Assembly: GCA_022644775.1 (NCBI GenBank)
Contig: JALCHN010000005.1
Span: 5,920-69,919, forward strand
Reading direction: 5' to 3'
DNA: 64,000 bases
From: Eggerthellaceae bacterium
GTDB lineage: Bacteria; Actinomycetota; Coriobacteriia; Coriobacteriales; Eggerthellaceae
Of this stretch, positions 1-64,000 are shown piece by piece. The translations under genes and the position numbers were made by a program. Within the stretch, counting starts at the first letter, position 1. Each line of letters starts with the position of its first letter. A model generated the notes under the pieces. It was not told the origin of the DNA. It made no database searches and was given only the letters and a program-made list of their open reading frames with translations.

Positions 1-298
1 CGAACGTGATGCCGGCGATCATGAGGAAGCCGTTCACGTCGGTTTCCATCACGAAGTCGAGGATGCTGCGCCCGTAGGTCTTCGCCTGCACGAAGACCAC
101 GGCGAGGGCGGCCATGAAGCCCACGAACAGGGCGATGCCGCCGCAGCGCGGCACGGGCATGTTGTTGATGCGCCGGTTGCTGGGATAATCGATGGCCCCG
201 ATCTTCATCGCGATACGGCGGGAGACGGGAACCATCGCGTAGGTCACCACAAGCGACACGAGGAAGGCGAGGCTCGTCTGTGCAAGCAGGCTGTTCAT
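1..298 (-). CDS. polyprenyl-phosphate HexNAc-1-phosphate transferase (MraY/WecA/TagO family), N-terminal fragment running off the window
   Basis: My own minus-strand translation from the ATG at 298 gives MNSLLAQTSLAFLVSLVVTYAMVPVSRRIAMKIGAIDYPSNRRINNMPVPRCGGIALFVGF. This matches the D-x-P-x-x-R...P-x-x-GG-I/L-A N-terminal signature of this transferase family. It is absent from the ORF track because there is no in-window stop. Confidence 0.55.
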   Translation of the reverse strand, partial: MNSLLAQTSLAFLVSLVVTYAMVPVSRRIAMKIGAIDYPSNRRINNMPVPRCGGIALFVGFMAALAVVFVQAKTYGRSILDFVMETDVNGFLMIAGITF

Positions 299-312
299 AG
301 AGAGGCGGCTAC

Positions 313-1605
313 CTAGGCGGCGTTGACGTAGACGGTGATCTGGCGAATGGTATTGGCCAGGTTGCCCGTTGCGTTAGCGGCGGTGTAGTCGTAGGACAGC
401 ACGGCCGACCAGGTGAAGTTGGCCCCGTTGGCCGAAGCCGACCCATCGAAGGAAGCGCGCTCGGACACGAGCGTGGTGCCGTCGCTTGCGTAGGTCTGGT
501 AAGCGTCCTTGTCGGTGGGCAGCTGGGCGGTGCCGTCGGCCACCGTGAGGCCGGCGTAGTCGAGGGTCTTTTCGACCACGTGCTCGTTTTCAACCGCGTC
601 CTTGAAGCTGAGCGAGCCGTAGCCCAGCTCGGCGGTGGACGCCGTGTAGCCCGCCTGCACCACGGTACCGTTGGCATCGAGGCCCAGGTAGACCGTCGGC
701 GTGTTGGAATGGGTGTCGGCCGGCTCTTCGGTGAGCATGACCGTCACGTTGGTGACGACCGGATTGCCTTCGATCGACTGGTTGTTGGTAAGGGTCACCG
801 TGGCGCCATGGGCGAGCTGGGTGACCGCCTGGTCCTGCGTGAGGCCGATCAGCGACACAAGAGCGGGCACGTCGGTCTGCTTGACGTTTTCGGTGCTCGC
901 ATCCTTGTTGGCGTCGTCGGTGGTGGCGACCTGGTCGGTCTGCGAGGTGGTTTCGTTGGTCTGCTGCACGGCCGTGGTCTGGCTCGTGACGTACATCTGG
1001 TAGCCGAAGTAGCCGATGGCGCCGGCGAGGGCCACGAGCACGATGATCGCGATGATGAGCACGCGGCGCATGCGGTGCGACCGCTTCACGCTTTCGGGAA
1101 GGCTGTCGAACTGATCCTTCTTCGACGGTTTGGCGTGGCCGCCGCGCGAGGACTCGCCCGCTTCGGAAGCGGCGTCGCCGTCGTCTTCTTCGGCGGGCTC
1201 CCCCGCCCCCACCACGGCAGGGCCTTCGGCCTTCATGCGTTCGGCGCGGCGGGCGGCCGCTTCGTCTTCGCGCAGGTCGGCGGCCGTTTTATGCACGCCG
1301 TGCATCTTCTCGCCGTAACGGTAGTAGTCGCGCTGGTCGTCATCGAGGATGCTGTCGGCATCGTCGAGGAACTCGTCGGCGTCGGCGTCGTAGTCGAAGG
1401 CGCCGTCTTCGTCGAAGGGCACGCCGGTGACTTCGTCGCGGTCTTCCTCGCGCAGCGGGGCGACGCCGCCTTCCGCATCGAAGGGGCGCGGCTTGGGAAA
1501 GTCGCCCGTGCCCTCTTCGGAGCGGGCGCCGGCCGAAGCAGCCTCGACACGCTTTTCGGGGTTGGGAGACGACGCGCCGGCCGTCTTTTTCTTTTCGTTA
1601 GCCAT
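313..1605 (-). CDS. hypothetical single-pass membrane protein
   Basis: The track ORF is 313..1614 with a TTG start; the ATG at 1605 (MANEKKK) is the more likely start. It has an acidic N-terminal half, one TM helix (VLIIAIIVLVALAGAIGYFGYQMY), a Thr/Gln-rich linker and a beta-rich extracytoplasmic C-domain. I recognise no family. Confidence 0.6.
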   Translation of the reverse strand: MANEKKKTAGASSPNPEKRVEAASAGARSEEGTGDFPKPRPFDAEGGVAPLREEDRDEVTGVPFDEDGAFDYDADADEFLDDADSILDDDQRDYYRYGEKMHGVHKTAADLREDEAAARRAERMKAEGPAVVGAGEPAEEDDGDAASEAGESSRGGHAKPSKKDQFDSLPESVKRSHRMRRVLIIAIIVLVALAGAIGYFGYQMYVTSQTTAVQQTNETTSQTDQVATTDDANKDASTENVKQTDVPALVSLIGLTQDQAVTQLAHGATVTLTNNQSIEGNPVVTNVTVMLTEEPADTHSNTPTVYLGLDANGTVVQAGYTASTAELGYGSLSFKDAVENEHVVEKTLDYAGLTVADGTAQLPTDKDAYQTYASDGTTLVSERASFDGSASANGANFTWSAVLSYDYTAANATGNLANTIRQITVYVNAA

Positions 1606-1631
1606 ACCGCACAAACCTTTCCGTACGGAGC

Positions 1632-2060
1632 TTACTGGAACATCGCGAGGTACACGACGCCCACCACGACCAAAACGATGGCGATGATGATGCGCTGCAT
1701 CGACAGGAAGGGGCCCTTTGCATGCAGGTCCTCTTCGGTGGTGACAAGGGCGTTCGCCTTTTCGCGGGCGCGCTTGCGGGCCATGTGCTCTTTCAGGGCG
1801 CGGGCCTCATCTTCGTTGGCGGGCGCGACGCCGCCCGGGAAGGCGGACGCGTCGGGTTGGGAAGGCGCCGCGTCTTCGGGAGCGGCGGCAGCAGGCGCGG
1901 GGTCTGCAGGAGCTTGGGGCTCGACGGGCTGAGTGCGGGCGACCGATGGCGCCTGCTTCGCCGGAGCGGCATGGCGAGCGCCCGCCTCGATCACGAGGTC
2001 GTCGTCTTCGTCGCTCACGGAAATATGCTTGAACCCTTGCTGGTCGGCCACGTGGCTCAC
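1632..2060 (-). CDS. hypothetical tail-anchored membrane protein
   Basis: 142-aa ORF co-directional with its neighbours. Acidic/Pro-Ala-rich N-terminus and one C-terminal TM helix (IIIAIVLVVVGVVYLAMF). Function unknown. Confidence 0.5.
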   Translation of the reverse strand: MSHVADQQGFKHISVSDEDDDLVIEAGARHAAPAKQAPSVARTQPVEPQAPADPAPAAAAPEDAAPSQPDASAFPGGVAPANEDEARALKEHMARKRAREKANALVTTEEDLHAKGPFLSMQRIIIAIVLVVVGVVYLAMFQ

Positions 2061-2193
2061 CTACTTTCTACCGAAGGCTCATTATAGAGCATCGGCCTGC
2101 ACTCCCCCTTTTGCACAGCAAACCTTCAACGGCGAGGCCGATGAGCCAATGGAGCCTGGCTCCATAGACCTACATCGAATGCGCTTCGCCAAT

Positions 2194-3945
2194 TCATTTC
2201 AGGCGGCGCTGCGCTCCCACGGAACTGAAGAGCAGGCCCAAGGCCACGGGAGCCGTGTAGATGAGCGGCAGCGCGTAGCGCGAATGGAAGATCGGGCAGA
2301 TCAGGCAGAAGCCGAGCGCGACCAAAAGCGCAACCGAAAGGAAGGGCAGTCCGCTGCGGTTGCGAGCCCCATAGCAGAGCAACAGCAGCGGGATCCAGGT
2401 GGCGTAGGGCCCCACGCGGAAGAATATCGCGAGCCCGGGCGCGTTCACCACGGTGCGATAGAACGCGAGCAGAGGTTCGCGCAGGCCGTCGAGCTCGGCC
2501 GGCTGGTAGACCAGGTCGGCCACCGTTTCATCGATGTCGCCCGTCTGGCCGTGCACGCCCAAAACCCCGCTCGCATTCAGGTAGGGCGCGCAGATCGACA
2601 GGGTCGCCTCCGCGTAGGTTTCGGGATGGCGGGCGCCTTCCACTGCCCATACGCGCAGGTAGTTGGCTAAATCGCCCGTGGTAACGGTGTCGTAGCGGTA
2701 CCAGAACTTTACCGGGTCTGCGTCGTTGTACTCGTAGCGGGCCGCCAGGTCGTCGAAGCCCAGAACCGCGTCGATCGCCTGCCGCTCGTCGTTTGTCACC
2801 TCGTCGGAATGGTCGACCACGTAACGGGCCGTCTGCTGGAACATGAAGCCCACCGCCTCCTGCAGCTGGCCGGGCACCACGTGGGCAAGCGGGAAGACGA
2901 CGAAGGGAAAGAGCAGCCAGATCACGACCCCGCCTGCGAGCGCCTGGGCAGCGAAGGCCTTCCAGCACCGCCGGTAGACGATCGCTCCAATCACGGCGGA
3001 CACGAGCACCGAATAGACGCCCGTCTTCTTCGTGAGGGCCAGAAGCACGCCCACCACGATGAACCACACGAGCAGGCGTCGTGCCCGCCCCGGCCGGCGC
3101 CAGCCCTCGAAGACGGCCCCGCGCGTGCGCACGATTTCGGCCAGGAACAGGAAGTAGACCACGAAGATAAAGGAGTAGAGCGAGTCCTTCAGCATCGTCA
3201 TGCCGTAAATGGGATAGAAGGGCATCAGACAGAAGAAGAGGAAAACGCCCAGGCAGAGCGGCAGGGGCTCGCCTGCCCGACGCAGATAGGCCACCGCCGC
3301 CGAAAAGGCGGCCGTGGTCAGGCAGCACTGCACGAGCACGAAGGCGTAGACGCCCACGTTCCACGAGCCCGTCCAGTCGAAGGCGTGCACGAAGGCACCG
3401 AAGACGAGCGTGTCGAAGAAGGGATGGTGGTCGGAAAACCAGGCGTCGGTCGTGCTGTGGGTGGGAATCCAGGGGACGATGTAGACGTCGTACTGGCCGA
3501 TGTAGCTCTGCTTGATCTGCGAGACCGTGTCGATGTTCATCGAGCCCGGGTAGAGGGCGACCATCCACACGCCCCAGAAGGCGAGCATGATAGCCGCGAA
3601 GAGCACGATGTCGTGCACGTTGAAGCGGGGCACGAGTATGGAAAGCCGGCTGTTCTTCCTAGGCGCGTAGCCGGGCGTTGCAAGGCCCGCAGGCACGCCG
3701 CGCTCCCCTGCCGAGACACGACCCGAAGGTCCACCGTCTTCCCTCGCCGAGGCGGCGTCGCTGCAGCCGTTCTCCCCCGCCGGCCGGCGCCGGGCCTGGA
3801 AGGCGGCGATGCCCTCGCAGGCGGCGAAGAGGGCCAGGCCGGCGACGAGCGTATAGGCCACGAAGCGGCCGCACGAAGCGTTAGGATCGACAAGGTAGCC
3901 GTTGCCGCTCAAGTCGACGCCGAAGGAGAAGGCGGCGCCCAGCAC
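2194..3945 (-). CDS. polytopic integral membrane protein of unknown function (GT-C-like or DUF6020-like architecture)
   Basis: 583-aa ORF with many hydrophobic helices throughout (for example LFAAIMLAFWGVWMVALY, FLFFCLMPFYPIYGM, VVIWLLFPFVVFPLAHV). The family assignment is tentative. Confidence 0.6.
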   Translation of the reverse strand: MLGAAFSFGVDLSGNGYLVDPNASCGRFVAYTLVAGLALFAACEGIAAFQARRRPAGENGCSDAASAREDGGPSGRVSAGERGVPAGLATPGYAPRKNSRLSILVPRFNVHDIVLFAAIMLAFWGVWMVALYPGSMNIDTVSQIKQSYIGQYDVYIVPWIPTHSTTDAWFSDHHPFFDTLVFGAFVHAFDWTGSWNVGVYAFVLVQCCLTTAAFSAAVAYLRRAGEPLPLCLGVFLFFCLMPFYPIYGMTMLKDSLYSFIFVVYFLFLAEIVRTRGAVFEGWRRPGRARRLLVWFIVVGVLLALTKKTGVYSVLVSAVIGAIVYRRCWKAFAAQALAGGVVIWLLFPFVVFPLAHVVPGQLQEAVGFMFQQTARYVVDHSDEVTNDERQAIDAVLGFDDLAARYEYNDADPVKFWYRYDTVTTGDLANYLRVWAVEGARHPETYAEATLSICAPYLNASGVLGVHGQTGDIDETVADLVYQPAELDGLREPLLAFYRTVVNAPGLAIFFRVGPYATWIPLLLLCYGARNRSGLPFLSVALLVALGFCLICPIFHSRYALPLIYTAPVALGLLFSSVGAQRRLK

Positions 3946-4059
3946 GAGCGCGCTCGCTATGAGCGCGAGCGCATAGAGGACCCGCGACTGGCACGGAAGC
4001 GTGCGCTGCGCCGAAGCGCTCGAAACGACGGTGTGAAGCGGGCGGCCTATAGCTGTCTC

Positions 4060-5712
4060 CTAAAGGCCCGAGCGGTCGTAGGCTTCAGAGGCGCGAGGGA
4101 GCGCTTGGGGAGCGCCCTGCGAGCCGAAGCCGCGCAGGGCGCGACGGACGCGCACAACAGCGCCGAAGACCGCCGGTTCGAGCTTGCGCATCCAGGCCGG
4201 GTTGAGCCACACGAGCGCCGCCAGCGCCGCCGCCGCCGCAGCCGCGACGAGCATGCCGACGATAACCTGGAGCACAGGGGCGGCCTGCTGCGCGTCGGCA
4301 CCCGCACCGGCGATCGCCGCGGCGGCCGTACCGTCGAGCGGCAGCATGGCGGAGAGGGGCACGAGCCCGTTTTCGTCGAAGAGGCCCGACGCCGTGTGGA
4401 AGGGCGAAGCGGCCGCATCGGCGACGGCCGCATCCTGAGCCGCGTCGGACACGGCGACGGGATTGTCGTACTGGGTGAGGTTGTAGGCGTTGATGAGGTC
4501 CTGCAGCTGAGCCGAATAGGTGGTCGAGGTGGCGTAGCGACCCTGCAGGTAGTTGCAGGCGTCCACATAGGACGTGCAGTTGCTCTTATGCGCCGGAGCG
4601 TAGAGCTTCGAGCCCACCAGTTCGGCGTAATCGAGCAGCGAATCGCGCGCCGTGGGATAGGCGCGGAAGGTCGCCGTGATCGTATAGGAATTGCCCGTGC
4701 CGTCGTCTTCCTTGGTGGGAAGGGACACGCTCATGCCCTGATAGGTGCCCTTGAGGCCGAAAAGGTTGTTGTAATTGGCGGAAAGGCCCGAAGAGCCCGA
4801 CCCGCTTTCGAGCACGGCCTGGGCGATCATGACCGACGCGTAGAGGTCGTGATCCTGGGCGATCACCTGGGCGTCGTCTTTGATCGAGTCGATGAAGGCC
4901 TGCGTGGTCTGGTTGGGTTTGATGCTGCCCATGATGTATTCCGCACCGCCCGTAGTCATGGGCTCAGCCTGGGCTTCGGTCGCATCCTGAGCCGGGGCGG
5001 CGTCAGTCGCAGCGGAATCGGTCGCAGGGGCGGCCGCGGGAGCGGCGGCAGACGACGACTCGCTCGCAGCGGGGGCGGCAGGCGCCGTCGCGCTCGAAGC
5101 GACGCTCGACGACGAGCTCGACGTCGATGAAGAGGACGACGACGAAGACGAGCTCGACGACGAGGACGAGTTGGCGGCATCCGATTGGAGCTTGGCGATC
5201 TTGGTGTGCTCGGTCGCCAGTTCCTTGGCCAGGCTCTGTTCATAGGCCGACCCGCTCGCGCAGAAGCTGGTGAGCCAGGCGGTGTCGATCTTCATGAAGG
5301 ATTCGGTGGCCACGGCGCGACCGGCCAGATAGTCGGTAAGGGCCTTGGTCGCCGCCGCATCGGCGCCGAACTTTTCGGCATAGGCCTGTTTGACGGCGGT
5401 GATGTCGGCCGCCTGAGCTTTGTCGGCCTTTGCGTACGTTTCGTTCTGCACCGTTGCGGGCACGCTCGCCGCCGCATCGGCGAGAGCAAGCTGTGGAGCC
5501 GTCGCCTGAACGACGACAAGCAGAAACGCGAGCATGCAGGCCAATAGCACCGACAACGCGCGATGCGCATGCGTCGAAAGCGCTCCCCCAGCGCCTGCGC
5601 ATGCCCTCTGCGAAGCGAGCGAGTGCGCCCGCTTCGATGTAGCTGAAAAGGAAACCCCCATTGGTAACGAACCCTTGCGAATCAGAAGCCGATAGTGTAT
5701 ACGACTCTCCAC
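4060..5712 (-). CDS. secreted peptidoglycan hydrolase, mannosyl-glycoprotein endo-beta-N-acetylglucosaminidase (LytD/FlgJ-type) domain
   Basis: Contains the glucosaminidase motif MIAQAVLESGSGSSGLSANYNNLFGLKG. It has an N-terminal signal/TM segment and a long poly-Ser/Ala-Pro linker. The start is uncertain; an alternative is the ATG at 5661 (MGVSFS). Confidence 0.8.
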   Translation of the reverse strand: MESRIHYRLLIRKGSLPMGVSFSATSKRAHSLASQRACAGAGGALSTHAHRALSVLLACMLAFLLVVVQATAPQLALADAAASVPATVQNETYAKADKAQAADITAVKQAYAEKFGADAAATKALTDYLAGRAVATESFMKIDTAWLTSFCASGSAYEQSLAKELATEHTKIAKLQSDAANSSSSSSSSSSSSSSSTSSSSSSVASSATAPAAPAASESSSAAAPAAAPATDSAATDAAPAQDATEAQAEPMTTGGAEYIMGSIKPNQTTQAFIDSIKDDAQVIAQDHDLYASVMIAQAVLESGSGSSGLSANYNNLFGLKGTYQGMSVSLPTKEDDGTGNSYTITATFRAYPTARDSLLDYAELVGSKLYAPAHKSNCTSYVDACNYLQGRYATSTTYSAQLQDLINAYNLTQYDNPVAVSDAAQDAAVADAAASPFHTASGLFDENGLVPLSAMLPLDGTAAAAIAGAGADAQQAAPVLQVIVGMLVAAAAAAALAALVWLNPAWMRKLEPAVFGAVVRVRRALRGFGSQGAPQALPRASEAYDRSGL

Positions 5713-5933
5713 TTTAACGCCAAACCTCGTCCCCTGTCAGGCCTCCTGCCGCACCTTCACAGCTTCTTTTCAATAGAGAATAGACTGCGCCGAGTGAGTC
5801 AAAGGGGTCACATCTCTTTGACTCACTATACGCGTCAAGGGCACGGTTCTCTTTGACGCAATCGAAGCACTCGGCAAGCCGATACGCGCATAGTTTAACC
5901 AAAGAGAACCGCCCTTTGACGTATGCGGCTGCA

Positions 5934-5970
5934 TAAAAAAAGCGCGCGCCCCTGGGATGAGGCGCGCGCG
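5934..5970 (-). terminator. rho-independent terminator closing the haem operon and tRNA-Glu
   Basis: On the minus strand, immediately after the tRNA CCA end, there is a GC stem (gcgcgcgcc / ggcgcgcgc around a short loop) followed by a run of 7-8 T. Confidence 0.8.
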
Positions 5971-5977
5971 TGGGTTC

Positions 5978-6053
5978 TGGTGTCCCCTGAAGAATTCGAA
6001 TCTCCGTTGCCGGGTTGAGCACCCGGTGTCCTTGGCCGCTAGACGAAGGGGGC
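5978..6053 (-). tRNA. tRNA-Glu (anticodon CUC) with non-canonical G33 and a C2-A71 acceptor mismatch
   Basis: Minus strand reads GCCCCCTTCGTCTAGCGGCCAAGGACACCGGGTGCTCAACCCGGCAACGGAGATTCGAATTCTTCAGGGGACACCA. It folds as a cloverleaf with a 3-bp Glu-type D stem (U11-A24, U13-G22), a 4-nt variable loop, a TTCGAAT T-loop and an encoded CCA. The anticodon stem is CCGGG/CCCGG and the loop is T-G-C-T-C-A-A. I cross-checked the bases against three overlapping ORF-track translations. Confidence 0.8.
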
Positions 6054-6115
6054 GAATTGCCGTCCGTTCGGGACAACGTGAGTACTGTACCCGAAACGGC
6101 CCCGCCGCGCCACAG

Positions 6116-7414
6116 CTAGGCGGAAATACGGGAAGAATCCCTAAGGCTTTCCTCCACCGCGGCGCAGAAGGCGTCGATCTCCTCGTAGGTATGCGCAGCC
6201 GAAAGGAAGAGGCACTCGAACTGGCTCGGCGCAATGAGGAAGCCGCGGTCGAGCATGCCGCCGAAGTAGGCGGCGAAGGCTTCGGTGTCGCAGGTGGCCG
6301 CATCTTCCCAGCACGTGACCGGGCGGTCGGTGAAGAAGATCGTGGCCAGGCTGCCCACTCGGTTGAGCTGAGCCGTGACGCCGGCGCGCTCGATCGCCAG
6401 GCGCATGCCCTCTTCCCAGTAGGCGCCCTTCTTCTCGAGATCGTCGTAGAAGCCGGGCTTTTCGAGCTCGCGCAGCTGTGCCAGGCCCGCTTCCATGGCC
6501 ACGGGGTTGCCCGAAAGCGTGCCCGCCTGGTAGACCGGGCCGTCGGGCGCCAGGGCATCCATGATGTCGGCGCGTCCGGCGAAGCAGCCCACGGGGAAGC
6601 CGCCGCCGATGATCTTGCCGAAGGTGCACAGATCGGGCGTGACGCCGTAGCGCTCCTGGGCGCCGCCCAAGGCCGCGCGGAAGCCGCTGATGACCTCGTC
6701 GAAGATGAGCAGGGCGCCGTATTCGGTGCACACGTCGCGCAGGCCCTGCAGGAAGCCGCGCGCCGGGGGCACGCAGCCCATGTTGCCCGCGATGGGCTCC
6801 ACGATGATTGCGGCGATGTTGTCGGGGCATTCCGCGAAGGCGGCGCGCACCGCGTCGAGGTCGTTGTAGGGCAGCACGATCGTGTCGGCCACCGCGCCCG
6901 CCGTGACGCCCGGGGTCCCCGGGATGCCGAAAGTGACCACGCCCGAGCCGGCCGCCACGAGCAGGGCGTCGGAATGGCCATGGTAGTTGCCTTCGAACTT
7001 GATGAACTTGTCGCGATGGGTGTAGCCGCGGGCCAGGCGGATCGCGCTCATCGTGGCCTCGGTGCCGCTCGAGACCATGCGGGCCTTTTCGGCAGCCGGC
7101 ACCAGGCGGCAGATCTCTTCTGCCATCGTGATCTCGGCCTCGCAGGGGGCGCCGTAGGACATGCCGCGGTCAAGCTGGGCACGCACGGCCGCCTCGACGA
7201 CGTCGGGGCAATGGCCCAAGATCATGGGGCCCCAGCTGCCGATGAAATCGACGTACTCGTTGCCGTCGACGTCCCATACGTGGCTGCCCTTGGCGTGGTC
7301 GTAGAACACCGGCGTCGCGTTGACGTTGGCGAACGCGCGCACGGGGCTGTTCACGCCTCCCGGGATGCAGGAGCGCGCTTCGGCGAAATCCTTGCTCGAT
7401 TGCGAACGGTCCAT
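6116..7414 (-). CDS. hemL: glutamate-1-semialdehyde 2,1-aminomutase
   Basis: 432 aa with full-length family features (GGVNSPVRAF, class III aminotransferase core). It abuts the upstream gene with 0 nt spacing. Confidence 0.95.
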   Translation of the reverse strand: MDRSQSSKDFAEARSCIPGGVNSPVRAFANVNATPVFYDHAKGSHVWDVDGNEYVDFIGSWGPMILGHCPDVVEAAVRAQLDRGMSYGAPCEAEITMAEEICRLVPAAEKARMVSSGTEATMSAIRLARGYTHRDKFIKFEGNYHGHSDALLVAAGSGVVTFGIPGTPGVTAGAVADTIVLPYNDLDAVRAAFAECPDNIAAIIVEPIAGNMGCVPPARGFLQGLRDVCTEYGALLIFDEVISGFRAALGGAQERYGVTPDLCTFGKIIGGGFPVGCFAGRADIMDALAPDGPVYQAGTLSGNPVAMEAGLAQLRELEKPGFYDDLEKKGAYWEEGMRLAIERAGVTAQLNRVGSLATIFFTDRPVTCWEDAATCDTEAFAAYFGGMLDRGFLIAPSQFECLFLSAAHTYEEIDAFCAAVEESLRDSSRISA

Positions 7415-10021
7415 TTAGTCCTCCTCGACGAAATACGTCATCGACATCTTCTTGAACTCGTCGGTCGTAGAAAGCGCCTCGTGGCCGCGCACGGTCACGT
7501 CGGCATCCGCCAGGCGCTCTTCGAGCTCGCGCACGTGCGCAGCGAGCTCTTCGGCCGACTGGGCATGGCACATAGCGTACAGGTTGGCCTGCCAATGCTC
7601 GTTGCGCGGCCGGCTGTAGGCGTGAGAAACGAAGTCGGCGGCCTTGAACACGGCGCCGGCGGCATCGGCCTCGTCGTCGGGCACGTCCCACACCGTCATC
7701 GAATTATAGGCGTAGCCGATTTTGTGGTGGCGCACCATCGCGCCCACGCGGCGGGCCGATTTGGCTGCTTTCATCTGGCGCAGGCGCTCCATGACCATCT
7801 CTTCGGTCACGTCCTCGCGACCCAGTTCGGCGTTGATGGCCTGGGCCCCATAGGCGAAGGGGCGCTCGAGCAGCGCTGCGGCGGCGCGCTCCTGGGCGGC
7901 TTCGGCATCGGGAACGGCGCTCGCGCCGAAGCGGCCGGCCGTCTCCCCTTCCGCGGCGTCGGCGGCGGCGGTGGCCTCCTGGGCAGCGGCGATCGATTCG
8001 GGGCTGCGGCAGATGTCGCCCTGGGCCCAGCGCACCAACGCCACGTCGAAGGGGTCGGAGGCGTCGAAGGGCACGGGCTCGGCCGTCGGCTCGGCGGACA
8101 CGGTCTTCGCCGTGGAAGGCCGGTTGGCGGTCTTCAGCGACTCGCTTTCGGCGATCGCAGCGGCCACGGCGCGCGGGGCCTGCGCCACGCGGGCGCCCTT
8201 CTTCTTGCCCTGACGGCCGAAATCGACGCGTATCTTGTACATCTTGGTCGCCGGCAGGTCGAGAATCTCGTCGACGCCCGACCGTTCGCGAATCTGTTGC
8301 TTGATGCGCTCCTTCTCTTCGGGCGAGCGCGTGATGAGCGTGAACCAGAGGTTGTAGCGGTTGTCGCGCCCGTAGTTGTGGGTGATCTGCGGGAAGGACC
8401 CTACGATTCCGGCAACGCGCTCCAGTTCGGCCCGGCCGCCGGGCACCGCCATCGCGCAGAGGGTGCTCGTGTAGCCCAGCTTGCGGCTGTCGAAGGAAGC
8501 GCCCACGCGATGAACCATGTCGCGGCGGTAGAGGGTCGCGAGCGCGGAGCGCACCTGGTCGCGCGTAAGGCCCAGCTGGTCGGCGAGCGCCCCATAGGGG
8601 TCGGCCACGATCGGGAAGCCAGACTGGATCGTGTCGAGCACCAGATCACGGGCGTATTTGGGCGGCACGTAGGCGCAGTAGGGCTCGGTTTCCAGGTAGT
8701 CTCCGTAGACCGAAAGGGCGCGGGCGCGGCAACCGCCGCAGACGCCCTTGTACTCGCAGGCTCCGCACTTGCCCTTCAGGCGATCGTAGTGGCGCAAGTC
8801 GTCGAAGACCGGCGAGTTCGTCCAGATGTCGCTGAACTTCTGCTCCTTCACGTTGCCCAGCTGCATGTCGAAGTAGCCGCAGGGCTGCACGTCGCCGGTA
8901 TGCGAGATGAACACGAAGCTGATGCCGCCCAGGCAGCCGCGGCTCACCGCCATGCGGCCGTGGGTCGCCGGCGTGATGCGGATGCCCTCGCTTGCCGCTT
9001 GTTGGCGCATGATGCGGAAGTACTGCGGGGCGTCGGTGGGCTTGAAGGCCATGCAGGAGGTCTTCTGGCGATGGTAGGCCCAGGTAAGGACCTCGTCGTA
9101 CTCTTCGGGCGTGAGCTCGACGTCGATGAGGTCCTCGCCGCGGCCCGTGGGCACCAGCAGGAAGGGATGGAAGTCGGTGGCGCCGAGCTCCTTGCTCACG
9201 TTGTGGATCTCGTCGAGCTTGGTGGCGTTGGCCTTGGTGACCGTGGTGTTCACCTGCACGTGCACGCCGTACTTTTCCAGATTCTTGATGCCCTGCACCG
9301 TTTCATCGAAGGCGCCCTTTTGGCCGCGGAAGGCGTCCTGGCCTTCGGCGTCGGGGAAGTCGAGCGACACCGACACCTTGGGCACGCCGGCGTCGGCGAT
9401 CTTCTTGGCCATGGCGTCGTCGATCATCGTGCCGTTGGTGCCGATGACCGGGTGCAGGCCCTTTTCGAAGGCGTAGGCGATGATGTCCCAGATGTCGGGG
9501 CGCATGAGGGGCTCGCCGCCGGTGACGATGAGGATGGGGTCGCTGATCGAGGCGATGTCATCGATCACGGCCTTGCATTCCGCAAGCGACAGCTCGCCCG
9601 GGTAGGGCTCGAGATGGGCGGCGGCGCGACAGTGGGCGCAGGCCAGGTTGCAGCTGCGCGTGATCTCCCAGGCCACGATCGTGGGCGGCTTGATGCCCGT
9701 GCGCTCTTCGTAGGCCTTGGCCTGCGGGCTCGTGCCGGGACGGTAGCTCGATCCGCCCTTGGTGCCCGGCGCGGCGCCGGGGGCGGCACCGGGATGGTGG
9801 CCGCCCGTGATGGCGCCGGGATGGCCGGGGTGACCGCCGGCAGGCGCGCCGGTCGGATGGCCCGGATGCCCCGTGGGGCGGCCGGGGTGGGCGGCGGGCG
9901 CCGCGCCCGGGTGACCGCCCATGCCCGCCGGCATAACGGCCTGGGGTACCGTGCAGCCGGCGCGCTCGGCTTCGAGGCGCGCCTCTTCGGACATCTTGTC
10001 CAGTTCGTCGATGAGGGCCAT
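7415..10021 (-). CDS. fusion protein: radical SAM/SPASM haem synthase (AhbD-like) plus two siroheme decarboxylase (AhbA/AhbB, NirDL-like) modules, with a His/Pro/Gly-rich N-terminal tract
   Basis: 868 aa. Has the CxxxCxxC radical SAM motif (ITRSCNLACAHCR) and a SPASM-type Cys cluster (GKCGACEYKGVCGGCRARA). Two AsnC/Lrp-like modules follow (QITHNYGRDNRYNLWF; VSHAYSRPRNEHWQANLYAM). Residues about 33-85 contain repeated GHPG motifs. Confidence 0.8.
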   Translation of the reverse strand: MALIDELDKMSEEARLEAERAGCTVPQAVMPAGMGGHPGAAPAAHPGRPTGHPGHPTGAPAGGHPGHPGAITGGHHPGAAPGAAPGTKGGSSYRPGTSPQAKAYEERTGIKPPTIVAWEITRSCNLACAHCRAAAHLEPYPGELSLAECKAVIDDIASISDPILIVTGGEPLMRPDIWDIIAYAFEKGLHPVIGTNGTMIDDAMAKKIADAGVPKVSVSLDFPDAEGQDAFRGQKGAFDETVQGIKNLEKYGVHVQVNTTVTKANATKLDEIHNVSKELGATDFHPFLLVPTGRGEDLIDVELTPEEYDEVLTWAYHRQKTSCMAFKPTDAPQYFRIMRQQAASEGIRITPATHGRMAVSRGCLGGISFVFISHTGDVQPCGYFDMQLGNVKEQKFSDIWTNSPVFDDLRHYDRLKGKCGACEYKGVCGGCRARALSVYGDYLETEPYCAYVPPKYARDLVLDTIQSGFPIVADPYGALADQLGLTRDQVRSALATLYRRDMVHRVGASFDSRKLGYTSTLCAMAVPGGRAELERVAGIVGSFPQITHNYGRDNRYNLWFTLITRSPEEKERIKQQIRERSGVDEILDLPATKMYKIRVDFGRQGKKKGARVAQAPRAVAAAIAESESLKTANRPSTAKTVSAEPTAEPVPFDASDPFDVALVRWAQGDICRSPESIAAAQEATAAADAAEGETAGRFGASAVPDAEAAQERAAAALLERPFAYGAQAINAELGREDVTEEMVMERLRQMKAAKSARRVGAMVRHHKIGYAYNSMTVWDVPDDEADAAGAVFKAADFVSHAYSRPRNEHWQANLYAMCHAQSAEELAAHVRELEERLADADVTVRGHEALSTTDEFKKMSMTYFVEED

Positions 10022-10092
10022 GTACGCTCCTTATCCTATAGAAACGCCTCTGCGCCGACGCGGGCGCAGAGGCGCGATGAACACAACTCTGC

Positions 10093-11103
10093 TTAGCCCT
10101 GGGCCAGCCAGCGCGCGGCTTCCTTGGCGTGGTAGGTGATGATCATGTCGGCGCCGGCGCGCTTGATGCTCGTCAAGAGCTCGAGCACGACGCGCTTCTC
10201 GTCGATCCAGCCGTTGGCCGCAGCCGCCTTCACCATCGAGTACTCGCCCGACACGTTGTAGGCCACCGTGGGAAACTTGGTTTCGCTCTTCACGCGCTGC
10301 AGGACGTCGAGGTAGGGCAAGGCCGGCTTGACCATCACGACGTCGGCCCCTTCGGCGATGTCGTAGAAGGCCTCGCGCACGCCCTCTTCGACGTTGGCCG
10401 GGTCCATCTGATAGGCGCGGCGGTCGCCGAAGGCCGGCGTGGAATCGGCCGCGTCGCGGAAGGGACCGTAGAAGCCGCTCGCATACTTGGTCGAATAGCT
10501 CATGATCGGCACGTTCTGGTAGCCCGCGTCGTCGAGCGCGCGGCGCATGAACTGGATGCGGCCGTCCATCATGTCCGACGGCGCCACCATATGGGCGCCG
10601 GCGGCCGCCTGGCTCACCGCTTCGTTGGCGAGTAGCTTCAGGGTCTCGTCGTTCATGACGTAGCCGTTCTCGTCGAGCTTGCCGCAGTGGCCGTGGCTCG
10701 TGTACTCGCACATGCACACGTCGGTGATGATGTACATCTCGAGCGCGTTCTTGCGGATGATCCGGCAGGCTTCCTGCACGACGCCGTGCTCATCCCAGGC
10801 GCTCGAGCCGATTTCGTCCTTTTCAGCCGGGATGCCGAAGAGCAGGACGTAGTGCACGCCGCAGGCGAGCAGGTCGTCGATCTCGTCCATAAGCAGGTCG
10901 AGCGAAACCTGGAAGACGCCCGGCATGCTGGGAATCTCGTCGCGCTTGCCCTCGCCCGGCTTCACGAACAGGGGGTAGATGAAATCGTCGGCCGAAATCG
11001 TCGTCTCGCGGATGAAGTTGCGCGCGAGCCCGCCGTTGCGCATGCGGCGGGGACGATAGGCGGGGAACTTGCCGTATTCCATGATGAAGGTCACTTCTTC
11101 CAA
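10093..11103 (-). CDS. hemB: porphobilinogen synthase (delta-aminolevulinate dehydratase)
   Basis: 336 aa with typical HemB sequence (RPRRMR, CMCEYTSHGHCG zinc-type site, MVKPALPYLD). The start could be the internal ATG at 11082. Confidence 0.93.
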   Translation of the reverse strand: MEEVTFIMEYGKFPAYRPRRMRNGGLARNFIRETTISADDFIYPLFVKPGEGKRDEIPSMPGVFQVSLDLLMDEIDDLLACGVHYVLLFGIPAEKDEIGSSAWDEHGVVQEACRIIRKNALEMYIITDVCMCEYTSHGHCGKLDENGYVMNDETLKLLANEAVSQAAAGAHMVAPSDMMDGRIQFMRRALDDAGYQNVPIMSYSTKYASGFYGPFRDAADSTPAFGDRRAYQMDPANVEEGVREAFYDIAEGADVVMVKPALPYLDVLQRVKSETKFPTVAYNVSGEYSMVKAAAANGWIDEKRVVLELLTSIKRAGADMIITYHAKEAARWLAQG

Positions 11104-11157
11104 ACGGAGCCGGGCGCAGGCTGCGTCCGGCGTTGCAAATACTTAGCGCACGGGCCC

Positions 11158-12441
11158 TTAGAGGGTCGACTGGGTGGCGGCGGACTGGCCGGCGGCCACG
11201 TCTTCGGGCAGGGCCTCTTCGACGATGCGCGTTTCGGGATCGTCGGGATGCTTGGCGATCTCCTCGTCGGTGAGGTAGCAGGCCGGGTCGGGGGCCCACA
11301 GGTCGCCCGTAGCGGCTTCGGCGCGCACGCGGAAGTTTCCGCCGCACACGTCGAGCCAACGGCAGTCGTGGCAACGGCCCTTTACCCAGGGGCGCTTGTC
11401 CTTCAGCTTGTACATGAGCTCGCTCTGCGGGGTCGTGCGGCTCGTGTCCGACCAGATCTCGCTGAAGGGACGGTCCTTCACGTTGCCGAAGCTGTAGTGG
11501 CGCCAGAACTGATCGGCGTAGACCTCGCCGTCCCAGCTCACGCAGGCAATGCCGTTGCCCGAAGAGTTGCCCTGGTTCCACTGCAGAAGCTGCATGACCT
11601 TTTCGGCGCGCTCGGGGTCTTCCTTCAAGAGTTCCATGTAGACGAAGGGGGCGTCGGCGTGGTTGTCGACGGTGAGGATCTCCGGCGTGCCGCCCTCGTC
11701 GAACCACTGCTTGGTACGGTCCATGATCAGGCGCACGGCCTGGCGGGTTTCCTCATGGGAAAGGTCCTCGTCGATCATTTCCGACCCGCGGCCCGAATAG
11801 ACCAGGTGGTAGAAGCAGGCGCGGTTGATGCCCTCGCGCTGCATGAGGTCGAAAATGTCGTTGATCTCGCGCCAGTTGTGCTTGTTGATCGTGAAGCGCA
11901 GGCCCACCTTGATGCCGGCGTCCTGGGCGTTGTGCAGGCCCTCGATCGCGCGGTCGAAGCTGCCTTTCACGCCGCGGAAGCGGTCATGGGTTTCGGGGTC
12001 GCCGTCGAAGGAGACGCCCACGTAGGACAGGCCCACCTCGGCGAAGGCAGCAGCCAGCTCCTTGGTGATGAGCGTGCCGTTGGTCGAGATGACCACGCGC
12101 ATGCCGGAATCCTTGGCGTAGCGGATGAGCTCGAGCAGGTCGGGGCGCATCGTGGGCTCGCCGCCGCTGAAGAGCAGGACGGGCGCGCCGAAGGCGGCCA
12201 GGTCGTCGATCATGGCCTTGGCCTCTTCGGTGGAAAGCTGCGGGTAGAGCTTGCCGTCGGACTGGGCGTAGCAATGCTCGCACTTCAGGTTGCAGGTGCG
12301 GGTGCAGTTCCACACCACGACGGGCTTCTTGTCTTTGGAAAACTGCAGAAGCCCGCTGGGGAGCTCCTTGCTGCGGCGCTTGTAGCGCAGCACGTCAGAG
12401 GGTTCCACCGCACCGCAGTAGAGTTTAGAGATGCCGATCAT
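11158..12441 (-). CDS. radical SAM/SPASM enzyme, NirJ/AhbC-like (probable Fe-coproporphyrin III synthase)
   Basis: 427 aa. Has the motif WNCTRTCNLKCEHCY and a C-terminal Cys cluster (GRCHDCRWLDVCGG). It sits inside the haem operon. Calling it AhbC rather than AhbD is inferred from motif resemblance only. Confidence 0.75.
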   Translation of the reverse strand: MIGISKLYCGAVEPSDVLRYKRRSKELPSGLLQFSKDKKPVVVWNCTRTCNLKCEHCYAQSDGKLYPQLSTEEAKAMIDDLAAFGAPVLLFSGGEPTMRPDLLELIRYAKDSGMRVVISTNGTLITKELAAAFAEVGLSYVGVSFDGDPETHDRFRGVKGSFDRAIEGLHNAQDAGIKVGLRFTINKHNWREINDIFDLMQREGINRACFYHLVYSGRGSEMIDEDLSHEETRQAVRLIMDRTKQWFDEGGTPEILTVDNHADAPFVYMELLKEDPERAEKVMQLLQWNQGNSSGNGIACVSWDGEVYADQFWRHYSFGNVKDRPFSEIWSDTSRTTPQSELMYKLKDKRPWVKGRCHDCRWLDVCGGNFRVRAEAATGDLWAPDPACYLTDEEIAKHPDDPETRIVEEALPEDVAAGQSAATQSTL

Positions 12442-12453
12442 GTAGGTTCCTTC

Positions 12454-14088
12454 CTAATCGAGCGCCGTCTGCAGTGCGCTCACGAGTCCGGGGATGGTGT
12501 AGCGGTCCGCCTCGACGGAGACGGGAATGCCGAGCGAGCGCATGGTGTCGCTCGTCACGGGGCCGATGCTCGCGCAGGTCACGCCTTCGAGCAGGCCGGG
12601 GATCCGGTCGGCCTCGACGGCGGTCGCCAGGAGCTGGCAGAAGTTGCGCGCCGTGCTCGAGCTCGTGAAGGTGACCGCGTCGATCGCGCCGTCGCGCAGA
12701 TCGGCCGCCAGCCGGCGGGTCGCCTCGTCGGCTTCGGGGCGCACGGTGTCGTAGGCGGGCATCACGTGCACGTCGGCGCCGGCCGCGGCGAGGGCGTCGG
12801 GCAGGGTGTCGCGGGCGACCGAAGCGCGCGGGATGAGCACGCTCGTGCCGCGCGTGACGCCGGCCGCGAGCAGGGCGTCGGCCACCGATTCGGCCACGAA
12901 ACGATCGGGCACGACGTCGGCCGCGATTCCGTGCGCGGCAAGCGCTGCAGCCGTGGCCGGGCCGATCGCAGCGACCTTCACGTCGCCGAAGATGCGGGCG
13001 TCGTGGCCGGTTTCGGCCAGCAGGTCGAAGAAGCAGGCCACGCCGTTGGCGCTCGTGAAGACGACCCAGTCGTAGACCTCGCGGGCCCCGGTGGCATCGC
13101 TGGCAAGCCGGGCGATGTCGGCGCGCATGTGAGCGTCGAGCGGGCGGGGCGCCACCTCGATCGTGGGGAATTCCACGATGTCGGCGCCGAGGGCCGCCAG
13201 CATGCCCGAAAGGCGGCTCGCCTGGGCGCGACTGCGCGTGACGACGACGCGCTTGCCGAAAAGCGGCCGGGCGTCGAACCAGCGCAGGTCTTGGCGCAGG
13301 TTCACCACCTCGCCCACCACGATGATCGCCGGCGCCTGGAAATGGGCGCGGTCGGCGTCCTGCACCACGGTGTCGAGCGTGCTCACCAGGGTCTCCTGGG
13401 CGGGCGTGGTGCCCCAGCGCACCAGGGCGACCGGCGTCGATTTGGGCCGGCCGTTCTCGATGAGGCGGCGGGCAATCGTGGGCAGGTCGCGGATGCCCAT
13501 GTAGAAGCACAGGGTCCCCGTGCCAGCGGCCAGGCCCTTCCAGTCGATGACCGGCTCGTCCTTGTGCGGCGTCTCGTGCCCGGTCACCAGGGTGACCTGG
13601 CTTGCCATCGTGCGGTGGGTGACGGGGATGCCCGCGTAGGCCGGTGCCGCCACGCCCGCGGTGACGCCGGGCACCACTTCGAAGGCGATGCCTGCCTCGA
13701 CGAGCGCGAGCGCCTCTTCCCCGCCGCGGCCGAAGACGAAGGGATCGCCGCCCTTCAGGCGCACGATGCGCCGCGGGCCGCCCGTGCGGGCGAGCTCGAC
13801 GAGCAGGTCGTTGATTTCGGGCTGGGTCACGTGATGGGAAAAGCCCTTCTTGCCTACGAAGTGCCTTTCGGCCGCCGGGTTGGCGAAGCGGACGACGGCG
13901 TCGTTGGCAAGATAGTCGTAGACCACGACGTCGGCGTCTTCGAGCAGGGCCTTGGCGCGCAGGGTGAGCAGACCCGGGTCGCCGGGGCCGGCGCCCACCA
14001 GGTAGACCACCGCGTGCGGGTCCTGGGCGGCCTCGCCCAAACGGGCAGCCGTGTATTCGTTGTGCGGGGCGTTGGATGCGTCGCTCAT
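12454..14088 (-). CDS. cobA-hemD: bifunctional uroporphyrinogen-III C-methyltransferase / uroporphyrinogen-III synthase
   Basis: The track ORF 12454..15120 is in frame, but its first 344 aa are an Arg/Pro-rich overlap with hemC. The real start is the ATG at 14088 (MSDASNAPHNEY). The SUMT motif VYLVGAGPGDPGLLTLRA is followed by a HemD domain. An ATGA overlaps the hemC stop. Confidence 0.9.
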   Translation of the reverse strand: MSDASNAPHNEYTAARLGEAAQDPHAVVYLVGAGPGDPGLLTLRAKALLEDADVVVYDYLANDAVVRFANPAAERHFVGKKGFSHHVTQPEINDLLVELARTGGPRRIVRLKGGDPFVFGRGGEEALALVEAGIAFEVVPGVTAGVAAPAYAGIPVTHRTMASQVTLVTGHETPHKDEPVIDWKGLAAGTGTLCFYMGIRDLPTIARRLIENGRPKSTPVALVRWGTTPAQETLVSTLDTVVQDADRAHFQAPAIIVVGEVVNLRQDLRWFDARPLFGKRVVVTRSRAQASRLSGMLAALGADIVEFPTIEVAPRPLDAHMRADIARLASDATGAREVYDWVVFTSANGVACFFDLLAETGHDARIFGDVKVAAIGPATAAALAAHGIAADVVPDRFVAESVADALLAAGVTRGTSVLIPRASVARDTLPDALAAAGADVHVMPAYDTVRPEADEATRRLAADLRDGAIDAVTFTSSSTARNFCQLLATAVEADRIPGLLEGVTCASIGPVTSDTMRSLGIPVSVEADRYTIPGLVSALQTALD

Positions 14089-15023
14089 CGCAGTTCCTCC
14101 AGAATCTCTTCGGCGCCCTGGTCGCGCAGGTCGCAGACCACGGAACGGGCGAGCTCGGTCGAGGCCGCGGGGTCGCCTTCGGCCGAAGCGCGCAGGAAGC
14201 GCCTGCCATCGAGCGAGCTCACGAAGGCGTCGATGCCGAAGACCGTGGCGCCGTCGCGGTCGAATTCGGCGGCGTAGATGCCCATGGGCACCTGGCAGCC
14301 GCCTTCGAGCGCGCCCAACACGACGCGTTCGGCCGCCACGCAGCGCAGGGTCGACTCGTCGGAAATCGCGGCGCAGAGGGCGTTGGCCACTTCGTCGTCG
14401 GCGCGGGTCTCGATCGCGATGGCGCCCTGCCCCGCCGCCGGAATCATGACGTCGGTGGGCAGGTAGCTGGCGATGCGGTCCTGCATCCCCAGGCGCGTGA
14501 GGCCCGACGAGGCCAAGATCGCCGCGTCGAACTCGCCGTCCATCACGCGGCGGGTGCGCGTGTCGATGTTGCCGCGCATCTCGCAGGTCTCGATGTCGGG
14601 GCGCAGGCGCTTTAACTGGGCCATGCGGCGCAGGCTTCCGGTGGCCACGCGGGCGCCCTGCGGCAGCGTGTCGAGCGTGAGGCCGGGCGTGGCCGACACG
14701 AGGGCGTCGCGCGGGTCGGCGCGCAGGGGCATGCCGGAAAGCACCAGGCCGTCGGGCAGCTCGGTGGGCATGTCTTTGGTGGAATGCACGCACAGGTCGA
14801 CGCGGCCGTCGAGCAGCTCGACTTCGAGCTCCTTGGTGAACAGGCCCTTTCCACCGATCTTCGACAGGGCGACGTCGCGAATCTTGTCGCCTTTCGTGTG
14901 CACCACTTCGATGCGGTAGTCGTACTGGGGCGCGTAGGCCTCCAGCAGCCCCCGCACGAATTCGGTCTGCCACAGGGCCAGCTGACTGCCCCGCGACCCC
15001 AACACGATCGTGTTGTTCTCCAC
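14085..15023 (-). CDS. hemC: hydroxymethylbilane synthase (porphobilinogen deaminase)
   Basis: The track ORF 14085..15167 is trimmed to the GTG at 15023 (VENNTIVLGSRGSQLALWQTE). AGGAGGAGG lies 5-6 nt upstream, and the start sits just after the hemA stop. Confidence 0.9.
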   Translation of the reverse strand: MENNTIVLGSRGSQLALWQTEFVRGLLEAYAPQYDYRIEVVHTKGDKIRDVALSKIGGKGLFTKELEVELLDGRVDLCVHSTKDMPTELPDGLVLSGMPLRADPRDALVSATPGLTLDTLPQGARVATGSLRRMAQLKRLRPDIETCEMRGNIDTRTRRVMDGEFDAAILASSGLTRLGMQDRIASYLPTDVMIPAAGQGAIAIETRADDEVANALCAAISDESTLRCVAAERVVLGALEGGCQVPMGIYAAEFDRDGATVFGIDAFVSSLDGRRFLRASAEGDPAASTELARSVVCDLRDQGAEEILEELR

Positions 15024-15034
15024 GGTTCCTCCTC

Positions 15035-16384
15035 CTACATGGGATGGTTGGCCGACGCATGCGACGGCACGGTGTGCGGCGCGGCGATCTCGCCGGCATC
15101 GAGGGCGTGCGCGTGGGCAACCATGCCGTTGGAATAGCCCCACAGGTAGCGCACCGCCTCGACGCATTCGAAATCGGCGTTGTTGCGCGTGCTCTCCTTC
15201 AGGCGCACGGTGGGCTCGTGAAGGAGCTTCTTCACGATGGCTTCGGTCGCCTTCTGCACGGCCCAGCGGTCCTCTTCGGAAAGGTCGACCGAAAGGGCCT
15301 TCATCAGGCGGTCGAACTCGCGCTGGCGCATGTCTTCGGCGTCGGCGCGCATCCGCTTGATGGTCGGCGTGACGGCGTGCTCCCCCACCCAGTAGAGGAA
15401 CGACCGCGTCTCCTCGTCGACGATGTCGTTGGCGCGGGCGGCGGCCGCCTTGCGCTCTTCTTGGTTGCGCTCGATGATCTCACCGATGTCGTCTAGGTTG
15501 CACACGGTCACGTTGGGCACCGCGCGGCAGGCGTCGTCGACGTCGCGCGGCAGGGCGATGTCCAGGATGAGCAGGTGCTTGGTGGTGTGCGCCAGAAGCT
15601 CGGGCGTGATGATGCAGTGCGGGGCCGCCGTCGCACTGATCACGATGTCGGCCTCGCCGATGAGCTCGGGCAAGTCGGTGAACTGGCGGGCGACGCCGCC
15701 CAGCTCGCGGGCGAGCGTGCAGGCGTGCGCGTAGGTGCGGCTCGACACGAAGAAGGTCTCGACACCCTGCTCTTTGAGGTACTGGGCCGCGAGCTCGCTC
15801 ATCTCGCCGGAGCCCAGCACGAGGACCGTCTTGCCTTTCAGGGTCTCGAATTCGGCGCGGGCCACGTCGACGGCCACGGTGGAAAGGGAGACGTGGTTTT
15901 CGCTCACCGACGTCTCGTTGCGCACGCGCTTGCCGCAGGAGAGCGCCTGGCGGAACATGTGCGCGAGGGCCATCGTGCAGGAGCCGGCTTCCATCGCGCT
16001 GCGGAAGGCCGTGCGCACCTGGCCCAGGATCTGCTGCTCGCCTAAGACCATCGAATCGAGCGAGGAGATCACGCCGAACAGGTGGTGGACGGCCTCAAAG
16101 CCCTGGCGGCGGTAGAGGTGGCCTTCGAATTCGGCGCGGTCGACATGCTTGAAGGCCTCGATAAAGGCCACGATATCGGCGTAGGCCGCAGAGGCGTCGC
16201 TCGAGTCGACGTAAATCTCCATGCGGTTGCAGGTCGACAGGATGACCGCCCCGCGCACGCTGTCGTAGCGGCAGAGCGCATGGAGCGCGTCGCCCAGCAC
16301 GGGGCGGTTGAACGCGACCTTTTCCCGAACATCGACCTCAGCCGTTTTGTAGCTGAGCCCCAACATGCAAATTTGCACCGACAA
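15035..16384 (-). CDS. hemA: glutamyl-tRNA reductase
   Basis: 449 aa. Begins MLGLSYKTAEVDVREKVAF and carries the catalytic-Cys motif LSTCNRMEIY and an NADPH-binding domain. Confidence 0.95.
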   Translation of the reverse strand: MSVQICMLGLSYKTAEVDVREKVAFNRPVLGDALHALCRYDSVRGAVILSTCNRMEIYVDSSDASAAYADIVAFIEAFKHVDRAEFEGHLYRRQGFEAVHHLFGVISSLDSMVLGEQQILGQVRTAFRSAMEAGSCTMALAHMFRQALSCGKRVRNETSVSENHVSLSTVAVDVARAEFETLKGKTVLVLGSGEMSELAAQYLKEQGVETFFVSSRTYAHACTLARELGGVARQFTDLPELIGEADIVISATAAPHCIITPELLAHTTKHLLILDIALPRDVDDACRAVPNVTVCNLDDIGEIIERNQEERKAAAARANDIVDEETRSFLYWVGEHAVTPTIKRMRADAEDMRQREFDRLMKALSVDLSEEDRWAVQKATEAIVKKLLHEPTVRLKESTRNNADFECVEAVRYLWGYSNGMVAHAHALDAGEIAAPHTVPSHASANHPM

Positions 16385-16437
16385 GCCTCCTTGCTCTCGT
16401 CTGCGCTGCGTTCCGCCCGCGCACGGGCGGCTATGCG

Positions 16438-17127
16438 TTAATCGATCTGCGGGGTGCCCTTCTTCGCCGCCGCGACCGCTTCGTTATAGGCGTCTTCGGC
16501 CGAAATCTGCTCGCCGGCCGCCAGACGCTCGCGCCAGTTGGCTCGCACGCAGGCCTCGAAGATGGGGCGGCGATCGCGCTGGCTGGTGGTCACACGGTCC
16601 TTCACCATCGTGCGCACGCAGGCCATAAGGTCGAGATAGGCTTCCCAACTATCGTCGAACTGGTCTTCGAGCGAACGGCGGATGAGCTTCGATTCGGTGC
16701 AGGATGCGCCCGACGTCGACACGGCGATCGAAAGCAGGCCGCGGCGCAGGATGGAAGGAACGACGAAATCGCAGTACTTGGGCACGTCGACCACGTTCAT
16801 CAGGCAGCCGGTCGCGCGCGCTTCCTCGAACACGCGGGCGTCGGTGGCCGCGTCGCCGCAGGCGCAGAAGCCGATCGAGGCCCCTGCCAGGTCGCCGGGC
16901 TCGAAAACGCGGCGCTTCCAGACGATGTCGCCCGCTTCGGCATGGGCGGCGATTGAATCGCTCGCTTCGGGCGAGATCACGGTGACGGCGGCGCCGTAGC
17001 CGAGCAGGGTGTCGACCTTGCGCGTGGCGACGGAGCCCCCGCCGATCACGACGACGGGGCGATCTTTCATGTCCAGGAAAATAGGGTAGCCGGCGCGGTA
17101 GTCCGCGTGCGTCTGCATGTCGGGCAT
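16438..17127 (-). CDS. sirC: precorrin-2 dehydrogenase / sirohydrochlorin ferrochelatase (SirC / CysG N-domain / Met8-like)
   Basis: 229 aa with the Rossmann motif VVVIGGGSVATRKVDTLL. It is the first gene of the haem operon. Confidence 0.8.
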   Translation of the reverse strand: MPDMQTHADYRAGYPIFLDMKDRPVVVIGGGSVATRKVDTLLGYGAAVTVISPEASDSIAAHAEAGDIVWKRRVFEPGDLAGASIGFCACGDAATDARVFEEARATGCLMNVVDVPKYCDFVVPSILRRGLLSIAVSTSGASCTESKLIRRSLEDQFDDSWEAYLDLMACVRTMVKDRVTTSQRDRRPIFEACVRANWRERLAAGEQISAEDAYNEAVAAAKKGTPQID

Positions 17128-17303
17128 GATCCACCTCTCAAGAACTTCTCCCAGCGCCTTTGCCTGCGCAAAAGCTCAAAAGAAGATACGACAACATGGA
17201 CGAAATAAGGCGAAAAAAAGGACGTTTCTAGACGGGTGCAGGGAAAAGTACTACGCAGGGATACGCGAGATACACCGCACGCGGTAGCACACGGCCCTTG
17301 CGC

Positions 17304-18251
17304 TTAAGCGCCGGTTGTGCTGCTCGACGAAGAGCTCGAAGACGAAGAGGACGACGCGATGCTCGCGGCCTTTTCCGCGTTCGGGGTGAGGGCGTAGCCG
17401 GACAGGTCGATCGTGTCGCCGAGCCACTTCTGCTCGATAACGTCGATCGTGCCGTTCTGAGAAATGGTGCTCAGGGCGTTCGAAACGGCCGTCTGCAGAT
17501 CGGCGTTGCTCTTGCCCACTCCGATGCGGTAACCGTCGACCTTCTGCATGAGACCGACGATACGGGCGTCGGCGCCCATCGAGTGGCTGACGTAGGTGCC
17601 CACGATGGCGTCGGAGGCCACGTAGTTCACCTGGCCTCCCACGAGGTCGGTGAACGCCGACTTCAGGTCGGAGGCCGACTTGAGCTGGGTGTCACCGTAC
17701 TGGTTGGACACCTCCCATGCGCTCATCGAAGCCGATTGGGCCTCGATCTGCTCTCCCTTGGAAGGAAGGCCGGTCGCGTCGATCGAGAAGAGGGCGACTG
17801 CGGTGGGCAGGTAGGCGTTGGTGACGGCCGTGGTAGACGAGGCGTCGTCGGAAGAGAGCCCCATCACGATGTCGACAGAGCCGTCCTTCAGGGCCCCTTC
17901 GGCGTCGGCGCCCACATCGACCAGCTGGAGGTCGAGGCCCATCTGGGTAGCGAGGGCGGCTGCCACATCAACGTCGATGCCAGCGAGCTTTCCGTTCGCC
18001 TGAGTGGAGAAAGGAGCGTTCGACGAGCTCACGCCCACGCGCAAAACGCCGTCCTCGCCGATCGTGGGCGACGACACGACGGCCGCGTTCTTCTGCGGGG
18101 TGTACGCCTCCTGCTGCGACCCGATGCCCAACTGCTGCAACTGGCTGCAGCCCGTCAGGCAGGCAACCAACGCGCACATTGCGAACACGAGAACGGCAAG
18201 TGACGTACGACGCTTCATAGACTCTCCCTTTTCCTGCGTTTGCTTCTCCAT
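17304..18251 (-). CDS. ABC-transporter substrate-binding lipoprotein (amino-acid binding, family 3) with a C-terminal poly-Ser tail
   Basis: Has a signal peptide plus lipobox (LVACLTGCS) and a PBP type 2 domain. It ends in SSSSSSSSSSSSTTGA. The likely start is the ATG at 18218 (MKRRTS). There are no permease or ATPase genes nearby. Confidence 0.8.
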   Translation of the reverse strand: MEKQTQEKGESMKRRTSLAVLVFAMCALVACLTGCSQLQQLGIGSQQEAYTPQKNAAVVSSPTIGEDGVLRVGVSSSNAPFSTQANGKLAGIDVDVAAALATQMGLDLQLVDVGADAEGALKDGSVDIVMGLSSDDASSTTAVTNAYLPTAVALFSIDATGLPSKGEQIEAQSASMSAWEVSNQYGDTQLKSASDLKSAFTDLVGGQVNYVASDAIVGTYVSHSMGADARIVGLMQKVDGYRIGVGKSNADLQTAVSNALSTISQNGTIDVIEQKWLGDTIDLSGYALTPNAEKAASIASSSSSSSSSSSSTTGA

Positions 18252-18576
18252 CGCTTTGCGGCTGACCTAGTCTTCGCCCCCACACTCGCGCACCGGGGTT
18301 GAGCTCTCACCATCGCCCTCTCGCCCGTGCGGCCGGGTGCCGCAAATCGACGGACGGTGCGTCTTACATCTAGAATGCGCCGTGCTCACCTGCGCGCGGC
18401 ATGCGCCCGCGCAATGGCTTACGTGGATCCTTTTGACCGCATCTGCCTTGGAATAGGGGGTCTGTCGACCCCTGCAACTACAGCCCGCAAAAGCATTTTG
18501 GAATTCTAGCAGACTCGCGGGGCGGCGCTTCCCGATTGCTCAATATCAACACCCTTGGAAGCGCCTCGCCCCGGGG

Positions 18577-18767
18577 GGGCGAGCGGGCGCTGGGGGCGCC
18601 GGCTCGCGCTTGCCCCGCGTCGAAGCGCGCTTCGGGGCGCGCCGATGGGTCGGGGCGGGCGTCACCTCATGCCCCGGGCGTAGGACCGACAGGTCTGACA
18701 TGGCGCGCCCTCTCACGCGCGCTTCTTTGGCGGGGCGCTCGACGGCGCCCCCAGCGCCCGCCCGCCC
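18577..18767 (+). repeat. dispersed structured element, copy 1 (conserved ~155-nt core inside a 24-nt self-complementary arm pair)
   Basis: The core 18595..18749 matches 22236..22390 at the same length and high identity. The arms gggcgagcgggcgctgggggcgcc and ggcgcccccagcgcccgcccgccc are complementary at 23 of 24 positions. The strand call comes from a G:U pair seen in copy 2. Confidence 0.6.
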
Positions 18768-18911
18768 CCGGCAGGAGTGTGTTCCGGGTTTGGATGTCGT
18801 TCAGGTTGAAGCCGCCGCGAGAATGGGAGGTTCACGTGCTTGGGGCTCGTGGCGGGGACGCCAGGTTTGGGGTGCGGGGGTGGTGGTTGCGACCGCTTGG
18901 GGATGGGGGAC

Positions 18912-19064
18912 GGGGCGAGGCGCTGCGCTGTCGCCCCTGCTAGGGGTTGGATCGTGCTTGGGCGGCGGGCGAGGCGCTTCGCTGTCGCCCTTGATGCTGG
19001 GTGCGCCGGTGGTCGCGGCTGAATTCTGCACGCTTGGCGGGGCGACGCGCTTCGCTTTCGCCCC
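18912..19064. repeat. three REP-like GC hairpin units
   Basis: Three units are present: ggggcga-N12-tcgcccc (18912-18937), gggcga-N12-tcgccc (18967-18990) and ggggcga-N12-tcgcccc (19039-19064). Their loop sequences are near-identical (ggcgct[g/t]cgct[g/t]). Confidence 0.55.
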
Positions 19065-19102
19065 TGGGGGCGGTTGCTGGAGTGGCGCTTCCGTCCTGCT
19101 CG

Positions 19103-19873
19103 CTAGTAGACGCGGGCGAAGGTGGCGGCCCAGATGCGGCGGTCGGAATCGGCGCGGAGGGCTTGGGCGGCCGAATAGAGGGTCGCGCCGGTGGTGAAGA
19201 CGTCGTCGACGACGATGACGGAATCGTAGAGCGCAAGACGGGCGCGGGAAGCGGGGCTTTCGGTGAGCGAGAGGGCCTTGGCCATGTTGGCGAAACGGTC
19301 GGCGCGGCCCAGTTCGCGCTGGTCGTGGGCGCGCGGCTCGCCAAGCGCATCGACTAGAGGCAGGTCGAGCAGGCCAGCCGTCGCCGCAGCGAGCTCGCGG
19401 CCGTGGTCGTAACCGCGGCGCAGGCGGGCTTTGGCGGAATCGGGAATGAACGTCACGCACGACGCGCGCGCCCATTCGGGCGGCAGGGCCGACGCAATGT
19501 AGTAGGCCATCCAATCGGCCAGGCGCCGCTCGCCGGCATCTTTGTTGAGGCGCACGATGCGGGCGGCGGCGTCGTCGAAGAGCACCGCACTCACGCACCC
19601 CTCGAAGGGCGGCTTCGCGAAACCGGTCCCTTCCATGCTGAGCGCGTTGCATTCGGTGCATTCGCGCAAGCCCCATGGAGCGCCGCAACGCGGGCAAGCG
19701 CGCCACTGGTCGATGAAAGCCAAGGCGCGCCTGCAGCGTGCGCAGAGCACCGAACCGGGGCTTCCGCACACGGCGCAGCGCGTGGGCCAGAGCGTTTCGG
19801 CTGCGAGTTCGCCCAACGCCGCTGCGTAGGCAGGTCCCCTGCCCAGAAATTCGTGCAAATGCGGTGAGCCCAT
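19103..19873 (-). CDS. comF: ComF family protein (amidophosphoribosyltransferase-like, ComFC)
   Basis: Has an N-terminal 4-Cys zinc finger (CAVCGSP...CARC, CPRCG...CTEC) and the PRTase motif VIVVDDVFTTGATL. The track ORF 19103..20182 is trimmed to the ATG at 19873 (MGSPHLHEF) on length grounds. Confidence 0.75.
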   Translation of the reverse strand: MGSPHLHEFLGRGPAYAAALGELAAETLWPTRCAVCGSPGSVLCARCRRALAFIDQWRACPRCGAPWGLRECTECNALSMEGTGFAKPPFEGCVSAVLFDDAAARIVRLNKDAGERRLADWMAYYIASALPPEWARASCVTFIPDSAKARLRRGYDHGRELAAATAGLLDLPLVDALGEPRAHDQRELGRADRFANMAKALSLTESPASRARLALYDSVIVVDDVFTTGATLYSAAQALRADSDRRIWAATFARVY

Positions 19874-20252
19874 CCAGGACGATTGCGCACAGTCCCCCAC
19901 TGCAATCGGTCCCCCTAAAACATCGTCTGCACACCACCTTTGCTGTGCCCAATCTAGCTGCCGAACCTCGCAGGGAGCTACGAGAATCCCCGCAGCACGA
20001 GCGCAGAAGGCACCCGAAACGCACGCGAAAACGGCGCAAGACGTTCGCCCGATACGGGGCGCATCGGGTGCCAAAAGGGCGCGACAATTGCAGGTCCGCG
20101 CACCAGGGCGAAAACGCGGCGGCAGCGGGGGCCGGCGCATCGGTTGCGCGCATGGCGCAGTAACCCAACAGAATCCTTCCACACGCGAAACGAGCGGCCC
20201 GGCGCCATGCGCCGAACCGCTCGCAGATGAACCGATGTTCGAAGGCCCGCGC

Positions 20253-21581
20253 CTAGCGCAGCGCGACCTCTTCCTTGTCGTGGGACTGAGCCGTGGCGTA
20301 CTCGCTCACGTTCACGGCGATGTTGTGCTTGATCGGCTTCCATTCCGGCTTCATGAACAGGGCCGCGATCGCGATGGGGATGTAGGTGATCATGAACAGC
20401 GGGAAGGTGAACATGTACTTCACCTTGTTCGAAGACGTCGTGTGGATGTTGTCCCATTCGGTGAAGGTGGTGAGCACGCCGAACAGGAACATGAACAGCA
20501 TGTAGTTGACCAGGCAGAACACGATAGAGCTCGCGCTCGAGGCGATCATCTGGCCGGTGGACATGAGGCCCATCGACGCCATGACCAGGATGATGGCGTT
20601 GAAGATGATCGACACGATGGTGAGCAGCATGCCCGGGGCGATGGTCATGAGCATGTCGTAGCAGGCGAACTTGTAGCCCTTCTTCGACGTGAACATGCCC
20701 TTCACCAGGCGCATGCCGTACTTGCCGAAGACCTGGTAGAAGCCCTTGGCCCAACGTTCGCGCTGGTTCCAGGAATCGCGGAAGGTGGTGGGCTGCTCGT
20801 CGTAGAGCACGGCGTCGGGGCAGTAGGCGATGCGGCCGCCCTCGCAGATCGTGCTCGTGGAGAACTCGATGTCCTCGGTGAGCAGGTGCCACTTCCAGCC
20901 GCCGGCCTTTTCGAGCACCGGAGCGGCGATGAAGAAGCCCGTGCCCGACACGGCGCAGCTCGTGTTGAGCGTGAGGCGCGACTGGTTGAGGTACTTTGCC
21001 TCGCGCAGGAACCACACGCCGTAGCCGGCCGAGATCCAGTTGCTGTCGAAATTCTTGGAGTTGCGGTAGCTCGTGGAGGCGATGGCGCCCGAATCGAAGG
21101 TGTTGTTCATCTCGCGGAAGTAGTTCACGTCGAGCACGTTGTCGGCGTCGAAGACGAAATAGGCCTCGTAGCCCTTATCGCCGTAGTAGCGCTGGATGAG
21201 CTTGTAGCCGTAGTCGAGGGCGTAGCCCTTCCCCACCTGCTCGTGGTTCTCGCGCTCGAAGACGTGGGCGCCTGCCGCGCGGGCGATTTCGGCGGTGTCG
21301 TCGGTGCAATTGTCGGCGATCACGAAGATGTCGATGAGCTCCTGGGGATAGTTCTGCACCTGGATGCTGTGGATGAGGTCGCCGATGACCGCGCGCTCGT
21401 TGCGCGCCGATACGAGCACGGCGAAGCGATGGTTGATTTTCGCGATGTGTTTGGGGGGCTTGCGCGTGAGGGTGACGAGGACGTAGCCAAGCTGATAGGC
21501 GTAGCAGAGGGTGAAAGTGAGAAATACGCAGAAGTTGAAGATATCGACGAACGATAACTCTGAGAACAACTGGTCGAACAC
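20253..21581 (-). CDS. membrane-embedded processive family 2 glycosyltransferase (D,D,D,Q-x-x-RW type; PgaC/IcaA/cellulose-synthase-like)
   Basis: Motifs present are IADNCTDDT, VFDADN, TEDIEF and NQRERWAKG. It has one N-terminal and about four C-terminal TM helices. The start is the GTG at 21581, with AAAGGAG 5 nt upstream (the track ORF extends to 21716). Confidence 0.8.
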   Translation of the reverse strand: MFDQLFSELSFVDIFNFCVFLTFTLCYAYQLGYVLVTLTRKPPKHIAKINHRFAVLVSARNERAVIGDLIHSIQVQNYPQELIDIFVIADNCTDDTAEIARAAGAHVFERENHEQVGKGYALDYGYKLIQRYYGDKGYEAYFVFDADNVLDVNYFREMNNTFDSGAIASTSYRNSKNFDSNWISAGYGVWFLREAKYLNQSRLTLNTSCAVSGTGFFIAAPVLEKAGGWKWHLLTEDIEFSTSTICEGGRIAYCPDAVLYDEQPTTFRDSWNQRERWAKGFYQVFGKYGMRLVKGMFTSKKGYKFACYDMLMTIAPGMLLTIVSIIFNAIILVMASMGLMSTGQMIASSASSIVFCLVNYMLFMFLFGVLTTFTEWDNIHTTSSNKVKYMFTFPLFMITYIPIAIAALFMKPEWKPIKHNIAVNVSEYATAQSHDKEEVALR

Positions 21582-21938
21582 GAATGCTCCTTTGTCGGTT
21601 TTCACACCAACCCGCCGCAGCTTTCGGGGACGGGCCCCGCGTGGGCAGCCGGATGGCCGGTAGGCGGAATTTCCGAAATCGCATGAGACGAGAACGGCTT
21701 CGTTCCGCAAACGCACCGATTATAGGGACTTGTAGGGAAAAACGCTATCTGAATAGGCGGTATTGGCTCGAAAGCGTCAAAATCCGAGCCGAATTCCAAC
21801 GCGCGCGCACCAATGCTGCACAGGGCCTCCACAGTTGGGCGCCGGCCAACCGCCTGGTAACGAAGCCCCCGCTCAGGGCGCAATTTGCTACCTGGGGCGT
21901 ATCATAGGGCCATACGGACCCTATCGAAAGGATGAACC

Positions 21939-22178
21939 ATGGCCGCATTCGATTCCATGACCCTCTACGTGCTCCCCGGCTGCCCCTTCTGCGCCAAGGT
22001 CGACCGTTTCCTCGACGAAAACGGCATTTCGATCGAGCACAAGAGCGTGACCGACCCCGCCAACGCCGCCGTTGTGCGCGAGCTGGGCGGCAAGGTGCAG
22101 TCGCCGTGCTTAGTGGAAGACGGGAAGGCGATGTACGAATCCGACGACATCATCGCCTACCTGCGCTCGCTGCTGTAA
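21939..22178 (+). CDS. glutaredoxin-family small redox protein
   Basis: 79 aa with the CPFC active site (LPGCPFCAKV) and a thioredoxin fold length. AAAGGA lies upstream of the ATG. Confidence 0.85.
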   Translation: MAAFDSMTLYVLPGCPFCAKVDRFLDENGISIEHKSVTDPANAAVVRELGGKVQSPCLVEDGKAMYESDDIIAYLRSLL

Positions 22179-22210
22179 GCCGCTGCGGAATTCCGCCTGC
22201 CAATCGCCGG

Positions 22211-22415
22211 GCCGCAGGCGGGCAGGGGCAGCTTCGGCGCCGACTCGCGCACATCCCGCGTCGAAGCACGCTTCAGGGCGCGCCGATGGGTCGGGGCGGG
22301 CGTCACCTCATGCCCCGGACGTAGGACCGACAGGTCTTACCAGGCGTGCCCCTTCACGCGCGCTTCTTTGGCGGGGCGCCAGGCGGCGCCTGCGCTGCCC
22401 CTGCCCGCCTGCGGC
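22211..22415 (+). repeat. dispersed structured element, copy 2 (same core, different perfect 22-nt arms)
   Basis: The arms gccgcaggcgggcaggggcagc (22211-22232) and gctgcccctgcccgcctgcggc (22394-22415) are perfect reverse complements. The core 22236..22390 matches copy 1. Bases were confirmed against the track translations on both strands. Confidence 0.6.
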
Positions 22416-22572
22416 TGGGAGTGGGTGCCGGTTGCATGTACCGGTTGCGACAGCGCTCGTTCGTCGCGCTTCGCGCGGCGAACAACGCTTTCCGATTGAA
22501 GTACGTGCCTTGGTTGTGAGTGCTGGGGTAGAAAAATGGAAAGGCCTCCCGTTGGGAGGCCTTGTTTTGTAA

Positions 22573-22646
22573 TGGAGCGGGTGACGGGAATCGAACCCGC
22601 GTTACCAGCTTGGAAGGCTGGAGTTCTACCATTGAACCACACCCGC
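22573..22646 (-). tRNA. tRNA-Gly (anticodon UCC)
   Basis: Minus strand reads GCGGGTGTGGTTCAATGGTAGAACTCCAGCCTTCCAAGCTGGTAACGCGGGTTCGATTCCCGTCACCCGCTCCA. It forms a clean cloverleaf with loop CTTCCAA. Confidence 0.93.
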
Positions 22647-22669
22647 ATGGTGGGCGCTCGAGCAAAAAG

Positions 22670-22746
22670 TGGTCGGGACGACAGGATTTGAACCTGCGAC
22701 ATCCTGCTCCCAAAGCAGGCGCGCTACCAAACTGCGCCACGTCCCG
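22670..22746 (-). tRNA. tRNA-Pro (anticodon UGG)
   Basis: Minus strand reads CGGGACGTGGCGCAGTTTGGTAGCGCGCCTGCTTTGGGAGCAGGATGTCGCAGGTTCAAATCCTGTCGTCCCGACCA. It forms a clean cloverleaf with loop TTTGGGA. Confidence 0.93.
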
Positions 22747-22789
22747 CTCGAACAAGCTTCGTTAGTATAGCAAAGATTTGCCCGCGAGC

Positions 22790-23398
22790 CTAATGGGCAG
22801 TCGCCTGAATCTTCTCGCGCAGGGCGCGCAGGGCGTTTCCGCGATGCGACACGGCGTTCTTTTCGGAGGCGGGCACCTGCGCAAGCGTCACCTTCCCGCC
22901 GAACACGTCGGGAACGAAGAGGGGATCGTAGCCGAAGCCGTTCTCCCCCGCCGGTTCATGTCCGATGCGGCCTTCGATCGTGCCGCGGGCCGTCGTTTCG
23001 GTCCCGTCTTCGTCGATGAAGACGAGCGCGCACACGAAACGGGCCGTGCGCGCTTCGTCGGGCACCCCGGAAAGCTCGCGCAGAAGCTTCGCGTTGTTGG
23101 CGGCATCGTCGCCGTGCGTCCCCGCATAGCGCGCAGACAGCACGCCGGGCGCCCCGTCGAGCGCGTCCACTTCGAGCCCCGAATCGTCGGCGAGCACCGC
23201 GCCACCCGTAATGGCATGGGCCGCCCGCGCCTTGATCCGCGCGTTGCCCACGAAGGTGTCGGCGTCCTCTTCGGGATCGGAATCGACCCCGGCCTCGCGC
23301 AAGGTCTGGAAGGTCCAGCCCTCGAAATCGAGCGCCGACTCTATTTCCGAGACCTTATGGGCATTGTTGCTCGCGATCACCACGTTCTTCATCGGCAT
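22790..23398 (-). CDS. rdgB: non-canonical purine NTP pyrophosphatase (dITP/XTP pyrophosphatase, RdgB/HAM1)
   Basis: 202 aa with VIASNNAHKVSEI, GAPGVLSARYAG and FGYDPLF motifs. Confidence 0.9.
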   Translation of the reverse strand: MPMKNVVIASNNAHKVSEIESALDFEGWTFQTLREAGVDSDPEEDADTFVGNARIKARAAHAITGGAVLADDSGLEVDALDGAPGVLSARYAGTHGDDAANNAKLLRELSGVPDEARTARFVCALVFIDEDGTETTARGTIEGRIGHEPAGENGFGYDPLFVPDVFGGKVTLAQVPASEKNAVSHRGNALRALREKIQATAH

Positions 23399-23497
23399 CC
23401 TCCGATCAGCTGGGGCTTTCCCGCCCGTTTTCCATGCCCCCAGTATAGAGCCACGCGTTTGCTACACTCGGAATGCACATCGATAAAGGAGGCGGAC

Positions 23498-24127
23498 ATG
23501 GAAGTCCTGCTGCTGAACGGGAGCCCGCACGTGCACGGATGCACGGCGCGCGCCTTGGAGGAAATGAAGAAGGAATTTGCGGAAAACGGCGTCGAGGTCA
23601 CCGAGCTGCGCGTGGGCAACTCCCCCGTGCGCGGCTGCATCGCCTGCCATTCCTGCGCGAAGTCGCCCGAGCACCACTGCGTGTTCAGCGACGACGTCAC
23701 CGACCAGGTCATTGACGCCGCGATTCGCGCCGACGGCATCGTCGTGGGAAGCCCCGTCTACTACGCCGGCCCCAACGGCGCGCTCACGGCCGTGCTCGAC
23801 CGCACCTTCTACGCGGCCGGCCGCCAGCTCGCCTTCAAGCCGGCCGCCTCGATCTGCTCGGCCCGCCGCGCCGGCACCACCGCAACCCTCGAGGCGATCA
23901 ACAAGTACTTCCTCATGAGCAACATGTTCGTCGTGGGCTCGTCTTACTGGGCCATGGTGCACGGCAACACCGCCGAAGAGGTCGAACAGGACAAGGAAGG
24001 CCTGCAGACCATGCGCAACCTGGCCCGCAACATGACCTGGGCCATGGACTGTTTCAGCGCAGGCGAAGGCGTGGGCTTCGACAAGCCCTTCGTCGAGCGC
24101 TCGGCGCAGACGAACTTCATCCGCTAG
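23498..24127 (+). CDS. iron-sulfur flavoprotein / NADPH-dependent FMN reductase family
   Basis: The real start is the ATG at 23498 after AAAGGAGG (MEVLLLNGSPHVHGCT). It has the compact Cys motif CIACHSC-x7-C typical of Isf-type flavoproteins. The upstream part of track ORF 22778..24127 is antisense to rdgB. Confidence 0.8.
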   Translation: MEVLLLNGSPHVHGCTARALEEMKKEFAENGVEVTELRVGNSPVRGCIACHSCAKSPEHHCVFSDDVTDQVIDAAIRADGIVVGSPVYYAGPNGALTAVLDRTFYAAGRQLAFKPAASICSARRAGTTATLEAINKYFLMSNMFVVGSSYWAMVHGNTAEEVEQDKEGLQTMRNLARNMTWAMDCFSAGEGVGFDKPFVERSAQTNFIR

Positions 24128-24157
24128 GCGCGCCCGCTCGCATTACGCACCCAACAA

Positions 24158-24191
24158 GCAGGGACCCGAGGCGCAAGCCCCGGGTCCCTGC
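24158..24191. terminator. GC hairpin between convergent genes (terminator-like, weak T runs)
   Basis: The stem is gcagggacccg ... cgggtccctgc (11 bp), lying between the flavoprotein (+) and the cytochrome (-). Confidence 0.5.
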
Positions 24192-24236
24192 TTCATACAC
24201 GGCTCACGCGCACCGCGCGTCCAGCTGCAACCGCCG

Positions 24237-24773
24237 TTAGGCGAGCATGCGCTGGCCGCCGTTTTCGTGGCACTGGCTGCAGGTGTCCTGCTGTTCCGCG
24301 TGGCCCTTATGGCACTCGTTGCAGTTCATCTCGCCATGCGGGTTGGCATGCGGGTTGTAAGCGCCCAGGTCTTCGGTCGACTTGGCCAGCTCCTCGTAGC
24401 TGCCGCCATGGCAGTCGAGGCAGACCGAGTTGTCCACGTAGTAGCGGTCGGCTAAGCCCAGATTGTCGGTGTCGCCGGCCAGCTGCGACCGCACTTCGGC
24501 CAGCTGCACGTCGAGCGTGGCCTGGTGGCAGTCGAGGCAGCTCACGTTCGCGGCCTGGTGCAGGTGCGCGACGCCGGGGCCTTCCTCGTAGTTGGTCACA
24601 TGGTCGGACATGGTGTGGCACACGGTGCCGCAGAAACTCGGCTGCTCGTGCCAGTTCCAGAAGCCGATGCCGGCGACCACGATCACAGCGACGATGACGC
24701 CGATGACGATGGGGGCCTTCTTGCGCTTCTTCGTAGGCTCGGTGGCCTTGGGTGCCTGCTGTTCTTCAGCCAT
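24237..24773 (-). CDS. membrane-anchored multihaem cytochrome c (NapC/NirT/NrfH-like; Cgr1-like)
   Basis: 178 aa with an N-terminal TM helix (IVIGVIVAVIVVAGIGFW). It has four CxxCH motifs (CLDCH, CLDCH, CNECH, CSQCH) plus one CGTVCH (Cx3CH). Its start is 3 nt downstream of the reductase stop. Confidence 0.85.
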   Translation of the reverse strand: MAEEQQAPKATEPTKKRKKAPIVIGVIVAVIVVAGIGFWNWHEQPSFCGTVCHTMSDHVTNYEEGPGVAHLHQAANVSCLDCHQATLDVQLAEVRSQLAGDTDNLGLADRYYVDNSVCLDCHGGSYEELAKSTEDLGAYNPHANPHGEMNCNECHKGHAEQQDTCSQCHENGGQRMLA

Positions 24774-24776
24774 TGC

Positions 24777-26540
24777 TTACTCCCCCTTCGCTGCGTGCTG
24801 TCCCGATACGTACCCGAAGGTCACGCAACGGCCCACGCTCGGGCCGAACACGTGGCGCGGATACTCGCCGGCGAAGAAGCCGCCCGAGTTGCCGCCCGCC
24901 GCATAGAGGCCTTCGATCGGCTTGTTATCGTAGTCGAGCACGTGGCAGTAGTAGTCGACGACCAAGCCCGACACCGTCGCCAGGATGCACGACTGGTTGC
25001 GCAGGGCGTAGAAGTGGTCGCCCTCGATCTTGGTTGCCTTGGCCAGGTTCTGACGGTAGAAATCGTCGTCGTGGCCCGAATCGATGAACCCGTTGAAACG
25101 GGCGACCGTGGCCTCGAGCGTGCTCGCGTCGCAGCCCATCTTGTCGGCGAGTTCGGCCAGGGTGTCGGCCTCCACGGCGTAGCCCTTCTCGACGTAGGCG
25201 GGCAGGTTGTCCTTCAGGAGCTGCTGCGCTTCGGGCGCGAGCGCGTTCACCTGAGTGGAACTGCCCAGACGCCAGCACTTCTCTCCACGGTGCCACTGGG
25301 CGTTGGTCGCGTTGGAACGCGCCTGGAAAGGCAGGTCCTCGGCTGCGTAGCGCACGCCGTCCTGGTTGATCATGGGGCCGCCGAGCAGGGGGCGCAGACC
25401 CGAGCTCGCGGGGTAGAAGCCCTCGGGATAGCCGAAGTCGAAGTTCATGATCGCGGCCGGCAAGGGGTCCATCTGTGCGCCGATCTCGATGCCCATGAGC
25501 TCGCCGTCGCCCGTGCCGCCGGAATTCGGCGCCCAGGACGAGCAGTGCTCGATGTCTTCGGTGCGGCACCAAGCCTCGAGCATGGCCGGATTCGATTCGA
25601 AACCGCCCATGGCGAGGATGACGCCCTTGGCGGCGTTCACCCGGAAGTAGCCGTCGGCGTCCTTGGCGATCGCGCCGGTCACGCGGCCGTCGGCGTTGCG
25701 CTCGAGCTTGCAGACCGGCGTGTTGAAGCGCAGGTCGACGTTGGAGCGCTTGTTGAGCGTGTTGGCGAAGTCCTTCACGATCATCATGCCGCCGCCGCCC
25801 GCGTTCTTCGTGGTCTTTTCCGACCACTGCGGGGAGCGGAAGGAGATTTCCGTCTGGGGCACGTCGAAGTGATGGGCCGTTGGGTTGCCGGTCTTGTAGT
25901 AGGTCTCGATCTGCCCGTCGCCCTCGTCGAACTTCTCCTGCATCCAGTCGGCGGCTTCGCCCGACCGGTCGGCCCAGAGCTTGATCGGGTCGATGGGCAG
26001 GCGATAGTCGGCCGCGGCGCGCATGCGGTCCATCATTTCTGCCGGGTCGACGATGTTGCCGGCTTCGGTCATCTTCGTGCCGCCCACGACGCCCATGCCT
26101 TCGAACATGCCGCGTCCCACGTCCATCTTCTCCAGGGCGAGCACGCGGGTCGTGCCGTCATCGGAGGCAGAAAGCGCCGCGCAGGAACCCGTGAGGCCCA
26201 CGCCGCACACGAGCACGTCGGTCTCTTCGGTGCGCTTGATCTCGCTTTCCGGAATGTCGTTGGCCACGTAGGCGACGTTGCCGCGACGGAGCACGCCCGT
26301 TTCCTTCTTCAGCACGGGAATGCCGCGCGTTTCGAACGGGAACACGTCGGTGTAGACGCTCTCGCTGAACTTGCCCACGCCGGCGTTGTTGGCGACAAGA
26401 GCCTCTTCCTTGGCTTCGGCCTTGCCGCAGCCGGTGAGCCCGAAGGCGCCCGTTGCCGCAGCGGCGCTCAGTGCCGCCACGCCGGCGGCCTTCAAGAAGC
26501 CGCGTCGGGTTGGCTCGAGTCGAGATTGGTCCTCGCTCAT
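24777..26540 (-). CDS. TAT-exported FAD-dependent reductase lipoprotein (fumarate reductase/flavocytochrome flavoprotein family; Cgr2-like)
   Basis: 587 aa with a twin-arginine signal (TRRGFLKAAG) and lipobox (LTGC). It has the FAD dinucleotide motif (VLVCGVGLTGSCAAL) and the C-terminal motif LYAAGGNSGG. Confidence 0.85.
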   Translation of the reverse strand: MSEDQSRLEPTRRGFLKAAGVAALSAAAATGAFGLTGCGKAEAKEEALVANNAGVGKFSESVYTDVFPFETRGIPVLKKETGVLRRGNVAYVANDIPESEIKRTEETDVLVCGVGLTGSCAALSASDDGTTRVLALEKMDVGRGMFEGMGVVGGTKMTEAGNIVDPAEMMDRMRAAADYRLPIDPIKLWADRSGEAADWMQEKFDEGDGQIETYYKTGNPTAHHFDVPQTEISFRSPQWSEKTTKNAGGGGMMIVKDFANTLNKRSNVDLRFNTPVCKLERNADGRVTGAIAKDADGYFRVNAAKGVILAMGGFESNPAMLEAWCRTEDIEHCSSWAPNSGGTGDGELMGIEIGAQMDPLPAAIMNFDFGYPEGFYPASSGLRPLLGGPMINQDGVRYAAEDLPFQARSNATNAQWHRGEKCWRLGSSTQVNALAPEAQQLLKDNLPAYVEKGYAVEADTLAELADKMGCDASTLEATVARFNGFIDSGHDDDFYRQNLAKATKIEGDHFYALRNQSCILATVSGLVVDYYCHVLDYDNKPIEGLYAAGGNSGGFFAGEYPRHVFGPSVGRCVTFGYVSGQHAAKGE

Positions 26541-26811
26541 AGCACCATCCTTTCCTCTTGCTGCGCATGCCTGGGAGCCGGCATCTTCCCAGTCCCCTTC
26601 TCATACCGGCCTGCACACGCGCACAAGTGGGAAAGTATATACGCCATCTGTTGTAACTTCTATGCATATTTGCACCCCAAAATGACACAGTTGCGGATAG
26701 ATGTTGCTCTTCACATCTGTTCACTGCATAGAAAACAGGACAAAATGAGCATTTCCGTCCCACCCTGGCAACCTCGATAGCGGGAACTTTCGGGAATATG
26801 GCGTAAAAACG

Positions 26812-26845
26812 AAAAAGGGCGAGCACTCAAACGAGCGCTCGCCCT
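26812..26845 (-). terminator. rho-independent terminator of ssrA
   Basis: On the minus strand the stem agggcgagc / gctcgccct is followed by TTTTT, directly after the tmRNA 3' end. Confidence 0.75.
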
Positions 26846-26854
26846 ATTTTCTTA

Positions 26855-27232
26855 TGGTGGAGGCGCGGAGAATCGAACTCCGGTCCATACTAAGCAATCC
26901 CCCAGGCTCTACAAGCTTATGCGGCGGAAAGATCTCGACTGCGCGGTACCCGTCGCCGTGCGGCGCGCAGCCCAACCGGTTCCGTCTTAGCCCAAGCCAT
27001 ACCGATTACGTGCTTGGGAGCACCTTCCTGAAATGACACCGCAGCAAAGCCGGAAAGTGAACTCTGCGTTGGCGCGCCAGCTTTAAATTAAGCGGCGAGT
27101 GCGTACTGCTGAGCAGGACGCACGAAAGAAATCTTTTTGCCAATTAAATTGACGGTACCCCTGTTTTACGTGGCGAGGAGACCACGACCTGCTCCTCGGT
27201 TCAAACCTACCATGTCGAAACCAGTCGCCCCC
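26855..27232 (-). ncRNA. ssrA: tmRNA (SsrA)
   Basis: The minus-strand 5' end is GGGGGCGACTGGTTTCGAC. The 3' end is the tRNA-Ala-like CGGAGTTCGATTCTCCGCGCCTCCACCA. An internal tag reading frame ends ...CCT GCT CAG CAG TAC GCA CTC GCC GCT TAA (PAQQYALAA-stop). The resume codon is not determined. Confidence 0.9.
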
Positions 27233-27473
27233 GTTCATGCGGCGTGCCGCCGCGCACAGGGAGCCGAAAGGCCCCACCTTTTCAAAGTGCCGAACAATTG
27301 TACGACGCCGGGGCGCCAGGCGCAAGGCCGCCGCAAAAGCCGCGCACGTCGCAAGAGGGACGCACACCGCACGCGACCGACGCAGAGGCTCGCTCGCAAT
27401 CGCGCACGGGAGGCGCCGGGCCTGCGCGCAGGGCGGTTGCGCTACACGCAGGCACCACGCGCGAACCCGCCGC

Positions 27474-29039
27474 CTAGTCGTCGTTGAGCATCTCGTCGAC
27501 CTGGTGCGAGAGCTTGGCGTCTTCGGCCAGCGACCCGCGAGACCCGTCGGCCGCCAGCTCTTCGGCCGTTTCATGCCAGCATTCGGTGGCCGGCAGCCCC
27601 GGAATCGACGAGCTCAGGAACACGGGGTTCTTCCCCTGGGCCCGCTGCTCCTCGTAATCCTTGAGCGCCTTCACGGCCCAACCGCCCAGCGCGAACAGGG
27701 CGAGCAGGTTCACGAAAGCCTGGAAGCCCATGAAGATGTCGGCGCAGTTCCACACCAGGTCGAAACCGGCCTGCGCGCCCCAGAAGACCACGATCACGCA
27801 GAAGATGCGGAAGACGAAGATGACCCACTTGTCGTTCTTGATGAAGCGGATGTTCGATTCGGCGTAATAGTAGTTGCCGATCAGGCTCGACAGGGCGAAG
27901 AGGAAGATCGAGAAGGTGATGAAGTTCACGCCGAAATCGCCCAGCGAGAACCGCAGGGCCTCTTGCACGAGCGGCATGCCGGTGAGGAGGGCGCCCGTCT
28001 GCGGGTTCACGAAAGACGTGATGCTGGTGACCGGGTCGGTGACGGTCTCGAGCCCCGAGCCCACGTAGAAGACCATGATCATCATGCCCGTGCAGGTGCA
28101 GATGATCATGGTGTCGATGAAGACCGAAAGGGTCTGCACCAGGCCCTGCTTGACCGGGTGCGACACCGAAGCGGCGGCCGCGGCATTGGGTGCCGAGCCC
28201 ATGCCGGCTTCGTTGGAATAGAGGCCGCGCTTGATGCCCCAGGACACCACCGAACCGGCAAACCCGCCCGCGAACGACCGGAAATCGAAGGCGCTCGTGA
28301 AGATCATCGCGAAGGCGTCGGGCAGAAGGTTGGCGTGGGTGAAGGTGATGAAGAGGGCGATGATCAGATACGACCCCGCCATCACCGGCACGATGATCGA
28401 CGTGAGGAAGCTGATGCGGCTCCCGCCGCCGAAGACGCACATGGCCATGAAGGCCGCGAAGAGCAGGGCCACGCCCACGACCGCCTGGCTGTTGAAGTAG
28501 TCGGGCATGTAGACTTCGAGCGTCGAGGAGGCGTTGTAGGCCTGCAGGGCGTTGAAGCCGAAGGCGAAGCAAAGGATGAGCGTGACCGCGAACACCACGC
28601 CCAGGCCCCGCTTGCCCAGGCCCTGTTGAATATAGTAGGCCGGGCCGCCGCGGAAGCTGCCGTCGGGGTTCTTGACCTTCCAGATTTGCGCGAGGGTGGA
28701 TTCCACGAACGCCGATGCCGCGCCCACCGTGGCCATGGCCCACATCCAGAACAGGGCGCCCGGGCCGCCGGCCGCGATGGCAGTCGACACGCCGGCGATG
28801 TTGCCGGTGCCCACGCGGCTCGCCGTCGAAATCATGAGCGCCTGGAAGGAAGAAGCGGTGCTCTTCCCCTCGTTGTACTTCTGTTCGGTAACCGATTTCA
28901 CCATGTCCTTGAACAGGCGCACCTGCACCCCGCGCGTGCGCACGGTAAACAGCACGCCCGAAATCACCAGCAAGGCGATCAGGATGTAGGTGTACATGAA
29001 GGTATCGATGTCGCCGGTTAGGGCGATGAGCTCTTCCAT
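27474..29039 (-). CDS. alanine/glycine:cation symporter (AGCS family)
   Basis: Carries the AGCS signature STASRVGTGNIAGVSTAIAAGGPGALFWMW and multiple TM helices. The start is set to the ATG at 29039 (MEELIALTG); the track ORF extends to 29117. Confidence 0.85.
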   Translation of the reverse strand: MEELIALTGDIDTFMYTYILIALLVISGVLFTVRTRGVQVRLFKDMVKSVTEQKYNEGKSTASSFQALMISTASRVGTGNIAGVSTAIAAGGPGALFWMWAMATVGAASAFVESTLAQIWKVKNPDGSFRGGPAYYIQQGLGKRGLGVVFAVTLILCFAFGFNALQAYNASSTLEVYMPDYFNSQAVVGVALLFAAFMAMCVFGGGSRISFLTSIIVPVMAGSYLIIALFITFTHANLLPDAFAMIFTSAFDFRSFAGGFAGSVVSWGIKRGLYSNEAGMGSAPNAAAAASVSHPVKQGLVQTLSVFIDTMIICTCTGMMIMVFYVGSGLETVTDPVTSITSFVNPQTGALLTGMPLVQEALRFSLGDFGVNFITFSIFLFALSSLIGNYYYAESNIRFIKNDKWVIFVFRIFCVIVVFWGAQAGFDLVWNCADIFMGFQAFVNLLALFALGGWAVKALKDYEEQRAQGKNPVFLSSSIPGLPATECWHETAEELAADGSRGSLAEDAKLSHQVDEMLNDD

Positions 29040-29257
29040 TTGTCCCCAATCGATTGGTTTACATATTCTTAACAGAATATCAGACATTCGGAAAAAATCT
29101 GTACGGATGTGCTGCAAACCAGCGGGTCTGCCGAAGACGAGGCGAGGGAATTCCCGATTGACAGGAGACGCACCTATAATTAGGCTGCTCTAACTGATGA
29201 GAGATGCGCTCCCAGCGCGCGAATCATACGCAGGGAGCCCGACGAAAGGATCGAACG

Positions 29258-29680
29258 ATGAAGCATGTAGCGGTAGTGTTCTGGAGCGGCACGGGCAACA
29301 CCGAAGCCATGGCCGACCTGGTGGCCCAAGGGGCGCGCGACGCCGGCGCCGAAGTCGAAGTCTTTCCGGTAGCCGACTTCGACGAATCACAGATAGCCGC
29401 ATTCGACGCGGTGGCCTTCGGCTGCCCGGCCATGGGCAACGAAGAGCTCGAAGAGCTGGAATTCGAGCCGGTTTACGAGGCTTGCGAAGCCGTGCTCGGC
29501 GAAACGCCCGTGGCCCTGTTCGGCTCGTTCGACTGGAACGATGGCGAATGGATGGAAAACTGGGAGAGCCGCGCCCACGATGCGGGCCTTAACGTTGTGG
29601 GCACCGCGATCTCCCGCGACTACCCCGACGATGAAGCCGAAACCGCTTGCAAGGAGCTCGGCAGCGCGCTCGCCGCGTAA
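29258..29680 (+). CDS. short-chain flavodoxin
   Basis: Begins MKHVAVVFWSGTGNTEAMA (FMN phosphate-binding loop), 140 aa. The ATG at 29258 follows GAAAGGA; the track ORF starts at 29204. Confidence 0.85.
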   Translation: MKHVAVVFWSGTGNTEAMADLVAQGARDAGAEVEVFPVADFDESQIAAFDAVAFGCPAMGNEELEELEFEPVYEACEAVLGETPVALFGSFDWNDGEWMENWESRAHDAGLNVVGTAISRDYPDDEAETACKELGSALAA

Positions 29681-29832
29681 GAGGCGCTCACGCGCAGCGG
29701 ACGCTCCCGCCGGCGAGCGACGCCCCGGCGCAGCGCTCCGGCCGCCTGTTCGCAGGCAGGCCCCGCCGCAGCCGCTCGTCCGCACCGCCGGCAGGCCACA
29801 GCGTCCGCCCGCACCACTTCCCCGTCGATACA

Positions 29833-29868
29833 GAAAGGGCCGCAAGCGCGAAGCTTGCGGCCCTTTTC
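29833..29868. terminator. bidirectional rho-independent terminator
   Basis: The stem gggccgcaagc / gcttgcggccc is flanked by an A-run and a T-run. It lies between the flavodoxin (+) and ppdK (-). Confidence 0.8.
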
Positions 29869-29888
29869 CTCTGCGCTGAGACGAGCGG

Positions 29889-32603
29889 CTATTTGGCAAG
29901 CGCCGCCTGAGCGGCGGCCAGACGAGCCAGCGGCACGCGGTAAGGCGAGCAGCTCACGTAGTCGGGGCCGATCTTGGCGAACTTCATGATGGACTCGGGG
30001 TCGCCACCATGCTCGCCACAGACGCCGCACACCAGCTCGGGGTTGGCGGCCTTGCCCTTCTCGCAGCCCATCTTCACCAGTTCGGCCACGCCGTCGTCGA
30101 CGGTCGCGAACGGGTTGCGCTTGAGCAGGTGCTGCTCAAGGTAGGCCGGCAGGAACTTGGCTTCGGCGTCGTCGCGCGAGAAGCCCAGGGTGGTCTGCGT
30201 GAGGTCGTTGGTGCCGAAGGAGAAGAAGTCGGCATGCTGGGCGATCTTATCGGCGATCACAGCGGCACGCGGCAGCTCGATCATGGTGCCAATCTTGATG
30301 TTGAGCTCGACGCCCTCTTCCTTGGCCACTTCGGCGACGACTTCTTCGGCCGTGGCGCGCAGGGTTTCGATTTCGCTTTCGAAGGCGACCAGCGGGATCA
30401 TGATTTCCGGCTGGGGGTTGAGACCCTGCTTCTTCAATTCGGCAGCGGCACCGGCGATGGCGCGCACCTGCATCTTGGGAAGCTGCGGGAACACGATCGA
30501 CAGGCGGCAGCCGCGCAGGCCGAGCATGGGGTTGGCTTCGGACCAGGAGTCGACCTGTTCCATGAGGTGACGCTTAGCGGCGATCTCGTCGGCCGGGGCG
30601 CCCTGCTCTTCCATGTGGGCGATTTCCACATCGAGCGTACGGGGGCTTTCCAAGAACTCGTGCAGCGGCGGGTCGAGCAGGCGGACGATGACGGGCAGGC
30701 CGTCCATGGCCTTGAACATGCCCAGGAAGTCGCCCTTCTGCAGTTCGCCCAGCTGGGCCACGCAGTCGGCGCGGATTTCCTCGTCGTCGTTCAGGATGAA
30801 CTTCTGAATGATCTGCTTGCGGTCGCCCAGGAACATGTGCTCGGTACGGCACAGGCCGATGCCTTCAGCGCCGAAGTCGCGCGCGAGCTGCGCGTCTTCG
30901 GGGTTGTCGGCGTTGGCGCGCACGCCGAGCTCGCGGATGTCGTCGGCCCAGGACAGAATAGTATCGAGGTCGCCGGTAAGCTCGGGCAGGACCAGGTCGA
31001 CGGCACCGAGGACCACGTCGCCGGTGGAGCCGTCGAGCGAGATCATGTCGCCTTCGTGGAGCACAACGTCGGTGCCGGCCACGATGACTTCCTTCTTGTC
31101 GGCATCGATGTGCAAGGCGTCGGCGCCGCAGACGCAGGGCGCGCCCATGCCGCGGGCGATAACGGCCGCGTGGCTCGTCTTGCCGCCATGGCTGGTAAGG
31201 ATGCCTTCGGCGGCGATCATGCCAGCAAGGTCGTCGGGCGTGGTCTCCCAGCGCACGAGCACGGTCTTGCGGCCTTCTTCAGCGGCCTTGACGGCGGCTT
31301 CGGAAGAGAACACGACTTCGCCCACCGCGGCGCCCGGGGAGGCGTTGAGACCCTTGCAGAGCACGTCGTAGCTGGCGTTCTTGTCGAACTGCGGATGCAG
31401 GAGCTGGTCGAGCTGTTCGGGCTCGACGCGCTGGACGGCCGTCTTCTTGTCGATGAGGCCTTCCTTTTCCATGTCGATCGCGATGTGGAGCGCGGCCTGG
31501 GCGGTGCGCTTGCCCACGCGGGTCTGCAGCATGTAGAGCTTGCCCTGCATGATCGTGAACTCGATGTCCATCATGTCATGGAAGTGGTTTTCCAGGATTA
31601 CGAAGACCTCTTCGAGTTCCTTGCCGGCCTCTTCCAGGCCGGGGGTGTGCTTGAGGTCGGCGATGGGGCTCGTGTTGCGGATGCCCGCCACGACGTCTTC
31701 GCCCTGGGCGTTGACCAGGTAGTCGCCGTAGAATTCCTTGTCGCCGTTGGCGGGGTTGCGGGTGAAGGCGACGCCGGTGGCCGACGTGTCGCCCATGTTG
31801 CCGAAGACCATGGTCTGGACGTTGACGGCCGTGCCCATGTTGTCGTCGATCTTGTTGCGCTTGCGGTAGAGGACGGCGCGGGGGTTGTCCCAGCTGCCGA
31901 ACACGGCCTCGATGGCCAGCTTGAGCTGGATCATCGGGTCCTGCGGGAAGACGGCCACGCCTTCGCGGGCGAGGTCGGGGTACTGTTCGGGGTCGACGTT
32001 TTCAGAGAAGATGCGCTTGAACTCTTCGACGAGCTCCTGCAGGTCCTGGGCGGTGAGGTCGGTGTCGTCCTTCACGCCGCGCTGGGCCTTCTTGACGTTG
32101 ATGGCGTTTTCGAACAGATCGCCGTCGAGGCCCATGACCACGTTCGAGAACATCTGGATGAATCGACGGTAGGAGTCCCAGCCGAAACGGGGGTTCTGCG
32201 TTTGCGCGATGAGCCCGTGGATGGAATCGTCGTTCAGGCCGAGGTTGAGGACCGTGTCCATCATGCCCGGCATTGAAATGGGGGCGCCGGAACGCACGGA
32301 AACGAGCAGCGGGTCCTTGGGGTCGCCGATCTTCTTGCCGACGCGCTGTTCCAGATCTTCACGGTATTCGTGGATGGTGTCGAGCACGCCTTCGGGCCAC
32401 ACGTTGCCGGCATTCGCGTATTCCATGCAGGTCTGGCAGGAAATGGTGAATCCCGGAGGGACCGGAAGGCCGATGTTGGCCATTTCGGCCAGGTTCGCAC
32501 CCTTGCCGCCCAGGACGGGCTTCATGTTGGTGTTGCCCTCCGTCACGTTGTTGCCATTCGCATCCTTGCCGAATGCGAACACGCGCTTCACTTCTTCAGT
32601 CAC
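29889..32603 (-). CDS. ppdK: pyruvate, phosphate dikinase
   Basis: 904 aa with full-length PPDK features (GGKGANLAEM, the catalytic-His region GGKTSHAAVIARG, the PEP/pyruvate domain). Confidence 0.95.
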   Translation of the reverse strand: MTEEVKRVFAFGKDANGNNVTEGNTNMKPVLGGKGANLAEMANIGLPVPPGFTISCQTCMEYANAGNVWPEGVLDTIHEYREDLEQRVGKKIGDPKDPLLVSVRSGAPISMPGMMDTVLNLGLNDDSIHGLIAQTQNPRFGWDSYRRFIQMFSNVVMGLDGDLFENAINVKKAQRGVKDDTDLTAQDLQELVEEFKRIFSENVDPEQYPDLAREGVAVFPQDPMIQLKLAIEAVFGSWDNPRAVLYRKRNKIDDNMGTAVNVQTMVFGNMGDTSATGVAFTRNPANGDKEFYGDYLVNAQGEDVVAGIRNTSPIADLKHTPGLEEAGKELEEVFVILENHFHDMMDIEFTIMQGKLYMLQTRVGKRTAQAALHIAIDMEKEGLIDKKTAVQRVEPEQLDQLLHPQFDKNASYDVLCKGLNASPGAAVGEVVFSSEAAVKAAEEGRKTVLVRWETTPDDLAGMIAAEGILTSHGGKTSHAAVIARGMGAPCVCGADALHIDADKKEVIVAGTDVVLHEGDMISLDGSTGDVVLGAVDLVLPELTGDLDTILSWADDIRELGVRANADNPEDAQLARDFGAEGIGLCRTEHMFLGDRKQIIQKFILNDDEEIRADCVAQLGELQKGDFLGMFKAMDGLPVIVRLLDPPLHEFLESPRTLDVEIAHMEEQGAPADEIAAKRHLMEQVDSWSEANPMLGLRGCRLSIVFPQLPKMQVRAIAGAAAELKKQGLNPQPEIMIPLVAFESEIETLRATAEEVVAEVAKEEGVELNIKIGTMIELPRAAVIADKIAQHADFFSFGTNDLTQTTLGFSRDDAEAKFLPAYLEQHLLKRNPFATVDDGVAELVKMGCEKGKAANPELVCGVCGEHGGDPESIMKFAKIGPDYVSCSPYRVPLARLAAAQAALAK

Positions 32604-32649
32604 TGTTACTCCTTATTCGCGACTTTGTTCAAAATCTTTGGGTAAAGAT

Positions 32650-33540
32650 TTATCCACGACGGCCGGATGAGGCCTTTCGTGGGTGAGCCATTTCATAATA
32701 ACGCAAGATCTGCTGGGCCGTTTCTTCAACGGCTCGGTTCTCGGTGTGCACTACTATGCAGCCAAGCTTGCGCATGAGGGCGCGGGATTTCTCCAGGTCT
32801 TCCTCGATTTTTTCGGGATCGGCGTAGTCGGAGGCCACTCCGATCGCGTTTCCCAGGCGCCGTTTGCGAATTGGGCGGAGGACGTCGACGGTCGTCATGA
32901 GGCCGAAAAGGCGGGTTGTGTCGACTTGGAAGATTTCTTTAGGCGGTGCGGATTGCGGGTCAAGCGGCACGTTCGACACCCGATAGCCCTCCTGAGCGAG
33001 GTAGATCGAGGTGGGCGTTTTGCCGCAGCGGGACACGCCGAGCAGGACGATGTCGGACTTGGGAAGGTCCTGCGGGTTGCGGCCGTCGTCGTGGGCGATC
33101 GTCCATTCCATAGCCTCGATGCGGTGGAAGTAGCGCTCGTTGACGATGTGCTGTTCGCCCGGCACGTCCATGGGGATCATGCCCGACACCTGCGCGATGG
33201 CGTCGACCGCCTTGGTGAGCAGGTCGACCGCGTAGATCATAGGATGCTCTACCAGAAAATCGTGAAGCCGGGTTTTGATATCGTCGTCGATGATCGTGTA
33301 AAAGACGACGATGCGGGGGTCGCCGAAGACCATTTCATGGGTTTCGAGCTGTTCGAGCAGGAATTTCTCGACCATTTGGAAATTCCGCACGTTGGAGAGC
33401 AGCTCGATGTTGGGGTCGGCCTCGCCGAACTGGCTCGCGGCCGCGCGGGCGATCGCCGACGCCGTGGCCCCCATCGAATCGCTGATCACGTGGATCGTGG
33501 GGATCGAGGTATCGTTCTCGCGTAGGGTGAGCGCGTCCAT
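32650..33540 (-). CDS. pyruvate, phosphate dikinase regulatory protein (bifunctional kinase/pyrophosphorylase, DUF299)
   Basis: Starts at the ATG at 33540 (MDALTLREND..IHVISDSMGATA) and has the P-loop GVSRCGKTP. It lies adjacent to ppdK. The N-terminal part of the track ORF was discarded. Confidence 0.85.
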   Translation of the reverse strand: MDALTLRENDTSIPTIHVISDSMGATASAIARAAASQFGEADPNIELLSNVRNFQMVEKFLLEQLETHEMVFGDPRIVVFYTIIDDDIKTRLHDFLVEHPMIYAVDLLTKAVDAIAQVSGMIPMDVPGEQHIVNERYFHRIEAMEWTIAHDDGRNPQDLPKSDIVLLGVSRCGKTPTSIYLAQEGYRVSNVPLDPQSAPPKEIFQVDTTRLFGLMTTVDVLRPIRKRRLGNAIGVASDYADPEKIEEDLEKSRALMRKLGCIVVHTENRAVEETAQQILRYYEMAHPRKASSGRRG

Positions 33541-33881
33541 ACTCTTCCTCTCTCTTCTCTGACGTCCCCACCATGATACCCCGCAGGTCGTTGCCGCGGG
33601 CGGACTGGCAAGAAAGCGGGACGGCTGAAAGAGGGACGGGGCCGTGGCGTCCGCCGTTAACGCGCCTTTCGCAATGGAAAAGTCGATATTCCCGCATGGA
33701 AGGCGAGAAGGGCGCGTTACGGATTTCGGTAACGCACCTTTCTCGGAAGAATCGGCGGAATCGGGGGCTTCTGAGTGCGAAAGGCGCGTTATCGGGCCAG
33801 CGTTCCGTGCGCGCGCCATCCCCTACAAAAAGGGCCGGCAGCTTGGCTGCCGGCCCTGACGAAAGCAGAACGCGCGAACGG

Positions 33882-35993
33882 CTACTTGTTCTTCTTCTTG
33901 CCCTTCGCCTTGGCAGGCGCGAGCTTTCCGAAGTCGGCCACGTCGCGGAAGACCGCCACGAAGCGATTGAGCAGACGCAGGCGGTTCTCGCGCAGCTTCT
34001 GGTCCTCGTCCATGATCATGACGGCGTCGAAGAAGGCGTCGATCGGGCCGCGCAGCTCGGCCAGCTGGGTGAGGGCCGCGGCGTAGTCGCCCACTTCGAG
34101 CGCCTGCGGCACGCGGGCGGCCGCCACGTCGATGGCTTCGGAGAGCGCCTTCTCCTCGGCGCCGAACAGGACCGCGTCGGTGTCCTCGCCGAGCTTGGCG
34201 TCGCGCAGGTTGTTGGCGCGCGCGTAGGCCGTGGCCAAATCGACCATGACGTCGGGCATCTGGGCGCGAGCGGCTTCAAGCGCGCGCGTGCGAGCGCAGA
34301 CCACGGCCGGCTCGTCGACGCCCGCGGCGAGCACGGCGTCGATCGCGTCGGCGGTCGCCCCGGCGTCGCGCAGGATCACCTTGGTGCGGGTGATGAAGAA
34401 ATCGACGACCTCGGCGCGCACGGCCGCGCTGTCGAAGGCGACGCCCTGGTCGGCCAAGGCCGCAAGGGCCACGTCGATTGCGGCGCCCAACGACACGGGC
34501 AGGCCCTCGTCGAGCATGTTGACGATGCCGATCGCGCTGCGGCGCAAAGCGAAGGGGTCGCTCGAGCCCGTGGGCCCCTGCCCCACGCTGAACAGGCCGC
34601 ACACCGTGTCGAGCTTGTCGGCAAAGGCGGTGAGCTTGCCCACCAGGGTGTCGGGCGCAGCTTCGCCGGCGAAGCGCGGCTGGTAGTGCTGGCCGATGGC
34701 CTGGGCCACCTGGTCGGTCTCGCCGGCGGCCTTGGCGTAGTAGCTGCCCATCACGCCCTGGACGCTCGTGAACTCGATTACGGCGTTGGTCACCAGGTCG
34801 GCCTTGCACAGGTAGCAGGCGCGCGACAGGTCGGCGGCGTCCGCTTCGGAAAGCCCGGCGTCGCGACCCAGGTGGTCGGCGAGCTTCACCAGACGGGCGG
34901 TCTTGTCGCGCACGGTGCCCAAGGATTCCTGGAACACGACCGTGTCGAGCTTTTCGACGTAGGCTTCAAGCGGCTTCTTCAGGTCCTCTTCGTAGAAGAA
35001 CTTGGCGTCGTCCAAGCGGGCGCGCACGACGCGCTCGTTGCCGTCGCGAATGGTGTCGGAGCAGGCCGGGTCGCCGTTGCTCACGATGATGAAGCGGTTG
35101 GTGAGCTTGTGGTCGGCATTGTAAAGCGGGAAGTAGCGCTGGTGCATGAGCATCGCGTCGACGATGATTTCTTCGGGCACCTGCAGGAACTCTTCGTCGA
35201 ACGTGCCGCACAGGGGCGTGGGGTATTCGGAAAGGTTCACCACTTCGAGCAGGGTCTTCGCCGGCAGCTCGGCCGTGAAGCCGGTCTCTTCTTCGATCTT
35301 CGCCACGCCGGCGCGGATGATGGACTCGCGCTCCTCTTCGCTGGGCACCACGTAGGCGGCGCGCACGACGTCGAGCAGGTGGGCGGCGGTGTCGACCGTA
35401 TGGGCGCCCGGCGCGAGCACGCGATGGCCCCAGGTCTCGTTGCCCGACACGGCGCCGGCGAAGGTCACGGGCAGCACCGCTTCGTCGAGCATCGCGACGA
35501 TCCAGCGCACAGGGCGCACGAAGTAGTCGCGGTACGTTGCCCAGCGCTGGCTGCGCGGCCACTTCAAATCGACGATGAACTGCGTGAGGATCGCGGGCAG
35601 CAGGTCGGCGACCGGCTGGGCGGGGATGCTCTTCTTGGCGAAGACGTAGTCGACGCCTTTCACCTCGCGGCGTTCCAAGTCGTCGACGGTGAGTCCTTTG
35701 CCGCGGGCGAAGCCGATCGCGGCCTTGGTGGGGTTGCCGTCGGCATCGAAGGCCACCTTGGCGGCAGGCCCCCGGTACTCCTCTTCGAGCGCGGGCGTTT
35801 CGTCGGCCACGCCCTGGCCCATCACGATCAGGCGACGTGGGCTCGAGAGCACCTCGATCGACTCGTAGGGGATGCGGGCCTCATCGAAGGCGGCCGGCAC
35901 CATCTGGCGCAGCTGCTTGGTTGCGGAATGCAGATCGAACGCGGGAATCTCCTCGACGCCGATTTCGAATGCGAGCGTATGCGTGCGAGCCAT
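33882..35993 (-). CDS. glyS: glycine--tRNA ligase beta subunit
   Basis: 703 aa beginning MARTHTLAFEIGVEEIPA. It lies 2 nt after the glyQ stop. Confidence 0.93.
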   Translation of the reverse strand: MARTHTLAFEIGVEEIPAFDLHSATKQLRQMVPAAFDEARIPYESIEVLSSPRRLIVMGQGVADETPALEEEYRGPAAKVAFDADGNPTKAAIGFARGKGLTVDDLERREVKGVDYVFAKKSIPAQPVADLLPAILTQFIVDLKWPRSQRWATYRDYFVRPVRWIVAMLDEAVLPVTFAGAVSGNETWGHRVLAPGAHTVDTAAHLLDVVRAAYVVPSEEERESIIRAGVAKIEEETGFTAELPAKTLLEVVNLSEYPTPLCGTFDEEFLQVPEEIIVDAMLMHQRYFPLYNADHKLTNRFIIVSNGDPACSDTIRDGNERVVRARLDDAKFFYEEDLKKPLEAYVEKLDTVVFQESLGTVRDKTARLVKLADHLGRDAGLSEADAADLSRACYLCKADLVTNAVIEFTSVQGVMGSYYAKAAGETDQVAQAIGQHYQPRFAGEAAPDTLVGKLTAFADKLDTVCGLFSVGQGPTGSSDPFALRRSAIGIVNMLDEGLPVSLGAAIDVALAALADQGVAFDSAAVRAEVVDFFITRTKVILRDAGATADAIDAVLAAGVDEPAVVCARTRALEAARAQMPDVMVDLATAYARANNLRDAKLGEDTDAVLFGAEEKALSEAIDVAAARVPQALEVGDYAAALTQLAELRGPIDAFFDAVMIMDEDQKLRENRLRLLNRFVAVFRDVADFGKLAPAKAKGKKKNK

Positions 35994-35994
35994 G

Positions 35995-36921
<927 letters not shown>

Positions 36922-37007
36922 GCCTTCCAATGCTCCTCCTTGAACGGGGCGCGCTGATCGCGCGCCCATCGAAAACGAACAGCGGGCCGTGCGGGCCCGC
37001 GCATTGC

Positions 37008-37562
37008 CTATGACAAACCGCCGATGCGGTTCAGGGGCCAGTAGATCGCGACCGCCTTGCCTGTCACGTTCGATACGGGCACCGCCCCGAAGGACCGCGA
37101 GTCGGCCGAATTGGTGCGGTTGTCCCCCATCACCCAGATGCAGCCATCGGGCACCGTGTAGGGGAAGCTCACCTCGACCGCGGTCGACGAGAGCGGGTAG
37201 CTCGGCAGGCCGTGGGTATAGGGTTCGGCAAGCGGGGTGTCGTCGACGTAGACCACGCCGTCGCGCAAATCGACCGTTTGGCCGCCCGTGGCGATCACGC
37301 GCTTGATAAGGGTGCGGCCCGGGTTCACCGGGTCGTCGAAGGTGACGATGTCGCCGGCTTGAACGTCGCGCGTGTAGTAGGTGATCTTCTCCGAGAAGAT
37401 GCGGTCGCCCGTCATGATCGTGGTCTCCATCGACCCCGAGGGAATCTCGTAGGGGGCGATCACGAAGGTCCGCAGGCCCCACACGCAGGCGAGCACCACG
37501 ACGACCATGAGCACAAGGCGCAGAAAGCCATGCGAGCGCGTCTCTTGGTGCTGTTGTGCCAT
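37008..37562 (-). CDS. lepB: signal peptidase I
   Basis: Has an N-terminal TM helix, the catalytic-Ser box [10 protein letters not shown] and the motifs [11 protein letters not shown] and KRVIA. The start is the ATG at 37562 (MAQQHQ). Confidence 0.9.
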
Positions 37563-37623
37563 TGGTTGCCTTTCGTAAGCGACGACGTGCGGTCCTCCCC
37601 GCACAAACGCCCATGATACCGCT

Positions 37624-38367
37624 TTAGGCGCGGGGGTCGCCGGGGGCGCGTAAAGATTCTAGAAACGCGCGGTCGGCGGGCGAAAGGGTCGCCTCGTCGA
37701 GCAAGTCGGGGCGGCGGGAGGCGGTGCGGGCCAGGCTCTGCTCGCGGCGCCAGCGGTCGACCTTGGCGTGGTCGCCAGAGCGCAGCACGTCGGGCACGGA
37801 CATGCCGCGGAATTCGGCCGGGCGCGTGTACTGGGGGTACTCGAGCAGGTTGTCGTGGAAGCTTTCGTCGACGGCGCTCGCGTCGTCGCCCAACACGCCG
37901 GGCAAAAGGCGCACGACGGCGTCGATGATCACCATGCTCGCGAGCTCGCCGCTCGTGAGGACGTAGTCGCCGATCGAAAAGCAGCTGTCGGCAAGCGCGT
38001 AGGCGCGCTCGTCGATGCCCTCGTAGTGACCGCAGATGAAGAGCAGGCGGTCTTCGCGGGCGAGGCGCTGGGCGCTCGCTTCGGTGAAGGGGGTGCCGGT
38101 GGGCGTGAGGAAGATCGTATGCGGGCGTTCGGGATAGCGGGCGGCGATATCGTCGTAGGCCTCGAAGATGGGCGCGCACTTCATCACGAGCCCCTGGCCG
38201 CCGCCATAGGGTTCGTCGTCGGTCGTGCGATGACGGTCGTGCGTCCAATCGCGCAGGTCGTAGGCGCAGAAATCGAGCGCGCCCTTGTCTTGGGCGATGC
38301 GCATCATCGAAGCGCCCATGACCGACGCATACATGTCGGGGAAGGTGGAAAGGGTTTCGATGCGCAC
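37624..38367 (-). CDS. trmD: tRNA (guanine37-N1)-methyltransferase
   Basis: 247 aa; begins MRIETLSTFPDMY, with the motif LICGHYEGIDER. Confidence 0.95.
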   Translation of the reverse strand: MRIETLSTFPDMYASVMGASMMRIAQDKGALDFCAYDLRDWTHDRHRTTDDEPYGGGQGLVMKCAPIFEAYDDIAARYPERPHTIFLTPTGTPFTEASAQRLAREDRLLFICGHYEGIDERAYALADSCFSIGDYVLTSGELASMVIIDAVVRLLPGVLGDDASAVDESFHDNLLEYPQYTRPAEFRGMSVPDVLRSGDHAKVDRWRREQSLARTASRRPDLLDEATLSPADRAFLESLRAPGDPRA

Positions 38368-38368
38368 G

Positions 38369-38914
38369 CTACGCCCCCGCTTCGCGCGCGTTGTCCCGGG
38401 CCAGGTCGAGCAGGCCCTGCGGGATATGGACGAAGATCGTGCGCGCGTCTTCGTCGAAATCGGAAACGAAGGCGTCGACCACGGGGATGAGGACCTCTCC
38501 CGCCTCCCCGTGCACCACCAGGCGCGCCTGAAGGGAGCCTTCGTCTACGCCTGCCACCGTGCCCAGATCGCCCCAGGCATCGTCGACCACCTGCCAGCCC
38601 ACGAGCGTGGCCGGTTCTTCCAGGCGGTCGATATCGGGCAGGTCGTCCTTGCGCACCAGGCAGTAGGACCCTACGAGCTTTTCGGCCGTCCGCACGTCAT
38701 GCACGGTGTCGAAGGAAACTTCGAACGAGCCTTCGCGGAATTCGCGCACCGCATCGACCGCGCCGCCGAAGGGGCCGCGCAGCGTGGGCGGGACGAACCG
38801 CACATCCATATGCGGGGACAGCAGAAAAGGGAGCCCGTCTACAGCTTGCAGAACGAGGCTCCCTTCAAGGTTCCTGGTTTTTGCGATACGCGCGACCCGG
38901 GCCCAATCGCTCAT
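38369..38914 (-). CDS. rimM: 16S rRNA processing protein RimM
   Basis: Starts at the ATG at 38914 (MSDWARVARIAKTRNLEGSL), 1 nt after the KH-protein stop. It has PRC-barrel C-domain features. Confidence 0.88.
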   Translation of the reverse strand: MSDWARVARIAKTRNLEGSLVLQAVDGLPFLLSPHMDVRFVPPTLRGPFGGAVDAVREFREGSFEVSFDTVHDVRTAEKLVGSYCLVRKDDLPDIDRLEEPATLVGWQVVDDAWGDLGTVAGVDEGSLQARLVVHGEAGEVLIPVVDAFVSDFDEDARTIFVHIPQGLLDLARDNAREAGA

Positions 38915-38915
38915 G

Positions 38916-39170
38916 TTACTCAACGATCTCGACGTCGACATGAACGTTTTCGCGCGTGGCCGACGCACGGGCGAGCGTGCGGATGGCCTTGATCACGCGG
39001 CCCTGGCGGCCGATGACCTTGCCCGTGTCCTCATCGTTGACGCGCACCTCGACGAGGATGTCGCCGTCTTCGTTTTCAGACTGAACGACGTCGAGGTCTT
39101 CTTCGTGCTCGATGATCGGCTCGACAAGCGTGCGGACCAAGCCGGCGATATCCAGCGTGGATTCGGGCAT
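38916..39170 (-). CDS. KH-domain RNA-binding protein (YlqC/UPF0109)
   Basis: 84 aa with the motif GKVIGRQGRVIKAIRTL. It occupies the conserved position between rpsP and rimM. Confidence 0.9.
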   Translation of the reverse strand: MPESTLDIAGLVRTLVEPIIEHEEDLDVVQSENEDGDILVEVRVNDEDTGKVIGRQGRVIKAIRTLARASATRENVHVDVEIVE

Positions 39171-39174
39171 TCGC

Positions 39175-39420
39175 TTAAGCTTCCTTACGGGCCTGCTCGA
39201 TAAGGCGACGGACCGTGTCGCTGGGCTGAGCGCCCTTGGACAGCCACTCGTCGATCTTGGCCAGGTCGAGGTTCACCATAGAGGGCTCGACGCAGGGATT
39301 GTAGCGGCCGACTTCGTCGATGGGCTTGCTGTTACGAGCAGCGCGCTCGTCGATGACGACGACGCGGTAGTACGGTGCCTTTTTAGCGCCATGGCGGGCG
39401 AGGCGAATCTTGGTTGCCAT
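39175..39420 (-). CDS. rpsP: 30S ribosomal protein S16
   Basis: 81 aa beginning MATKIRLARHGAKKAPYYRVVV. Confidence 0.96.
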   Translation of the reverse strand: MATKIRLARHGAKKAPYYRVVVIDERAARNSKPIDEVGRYNPCVEPSMVNLDLAKIDEWLSKGAQPSDTVRRLIEQARKEA

Positions 39421-39667
39421 AGAGGTGAACTCCTTTAATCCAATATACCAGGAAGCCGAACTCCCTTAAAAACAGCGATTTAAAAGTGTAATGCCAAGAG
39501 CATATGAACGCAAGCGCTCGCGCGAAACGCTCACAATAGGCCGAAGGCTGAATAGGTGCCCAGTATCGCGCAGGTCGCCCGACGCATGCGCGGCGCCGGG
39601 CGACCTTCAAGGAATGCCTATTTCCGGTCGTCGCGTGACAACAACCTCCGTCCCCCTGTCATGCGTG

Positions 39668-41083
39668 CTACTTCTGGTCGTCGAGCATCTGCTGGAGCTT
39701 CTTCATGTCGGCCATGCTCATGCCCTGCATGCCGGGCAGGTTGCGGCGGCGCTTGCGCTTCTTGCCGCGCTTCTTGCCGCCCCCGTTGCCGCCATCGATG
39801 GCGGGCATGACCTGCTTGAGCATCTTCTTGGTCTCGTTGAACTTCTTGATGAGCTGGTTGACGTCGGTGACCGTGACGCCGGCGCCGCGGGCGATGCGGG
39901 CGCGGCGGCTGCCGTTGAGCACTTCGGGATGAACGCGCTCTTCGGCGGTCATCGAATGGATGATGACCTCCATGCGGTCGAGGGCCGACGTGTCGACCTG
40001 GCCCTGGGCGAGCGCCTTGTCGCCGCCGGGCAGGGCCGCGACGAGCTTTTGCACGCCGCCGATCTTGTGCACGCGCTTGTTCATTTCCAGGAAGTCGTTC
40101 AAGTTGAGCTGGGCCTTGAGCATGCGCTCGGTCTGCTCTTCTTCGAGCTTCTCTTCCTGGAGTTTGGAAGCCGTCTCGATCAGGCTCACCACGTCGCCCA
40201 TGCCCAGAATGCGCTTGGCCATGCGCTCGGGATGGAACTCTTCGAGCGAATCGGGCTTTTCGCCCGAGGAGATGAACTTGATGGGCTTGCCGGTGACCTC
40301 GCGGATCGAGAGTGCGCCGCCGCCGCGGGCGTCGCCGTCCATCTTCGACATGATCACGCCGTCGAAATCGACCTTTTCGGCGAAGGCCGCAGCCACGTTG
40401 ACCACGTCCTGACCGGTCATCGCGTCGACGACCATGAGAACCTGGTCGGGTTTCACGGCGGCCTTGATGTCAGCCGCTTCGTCCATCATCGCGTCGTCGA
40501 CGTGCAGGCGGCCGGCGGTGTCGATGATCACCACGTCGCGCAGGTGGTCGATGGCGTCCTGCACGCCCGCCTTGGCGATGGCCACCGGGTCTTTGGAATC
40601 GCTACGGTACACGCGCACGCCGATCTCGTTGCCGAGCGTTTCGAGCTGGTCGGCCGCGGCGGGACGGTAGACGTCGCAGGCCACGAGCAGGGGCGAATGG
40701 TCCTTGCTCTTCAGCAGGTAGGCGAGCTTGGCGGCCGCGGTCGTCTTGCCGGCGCCCTGCAGGCCCACGAGCATGATCACGTTAGGCATGCGGCTCGACA
40801 GGACGAGCTTGGAATCGGTGTCGCCCAAAAGGTGGGTGAGCTCGTCGAGCACGACCTTCACGACGTTCTGGGCCGGCGTGAGGGAATCGAGCACGTCGGC
40901 GGTCAGGCAGCGCTCCTTGGTGCGCTTGGTGAAGTCTTTGACGACCTTGTAGTTGACGTCGGCTTCGAGCAGGGCCATGCGGATCTCGCGCATGGCGGCG
41001 TTGATGTCGTCTTCGGTGAGCTTGCCCTTGCTACGCAGGCCGCCGAAGATGTTCTGAAGTCGATCGGAAAGATTGTCGAGCAT
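39668..41083 (-). CDS. ffh: signal recognition particle protein Ffh
   Basis: The canonical N-terminus MLDNLSDRLQNIF is codon 9 of track ORF 39668..41107. It has GTPase motifs (GLQGAGKTT, DTAGR) and a Met-rich M domain. Confidence 0.93.
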   Translation of the reverse strand: MLDNLSDRLQNIFGGLRSKGKLTEDDINAAMREIRMALLEADVNYKVVKDFTKRTKERCLTADVLDSLTPAQNVVKVVLDELTHLLGDTDSKLVLSSRMPNVIMLVGLQGAGKTTAAAKLAYLLKSKDHSPLLVACDVYRPAAADQLETLGNEIGVRVYRSDSKDPVAIAKAGVQDAIDHLRDVVIIDTAGRLHVDDAMMDEAADIKAAVKPDQVLMVVDAMTGQDVVNVAAAFAEKVDFDGVIMSKMDGDARGGGALSIREVTGKPIKFISSGEKPDSLEEFHPERMAKRILGMGDVVSLIETASKLQEEKLEEEQTERMLKAQLNLNDFLEMNKRVHKIGGVQKLVAALPGGDKALAQGQVDTSALDRMEVIIHSMTAEERVHPEVLNGSRRARIARGAGVTVTDVNQLIKKFNETKKMLKQVMPAIDGGNGGGKKRGKKRKRRRNLPGMQGMSMADMKKLQQMLDDQK

Positions 41084-41085
41084 GC

Positions 41086-42321
<1,236 letters not shown>

Positions 42322-42324
42322 TGG

Positions 42325-45300
42325 TTATCCTTCCGCATGGCGCAGCGCCTGATCTAAGCGCTGGCTCATTACCTTGGTCACGCCGTCGGATTGCATCGAG
42401 ATGCCGTACAGGACGTCGGCCATCTCCATCGTGCGGCGCTGGTGGGTGATCATGATGAACTGCGTGTTGTCGCGAATCGAATCGAGATAGGCGAGCAGGC
42501 GGCGCAGGTTGGTGTCGTCGAGAGCGGCCTCGATCTCGTCGAGGATGTAGAAGGGGGTCGACCGCGTCTTGTAGACGGCGAAGAGCAGGGCGAGCGCCAC
42601 GAGCGACTTCTCGCCGCCCGAAAGCAGGGACATCTTCAGGACGCGCTTGCCGCGCGGCTGGGCGTTGACCTCGATGCCGGTGTTTTCGGGGTCGGTGGGA
42701 TCGACGAGCTCGAGACTGCCGGTGCCCCCGGGGAACAGGACGCCGAAGATGGTCTGGAAGTTTTGGTTGACCTCGTCGAACGTATGCACGAAATCATCTT
42801 TCATGCGCGCGTCGATCACGTGGACGATCTTCGAGAGCGACCGGCGGGCCGCCACCATGTCGTCGAGCTGGGCCTGCAGATAGTCGTAGCGGGCCTTGAG
42901 CTCGCTGTACTCTTCGGCCGCGTCGGGGTTGATCGTCCCCATGTTCTTGATGCGGCGGCGGAGCTTGTCGGCCTGGTCCTGCACGGCGGCGCGGTCCTCG
43001 AGCCGGGGCAGGTCCTGGGCGACCTCGACCGGCGTGTCGCAATCTTCGGTGATCGCCTTCACGGCCGCCTGCACCTGCATTTCGAGTCGGCCCTTCTCTA
43101 CGCGGACGTTGGCCAGCTGGCCGTTGGCGGTATCGAAGGCCTCGTGGGTCTCGCGCGTACGCGACCGGGCGGCGTTGATCTGCTCGTGCAGGTCGGCGGA
43201 GGCCGCCTGGGATTGCGCCGACTGGGTTTCCAAGAGCTCGGTGCGACGATGGGCCGAGGCGGCCAGTCGCTCGAAGACCGCGATGAGCGGGTCGATGCGC
43301 CCGGCGGCGGCCTTCTTGCGGGCTATGTTGGCCTTGGCCTTGGCGCGGGAATCGCGCGAGGCGCGCACGTCCTGCTCGCGCGTGATGAGCATGCGGCTCG
43401 TGTAGTCGGTGCGCTCCTTGGCCGTGGCGGCCGCGAGCTTTGCTTCGGCCAGCGCGTTCTGGGCGTCGTCGACCTTGGCGCGCAGGGGCGAAAGGGCCTC
43501 GCGCAGATCGTCGATGTCGGCCTTGGCGCCTTCGACGGTGTCGGAGAGCTCCTTTTCACGTGCGTCGAGCTCGGCGGCGTCGGGCTCGGCCTTCTCGAGG
43601 GCCTTGCGGGCGGCCTGGCGTTGGGATTCGATCGCGCGCTGCTCGCGCTCGAGGGCGGAGCGCGCCTGCTGGGTGCTCTGGGCGCGCGAGCGAGCCGCGT
43701 TGGCGTCGCCCTTCTTCTGGGCGAGCGCCTGCGAGGCGTCGAGGCTTTCCGCCTGGGCGTCGCGAAGGGCGGCTTCGGCTTGGGCGACCTGGGCCTCCGA
43801 TTCGGCGAAGGCATCTTCGGCCCGGGTCGCGCGGACGCGGGCTTCTTCGAGCTTGCGGTGCTCGGCGATCGCGTCGACTGCGTCGGACGAAGGCCGCACC
43901 ACTTCGAGGGCGCCCGTGGTGCGTGCGATCGCGCCCTGGGCCGTGACGGCGCACACGCCCGGGTTGCCTGCGGCAAGGGCGCGGGCCTCGGCGAGCGTAT
44001 CGCAGACGACCACGTTGCCGAGCAGGGATTCCACGGCAGCCGCCGCATCGGCGGGATAGGAGATCTCGTCGACCAGGCGGCGGGCCGCCACGCCCGCGGG
44101 CACGGACAGGGCCCGCGCGTCGCTGGGGACGAGCAGGACCGCACCCGAAGCGCCTTCGGCGGCGGCGTCGGCGGCGAGGGCGTCGACGTCGGCGGCAGGG
44201 ACGATGAGGGCGTCCATGTCGGGGCCGAGCAGAAGCGCGATGAGGGCCGAAAGCTCGGGCGTGGCCTCGATCACGTCGGCCAGGGCGCGGGAGCCCTCCC
44301 CCGTCGCCTTCACGGTGGCGGCGAGCAGGGGGTTGGCGGCCGTACGGGCGCGACGGGCCGCTTCGAGGCTGCGCACTTCGGCCTTGGCGGCGCCGCGGGC
44401 CTCGCGGGCCGCATCGGCGGCGGCGCGCACGCGGTCGCGGGCGGCCACGGCTTCGCCCACGCGGGCGCGAGCCGCGCTATCGGCCTCTTTGGCCGCATCG
44501 ACGGCGGCCGAAGCCTCCTCGGCGTCTCGCGCGGCCTCTTCGGCCGCCTGCCGCGCTGCAGTCAGGCGCTCTTCGAGTTCGGCCGCATGGGTGCCGATCA
44601 GCTTTTCCTGCGCCCGGTTGCTCGCCAGGATCTCGCGCGTGCGGGCCTGCTTGGCGCGCACGGCCTCGAGCTGGGCCAGGGCATCGCGACGGGTGCGCGT
44701 GGCCTCGTCGAGCTTCGCCTGCACGCCGCGCTTGCGCTCCTGCAAATCGCGCGTGCGCTCGCGGGCCTCGGCGAAGCGCTTGTCGGCCGCCTCGCGGGCA
44801 ACGGCGGCTTCGTCGGCGGCCTTTTTCGCTTCGGCGCAGCGGGCGTCGAGGTCGGCGGCGGCCGCCTCGTCGGCCTGCACGCGCAGTTCCAAATCGGTGA
44901 CGTAGGTTTGGGCGGACCGCTTCTTCTCGTGGAGCAGGAGGGCCTGGGAATCGAGCTTGTCGGAGGCGGCCTGGGCGCGGCGGTACCTATCGGATGTCTT
45001 GCCGGCCGCTTCGGTGGCCGCCTGGAGCTTCTTCTGCAGGGCTTCCGATTCGGCCTCGCGCTGGGCGATGGCGGCATGGAGCCGTTGGGTCTGCGCGACG
45101 AGCTTGCCCTCGGCTTCCACCACCCCGTCCCAGGTGCCCTGCAGGGTGCGCAGGTCGTCGACGGCGAGGGCGAGCTCGATCTGGGAAAGCTCCGCCGACA
45201 CCTCTTTGTAGGCGATGGCGCGCTTGGCTTTGCGCTCGAGGGGCTTCACCTGGCGCTCGACTTCGGCCACGACGTCGCGCACGCGGGCCAGATGGTCGTC

Positions 45301-45852
45301 CATGCGCTCGAGCTTGCGCTCGCTTTTCGCCTTGCGTTGCTTGTGCTTCAGGACGCCGGCGGCCTCTTCGATGAGGGCGCGACGGTCTTCGGGCTTGCTG
45401 GCCAGGATCGAAGCCAGATGCCCCTGGGAGATGATCGAATGGGTGCCCGTGCCCAGGCCCGAATCGTGTAGGATGTCGAGCACGTCCATGCGGCGCGCCA
45501 CGACCCCGTTGATCAGGTACTCGCTTTCGCCCGACCGGTACATGCGCCGGCCGATCGACACTTCCGAATAGTCGACGGGCAGAGTGCCGTCGGAATTGTC
45601 GAGCACGAGCTCCACTTCGGCCACGCTCACGGGCTTGCGGGCGCTCGAACCGGCGAAGATCACGTCTTCCATCGACTGGCCGCGCAGGTTCTTGGCGTTG
45701 CGTTCACCGAGCACCCAGAGGACCGAATCGGAAATGTTCGATTTGCCCGACCCGTTGGGCCCCACCACCGCCGTGATGCCCGGCTCGAAGGTGAGCACGC
45801 TGCGGTCGGCGAAGGATTTGAACCCCTTCAGGACGAGAGACTTCAGATACAC
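42325..45852 (-). CDS. smc: chromosome segregation protein SMC
   Basis: 1175 aa with an N-terminal Walker A (GPNGSGKSN), long coiled coils, a hinge and the C-terminal signature LSGGEKSLVALALLFA. Confidence 0.95.
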   Translation of the reverse strand: MYLKSLVLKGFKSFADRSVLTFEPGITAVVGPNGSGKSNISDSVLWVLGERNAKNLRGQSMEDVIFAGSSARKPVSVAEVELVLDNSDGTLPVDYSEVSIGRRMYRSGESEYLINGVVARRMDVLDILHDSGLGTGTHSIISQGHLASILASKPEDRRALIEEAAGVLKHKQRKAKSERKLERMDDHLARVRDVVAEVERQVKPLERKAKRAIAYKEVSAELSQIELALAVDDLRTLQGTWDGVVEAEGKLVAQTQRLHAAIAQREAESEALQKKLQAATEAAGKTSDRYRRAQAASDKLDSQALLLHEKKRSAQTYVTDLELRVQADEAAAADLDARCAEAKKAADEAAVAREAADKRFAEARERTRDLQERKRGVQAKLDEATRTRRDALAQLEAVRAKQARTREILASNRAQEKLIGTHAAELEERLTAARQAAEEAARDAEEASAAVDAAKEADSAARARVGEAVAARDRVRAAADAAREARGAAKAEVRSLEAARRARTAANPLLAATVKATGEGSRALADVIEATPELSALIALLLGPDMDALIVPAADVDALAADAAAEGASGAVLLVPSDARALSVPAGVAARRLVDEISYPADAAAAVESLLGNVVVCDTLAEARALAAGNPGVCAVTAQGAIARTTGALEVVRPSSDAVDAIAEHRKLEEARVRATRAEDAFAESEAQVAQAEAALRDAQAESLDASQALAQKKGDANAARSRAQSTQQARSALEREQRAIESQRQAARKALEKAEPDAAELDAREKELSDTVEGAKADIDDLREALSPLRAKVDDAQNALAEAKLAAATAKERTDYTSRMLITREQDVRASRDSRAKAKANIARKKAAAGRIDPLIAVFERLAASAHRRTELLETQSAQSQAASADLHEQINAARSRTRETHEAFDTANGQLANVRVEKGRLEMQVQAAVKAITEDCDTPVEVAQDLPRLEDRAAVQDQADKLRRRIKNMGTINPDAAEEYSELKARYDYLQAQLDDMVAARRSLSKIVHVIDARMKDDFVHTFDEVNQNFQTIFGVLFPGGTGSLELVDPTDPENTGIEVNAQPRGKRVLKMSLLSGGEKSLVALALLFAVYKTRSTPFYILDEIEAALDDTNLRRLLAYLDSIRDNTQFIMITHQRRTMEMADVLYGISMQSDGVTKVMSQRLDQALRHAEG

Positions 45853-45855
45853 GCG

Positions 45856-46776
45856 CTACCGCCGCTCTGCGCCCTGGGCCGCTTTGCTTTCCGCCTGTTC
45901 GGCCTGGCGCACGCGCTCCGCAGCCCGCTCCGCCTTGTCAGCGGCCTTTTCAGCCTTGGCGGCCGCGCGCTCTTTGGCCTTGCGAGCCTTGGCCTTGGCC
46001 TTGCGCTCGCGCTTGAGCTCCTTTTCGCTCAAGCCCGACGCCTCGTCTTCGTTGGAGAGCATGGTAAGGGCCGTGCGGGCGGCATGGCTTTCCGATTCCT
46101 TCTTGGTGCGGCCCACGCCGCGAGCGAGGGCCTTCACGCCGGCGAAGACCTGGGTGACGAAGGTGCGGTCGTGCGGCGGCCCCTGGGTTTCGATGAGCTT
46201 GTAGGTGGGCGTGATGCCGTCTTCCTGCAGACGCTCCTGCAGAACGCTTTTGGGGTTTTCGGGCTCTTTGGCCATGCTGATGTCCATGTGGTCGAGCAGG
46301 GTGCGGGCGATGAACTCCTTCACCGTTTCCATGCCGCCGTCCAGATAGAGCGCGGCCACCACAGCCTCGTAGACGTTTTCGAGCGCGGAATGCAGGCCGC
46401 GCCGGCCCGTGCCCCGCTCGGAGCTGCCGAAGATGATGAAATCGGCGAAGCCGAGCTCATCGGCCACCTTGGAGAGCGTCTCGCCGGACACGAGCGCCAC
46501 CTTGATGCGGGTGAGCCCGCCTTCGTCGATTTCGGGGAACCGGTGGAAGGCGGCGTCTGCCACGACGGCGCCTAAGATGCTGTCGCCCAAGAACTCGAGC
46601 CGTTCGTAGGAGTATTTGACCGGCTTGCCTTCGACGGCGGACGGATGGGTGATCGCGGAAAGCAGATATCGCTCCTGCTTGAAGCGGTACCCCAATATCT
46701 GCTGGGCGCGATCGAGCTTTTCGCGCTGCTCTCCCTGTGAGACCGTATCCACTTCTGCTTCCCTCCTTTGAGTCAA
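45856..46776 (-). CDS. rnc: ribonuclease III with a Lys/Ala-rich C-terminal tail
   Basis: Has the RNase III signature ERLEFLGDSIL and a dsRBD, followed by a KAKAKARKAKERAAAKAEKAADKAERAAE tail. Confidence 0.92.
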   Translation of the reverse strand: MTQRREAEVDTVSQGEQREKLDRAQQILGYRFKQERYLLSAITHPSAVEGKPVKYSYERLEFLGDSILGAVVADAAFHRFPEIDEGGLTRIKVALVSGETLSKVADELGFADFIIFGSSERGTGRRGLHSALENVYEAVVAALYLDGGMETVKEFIARTLLDHMDISMAKEPENPKSVLQERLQEDGITPTYKLIETQGPPHDRTFVTQVFAGVKALARGVGRTKKESESHAARTALTMLSNEDEASGLSEKELKRERKAKAKARKAKERAAAKAEKAADKAERAAERVRQAEQAESKAAQGAERR

Positions 46777-46838
46777 GAGCCGGCGCGGGAGGCACCCGGC
46801 GCCGGCGGCTGAACATGTGCAATTGGATATATGGTACT

Positions 46839-47837
46839 CTACGCGCTTTTCGGCTGGACCTCTTGCGCGATTAAATCAGAAACGTGGGCGCGGGCGATCG
46901 CGGCCGTGGTGAGCACGCCGTTCTTGATCGCGGTTTCGTTGGAAGAGCCGTGACCCACCGTGCAGGCCCCCTTGACGCCGAGCAGGGGCGCCGCCCCCAC
47001 CGTATCGGCCGAAAGCGACTGCTTCAGGTCGGTAAGGCCGCCCTTGACCAGGGCCGCAGCGAGCATCGTGAGCGCGTTCTTCTTGAAAACGCCTTTCAGT
47101 GCGCCCATGAGCGCGCCGGCGGTGCCCTCGATCGTCTTCAGGCAGACGTTGCCGGTGAAGCCGTCGGCGACGAAGACGTCGAAGCGGCCCGACAGGATGT
47201 CGGTGCCTTCCCCGTTGCCGGCGAAGTTGGGCAGGTGCTCGGCGAGCAGGGCGTGCGCCTCCTGCGCGAGGGCCGAGCCTTTGGCCTCTTCGGAACCGAT
47301 GTTGAGCAGGGCCACGCGGGGCGAGGCGATGCCCATGACCTTTTCGGCGTAGATCGAGGCCATCTGACCGAACTGCAAAAGGTATTCGGGCTTGCAATCG
47401 GCGTTGGCGCCGCAGTCGCACAAAAGGACCTGCTGCTTGGGCGCGGGCAGCACCGTGCAGAGGGCCGGGCGCTTGACGCCGCGGATGCGACCGATCACGA
47501 GCGTGCCGGCGCTCATGACGGCGCCGGTGGACCCGGCCGAAAAGAAGCCGTCGGCCGCGCCTTCCTTGACCTTGCGGCAGCCCACGACGATCGAGGAGTC
47601 CTTCTTCTTGCGCACGGCCTGGGCGGGATGCTCGCCCATCGCGATCTCTTCGGTGCAGACGACCGCCTCGCAGCGCTCGTGCGCAGCCGCGAAGGGCTCG
47701 ACCACGTCGGCCGGGCCGCAGAGCAAAACCTTCAGGTCGGCGTCGGCGGACAGGGCCGCTTCGACGCCCGGCAGCACGACCGGCGCGCCGGCGTCTCCGC
47801 CGATCGCGTCGACGGCAATGGTCACCGTTTCACTCAC
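46839..47837 (-). CDS. plsX: phosphate acyltransferase PlsX
   Basis: 332 aa beginning TIAVDAIGGDAGAP and matching PlsX over its full length. Confidence 0.93.
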   Translation of the reverse strand: MSETVTIAVDAIGGDAGAPVVLPGVEAALSADADLKVLLCGPADVVEPFAAAHERCEAVVCTEEIAMGEHPAQAVRKKKDSSIVVGCRKVKEGAADGFFSAGSTGAVMSAGTLVIGRIRGVKRPALCTVLPAPKQQVLLCDCGANADCKPEYLLQFGQMASIYAEKVMGIASPRVALLNIGSEEAKGSALAQEAHALLAEHLPNFAGNGEGTDILSGRFDVFVADGFTGNVCLKTIEGTAGALMGALKGVFKKNALTMLAAALVKGGLTDLKQSLSADTVGAAPLLGVKGACTVGHGSSNETAIKNGVLTTAAIARAHVSDLIAQEVQPKSA

Positions 47838-47948
47838 GTCAGTTTCCTTTCAGCGAGGGCCCGATCCGCCGAAGCGGCGCGCCCGCATTAAAAAAATCCC
47901 CCGGCCGCCGGGCGGCACAGGGGATTCGCTTCACTTGGAGGCAGCCAC

Positions 47949-48128
47949 CTACGCGGTTTCGATAACCTCGCGGTCGCGGTAGTAGCCGCAGTTCGGGCAC
48001 ACACGGTGCGGAAGCTTCACTTCGCCGCACTGGGGGCACACGGAACGGGCGGGCGCGGCGATCTTGTCGTTAGCGGAACGACGGTTATGGGTGCGGATGC
48101 GACCCATCTTTTGTTTAGGTACTGCCAT
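47949..48128 (-). CDS. rpmF: 50S ribosomal protein L32
   Basis: Not in the track because it is 59 aa. My translation is MAVPKQKMGRIRTHNRRSANDKIAAPARSVCPQCGEVKLPHRVCPNCGYYRDREVIETA. It has a Zn-ribbon CxxC...CxxC, and GGAGATA lies upstream. Confidence 0.92.
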   Translation of the reverse strand: MAVPKQKMGRIRTHNRRSANDKIAAPARSVCPQCGEVKLPHRVCPNCGYYRDREVIETA

Positions 48129-48307
48129 TTGTATCTCCTTTGTGTACAGCAGGGAACGTGCCCTTGCTGAAGTTCCACATGAACACGCGACGAATTATAT
48201 TAACGAACTCGCACGGAGGGCGCAAGACGTATCCACCGATACTTCATAGACGCATGCCCTGGTGCGGGCATGCCACGCTCCCGGGCGCATCTATAGGCCG
48301 AAGGCGG

Positions 48308-48898
48308 CTAGGCGTCCTTCGAATCGGACGGGGCCCCTTCCCCGCCGTCGCCGAAATCGATGCCCTTGAGCACCGAGAAGGGGTTGGCGGCGTCTTCGAA
48401 GCTCGCGCGCTCCTGCGCGCGCTTTTCGGCGCAGTCGCAGGTCTCGCGGTTGAGGTTGGCGCCGCAATCGGGGCACAGCCCCTTGCAATCTTCGCGGCAC
48501 AAGGGCACGAGCGGCACGTCGACCAGGATGGCCGCCTGCAGCAAGGGTTCGAGGTCGATCACATGGTCTTCGGACAGGCGCTCGTAGTCGTCTTCGTCGC
48601 GGTCTTCGGGCTCTTCGGCTTCGGGAAGCAGGAAGTAGCCTTCCACACGGCCGTCGATGTCGAGGTCGAAGTCGTCGAGGCAGCGGGCGCACGCGGTGGT
48701 ACCCACGCCCTTCACGTGACCGTCGACCACCAGAGCGTCACCGGTGTTGGACACCGTGACGGACCAGTCGAGCGGGCGCGCGAACCGGTAGGTGTCGGGA
48801 TTGGCGTCGAATTCGGGCAAGTCGAAGGTGCCCGTGAAGGTCTCGCATTCCGCCGGGGCGAACAGGCGGTCGGGGACTTCGATGCGCAGTGCGGACAT
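48308..48898 (-). CDS. yceD: DUF177 / YceD-family protein (large-subunit rRNA accumulation protein)
   Basis: 196 aa, acidic, with Cys motifs (CARCL, CPDCG). It holds the conserved position upstream of rpmF. Confidence 0.85.
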   Translation of the reverse strand: MSALRIEVPDRLFAPAECETFTGTFDLPEFDANPDTYRFARPLDWSVTVSNTGDALVVDGHVKGVGTTACARCLDDFDLDIDGRVEGYFLLPEAEEPEDRDEDDYERLSEDHVIDLEPLLQAAILVDVPLVPLCREDCKGLCPDCGANLNRETCDCAEKRAQERASFEDAANPFSVLKGIDFGDGGEGAPSDSKDA

Positions 48899-48908
48899 GG
48901 CACGGGCC

Positions 48909-49397
48909 CTAGCGGTTGGCGGGGCCGCCGGCGTTGGAGGCGCTCGAGTTTAGGCGGTCGCGGCAGCGGCGGACGTTGGCGAGCAGGGAGTCGAGGCTCT
49001 GCTCGACGTGGCCGAACACCTCGTCGGCGTAGTCTTCGGCGCCGGCGCGGGTCTCGCGCTCGAGCTCGCGCGCGTCGGCCATGATCTGGTCGGCCTGCTG
49101 CTGCGAAATGCGGACGATCTCCTGCTCGCTGGCGATCGTGAGCGCCTGGTTGCGGGCGTCTTCGATCATGCGATCTGCTTCTGCCTCGGCGTCGTCGAGC
49201 AGGCTCTGACGCTCGCGCACGATCTGGCGGGACTGAGCGAACTCGCTGGGGAACGCGTCGCGGATGTCGTCGATGATTTCGAAGGCGGCAGCCACGTCGA
49301 CCTGACGGATGTTGCTATTGCGACCGAAGGCGGGCTTCGAATCTTCAAGGAGGATCGAAAGCTCCTCGATCAACCCCAAAACTCCCGTTTCGTCCAT
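48909..49397 (-). CDS. hypothetical coiled-coil protein (ATP-synthase b-subunit-like heptad region)
   Basis: Starts at the ATG at 49397 (MDETGVLGLIEEL). The sequence is charged and helical (QSLLDDAEAEADRMIEDARNQA...). The first 43 aa of the track ORF were discarded. Confidence 0.6.
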   Translation of the reverse strand: MDETGVLGLIEELSILLEDSKPAFGRNSNIRQVDVAAAFEIIDDIRDAFPSEFAQSRQIVRERQSLLDDAEAEADRMIEDARNQALTIASEQEIVRISQQQADQIMADARELERETRAGAEDYADEVFGHVEQSLDSLLANVRRCRDRLNSSASNAGGPANR

Positions 49398-49565
49398 GTG
49401 TGTCCTTCCCAAATAAGCAGAGCGCGCAATAAATGCGATACGAATCCAAACAAAAGGGTATTTTAGCATGCGCCTTTTGAGGGCATGCAAAAATGCATGC
49501 GTACAGAACAATATCACATGTCGCATGCACCGCCCCGCACGGACGGCAAGGCGTTATCTGCCGGC

Positions 49566-50072
49566 TTACTGCTGGGTGGCCTCGTCGAGCGAGAACTTCT
49601 CGCAGAGGGCGTGGAAGACCGGCTTCGAGACGAACTGCTTGAACGGGCCGCCGTAGCTCGCGATCTCGCGCACGATCGACGACGACAGGTACATGTAGTT
49701 GGGCGGCGACATGATGAAGACCGTTTCGATACCCGGCTCGATTTCGTAGTTCATCGCGGTCATCTGGAACTCGTATTCGAAGTCGGTGATGGCGCGCAGG
49801 CCCTTCACCACGACCTTGGCGTCCATCTTGCGGGCGAAGTTCACCAGAAGGTCGTTGAAAGGCTCGACGCGGACGTTGGGCAGGTCGGCCACCGACGCCT
49901 GGGCCATGGCCACGCGCTCTTCCTGGGTGAACAGGCGGCCGTGCCCGTTTTTGGTGGGAGACGCGGCGACGGCGATGATGACCTCGTCGAAGATCTGCGC
50001 CGCGCGGCGCACGATGTCGAGGTGCCCTTCGGTGATGGGGTCGAACGTCCCCGGTACGAGCGCGCGTTTCAC
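49566..50072 (-). CDS. coaD: phosphopantetheine adenylyltransferase
   Basis: Starts at the GTG at 50072 (VKRALVPGTFDPITEGHLDIV), which overlaps the rsmD stop as GTGA. It carries the TxGH nucleotidyltransferase motif. Confidence 0.92.
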   Translation of the reverse strand: MKRALVPGTFDPITEGHLDIVRRAAQIFDEVIIAVAASPTKNGHGRLFTQEERVAMAQASVADLPNVRVEPFNDLLVNFARKMDAKVVVKGLRAITDFEYEFQMTAMNYEIEPGIETVFIMSPPNYMYLSSSIVREIASYGGPFKQFVSKPVFHALCEKFSLDEATQQ

Positions 50073-50644
50073 TTGCGGTTCCCTTCGAATACATCGACCA
50101 CGGTGTCGCCGTAGGTCTTTCTGGTCAACGGGCTCAAGTGTAGCCCATCGAAGGCGCCTTCGGCCACGGGATCTTGGCTGTCGTCGTGTTCGTAGACAAC
50201 CAGCGCGCCCGCGTCGAGCAACCCGGCCGCGGCAAGGCGGGACAGCAGGTTCGCCACGTCGGCGGCGCGCAGGGCGTAGGGCGGGTCGAGGTAGACCAAA
50301 TCGTAGGGAGCCGGCCCCGCAGCGGGCAGGCGCTTGGCCACGTCGACGCGCTGCACGCGGGCGCTTCCCCGCTCCACGAAGGAGGTGTTGCGGGCCAGGG
50401 CGTCGAGGGCTGCGCGGTCGCGGTCGCACAGGCAGGCGAACCGGGCCCCGCGCGAGAGCGATTCCACGCCGAGCGCCCCGCTGCCGGCGAAGGCGTCGAG
50501 CACCACCGCGTCTTCGAACCCTCCGCGCGCCGAGGCGATCGTGCTCATGAGCGACTCGCGCACCCGATCGGTCGTGGGGCGGGTGGTGCGCCCCTTGGGC
50601 GCGACGAGAGTGCGGCCCCGGTACAAGCCGGCGATCACGCGCAT
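50069..50644 (-). CDS. rsmD: 16S rRNA (guanine966-N2)-methyltransferase
   Basis: 191 aa beginning MRVIAGLYRGRTL, with the motifs DAFAGSGALG and DPPY. Confidence 0.9.
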   Translation of the reverse strand: MRVIAGLYRGRTLVAPKGRTTRPTTDRVRESLMSTIASARGGFEDAVVLDAFAGSGALGVESLSRGARFACLCDRDRAALDALARNTSFVERGSARVQRVDVAKRLPAAGPAPYDLVYLDPPYALRAADVANLLSRLAAAGLLDAGALVVYEHDDSQDPVAEGAFDGLHLSPLTRKTYGDTVVDVFEGNRK

Positions 50645-50646
50645 GG

Positions 50647-52857
50647 CTATTCCCCTTTCAGCGGCCCGAACATGCGGACCATTTCGTAGCGCAGCGCCTG
50701 ATGCGCCGGCTGGGACAGATCAGGATCGGATTCGAGCATCGTGCGGGCGTCTTCGTGCGCGGCTTCGATGACCGCCTTGTCGCGCACGACGTTGACGAGC
50801 TTGAGCACCGACGCGCCCGATTGGCGATTGCCCAGTATGTCGCCCTCGCGGCGCAGGGACAGGTCGAATTCGGCCAGCTCGAAGCCGTCGTTGGTGCGCT
50901 CCATCGCCGCCAGGCGCTCGAGAGCCGCCGGGGCCTTGCTCGCCGATACCAAGCACACCACGCCGGGGTGCTCGCCGCGGCCCACGCGGCCGCGCAGCTG
51001 GTGGAGCTGGGCCAGGCCGAAGCGGTCGGCGTCTTCGATGATCATGGCGGTCGCGTTGGGCACGTCGACGCCGACCTCGATCACCGTCGTGGCCACGAGC
51101 ACCTGGATCTCGCCGGCGAGGAAGCGGTCCATGACCTCTCGCTTTTCGTCGGCCTTCATCTTTCCGTGCAGGACGCCCACCTCGTAGCCGGGGAAGATCT
51201 TGGCCTGCAGGAACTGCGCCTCGTCGAGGGCGGCGCGGACGTCGCCGGGAGCGGCCATGTCCCGGGCGTCCTCGATCGCGATGTTGGCGTAGGCGTAATC
51301 GTCGTCGGAAGCGCCCTTGTCGGCCTTCTTGGGCTTGGGGGCCGCAGCGCCCACCAGCGGGCACACCACGTAGGCCTGGCGGCCGGCATCGAGTTCGTTG
51401 CGCACGATTTCGTAGGCCTCGCCGCGCTGGGCGAAGGGAAAGACGCGCGTGACGGTGGGCGTGCGCTCGAGCGGGCGATGGTGGATGTAGGACAGGGTCA
51501 TGTCGCCGTAGACCGCCAGGGCGAGCGAGCGCGGAATGGGCGTCGCCGTCATCGCGAGCACGTCGGCGCAGGCTCCCTTGGCCACGAGCTTCTCGCGCTG
51601 GGCCACGCCGAAGCGCTGCTGCTCGTCGATCACCGCGAGCGTGCAGCGCTTGGGACGCACGTCGGGTTCGAGCAGGGCGTGGGTGCCGAAGAGCACCTGC
51701 AGGCTGCCGTCGGCGAGCCCCGTGCAGATGGCTTCGCGGTCGGCGGCGTCGGTGGTGCCGGTGAGCAGGGCCCACGACACGCCCGCCGCGTCGAGCAGGG
51801 GCCCCAGCTTGCGGGCGTACTGCTGGGCGAGCACTTCGGTGGGGGCCATCATGAGGGCCTGGCCGCCGCTGTCGGCCGCCGCTGCCAGCCCGAAGGCCGC
51901 CACCGCCGTCTTGCCCGTGCCCACGTCGCCCAGAAGCATGTGGTTGGCGGGCCGGGGCGCGGCCATCGCGGCGAAGAGCTCGTCGCGCGCGCGGGCCTGC
52001 TCGTCGGTGAGGGCGAACGGCAGGGCCGCTTCGAGCGCCGCGACGTGCGGGCCGTCGACCGTGTGGGCGCAGGGCGCGCCGTCGCGCCCGCGCTGGCCGG
52101 AGGCGAGCATCAGGTGCAGCTCGAGCAGGAGGACCTCTTCGTAGGTGAGGCGGCGGCGGGCCCGGGCGGCTTCGTCCATCGTATGCGGGAAATGGATGCA
52201 GCGCAGGGCGCTGCCGCGGCTGTAGAAGTCGTAGCGGATGCGCAGAGCGGCCGGCAGCGGGTCGTCGAGCCCGCAGACCGCGTCGAGCGCGTTGCCCACC
52301 AGGGTGCGCATGAGCTTGGCGGGCACCTTCTCGCTCGCCGGATGCACGGCCAAGATCACGCCCCCGTTGGGCGAGGCCGGATCGATCGCTTCCAAATAGG
52401 GGTTGGTCATCCGCTTGAAGCCGTAGTTGAATTCCACTTTGCCCGAAGCCTGCAGCCAATCGCCCTTGTGCACGCGGTCCATGAGCCAGGGCTGGCGGAA
52501 GCAGGTGACCATGAGCGTGCCCGTTTGGTCGACGAGGGTGATTTCCACGATGGAGAGCCACTTCTTGCGCGTCTGCTTGAGCTTGATGTCGTAGACGCTG
52601 CCCACGACGGTGCAGGTGTCGTTGATCTGGGCGTCGGCGGCCGTGGTCACGCGGGTCATGTCGATGTAGCGGCGCGGGAAGTGGGTCACCAGGTCGCGCA
52701 CCGTTTTCACGCCGAGCTTGGCCAAGGCCGCCTGGCGGGCGCCCGAGATGGCCTTGACGCTCTGCACGGGCTTGTCGAGCGCCAAGGTAGCGGCAAGGCG
52801 GCTAGGGACCGCAGTCCCCGCCGCCTTGCGAGCCGGTGTGTTATGTGCGGCCGTCAC
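50647..52857 (-). CDS. recG: ATP-dependent DNA helicase RecG
   Basis: 736 aa with a wedge domain plus SF2 helicase motifs (GDVGTGKT, DEQQRFG, TATPIPR). Confidence 0.93.
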   Translation of the reverse strand: MTAAHNTPARKAAGTAVPSRLAATLALDKPVQSVKAISGARQAALAKLGVKTVRDLVTHFPRRYIDMTRVTTAADAQINDTCTVVGSVYDIKLKQTRKKWLSIVEITLVDQTGTLMVTCFRQPWLMDRVHKGDWLQASGKVEFNYGFKRMTNPYLEAIDPASPNGGVILAVHPASEKVPAKLMRTLVGNALDAVCGLDDPLPAALRIRYDFYSRGSALRCIHFPHTMDEAARARRRLTYEEVLLLELHLMLASGQRGRDGAPCAHTVDGPHVAALEAALPFALTDEQARARDELFAAMAAPRPANHMLLGDVGTGKTAVAAFGLAAAADSGGQALMMAPTEVLAQQYARKLGPLLDAAGVSWALLTGTTDAADREAICTGLADGSLQVLFGTHALLEPDVRPKRCTLAVIDEQQRFGVAQREKLVAKGACADVLAMTATPIPRSLALAVYGDMTLSYIHHRPLERTPTVTRVFPFAQRGEAYEIVRNELDAGRQAYVVCPLVGAAAPKPKKADKGASDDDYAYANIAIEDARDMAAPGDVRAALDEAQFLQAKIFPGYEVGVLHGKMKADEKREVMDRFLAGEIQVLVATTVIEVGVDVPNATAMIIEDADRFGLAQLHQLRGRVGRGEHPGVVCLVSASKAPAALERLAAMERTNDGFELAEFDLSLRREGDILGNRQSGASVLKLVNVVRDKAVIEAAHEDARTMLESDPDLSQPAHQALRYEMVRMFGPLKGE

Positions 52858-52869
52858 GCCCGAGCGAGC

Positions 52870-54501
52870 CTACTCGACGGAGAAGACGATCGGGTACAGG
52901 GGCTGGTCGCCGCGGTGCGGGTCGACCTCGACGTCGTCGTAGGTGGCTTCGATCTTCTGCACCAAAGCGTCGAACTCGTCCTGGGGCATGTCGGAGCCCG
53001 CCAAGATGGTGAGGGTGTCGGCGTCTTCTGCGTCCATGTCGGCGAGCAGGGCAAGCGTGACGTCGGCGATCGACGAGCCCACCTCTTCGATCGAGCCGTC
53101 GGCGATGCCGATCGTGTCGCCGTTCTTGATGGGGTTGCCGTGGGCGTCCTTGGCGTCCTTGATGGCCGTGGTGACCTCGCCGGTCCGCACGTCTTCCAGA
53201 GCTTCGGTCATGGCCTCGACGTTCTCTTCGAGCGAGGCGTCCTGGTCGACGGCGAACATGGCCGAAAACGCCGCGGGCACGCTCTTGGTGGGCACCACAG
53301 CAACGGGCACCTTTTCGGAAACCTGGGCGGCGCTCTGGGCTGCCATGATGATGTTGGAATTGTTGGGCAGGATGATGGCGGCGTCGCAGTTGAGCTGGTT
53401 GACCGCGTCGAGCAGGTCCTTGGTCGACGGGTTCATGGTCTGCCCACCCGAGACGACGTAGTCGACGCCCAGGCTTTCGAGGATCTTCGCGTTGCCCTCG
53501 CCCGCCGCGACGGCCACGAAGCCGATGTGCTTGTGCTCGCGCTCGTGTTCCGCTTCGAGCTTGGCGTTGCGGTCTTCGGCCTGCAGCTTCATGTTATGGA
53601 TGAAGACCTCGAAGATCTGGCCGCGGTCGAGGAAGTACTTGAGCACCTGGTCGGGGTGGTTGGAGTGCACGTGAACCTTGAACTTGGGGTTTTCGCCCAC
53701 GCAGAGCTCGCAGTCGCCCATGGTCTGCAGGAAGTCGAGGGCCTCTTCCCTGTCGAGGGTGTCGGAATCGACGAGGAACTCGTTGCAGTAGGTGTAGCGC
53801 GACCCTTCCCAGTCGTTGATGTGCTCGATTTCGACCTTGGGCTCGCCGTGGCCGATCGAGAGATCGTCGCCCATGGTCTTCTCATGCCCCTGCAGGGCGG
53901 CCACGAAGCTGTCGAAGAGGATCGCGAGGCCGAAGCCGCCGGCGTCTACCACGTTGTTTTCCTTTAGGACCGGCAGCAGTTCGGGCGTGCGCTGCACCGA
54001 TGCGTAGGATTCCGACACGATGAAGGTGAGGGCCTCGTCGAGCTCCATCTTCTTCTTGTTGGCCTTATGGGCGGCCGTGGCCGTGTCGCGCAGGACGGTG
54101 AGGATCGTGCCCTCGACCGGCTTGCGGACGGCCTGGAAGGCGGTGGTGACGGCGGTGTCGAAGGCCTTGTCGACGCTGGCCACGGTGAATTCGTCGGCCT
54201 GGGCCGCGCCTTCGCAGAGGCCGCGGAGGATCTGCGAGGTGATGACGCCGGAATTGCCGCGCGCGCCCATGAGGGCGCCCGTGGTGATGGCCTTGCGGAT
54301 GTCGGCGCGCGCGGCGCCGGCGGGCAGGGCGGCCAGGTTGTCACAGACCATCTTGATGGTGAGCGACATGTTCGTGCCCGTGTCCCCGTCGGGGACGGGG
54401 AACACGTTCAAGCGGTTCACTTCGTCTTTGCGCTGATCGAGCGTTCTTCCGGCAACCGCGATGGCGTTGAGGATGTCGGTGATCGAATAGGTATCTGCCA
54501 T
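52870..54501 (-). CDS. DAK2 domain-containing protein (YloV / fatty-acid-kinase-related)
   Basis: Starts at the ATG at 54501 (MADTYSITDILNAIAVAG...NVFPVPDGDTGTNM). The first 237 aa of track ORF 52870..55212 overlap asp23 and noncoding DNA and were discarded. Confidence 0.88.
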   Translation of the reverse strand: MADTYSITDILNAIAVAGRTLDQRKDEVNRLNVFPVPDGDTGTNMSLTIKMVCDNLAALPAGAARADIRKAITTGALMGARGNSGVITSQILRGLCEGAAQADEFTVASVDKAFDTAVTTAFQAVRKPVEGTILTVLRDTATAAHKANKKKMELDEALTFIVSESYASVQRTPELLPVLKENNVVDAGGFGLAILFDSFVAALQGHEKTMGDDLSIGHGEPKVEIEHINDWEGSRYTYCNEFLVDSDTLDREEALDFLQTMGDCELCVGENPKFKVHVHSNHPDQVLKYFLDRGQIFEVFIHNMKLQAEDRNAKLEAEHEREHKHIGFVAVAAGEGNAKILESLGVDYVVSGGQTMNPSTKDLLDAVNQLNCDAAIILPNNSNIIMAAQSAAQVSEKVPVAVVPTKSVPAAFSAMFAVDQDASLEENVEAMTEALEDVRTGEVTTAIKDAKDAHGNPIKNGDTIGIADGSIEEVGSSIADVTLALLADMDAEDADTLTILAGSDMPQDEFDALVQKIEATYDDVEVDPHRGDQPLYPIVFSVE

Positions 54502-54548
54502 GGTTGGTGAGTCTCTCCTTGAAGGGCCCGATGCGGGCCGCACGAATC

Positions 54549-54896
54549 CTACTTGCGGACCTTGACGCCCTGAACATGGACGTCCACGCCCGTGAGCGGG
54601 ACCTGTGCGTAGTGCGTGAGCGCGAACGAAACCGATTCGACGAGGTTCTGCGACACCGTGTTGATGTTGGTGCCGTATTCGATGATCACGTAGAGGTCGA
54701 CGTGCACGCCGTCTTCGTTCGTGTCGACGACCACGCCGCGGCGCAGGCGAGATGCGGGCAGGAGCTTGGCGATGCCGTCGGCCGCGCTGGGGGCCGACAT
54801 GCCCACGACGCCGTAGACATTCATCGCAGCGTTGCCTACCAGATCGGAGAGCACATCGTTGGCGACATGCAGATCGCCGGGAATAGAGTCTGCCAT
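54549..54896 (-). CDS. Asp23/Gls24 family envelope stress protein
   Basis: Starts at the ATG at 54896 (MADSIPGDLHVANDVLSDLVGNAAMNVYGVVGM). It has the conserved yloU-yloV-recG arrangement. Confidence 0.88.
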   Translation of the reverse strand: MADSIPGDLHVANDVLSDLVGNAAMNVYGVVGMSAPSAADGIAKLLPASRLRRGVVVDTNEDGVHVDLYVIIEYGTNINTVSQNLVESVSFALTHYAQVPLTGVDVHVQGVKVRK

Positions 54897-55167
54897 TTGT
54901 CTTCCTTTCACGGATGTCGAAGAGCACGAGCATCGAGAATATTTCAGCAGCATAGTATACCGCATAGGCTTCGCAGCCACCCGCGCCGGGCGTCGCTCGA
55001 GCAGTTCTCCATATTGGCTGGCCGGAGCGCGGGGCGTACCGCCTGCCGCGACCCCCGCACTGGGCGGGCGGGCGGCCCTCGTGCCGCCCGCCCGAAAACG
55101 CGCCTCGCCGCCGGACGGTTGCATCCGTTAGCATCGTCCGACGCAGCCCCGCGCCGCCGGGCGGCAG

Positions 55168-55272
55168 CGTTTCCCCACGTCCCCGGGTCGGGCGCCATAG
55201 CCGCCGCGCCAACCACTCAAGCGTGGCGCTTCCCCACGCCCCGAGCCGAATGCCATAGCCGCCGCATCAACC
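55168..55272. repeat. imperfect tandem duplication (about 47 nt units, period about 59 nt)
   Basis: The first unit is gcgtttccccacgtccccgggtcgggcgccatagccgccgcgccaacc. The second is gcgcttccccacgccccgagccgaatgccatagccgccgcatcaacc. Both lie in the divergent asp23-rpmB spacer. Confidence 0.6.
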
Positions 55273-55498
55273 GCACCGGACGGCGGCGCTAGAGGACGAG
55301 CCCCAGAAAGCCGATCCCCGTCTTCCCCGTTGTGGACACACCCGGACGCGTGTTATTATGCGTAGATAGTGTGAACCGCTCCGCATGCGCCGGGGAAATT
55401 TCTTTCCCTCGCCTTTCGCCTCGTGGTATATTACGAAGGCTTTTTGTGATGCATGCCTACGCGGGTAGGCCAAAAACATACAGTCTGGAGTGATTTGA

Positions 55499-55690
55499 AT
55501 GTCCAAGGTTTGCGAAATCTGCGGTAAGGCACCGGTTGCTGGTCGTAGCGTCAGCCACTCTCATCGCGTGACCAACCGTTGGTTCCGTCCCAACGTGCAG
55601 AAGATGACCATCAAGGAAGCCAACGGCCGCGTGCGCAAGGCCAACGTGTGTACCAAGTGCCTGAAGGCCGGCAAGGTCACTCGCGCTTAA
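55499..55690 (+). CDS. rpmB: 50S ribosomal protein L28
   Basis: 63 aa beginning [34 protein letters not shown]. Confidence 0.96.
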
Positions 55691-55712
55691 GCAACTCATA
55701 TAAGAGTTCGCA

Positions 55713-55740
55713 AACCCGTCTCTTCGGAGGCGGGTTTTTT
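55713..55740 (+). terminator. rho-independent terminator of rpmB
   Basis: The sequence is aacccgtctc-ttcg-gaggcgggtt followed by TTTT. Confidence 0.85.
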
Positions 55741-56482
55741 CGTGCCCGGATTCTTCCGCTGCCCTTCCCCACCAGGCGGCGACCGCACGCCGCGGCACCG
55801 CGTGTGCCCCTGCGAGGTTCCCGTCGCCCTTAGACCGAGTAGGTTACTGGCCACAATGCGCGCCCGATCAGTGCAGCGTCCGGGATTCGAGCCCGATAAC
55901 ACGCCTTACGTTGCTACGGCACACGGCTCAAGGGGTCCGACCGCAGGCAGGCGCGGCTCGATGCCTGCCGCCCCGTTCCTCGCCCACGAAACGCTTGCCG
56001 CGCGCGAGATAAGGCACGCGCCCCGGAGCGCAACGCACAAGGCCTGGCACAGATGAGCCGATGTGTAGTAGATTTCGTCGTCCGCTGGCAGAGATGTGCC
56101 GATGTGTAGTATCCAATCGGGCCGGAACGCCCGAATCATACCCGTCGGCGCTGCTCACTTTTACAAAGCCCCAGGTCAGGGCCTTACATGCACAACCCGC
56201 TCGAGAGGCGTCGGTCATCGCATACTGCATAACGCCCGATTTGTGCCAGCGGACGGCGAAATATGCTACATAACGCGCGATTTGCGCCGAATCCCTATCA
56301 GATCCTTCTTATACTTTCTCTCTATTCTCGATTCAGAATTATCTCCATAGGTCGTACACAGCTTGCACGCAGACGATGTCGCCTCATACTTCGGGATGAT
56401 GTTCCGTGCATCAGGGGGTCGTATTCTCTAGCCATCGCAAGAACCGCGGTATCCACGATTCTGGGGAAAGGACCTGATTAAC

Positions 56483-57094
56483 ATGAACAACAAGCACAAG
56501 AACCTCACCATGGCATTCGCACTCGTTCTGGCTCTGGGCCTGCCGGCAGCCACGCTGACCGCCTGCGGCGGATCCTCCTCCGACACGTCGAGCTCGTCCT
56601 CGTCTTCGGCAGCCGCTCCGTCGAGCTCGTCGAGCTCGTCCACTTCCACGTCGTCCAGCTCTTCGAGCTCCACGAGCGCCAGCACCACTTCGAGCTCCTC
56701 TAGCTCCGCTGGCACCACGCGCAGCTACTCGATCGACGCTTCTTCGATCACCGAAGCCTACGCGGGCGTTTCGGAAGCCGGCGAAGCCGTCTACTGGATC
56801 TCCAATAGCGACAGCTCCCAGGTCGGCATCTTCTTCCTCGACGCCAACAACGCCGCTAACGTGAGCTTCATGGGCCCGGCCACCATGACCCAGCAGAACG
56901 GTGAGAACCTGATCACCGTTACCGACCAGGTCACCGGCAACACCCTGACCTTCGGCATCGCGAGCAACGGCGACGGCACCGTCACGATCGACATGGGCAA
57001 CGAGCTGGGCAAGGCCGTTCTGGCCCAGGCCGACGTCAGCGACACGATTGCCACGATCCAGGCCATCCAGACCTACACCGATTCCCTGGCCTAA
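56483..57094 (+). CDS. hypothetical lipoprotein with a long poly-Ser/Thr linker
   Basis: Has a signal peptide plus lipobox (LPAATLTACGG), about 55 aa of Ser-rich linker, and a roughly 125-aa globular domain with no recognised family. Confidence 0.75.
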   Translation: MNNKHKNLTMAFALVLALGLPAATLTACGGSSSDTSSSSSSSAAAPSSSSSSSTSTSSSSSSSTSASTTSSSSSSAGTTRSYSIDASSITEAYAGVSEAGEAVYWISNSDSSQVGIFFLDANNAANVSFMGPATMTQQNGENLITVTDQVTGNTLTFGIASNGDGTVTIDMGNELGKAVLAQADVSDTIATIQAIQTYTDSLA

Positions 57095-57161
57095 CCTTCA
57101 GCAAGCCCTCCGGCAGCGTTCCTTCCCTTCCAGCGCTGCCGGGGTCGGCAGAGAGTCCCTT

Positions 57162-57197
57162 GAACGAGCTCCGCTTTGGCGGGGCTCGTTCGTTTTT
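57162..57197 (+). terminator. rho-independent terminator of the lipoprotein gene
   Basis: The stem is gaacgagc-t-ccgc tttg gcgg-g-gctcgttc, followed by GTTTTT. Confidence 0.8.
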
Positions 57198-57536
57198 CGG
57201 GACATGCGGAAGCGGCCCGGTGCGACGATTCTGCGCCGGGCCGCTCCCGCATGATGCGAGACGAGGCGACCGTGCGGCTGACGGCGAGCGCTTCGTCGGA
57301 GAGCCCCGTATGAGGGGAACGGAAAGTTCGCATGCCGCCCTGGACGAGAGGGGCTGGCCGACCCGACGAAGCCCCCTGCCCCGCACCGTGCCCTCGCAGG
57401 CGACACGCCCCGCCGCGCGGCGCCCGCAGACCTTCGAGCCGGATGGGACCCTGTCGTCGGCCGCGAGCGCGCCGGCCGCTTCCCCGTGGCCGTGCAGCGC
57501 GTGCCGCCGCAACATTCCCGCACCATCGCAGACATG

Positions 57537-57571
57537 AAAAAGCCTGGCAGGAGATCCGACCCCTGCCAGGC
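57537..57571 (-). terminator. rho-independent terminator of the clostripain-family gene
   Basis: On the minus strand, gcctggcagg-N10-cctgccaggc is followed by TTTTT. Confidence 0.8.
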
Positions 57572-57594
57572 TTTCGCGCGACCCGCTGGAAGCG

Positions 57595-59757
57595 CTACTC
57601 GATATAGAGCACGTCCGTGTCTATCGCGTCGCCATAGACCGTCGTGAGCGTTCCCCAGAAATAGGTGGTCGCGTCGCCGAAGCTTTCGTAGCTCACCGGC
57701 ATGTTCGACTCCCGCATGGCAATGGGATCGCCCTGCAGGGTTTCCTGGTAGGCGCCGTTCGCGTCGTAGAAGTCGAACAGGGGCGTGATCGTGTCGCCCG
57801 CGTTCAACTGCGACAGACCGTGGCCGAACAGACCGCTGGCCGTCATGTCGTGGGCGCGCCACCCCTGCACGTAGCCTACCGTTTGGTCGCCCTGCTGGCT
57901 CATGGGCGGGTAGTACACGACCACGTCAATGCGGGTCGTCCCGTTGAGCAGGGCCGGAATAGTGCCCGAAAAGCTATATTCCCCGTCGGATTGCTCGGTG
58001 GGGGCGTCGCCGTAGAAGGCCACGCGCTCACCGCCGAGCGACGTCCACGCGCCATCGTAGTCGACGACGATGTTGTCGTCGGCCGTGGTGTCCCACACGT
58101 TGTCGGAGCCGAGCATCAGATAGCCGCCGTCGTACGCTTCCATCACGTTGACCTGGAAATCGGCGAGCGCTTCCCACAGGGTGTCGTCCATTTCGACCAC
58201 GTAGTTCGAACCGTCTTCCACCAAAGGCAGCGAGCTGGGCAGATCCTGGTAGCTGAAGTCGCTCGACAGGTCGGTGAACCAGGGCGAGTCCGCATAGGCG
58301 TCGGAAGCGTAGTCGCCGCCTGCAGCCGAATCCGCCGCCTGGTCTTCCGTCGTCGTCGCAAGCTCGTTCGACAGGGCGTCGATGAAGTCGCTCAAGCCCG
58401 ACAGATCGCCGGAGCCTTCGGAAGAGGAGCCCGACCCGCCCGAGCCGTACGCCGACGTCGAGCTGCCCATGATACTCAGGAAGTAATCGTAGAATTCCGT
58501 GGGCTTGGTGTAGGAGATCTCCTGCAGGGTGCTGCGCATGCCGTCGTAGGACGACACCTCTTCATAGGGGAAGTAGAGGGCCAGGCCGTTGGCCCCGGCG
58601 ATCCCCGATTGGGTGCGGTACTTCACGCAGCTCTGCACGGCCGCCTTGAGCTCGTCTTTGCCGGCAAAGGCCGTACGGTCGATCAAGTCGATGAGGTCGA
58701 CCTGGTCCACCTGCCCTTCGGCAAAGGCCGTCGCACGCGAGCGAGCCTGGGAAAGTTCCTGGAACTTCGCGTTGTCGGCGCTGATGGCGTTTTGCGCCTG
58801 GGCAAGAAAGCTGCCCAGGTTCTCGTAGACGCTGGGCACTTCGCGCAGGTCCACAAGCGACAGCGTCACGTCGGTTTCGCCCTGGGAGGCGTAATGGTCG
58901 ATGAAGTCGTCGATGGCCCGCATGCCGATATCGACCGACGGCGCCGCCGGGTTGGCCTCGAGCGCCGAGAGGAAACCGGTCCACGACCAGCCCTGACCCG
59001 GTTCGAGCTCTTCGGACGCGAGCAGGTAGTCGGCGCAGGGCTCGAGCGCGTACGCCGTTTCGATCGTGCCCATAAGGCAGGCGTCGAAGCCCACGATGTC
59101 GAACTTCTGCCCCGTGGCTTCGAGCGACGAGCGAATGTCGGCCAGAGACAGGGCCGATGCGTCAGGATAGAGCTCGTCGTAGCCGAAGCCGCCGACCGTG
59201 CCGCCGCCATGGTCCCAGAAGAAGAGCAGGTAGCGGTCAGCCGGATAGGCGCCGGTGGCCCAGTCCACGAAATCGGTCACTTCGCCCGTATCGAGCATCG
59301 TGCCGGCGCCGGTGTCGCCCAGCAGCTGCACGTCGCCGTTGGACACGAGCCAGCGCTGGCGCGTGGTGGTCGAAGCCTCGCGCGAGAAGGACCAGTCGCT
59401 CGACCCGCCCGTTTCGACGACCAGGTTGACGTTGGTGCCCACCGTCGAGGCCGCCATCTCCTCGATGTCGGCGCTGGCGACGCCCGCCTGCGATTCCAAA
59501 TCGGAACCCACCATGTAGACCATGACCGTGGCGTTCTTGGCGTTGGCCGTGTCGGTGTAGTAGCTGCGCATGCCGGCCGTCGACGCGTTGGTGCCGGACA
59601 CGCCGCCCATGGTCACGTCTTCGTCGTCGAGCAAACCGCACGACGCCACGCCGGCCATGCTTGCGATAAGCGCCCCAGCAAAAAGCGCACGGAGCAGGGC
59701 CCCGTGCGCTTTGTCGCCGGCAGACGCATGGATACGATGTGCGAGTGCGAATCCCAT
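57595..59757 (-). CDS. clostripain-family cysteine peptidase (C11), probable lipoprotein, with a large C-terminal extension
   Basis: 720 aa. Has a lipobox-like VASC, the C11 His region YLLFFWDHGGG and the catalytic-Cys region DIVGFDACLMGTIE. The C-terminal ~300 aa are not assignable. Confidence 0.85.
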   Translation of the reverse strand: MGFALAHRIHASAGDKAHGALLRALFAGALIASMAGVASCGLLDDEDVTMGGVSGTNASTAGMRSYYTDTANAKNATVMVYMVGSDLESQAGVASADIEEMAASTVGTNVNLVVETGGSSDWSFSREASTTTRQRWLVSNGDVQLLGDTGAGTMLDTGEVTDFVDWATGAYPADRYLLFFWDHGGGTVGGFGYDELYPDASALSLADIRSSLEATGQKFDIVGFDACLMGTIETAYALEPCADYLLASEELEPGQGWSWTGFLSALEANPAAPSVDIGMRAIDDFIDHYASQGETDVTLSLVDLREVPSVYENLGSFLAQAQNAISADNAKFQELSQARSRATAFAEGQVDQVDLIDLIDRTAFAGKDELKAAVQSCVKYRTQSGIAGANGLALYFPYEEVSSYDGMRSTLQEISYTKPTEFYDYFLSIMGSSTSAYGSGGSGSSSEGSGDLSGLSDFIDALSNELATTTEDQAADSAAGGDYASDAYADSPWFTDLSSDFSYQDLPSSLPLVEDGSNYVVEMDDTLWEALADFQVNVMEAYDGGYLMLGSDNVWDTTADDNIVVDYDGAWTSLGGERVAFYGDAPTEQSDGEYSFSGTIPALLNGTTRIDVVVYYPPMSQQGDQTVGYVQGWRAHDMTASGLFGHGLSQLNAGDTITPLFDFYDANGAYQETLQGDPIAMRESNMPVSYESFGDATTYFWGTLTTVYGDAIDTDVLYIE

Positions 59758-59783
59758 GGCTGCCTCTTTTCTCGAACGAGGCG

Positions 59784-59975
59784 CTACGCCGCTTCCTTGC
59801 GCAGCTGGTAGGCGCCGTACAGGTACAGGGCCGGCACGACCAGGCCGACAATGCCGTTGACGACCTGGCCGGCATCGCCGGAGCTAAACGAGCTGAACAG
59901 GGTGAACAGACCGCCCAGGGTGGTGATGATGCCGATGACGCCCCAGACGATCATGATGATCGAGGCGATACGCAA
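59784..59975 (-). CDS. small two-TM membrane protein
   Basis: 63 aa with two clear hydrophobic helices. It lies 26 nt upstream of, and co-directional with, the C11 peptidase. The start is TTG with no obvious Shine-Dalgarno sequence, hence only moderate confidence. Confidence 0.5.
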   Translation of the reverse strand: MRIASIIMIVWGVIGIITTLGGLFTLFSSFSSGDAGQVVNGIVGLVVPALYLYGAYQLRKEAA

Positions 59976-60119
59976 GATTGCGGCGTTGGATTATTTGGAA
60001 TAGGAGGGCATTGGGGAACCTTCTTTCTCTCTTTTCGTTTCTCCCTTACGCGTTTGCTGTGCTCTCATCCTACGAAATTGAGACCCGTTCGCCGTCATTC
60101 CAAAGGATGAGGCTCGATC

Positions 60120-60175
60120 CCGACAAACCGTCAGGATCGAAACCTGACAAATACTCTGACGGTTTGTCAGGTTTT
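60120..60175 (+). promoter_or_regulatory. nested palindromes upstream of the luxR-type gene (operator or attenuator-like leader)
   Basis: A 13-bp perfect inverted repeat is present (GACAAACCGTCAG ... CTGACGGTTTGTC). An overlapping 11-bp perfect inverted repeat is also present (AACCTGACAAA-N12-TTTGTCAGGTT), followed by TTTT. Confidence 0.55.
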
Positions 60176-60195
60176 CGTACTACCCCAACTTCCTC

Positions 60196-60408
60196 ATGAG
60201 CGCGCCCGACACGGTGGAGGCCCTGACCGACACCGAAATGCAGGTGCTGCGCCTCCTGTGCAAAAACAAGAGCAACAACGAGATCTGCGAGATCCTGGGC
60301 GTGAAGCTGCCCACGGTGAAGACCCACGTGAGCCACATACTCACGAAGCTGGGCGTGAACCGCCGCTCGCAAGCCGCCGAACGCGCCCGCTCCCTGCATC
60401 TGGTGTAG
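60196..60408 (+). CDS. LuxR/GerE-type helix-turn-helix protein, DNA-binding domain only
   Basis: 70 aa with LTDTEMQVLRLLCKNKSNNEICEILGVKLPTVKTHVSHILTKLGV, a full GerE-type HTH. There is no receiver or sensor domain. Confidence 0.8.
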   Translation: MSAPDTVEALTDTEMQVLRLLCKNKSNNEICEILGVKLPTVKTHVSHILTKLGVNRRSQAAERARSLHLV

Positions 60409-60483
60409 GCCGCCCGCGCGCGAAAACGGGGCGCCCGCCGCAATGGCAAGCGCCCCGTTAATGCGTTTCGATGTCTCGAGGCG

Positions 60484-61416
60484 CTAGGCCTTGAGCAGCG
60501 GCGCGGCGACCTGTTTCTTACGCGACATGATGCCGTCGATCCACACGGCGGCAGACGAATCGATGCCGAAAACCTGGTCGACCACGGCGTGGTTGCCCTC
60601 GACGAGGAAGTAGGAGCCCTCGTTCAGGATGTCGGTCACGAGCACGAGCACGAAGTCGTAGCCCTTATCGGCGGCGAGCTTGCGCATCTGCTCGCGCGCT
60701 TCTTCCTCGCGCTTCATGGCGCCGTCGATGTCGACGGTTTCGTGCTGGGCGATGAGAACCGTCTTGCCGCAGACTTCGAATTCCTTGGCGTCGGCGCCCA
60801 CGTACTTCTCGATCGGCAGGTCGGCTTCGGCGCCGCGGCAGTTGAAGAGGGCCTGGCCGAACGCCACGTGCTCTTTGCCCGTGATGCCTTCGAGGAAGGC
60901 GATCTGCTCTTCGTCGACCTTGGTCGCGGTGGGCGATTTCAGGATGACGGTGTCAGTGAGGATGGCGCCAAGCAGCATGTTGGCGATGCTTTCGGGAATC
61001 TCGATACCGTGCTGGCGGCACAGGGCGGTGACGACCGTGGCCGAAGAGCCCCAAGGGCGCACGGTCATGTAGATCGGGGAGGCGGTGGTCACGTCGCCGA
61101 TGCGATGATGGTCGACGATGCCCACGACTTCGGCGTCGGCAAGGCCGTCGACGGCCTGCTTGAGCTCGTTGTGGTCGACGAGGATGACCTTCTGGCCGGC
61201 TTCGACGTGATCGATCAGCTCGGGCTGTTCGATGCCGTTTTCGGCCAGGTTCCATTCGGTTTCCGGCGGAAGGCCGCCCAGGCGCACGGCCCTGTATTCC
61301 ACGTCCCTACCCTGGCGCTTGGCCAGTTCGTTCTCGAAGAAAGCCAGGCCCACCGCAGCGGAAATGGCGTCGTTGTCGGGGTTCTTATGCCCTACCACGA
61401 TTACTTGTTCTGCCAT
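60484..61416 (-). CDS. ppaC: manganese-dependent inorganic pyrophosphatase (family II, DHH/DHHA2)
   Basis: Starts at the ATG at 61416 (MAEQVIVVGHKNPDNDAISA) and has the DHH motif (VDHHRIGD). The upstream 240 aa of track ORF 60484..62136 are antisense to pcrA. Confidence 0.9.
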   Translation of the reverse strand: MAEQVIVVGHKNPDNDAISAAVGLAFFENELAKRQGRDVEYRAVRLGGLPPETEWNLAENGIEQPELIDHVEAGQKVILVDHNELKQAVDGLADAEVVGIVDHHRIGDVTTASPIYMTVRPWGSSATVVTALCRQHGIEIPESIANMLLGAILTDTVILKSPTATKVDEEQIAFLEGITGKEHVAFGQALFNCRGAEADLPIEKYVGADAKEFEVCGKTVLIAQHETVDIDGAMKREEEAREQMRKLAADKGYDFVLVLVTDILNEGSYFLVEGNHAVVDQVFGIDSSAAVWIDGIMSRKKQVAAPLLKA

Positions 61417-61469
61417 GAATGCATATCCTTCCTTGGTTGCGCCGCACATCGACCGTCGAGAGCGGCTAT

Positions 61470-63869
61470 CTAATTGATTTTGACAATCGGGGCGTAGTCT
61501 TTCAACAGTTTTTTGGTCGAGCCGGTTTTGGCGAAGCGGATCGACAGGGTGTCGCCGTCGACCTTGAGCACCTTGCCGCGACCGAAGACCTTGTGCACGA
61601 CCGTGTCGCCCACCGTGAAGCTCACGTCGGCGGCGGCGCTTGGCTGCGGGGCGGCCGGGGCCGCGGGGCGCGTCGTGCGGCGGCGCGAGCCCGAAGCGCT
61701 CGACTGGCCGAACACGCGGCCGTGGCCGGCTTCGGTGCCGCTGCCGGAAATGCCCTTGCGGCTTCCGCGCTTTTCCCAGCCGGTGCCCGAAAAGCCCGCC
61801 GATCCCAGGCCGCTCGTGCGGCGCAGGCTGTCGGGGATCTCGTGCAGGAAGCGCGACACCGGGTTGGCCTGGGTCTGGCCGAAGAGCTTGCGGGACGCGG
61901 CGCAGGTGAGGTAGAGGCGCTTGCGGGCGCGCGTGATGGCCACGTAGGCCAGGCGGCGCTCCTCTTCGATGCCGCTCGCTTCGGAGATGCTGATCACGTG
62001 CGGGAAGATCGTCTCTTCCATGCCGGCCACGAACACGACGTCGAATTCCAGGCCCTTGGCGGCGTGCACGGTCATGAGGGTGACCGCCGCGTCGTTTTCG
62101 TTGACCGTGTCGAGGTCGGTGCGCAGGGTGACCCATTCGATGAAGTCGGCCAGGCTGTTACCCGAAAGCACGCGCACGGGCGGCTCTTCGCCGGCCGGCG
62201 CGTCGCCTTCGGCCAAGGCCTCCTCCCCCGCCGCGAGCGAGGCGGCCGCGGCGTCGGTCATGTCGGCCTCGCCCGCCACCGGGGCGGCGAACTGGGCATC
62301 GTCGACGTCGTGGGTCTGGGCGTACTCGTCGACGACGCCCAGGAATTCCTTGATGTTCTCGACGCGGGCGCGGGCTTCGTCGGTGCCCTCGTTTTCGAGC
62401 GCGCGCACCAGGCCGCTCTTATCGATGATCATTTCGACCATGCGGCGCAGCTCGCCTTCCCACATCGACGCTTCGATGATAAGGCTCGTGAACTCGCCCA
62501 AGGCCCGGCGGGTAGCCGCGCGGATGTCGGGGTCGACCGTGGCCAGCTGGCAGGCTTCCAGGAAGGTGCAGCCGTTCTGGACGGCAAGGGCGTCGATGCG
62601 CTCGATCGTGGTCTTGCCGACGCCGCGGCGCGGGACGTTGATCACGCGCTTGGCGGCGATGTCGTCGTTGGGGTTCACCGCCAGGGTGAGGTAGGCCATG
62701 ACGTCGCGGATTTCGGCGCGGTCGAAGAAGCGCGTGCCGCCCACGATGCGGTAGGGCACGCCGGCGCGCAGGAGCATATCTTCGAGCATGCGCGACTGGG
62801 CGTTGGTGCGGTAGAAGACGGCGATCTGGTTGTAGCTCGTGCCGTGGGCGTGCTGGCGGTCGATCTCCCCGGCAATCCAGCGGCCCTCGTCGCGTTCGTC
62901 GCTGGCCATGTAGACCTGAATCTTGTCGCCTTCGGCACCCGTGGCCACGAGCTTCTTGTCGGTGCGGTGGGAGTTGTGGGCGATCACGGCGTTGGCCGCC
63001 GCGAGGATCGTGCCGGTCGAGCGGTAGTTCTTCTCGAGCTTGACCGTGTGGGCGCGCGGGTAGTCCTTCTCGAAGTCGAGGATGTTGCGGATGTCGGCGC
63101 CGCGCCAGCTGTAGATCGACTGGTCGTCGTCGCCCACGACCATGATGTTGCCGTACTTCTTGGCGAGCAGCTGGGTGATCGCGTACTGGGCATGGTTGGT
63201 GTCCTGGTATTCGTCGACCAGAAGGTAACGGAAGCGCTCCTGGTAGGCCTCGAGGACGTCGGGGTGGTTCTTCAGCAGGAGCCAGGCGTAGACGAGCAGG
63301 TCGTCGAAGTCGAAGGCGTTGGCCTGCTTCAGGCGCTTCTGCAGCTCCTCGTAGACGCGGGCGGCGACCTTGGCGATGGGGTCGTTGGCCTGGCTGGCGA
63401 AGTCGCCCGGCATGATGAGCTCGTTTTTGGCCGTGGAGATGCGGTTGCGGATGGCGTTGATCGGGAAGCGCTTGGGGTCGATGTCCATGCCGGCCATGAT
63501 GTCCTTCACCAGGCGCTTGCTGTCGTCGTCGGCGTAGATCGTGAAGCTCTTCGAGAAGCCGAGCTTTTCGGCGTCGGCGCGCAGCATGCGCACGCACATG
63601 CTATGGAAGGTGGACACCCACATGCCGCGGCTCGAATGCCCCACGAGCTTGCCAAGGCGCTCGCGCATTTCGGCGGCCGCCTTGTTGGTGAAGGTGATGG
63701 CGAGGATTTCCCACGGGGCGACGCCGAGGTCTTCGATCATGTGGGCGATGCGGTAGGTGAGCACGCGCGTCTTGCCCGAGCCGGCGCCCGCCAGCACGAG
63801 CAGGGGGCCTTCCGTGCAGAGCACCGCCTCGCGCTGCTCGTCATTCAACGTATCCAAATCGATTGCCAT
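61470..63869 (-). CDS. pcrA: ATP-dependent DNA helicase PcrA/UvrD (SF1)
   Basis: 799 aa. Begins LNDEQREAVL..GPLLVLAGAGSGKTRVL, contains DEYQDTN, and has the C-terminal Tudor-like tail VGDTVVHKVFGRGKVL. Confidence 0.93.
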   Translation of the reverse strand: MAIDLDTLNDEQREAVLCTEGPLLVLAGAGSGKTRVLTYRIAHMIEDLGVAPWEILAITFTNKAAAEMRERLGKLVGHSSRGMWVSTFHSMCVRMLRADAEKLGFSKSFTIYADDDSKRLVKDIMAGMDIDPKRFPINAIRNRISTAKNELIMPGDFASQANDPIAKVAARVYEELQKRLKQANAFDFDDLLVYAWLLLKNHPDVLEAYQERFRYLLVDEYQDTNHAQYAITQLLAKKYGNIMVVGDDDQSIYSWRGADIRNILDFEKDYPRAHTVKLEKNYRSTGTILAAANAVIAHNSHRTDKKLVATGAEGDKIQVYMASDERDEGRWIAGEIDRQHAHGTSYNQIAVFYRTNAQSRMLEDMLLRAGVPYRIVGGTRFFDRAEIRDVMAYLTLAVNPNDDIAAKRVINVPRRGVGKTTIERIDALAVQNGCTFLEACQLATVDPDIRAATRRALGEFTSLIIEASMWEGELRRMVEMIIDKSGLVRALENEGTDEARARVENIKEFLGVVDEYAQTHDVDDAQFAAPVAGEADMTDAAAASLAAGEEALAEGDAPAGEEPPVRVLSGNSLADFIEWVTLRTDLDTVNENDAAVTLMTVHAAKGLEFDVVFVAGMEETIFPHVISISEASGIEEERRLAYVAITRARKRLYLTCAASRKLFGQTQANPVSRFLHEIPDSLRRTSGLGSAGFSGTGWEKRGSRKGISGSGTEAGHGRVFGQSSASGSRRRTTRPAAPAAPQPSAAADVSFTVGDTVVHKVFGRGKVLKVDGDTLSIRFAKTGSTKKLLKDYAPIVKIN

Positions 63870-64000
63870 ATTCGCCTCTCAGAGTGTGGGGACCCGCGCC
63901 TTCATACGAAGGAGCATCGTAGCGCAGGCAAACGGTGAGCTTGCGGGCGCCGGCGCGAATGCGGGGAATCAACAATCGCATGGGGCGGCGTGTCAGGGGG

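Follow-up and report, generated by a model that had tools for sequence, protein, structure and literature searches.

Glutamyl-tRNA(Glu) is the sole aminoacyl-tRNA common to protein and tetrapyrrole synthesis, and how it is split between the two pathways is a long-standing question, for which the known cases are isoacceptors kept out of the haem branch. The locus studied here raises this question from the other side: a tRNA-Glu(CUC) gene that follows a haem operon in an Eggerthellaceae bacterium departs from the elongator norm at several positions, so is it a functional tRNA, and might it be one that feeds haem synthesis? The first-pass annotation of the 64,000-nucleotide stretch of DNA that contains it (the window) had proposed a tRNA-Glu specialised for tetrapyrrole synthesis, poor in translation but still charged and reduced.

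ARAGORN places a minus-strand tRNA-Glu(ctc) at 5978-6053, the gene reading from 6053 to 5978, in agreement with the coordinates given earlier. We use "group A" as a label for the distinct tRNA-Glu lineage to which this tRNA belongs. The features of the gene are:

5978-6053, minus strand: tRNA-Glu(CUC) of the group A type, 76 nt, CCA encoded (ARAGORN, RF00005, covariation)
6052, minus strand: C2, facing A71 (window 5983), a C·A mismatch in the acceptor stem (sequence and Rfam NC mark)
6015-6021, minus strand: anticodon loop U32-G33-C34-U35-C36-A37-A38 (read from the sequence)
5993-6001, minus strand: A53 (6001) and U61 (5993) around the T loop UUCGAAU, in place of the near-universal G53-C61 (sequence)

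The 5' part of the tRNA reads GCCCCCU UC GUCU AGCGGCCAA GGAC A CCGGG UGCUCAA CCCGG, and after CCCGG the 3' part continues CAAC GGAGA UUCGAAU UCUUC AGGGGAC A CCA. In a narrow-range search, this sequence scored 42.5 bits against Rfam RF00005 (model positions 1-71), above the curated gathering score of 29 bits, and its MFE fold is a cloverleaf. This was the lowest score among the tRNAs seen: the two further tRNAs of the window scored 69-74 bits, a canonical tRNA-Glu(CUC) 63.7 bits, and group A homologues 43-55 bits. Rfam scans of the whole window and of 451 nt gave no tRNA match at the locus, as a very degenerate tRNA might; that explanation was rejected because of the narrow-range score, and the misses are attributed to a filter effect of the wide scans.

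G33 is window position 6020, adjoining the CUC anticodon at 6019-6017, and both it and the C2·A71 mismatch are as first reported. Neither is a sequencing error, since the tRNA of an independent metagenome contig (L177) is identical and that of the isolate genome of Hugonella massiliensis (GCA_001486445, L090) differs solely at nt 44. In addition, U32 and A38 are able to pair, giving a 6-bp stem and a 5-nt loop in the MFE fold. The T stem includes G49-C65, G50·U64 and A51-U63; the G50·U64 and A53-U61 pairs had both gone unmentioned in the first-pass annotation. We considered A53-U61 as a third 'defect' and rejected it as diagnostic, since the canonical-looking and abundant tRNA-Glu(UUC) of related genomes ('group B'), which is presumably translational, also has it; it is better viewed as a lineage trait.

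The elements by which glutamyl-tRNA synthetase (GluRS) of E. coli identifies its substrate are U35, C36, A37, U11-A24, U13-G22:A46, the absence of nt 47, and G1-C72 (PMC9976931). This set is complete in the window tRNA, including the D-arm features described earlier (U11-A24, U13·G22) and the 4-nt variable loop, CAAC, with A46 and no nt 47. Position 34 is C, like that of other CUC isoacceptors, and the weak determinant U2-A71 is replaced by C2·A71. Besides its 3-bp D stem with U13·G22, A46, lack of nt 47, U11-A24 and G1-C72, the window tRNA shares with E. coli-type tRNA-Glu a YUC anticodon, A37 and overall sequence similarity, but it differs in having G33 for U33, C2·A71 for U2-A71, A53-U61 for G53-C61 and A51-U63 for G51-C63. 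Of the hallmarks of a canonical elongator, it therefore has neither U33 in its 7-nt loop nor G53-C61 and a fully paired acceptor stem. Substitutions of U33 lower tRNA function in vitro without abolishing it.

The tRNA lies at the end of a gene cluster for siroheme-dependent haem synthesis, listed here in the direction of transcription:

16438-17127, minus strand: sirC/Met8-like precorrin-2 dehydrogenase, first gene of the cluster (Pfam NAD_binding_7 and Sirohm_synth_M)
15035-16384, minus strand: hemA, glutamyl-tRNA reductase (GluTR), the consumer of Glu-tRNA(Glu) (Pfam GlutR_N, Shikimate_DH, GlutR_dimer)
14085-15167, minus strand: hemC, porphobilinogen deaminase, start codon uncertain (Pfam)
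12454-13899, minus strand: cobA/hemD fusion, uroporphyrinogen-III methyltransferase and synthase, start uncertain (Pfam TP_methylase and HEM4)
11158-12441, minus strand: radical SAM/SPASM enzyme, Ahb-type haem synthesis step (Pfam)
10093-11103, minus strand: hemB, ALA dehydratase (Pfam ALAD, E = 7.5e-148)
7415-10021, minus strand: fusion of a radical SAM/SPASM domain and a siroheme decarboxylase-like domain (NirDL/AsnC, AhbA/B-type) (Pfam)
6116-7414, minus strand: hemL, glutamate-1-semialdehyde (GSA) 2,1-aminomutase (Pfam Aminotran_3, E = 5.5e-76)
6054-6115, minus strand: hemL-tRNA spacer, 62 nt, with a -10-like hexamer, TACAGT, and a hairpin that lacks a T run (sequence, fold)
5935-5969, minus strand: intrinsic terminator with an 11-bp G+C stem, 6-nt loop and T7, beginning 8 nt past CCA, the stem and T7 placed at 5969-5942 (fold)

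The sirC/Met8-like gene occupies the same place in five related loci (L005, L090, L211, L212 and L216), the radical SAM/SPASM-siroheme decarboxylase-like fusion is represented by two separate genes in three others (L001, L006 and L008), and the hemL homologues of Denitrobacterium, Slackia, Arabiibacter and Hugonella are annotated as GSA aminomutase. The first-pass annotation had placed the tRNA 62 nt after the hemL stop, with no terminator between the two and a strong one directly after the tRNA. This description holds: none is predicted in the spacer, and the downstream terminator folds at -25.2 kcal/mol (z = -5.1). From this layout, co-transcription of the window tRNA with hemL is plausible. 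In the window lineage, read-through from hemL would probably reach the tRNA and stop at the strong terminator; a promoter of the tRNA's own is also possible, since TAnnnT -10-like hexamers are found in the hemL-tRNA spacers of the window and its relatives.

Alignment of 17 group A homologues left 96.6% of cells paired, a result equalled by none of 500 shuffles, and revealed compensatory changes in five pairs (7:66, 30:40, 31:39, 50:64 and one further pair of the anticodon stem). Nucleotides 1-6 and 8-25 are the same in all 17 sequences, with the proviso that the pattern used to search metagenomes fixed the 5' 26 nt of the members found in that way; in the eight lineages found via HemL alone, these 26 nt vary solely at nt 2, 16 and 19. 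Throughout group A there is hardly any variation at U35, C36, A46, C48, the T loop and CCA, and the near-invariant positions take in the GluRS determinants listed above; the lineage is conserved across HemL identities of 66-100%. Taken together, these alignments show that the window tRNA gene is, as judged by its conservation, functional and that it belongs to a tRNA-Glu lineage of its own.

The anticodon loop behaves differently from this conserved body. Among 20 distinct group A members with a 7-nt loop, position 33 is U in 8, C in 8 and G in 4, while all 128 other distinct tRNAs from the same loci have U33 (Fisher p = 8.6e-13). About 40% of group A members thus retain U33 in a normal-looking loop, and G33 proves to be one state of an unconstrained position and not in itself conserved. 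The loop also varies in length, to 6 nt in L212 and 8 nt in L196, both with intact body and CCA, while the anticodon is YUC in every member. Moreover, 32:38 pairing is possible in 16/17 group A sequences (18/20 in the set of distinct members) and impossible in tRNA-Val, group B and the canonical CUC tRNA. The freedom of the loop is evident even between close relatives whose flanking DNA is 80-88% identical: their loops read UCCUCAA, UCUUCAA and UUCUCAG, the sequence outside the anticodon arm is the same, and pair 31:39 has undergone a compensatory change from C-G to U-A.

In the T stem, pair 49:65 is G-C in 20/20 members, and 51:63 is A-U in 18/20, G·U in 2/20 and G-C in none, while the corresponding pairs are G51-C63 in the UUC tRNA and G49-U65 with C51-G63 in the canonical CUC tRNA. 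A53 is invariant in group A, with U at position 61 in 12/20 and C, giving an A·C mismatch, in 8/20. The 2:71 mismatch marks one clade, which comprises the window, L090, L006, L001 and L119-159, has Hugonella and Denitrobacterium among its members and extends to HemL identities as low as 74%; other group A lineages have C-G here, and L212 has U-A. G33 recurs in two more diverged lineages, at two separate places on the HemL tree. Slackia and L003 do have U33 together with a paired 2:71 at this locus, a finding that the first-pass annotation had named as one that would refute its idea; the deviations are nevertheless not strain-specific, C2·A71 being clade-wide and G33 recurrent.

A linkage to haem genes in related genomes, on which the earlier proposal depended, is also seen. 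In 15 distinct lineages of Eggerthellaceae a group A tRNA adjoins the haem operon, three arrangements being seen, and no tRNA-Glu was found within 10 kb of hemL at any of 78 unrelated hemL loci, a negative control taken from a HemL search of genome contigs (mostly from unrelated phyla). In the window, L005 and L211 the tRNA lies 8-62 nt after hemL on the same strand and is followed by a terminator; in one lineage (L119, L143 and L159) it is convergent with hemL; in L191 it lies upstream of hemA, and in Slackia 1.1 kb downstream. The genes past the tRNA vary among lineages, and include glucosaminidase, sufBD, thiC, hydrogenase and DUF1846 genes, among others. Curtanaerobium, whose HemL is 77% identical, has the operon with no such tRNA within 10 kb, and at two loci of uncultured Coriobacteriia type (L008 and L009) the operon is present but a group A tRNA is not; two contigs of the HemL clade of L159 (L214 and L215) stop 130-210 nt past hemL and are there diverged from L159. 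The description of the tRNA as the last cistron of the haem operon hence suits the window but cannot be generalised, and, because orientation is not conserved, obligatory co-transcription is argued against.

Group A is not confined to these loci. On high-G+C metagenome contigs of non-gut origin, tRNAs of this type, C33 in most cases, sit immediately upstream of tRNA-Val(UAC), and searches by tblastn and Pfam found no tetrapyrrole genes within up to 9 kb of them. It follows that the odd anticodon loop either predates the haem linkage or does not depend on it, and the operon adjacency in Eggerthellaceae could, on this distribution, be inherited synteny. In the non-gut contigs the tRNA cluster has the order Lys(UUU)-Glu(UUC)...Glu(CUC)-Val(UAC), and it is only there that a purH-tRNA-Lys-tRNA-Glu(UUC) synteny was found. 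Group A probably originated by duplication of the local tRNA-Glu(UUC), and in the Eggerthellaceae of gut and rumen it came to adjoin the siroheme-dependent haem operon.

If the window tRNA were the only one able to read GAG in its genome, it would have to work in translation. GAA accounts for 100 of the 249 Glu codons (40%) in those window ORFs that were counted, which requires a UUC tRNA somewhere else in the genome; in E. coli a UUC tRNA reads both Glu codons. A second, canonical isoacceptor is present in Arabiibacter, where a canonical tRNA-Gln/tRNA-Glu(CUC) pair lies 6 kb away from the group A copy, at a site that is not conserved in close relatives of Arabiibacter; for the window genome, GAA usage makes a further isoacceptor able to read GAG likely. 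The group A tRNA is on these grounds probably not the only possible reader of GAG.

Our literature searches found no description of the group A tRNA, and we know of no natural tRNA-Glu described as haem-biased and translation-poor, nor of one linked to a hem operon. The closest parallels come from other pathways or other bacteria. Pairs 49:65, 50:64 and 51:63 set the affinity of a tRNA for EF-Tu (PMC11231383), and the non-proteinogenic tRNA-Gly species of S. aureus, glycine donors to FemXAB for peptidoglycan cross-bridges, lack G49-U65 and G51-C63 (PMC12256121). Group A, which has neither G51-C63 nor G49-U65, matches them in the sequence of this part of the T stem. Both are, or for group A are predicted to be, extra isoacceptors with normal synthetase charging, and both have 49:65 and 51:63 unlike the EF-Tu-favourable pairs (PMC12256121) and deviations at positions near-universal in elongator tRNAs, and the logic proposed for both is escape from EF-Tu to serve a metabolic enzyme. 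They differ in amino acid and pathway, in that the function was established biochemically in S. aureus and is inferred for group A, in that the group A deviation is centred on the anticodon loop (position 33, 32:38 and loop length), and in gene location, which in S. aureus is within tRNA/rRNA operons and not next to pathway genes.

Within glutamate metabolism, EF-Tu and GluTR compete for Glu-tRNA, and the isoacceptors of Acidithiobacillus ferrooxidans differ as GluTR substrates (PMC4284751). In that organism, as would be the case here, a cell contains several tRNA-Glu species with unequal use by GluTR and translation. The specialised species described for this system, to which the concept of a 'tRNA-Glu that uncouples protein and tetrapyrrole biosynthesis' belongs, is the reverse case, as it functions in protein synthesis and GluTR does not use it. 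For Coxiella burnetii, a role in haem synthesis has been suggested for tRNA-Glu2(CUC), the deletion of which slows growth (PMC5423948). It resembles group A in being an extra CUC isoacceptor whose main role is argued to be non-translational, and its haem role likewise rests on inference; it differs in that no deviations at 33, 2:71 or the T stem are reported (PMC5423948), and in that its gene, for which horizontal acquisition is proposed, lies beside a toxin-antitoxin system and not beside hem genes.

In light of these comparisons, we give about an even chance to the window gene encoding a chargeable tRNA-Glu that is poor in translation and supplies glutamyl-tRNA reductase. The broader proposition, that group A as a whole, a tRNA-Glu lineage in Coriobacteriia, has in effect left translation to become a dedicated carrier of activated glutamate for this enzyme, tied in Eggerthellaceae to the haem operon, is put forward tentatively, at slightly less than that. 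The comparative pattern fits the earlier idea of tetrapyrrole specialisation, in that GluRS and core elements appear invariant, stems covary and ribosome-related positions are free. Selection has retained what is needed for folding, processing and charging by GluRS, namely the acceptor stem, the D arm in full, the core made up of U13·G22, A46 and no nt 47, U35, C36, the T loop and CCA, and has lapsed for the needs of EF-Tu and the ribosome: U33, an open 7-nt anticodon loop, G-C at 51:63 and a fully paired 2:71. Such a tRNA, once charged with glutamate, would compete weakly for EF-Tu and the ribosome, and its Glu-tRNA would therefore be mostly open to HemA, encoded in the adjacent operon. In the strongest version of this proposal, the loop drifts (U, C or G at 33, loops of 5 to 8 nt) while the surfaces recognised by GluRS and GluTR are frozen.

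It is possible, though on balance doubtful, that group A is instead the lineage's ordinary but redundant translational tRNA-Glu(CUC), its proximity to hemL being inherited gene order without function. A UUC tRNA, and sometimes a second CUC tRNA, would read GAG, so selection on decoding would be weak and loop changes tolerated. The location of group A in a normal tRNA cluster away from haem genes in the non-gut contigs, its variable orientation to hemL and its absence from Curtanaerobium all suit such an account, as do the YUC anticodon kept by all members, the normal-looking U33 loop of some 40% of them, and scores that still pass the Rfam tRNA threshold. Weak selection should, however, erode the whole molecule, whereas the body is invariant or compensated and drift is seen only at ribosome-facing positions, even the members with 6-nt and 8-nt loops keeping body and CCA intact. 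Furthermore, the 128 other tRNAs with U33 include redundant ones, and the haem adjacency has outlasted at least three rearrangements as well as replacement of the genes that lie past the tRNA.

The combination of a preserved body and a free loop points to use away from the ribosome without specifying which, and the members distant from haem genes in non-gut metagenomes would accommodate roles other than GluTR supply: service to another Glu-tRNA enzyme, a regulatory or charging sensor, or an RNase P/RNase Z site fixing and stabilising the 3' end of the haem mRNA, as might be imagined where the tRNA lies 8-62 nt after hemL on the same strand and before a terminator (window, L005 and L211). We consider such a role improbable, since no gene for a LanB-type dehydratase, an aminoacyl-transferase or a cyclodipeptide synthase was found in the flanks examined, a bare processing signal needs neither Glu identity elements nor a YUC anticodon, and the convergent and upstream arrangements are unable to form an mRNA 3' end. 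That the gene is a pseudogene or an assembly or sequencing error is very improbable. The lowest RF00005 score seen, an acceptor mismatch and a non-U33 loop might suggest decay, but a pseudogene would decay without compensation or conservation, and here changes in four stem pairs, and at 32:38, are compensatory, the D arm, T loop and CCA show no variation, a whole clade has the C·A mismatch, and a strong terminator follows directly; the independent contig and the one-nucleotide variant in Hugonella massiliensis speak against error. Both readings were rejected on covariation and independent assemblies.

For annotation, the consequence is that group A genes are labelled as ordinary tRNA-Glu or 'tRNA-???', and that filtered covariance-model scans may miss them. 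With more than 20 variants that have an identical body and differing anticodon loops, beside hemA-hemL, group A amounts to a natural experiment, which opens to test EF-Tu evasion as a route for channelling Glu-tRNA to GluTR, the tRNA features truly read by GluTR, and the latitude of U33 and loop geometry once ribosomal selection ends. Genetic tools, shuttle vectors among them, are available for a relative, Eggerthella lenta (PMC9734109). If the proposal is true, group A would provide the first example of a natural 'haem tRNA' and correspond, for tetrapyrroles, to the staphylococcal cell-wall tRNA-Gly. For its gut bacterial hosts, which depend on haem-dependent respiratory reductases, the result would be a haem synthesis provided with activated glutamate that is partly insulated from protein synthesis.

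Pfam and ARAGORN placed the tRNA-Glu gene, one among four RNA genes of the window, downstream of a set of haem genes on the same strand.

Genes of the window haem cluster
17127-16438, minus strand, sirC-like gene
16384-15035, minus strand, hemA (glutamyl-tRNA reductase, GluTR)
about 15167-14085, minus strand, hemC
about 13899-12454, minus strand, cobA/hemD fusion
12441-11158, minus strand, radical SAM/SPASM enzyme
11103-10093, minus strand, hemB
10021-7415, minus strand, radical SAM plus siroheme-decarboxylase-like fusion
7414-6116, minus strand, hemL
5978-6053, minus strand, tRNA-Glu(ctc) (ARAGORN)

Read 5' to 3', the tRNA is GCCCCCU UC GUCU AGCGGCCAA GGAC A CCGGG UGCUCAA CCCGG CAAC GGAGA UUCGAAU UCUUC AGGGGAC A CCA. 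This bears out both deviations reported in the first-pass annotation, a G at position 33 (window 6020) and a C2·A71 acceptor mismatch (6052 opposite 5983), together with its description of intact tRNA-Glu features (U11-A24, U13·G22 and a 4-nt variable loop, in which A46 is present and nucleotide 47 missing); A37 and G1-C72 are also kept. That annotation had not mentioned A53-U61, in place of the near-universal G53-C61, or the G·U pair at 50:64. In the minimum free energy fold the anticodon stem is 6 bp long with a loop of 5 nt, and the 1:72/2:71 end is open. The Rfam tRNA model left the tRNA unmatched in scans of the whole window and of 451 nt, a filter effect, since a search of 101 nt only gave 42.5 bits (threshold 29). 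This is the lowest Rfam score of the tRNAs seen; the window tRNA-Gly scores 74 bits and the tRNA-Pro 69 bits. The window also encodes a canonical tRNA-Pro(UGG)/tRNA-Gly(UCC) pair (22573-22746, minus strand) and a canonical tmRNA (26855-27232, minus strand; 137 bits) with the tag peptide GKKISFVRPAQQYALAA.

The haem cluster is siroheme-dependent (Ahb-type). Its fusion gene (7415-10021, minus strand) is a single 868-aa ORF joining a radical SAM/SPASM enzyme to a siroheme-decarboxylase-like (NirDL/AsnC) domain, with a ~100-residue His/Pro/Gly-rich N-terminal stretch carrying HPGHPTG repeats; among the comparison loci (L-numbers), L003, L090, L212 and L216 have the fusion, L001, L006 and L008 have two separate genes, and L005, L211 and L213 lack the radical SAM half at this position. 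Just upstream of the cluster lies a family-3 solute-binding protein gene (17304-18251, minus strand), with a raiA RNA motif (RF03072, 121 bits; 18253-18493, minus strand) immediately 5' of it. As had been claimed, 62 nt without a terminator-like site separate hemL from the tRNA, and a strong terminator follows, an 11-bp G+C hairpin plus T7 located 8 nt past the CCA (-25.2 kcal/mol, z = -5.1), so that read-through from hemL into the tRNA is plausible. A TAnnnT hexamer is present in every spacer compared, in the window as in its relatives (TACAGT, TAGAGT, TAGGAT, TATTAT, TATACT), and the tRNA may thus have a promoter of its own. Past the terminator, 4060-5712 (minus strand) encodes a protein that has a glucosaminidase domain and a long low-complexity tract rich in Ser.

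By its HemL homologues the window belongs to the Eggerthellaceae (Coriobacteriia). The window HemL is 78% identical to that of Denitrobacterium detoxificans and 71% to those of Slackia heliotrinireducens and Arabiibacter massiliensis, and its 90%-identity cluster includes Hugonella massiliensis and 'Denitrobacterium sp.' MAGs. That the tRNA is a pseudogene or a product of sequencing error, an alternative raised at first pass as a strain-specific lesion, is very improbable and essentially excluded, because the G33 tRNA recurs at orthologous loci. Metagenome contig L177 has an identical tRNA after an identical hemL; the Hugonella massiliensis isolate genome (L090) differs at nucleotide 44 and keeps G33 and C2·A71; L006/L007 (HemL 82% identical) have G33 and the C·A mismatch with another 31:39 pair and G37; and L213 (72%) combines G33 with C2-G71. 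In a neighbour-joining tree of HemL, C2·A71 characterises a single clade (the window, Hugonella, L006, Denitrobacterium L001 and L119/L159), and G33 appears at two separate places.

These tRNAs belong to a distinct lineage, group A, defined by a T arm of G-N-A/G-G-A UUCRAAU YCUNC, a variable loop NRAC and an encoded CCA. Hem loci were obtained through HemL homologues, and metagenome contigs were scanned with the tRNA 5' half. The linkage to haem genes holds in part: 15 distinct lineages of Eggerthellaceae have a group A gene beside their haem operon, Curtanaerobium has none within 10 kb, and the non-gut copies are unlinked.

Position of hem-adjacent group A tRNA genes
same strand, 8-72 nt after hemL: window, L090, L006, L001, L005, L211, L212, L213
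same strand, about 110 nt after hemL: L216
same strand, 1.1 kb after hemL: Slackia L003
same strand, metagenome contigs: L122/L134/L136/L144, L151, L168, L169, L177
convergent with hemL, common terminator: L119/L143/L159
about 1.8 kb upstream of hemA: L191

No tRNA-Glu was found within 10 kb of hemL in 78 loci from other phyla (0/78), where nhmmer with a group A profile also gave no match. In Curtanaerobium respiraculi, whose HemL is 77% identical, no tRNA lies within that distance either. The uncultured Coriobacteriia-type hem loci L008 and L009 have no tRNA-Glu; a canonical tRNA-Ala(CGC) lies within their clusters, flanked by the radical SAM gene on one side and a 72-aa ORF/hemB on the other (L008:6187-6262, L009:6303-6378), and a hairpin follows it, so that the cluster is split. 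The L214/L215 cluster has DsrC, NrfD and CbiA-like genes and no Ahb genes; both contigs end 130-210 nt past hemL (L214:11339-11551, L215:11339-11465), where the 94%-identical L159 diverges, suggesting that an element, repeated or mobile, has inserted between hemL and the tRNA convergent with it. Past the tRNA the neighbours vary by lineage and include glucosaminidase, sufBD, thiC preceded by a TPP riboswitch, NiFe hydrogenase, DUF1846 and DUF364, among others; given this turnover in almost every lineage the tRNA could be a recombination or integration hotspot. In Arabiibacter, the TPP riboswitch (L005:9518-9646) and then thiC lie beyond the tRNA and its terminator.

The group A body is under strong purifying selection. 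In an alignment of 17 distinct sequences (5 further ones were tabulated beside it, 3 of them within a table of 20 members with 7-nt loops), nucleotides 1-6, 8-25 (the entire D arm), U35, C36, C48, G49, G52, A53, A73, CCA and most of the T loop are invariant; the 5' 26 nt of metagenome-derived members were fixed by the search pattern, and in the 8 lineages found via HemL alone these vary at nucleotides 2, 16 and 19 only. Position 46 is A with a single exception, and position 51 is A in 18/20. Of the cells in the cloverleaf 96.6% are paired, with both-side compensatory changes in 5 pairs, including 7:66, 30:40, 31:39 and 50:64; 0/500 shuffles equalled this, and the observed register was better than every slid register. 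Unpaired cells are confined to C·A at 2:71 (5/17) and A·C at 53:61 (7/17).

The anticodon loop is variable. Its 7-nt forms are UGCUCAA, UGCUCGA, CGCUCGA, UUCUCAG, CUCUCAC, CUCUCAG, UCCUCAA, UCUUCAA (anticodon UUC) and CCCUCAG, with position 33 being U in 8, C in 8 and G in 4 of the 20 members. When, as a control, ARAGORN was run over all sequences collected in the analysis, the base 5' of the anticodon was U in 128/128 other distinct tRNAs, including 11 tRNA-Val from the same type of locus (Fisher p = 8.6e-13). Positions 32:38 are able to pair (C-G, U-A or U·G) in 16/17 aligned sequences and 18/20 of the 7-nt-loop table. Arabiibacter L005 and its relatives L144 and L151, with flanking DNA 80-88% identical, have the loops UCCUCAA, UCUUCAA and UUCUCAG, respectively, and their tRNAs differ nowhere outside the anticodon arm. 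In one lineage of human-gut contigs (L122, L134:3076-3151, L136, L144:7124-7199) the hem-adjacent anticodon has switched from CUC to UUC with C33 kept (loop UCUUCAA), that single base being the difference from the Arabiibacter copy. Two members, both 'tRNA-???' to ARAGORN, have an intact body and CCA around loops of other sizes: 6 nt (CUUCAA) in the hem-adjacent L212:11366-11440, and 8 nt (CUUCUCGG) in the non-gut metagenome copy L196:8564-8640. Simple decay is at odds with these members, the conserved body and the compensatory changes.

The first-pass annotation had named, as one refuting case, a tRNA that is the sole GAG reader of its genome. Glutamate is encoded by 149 GAG and 100 GAA codons in 8 ORFs (seven of the eight haem-cluster genes and the downstream glucosaminidase gene), and a CUC anticodon is unable to read GAA, so a tRNA-Glu(UUC) must be encoded elsewhere; in E. 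coli this tRNA reads both codons. On these grounds the window tRNA would not be the sole GAG reader, and the refuting case does not arise. The glucosaminidase gene has GAA 13 times and GAG 4 times, the opposite preference to the haem genes. Arabiibacter L005 carries, 6 kb from the hem-adjacent copy, a tRNA-Gln(CUG)-tRNA-Glu(CUC) pair whose tRNA-Glu is canonical (U33, G53-C61, G49-U65, C51-G63, 5-nt variable loop, 63.7 bits). The metagenome scan also recovered ~60 nearly identical tRNA-Glu(UUC) copies, group B (for example L110:165-240, L161:8002-8077, L126:5587-5662), with the 5' half of group A, the variable loop CAAC, A53-U61, the canonical loop CUUUCAA and G51-C63. In at least 15 loci, among which PurH is only 64-78% identical, group B comes after purH and tRNA-Lys(UUU). 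In L121 and L126 a group A gene sits immediately upstream of tRNA-Val(UAC), at 1-4 kb downstream from group B, and L108, L160, L162 and L188 have the Glu(CUC)-Val pair too. From this likeness and the shared loci, group A appears to derive from a duplication of the local tRNA-Glu(UUC) and a change of its anticodon to CUC, and A53-U61, being present in group B, is a trait of the lineage rather than a defect. Most non-gut group A genes have C33, and no tetrapyrrole genes were found in the up to 9 kb around them; loosening of the anticodon loop extends beyond hem-adjacent copies.

The group A body holds the E. coli GluRS elements U35, C36, A37, U11-A24, U13-G22:A46 and an absent nucleotide 47 (PMC9976931). 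The U33 U-turn has been proposed as necessary for translocation, and EF-Tu affinity is set by T-stem pairs 49:65, 50:64 and 51:63 (PMC11231383). The non-proteinogenic tRNA-Gly of S. aureus is recognised by missing G49-U65 and G51-C63 (PMC12256121); group A likewise has neither, whereas group B retains G51-C63 and the canonical CUC tRNA retains G49-U65. Judged by sequence, the EF-Tu and ribosome features of group A are unconstrained or altered. EF-Tu is a known competitor of GluTR for Glu-tRNA, and not all isoacceptors serve GluTR equally well as substrates (PMC4284751); for Coxiella, tRNA-Glu2(CUC) has been the subject of a comparable proposal (PMC5423948).

The reading with most support is that of a tRNA-Glu which can be charged but would be poor in translation, with GluTR the obvious consumer in Eggerthellaceae because its gene lies in the adjacent operon: the tRNA would be charged with glutamate, bind EF-Tu weakly, and then be used by GluTR. 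We give this roughly an even chance, because the non-gut copies have no haem linkage, ~40% of members retain U33, hemL orientation varies and one close relative is without the gene; for these last two reasons the adjacency could be inherited gene order. Substitution of U33 is not known to abolish tRNA function in vitro, and the main rival, a redundant CUC isoacceptor that is still translational and weakly selected, is possible, if distinctly less probable. Some other non-ribosomal role is unlikely. Full-text literature searches gave no account of a tRNA-Glu linked to a hem operon, nor of any bacterial tRNA family in which position 33 varies; tRNA isoacceptors diverted to non-ribosomal pathways are already known in kind. 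A chargeable tRNA-Glu that may serve GluTR is of relevance to both the tRNA and tetrapyrrole fields, and is a reading open to direct test.
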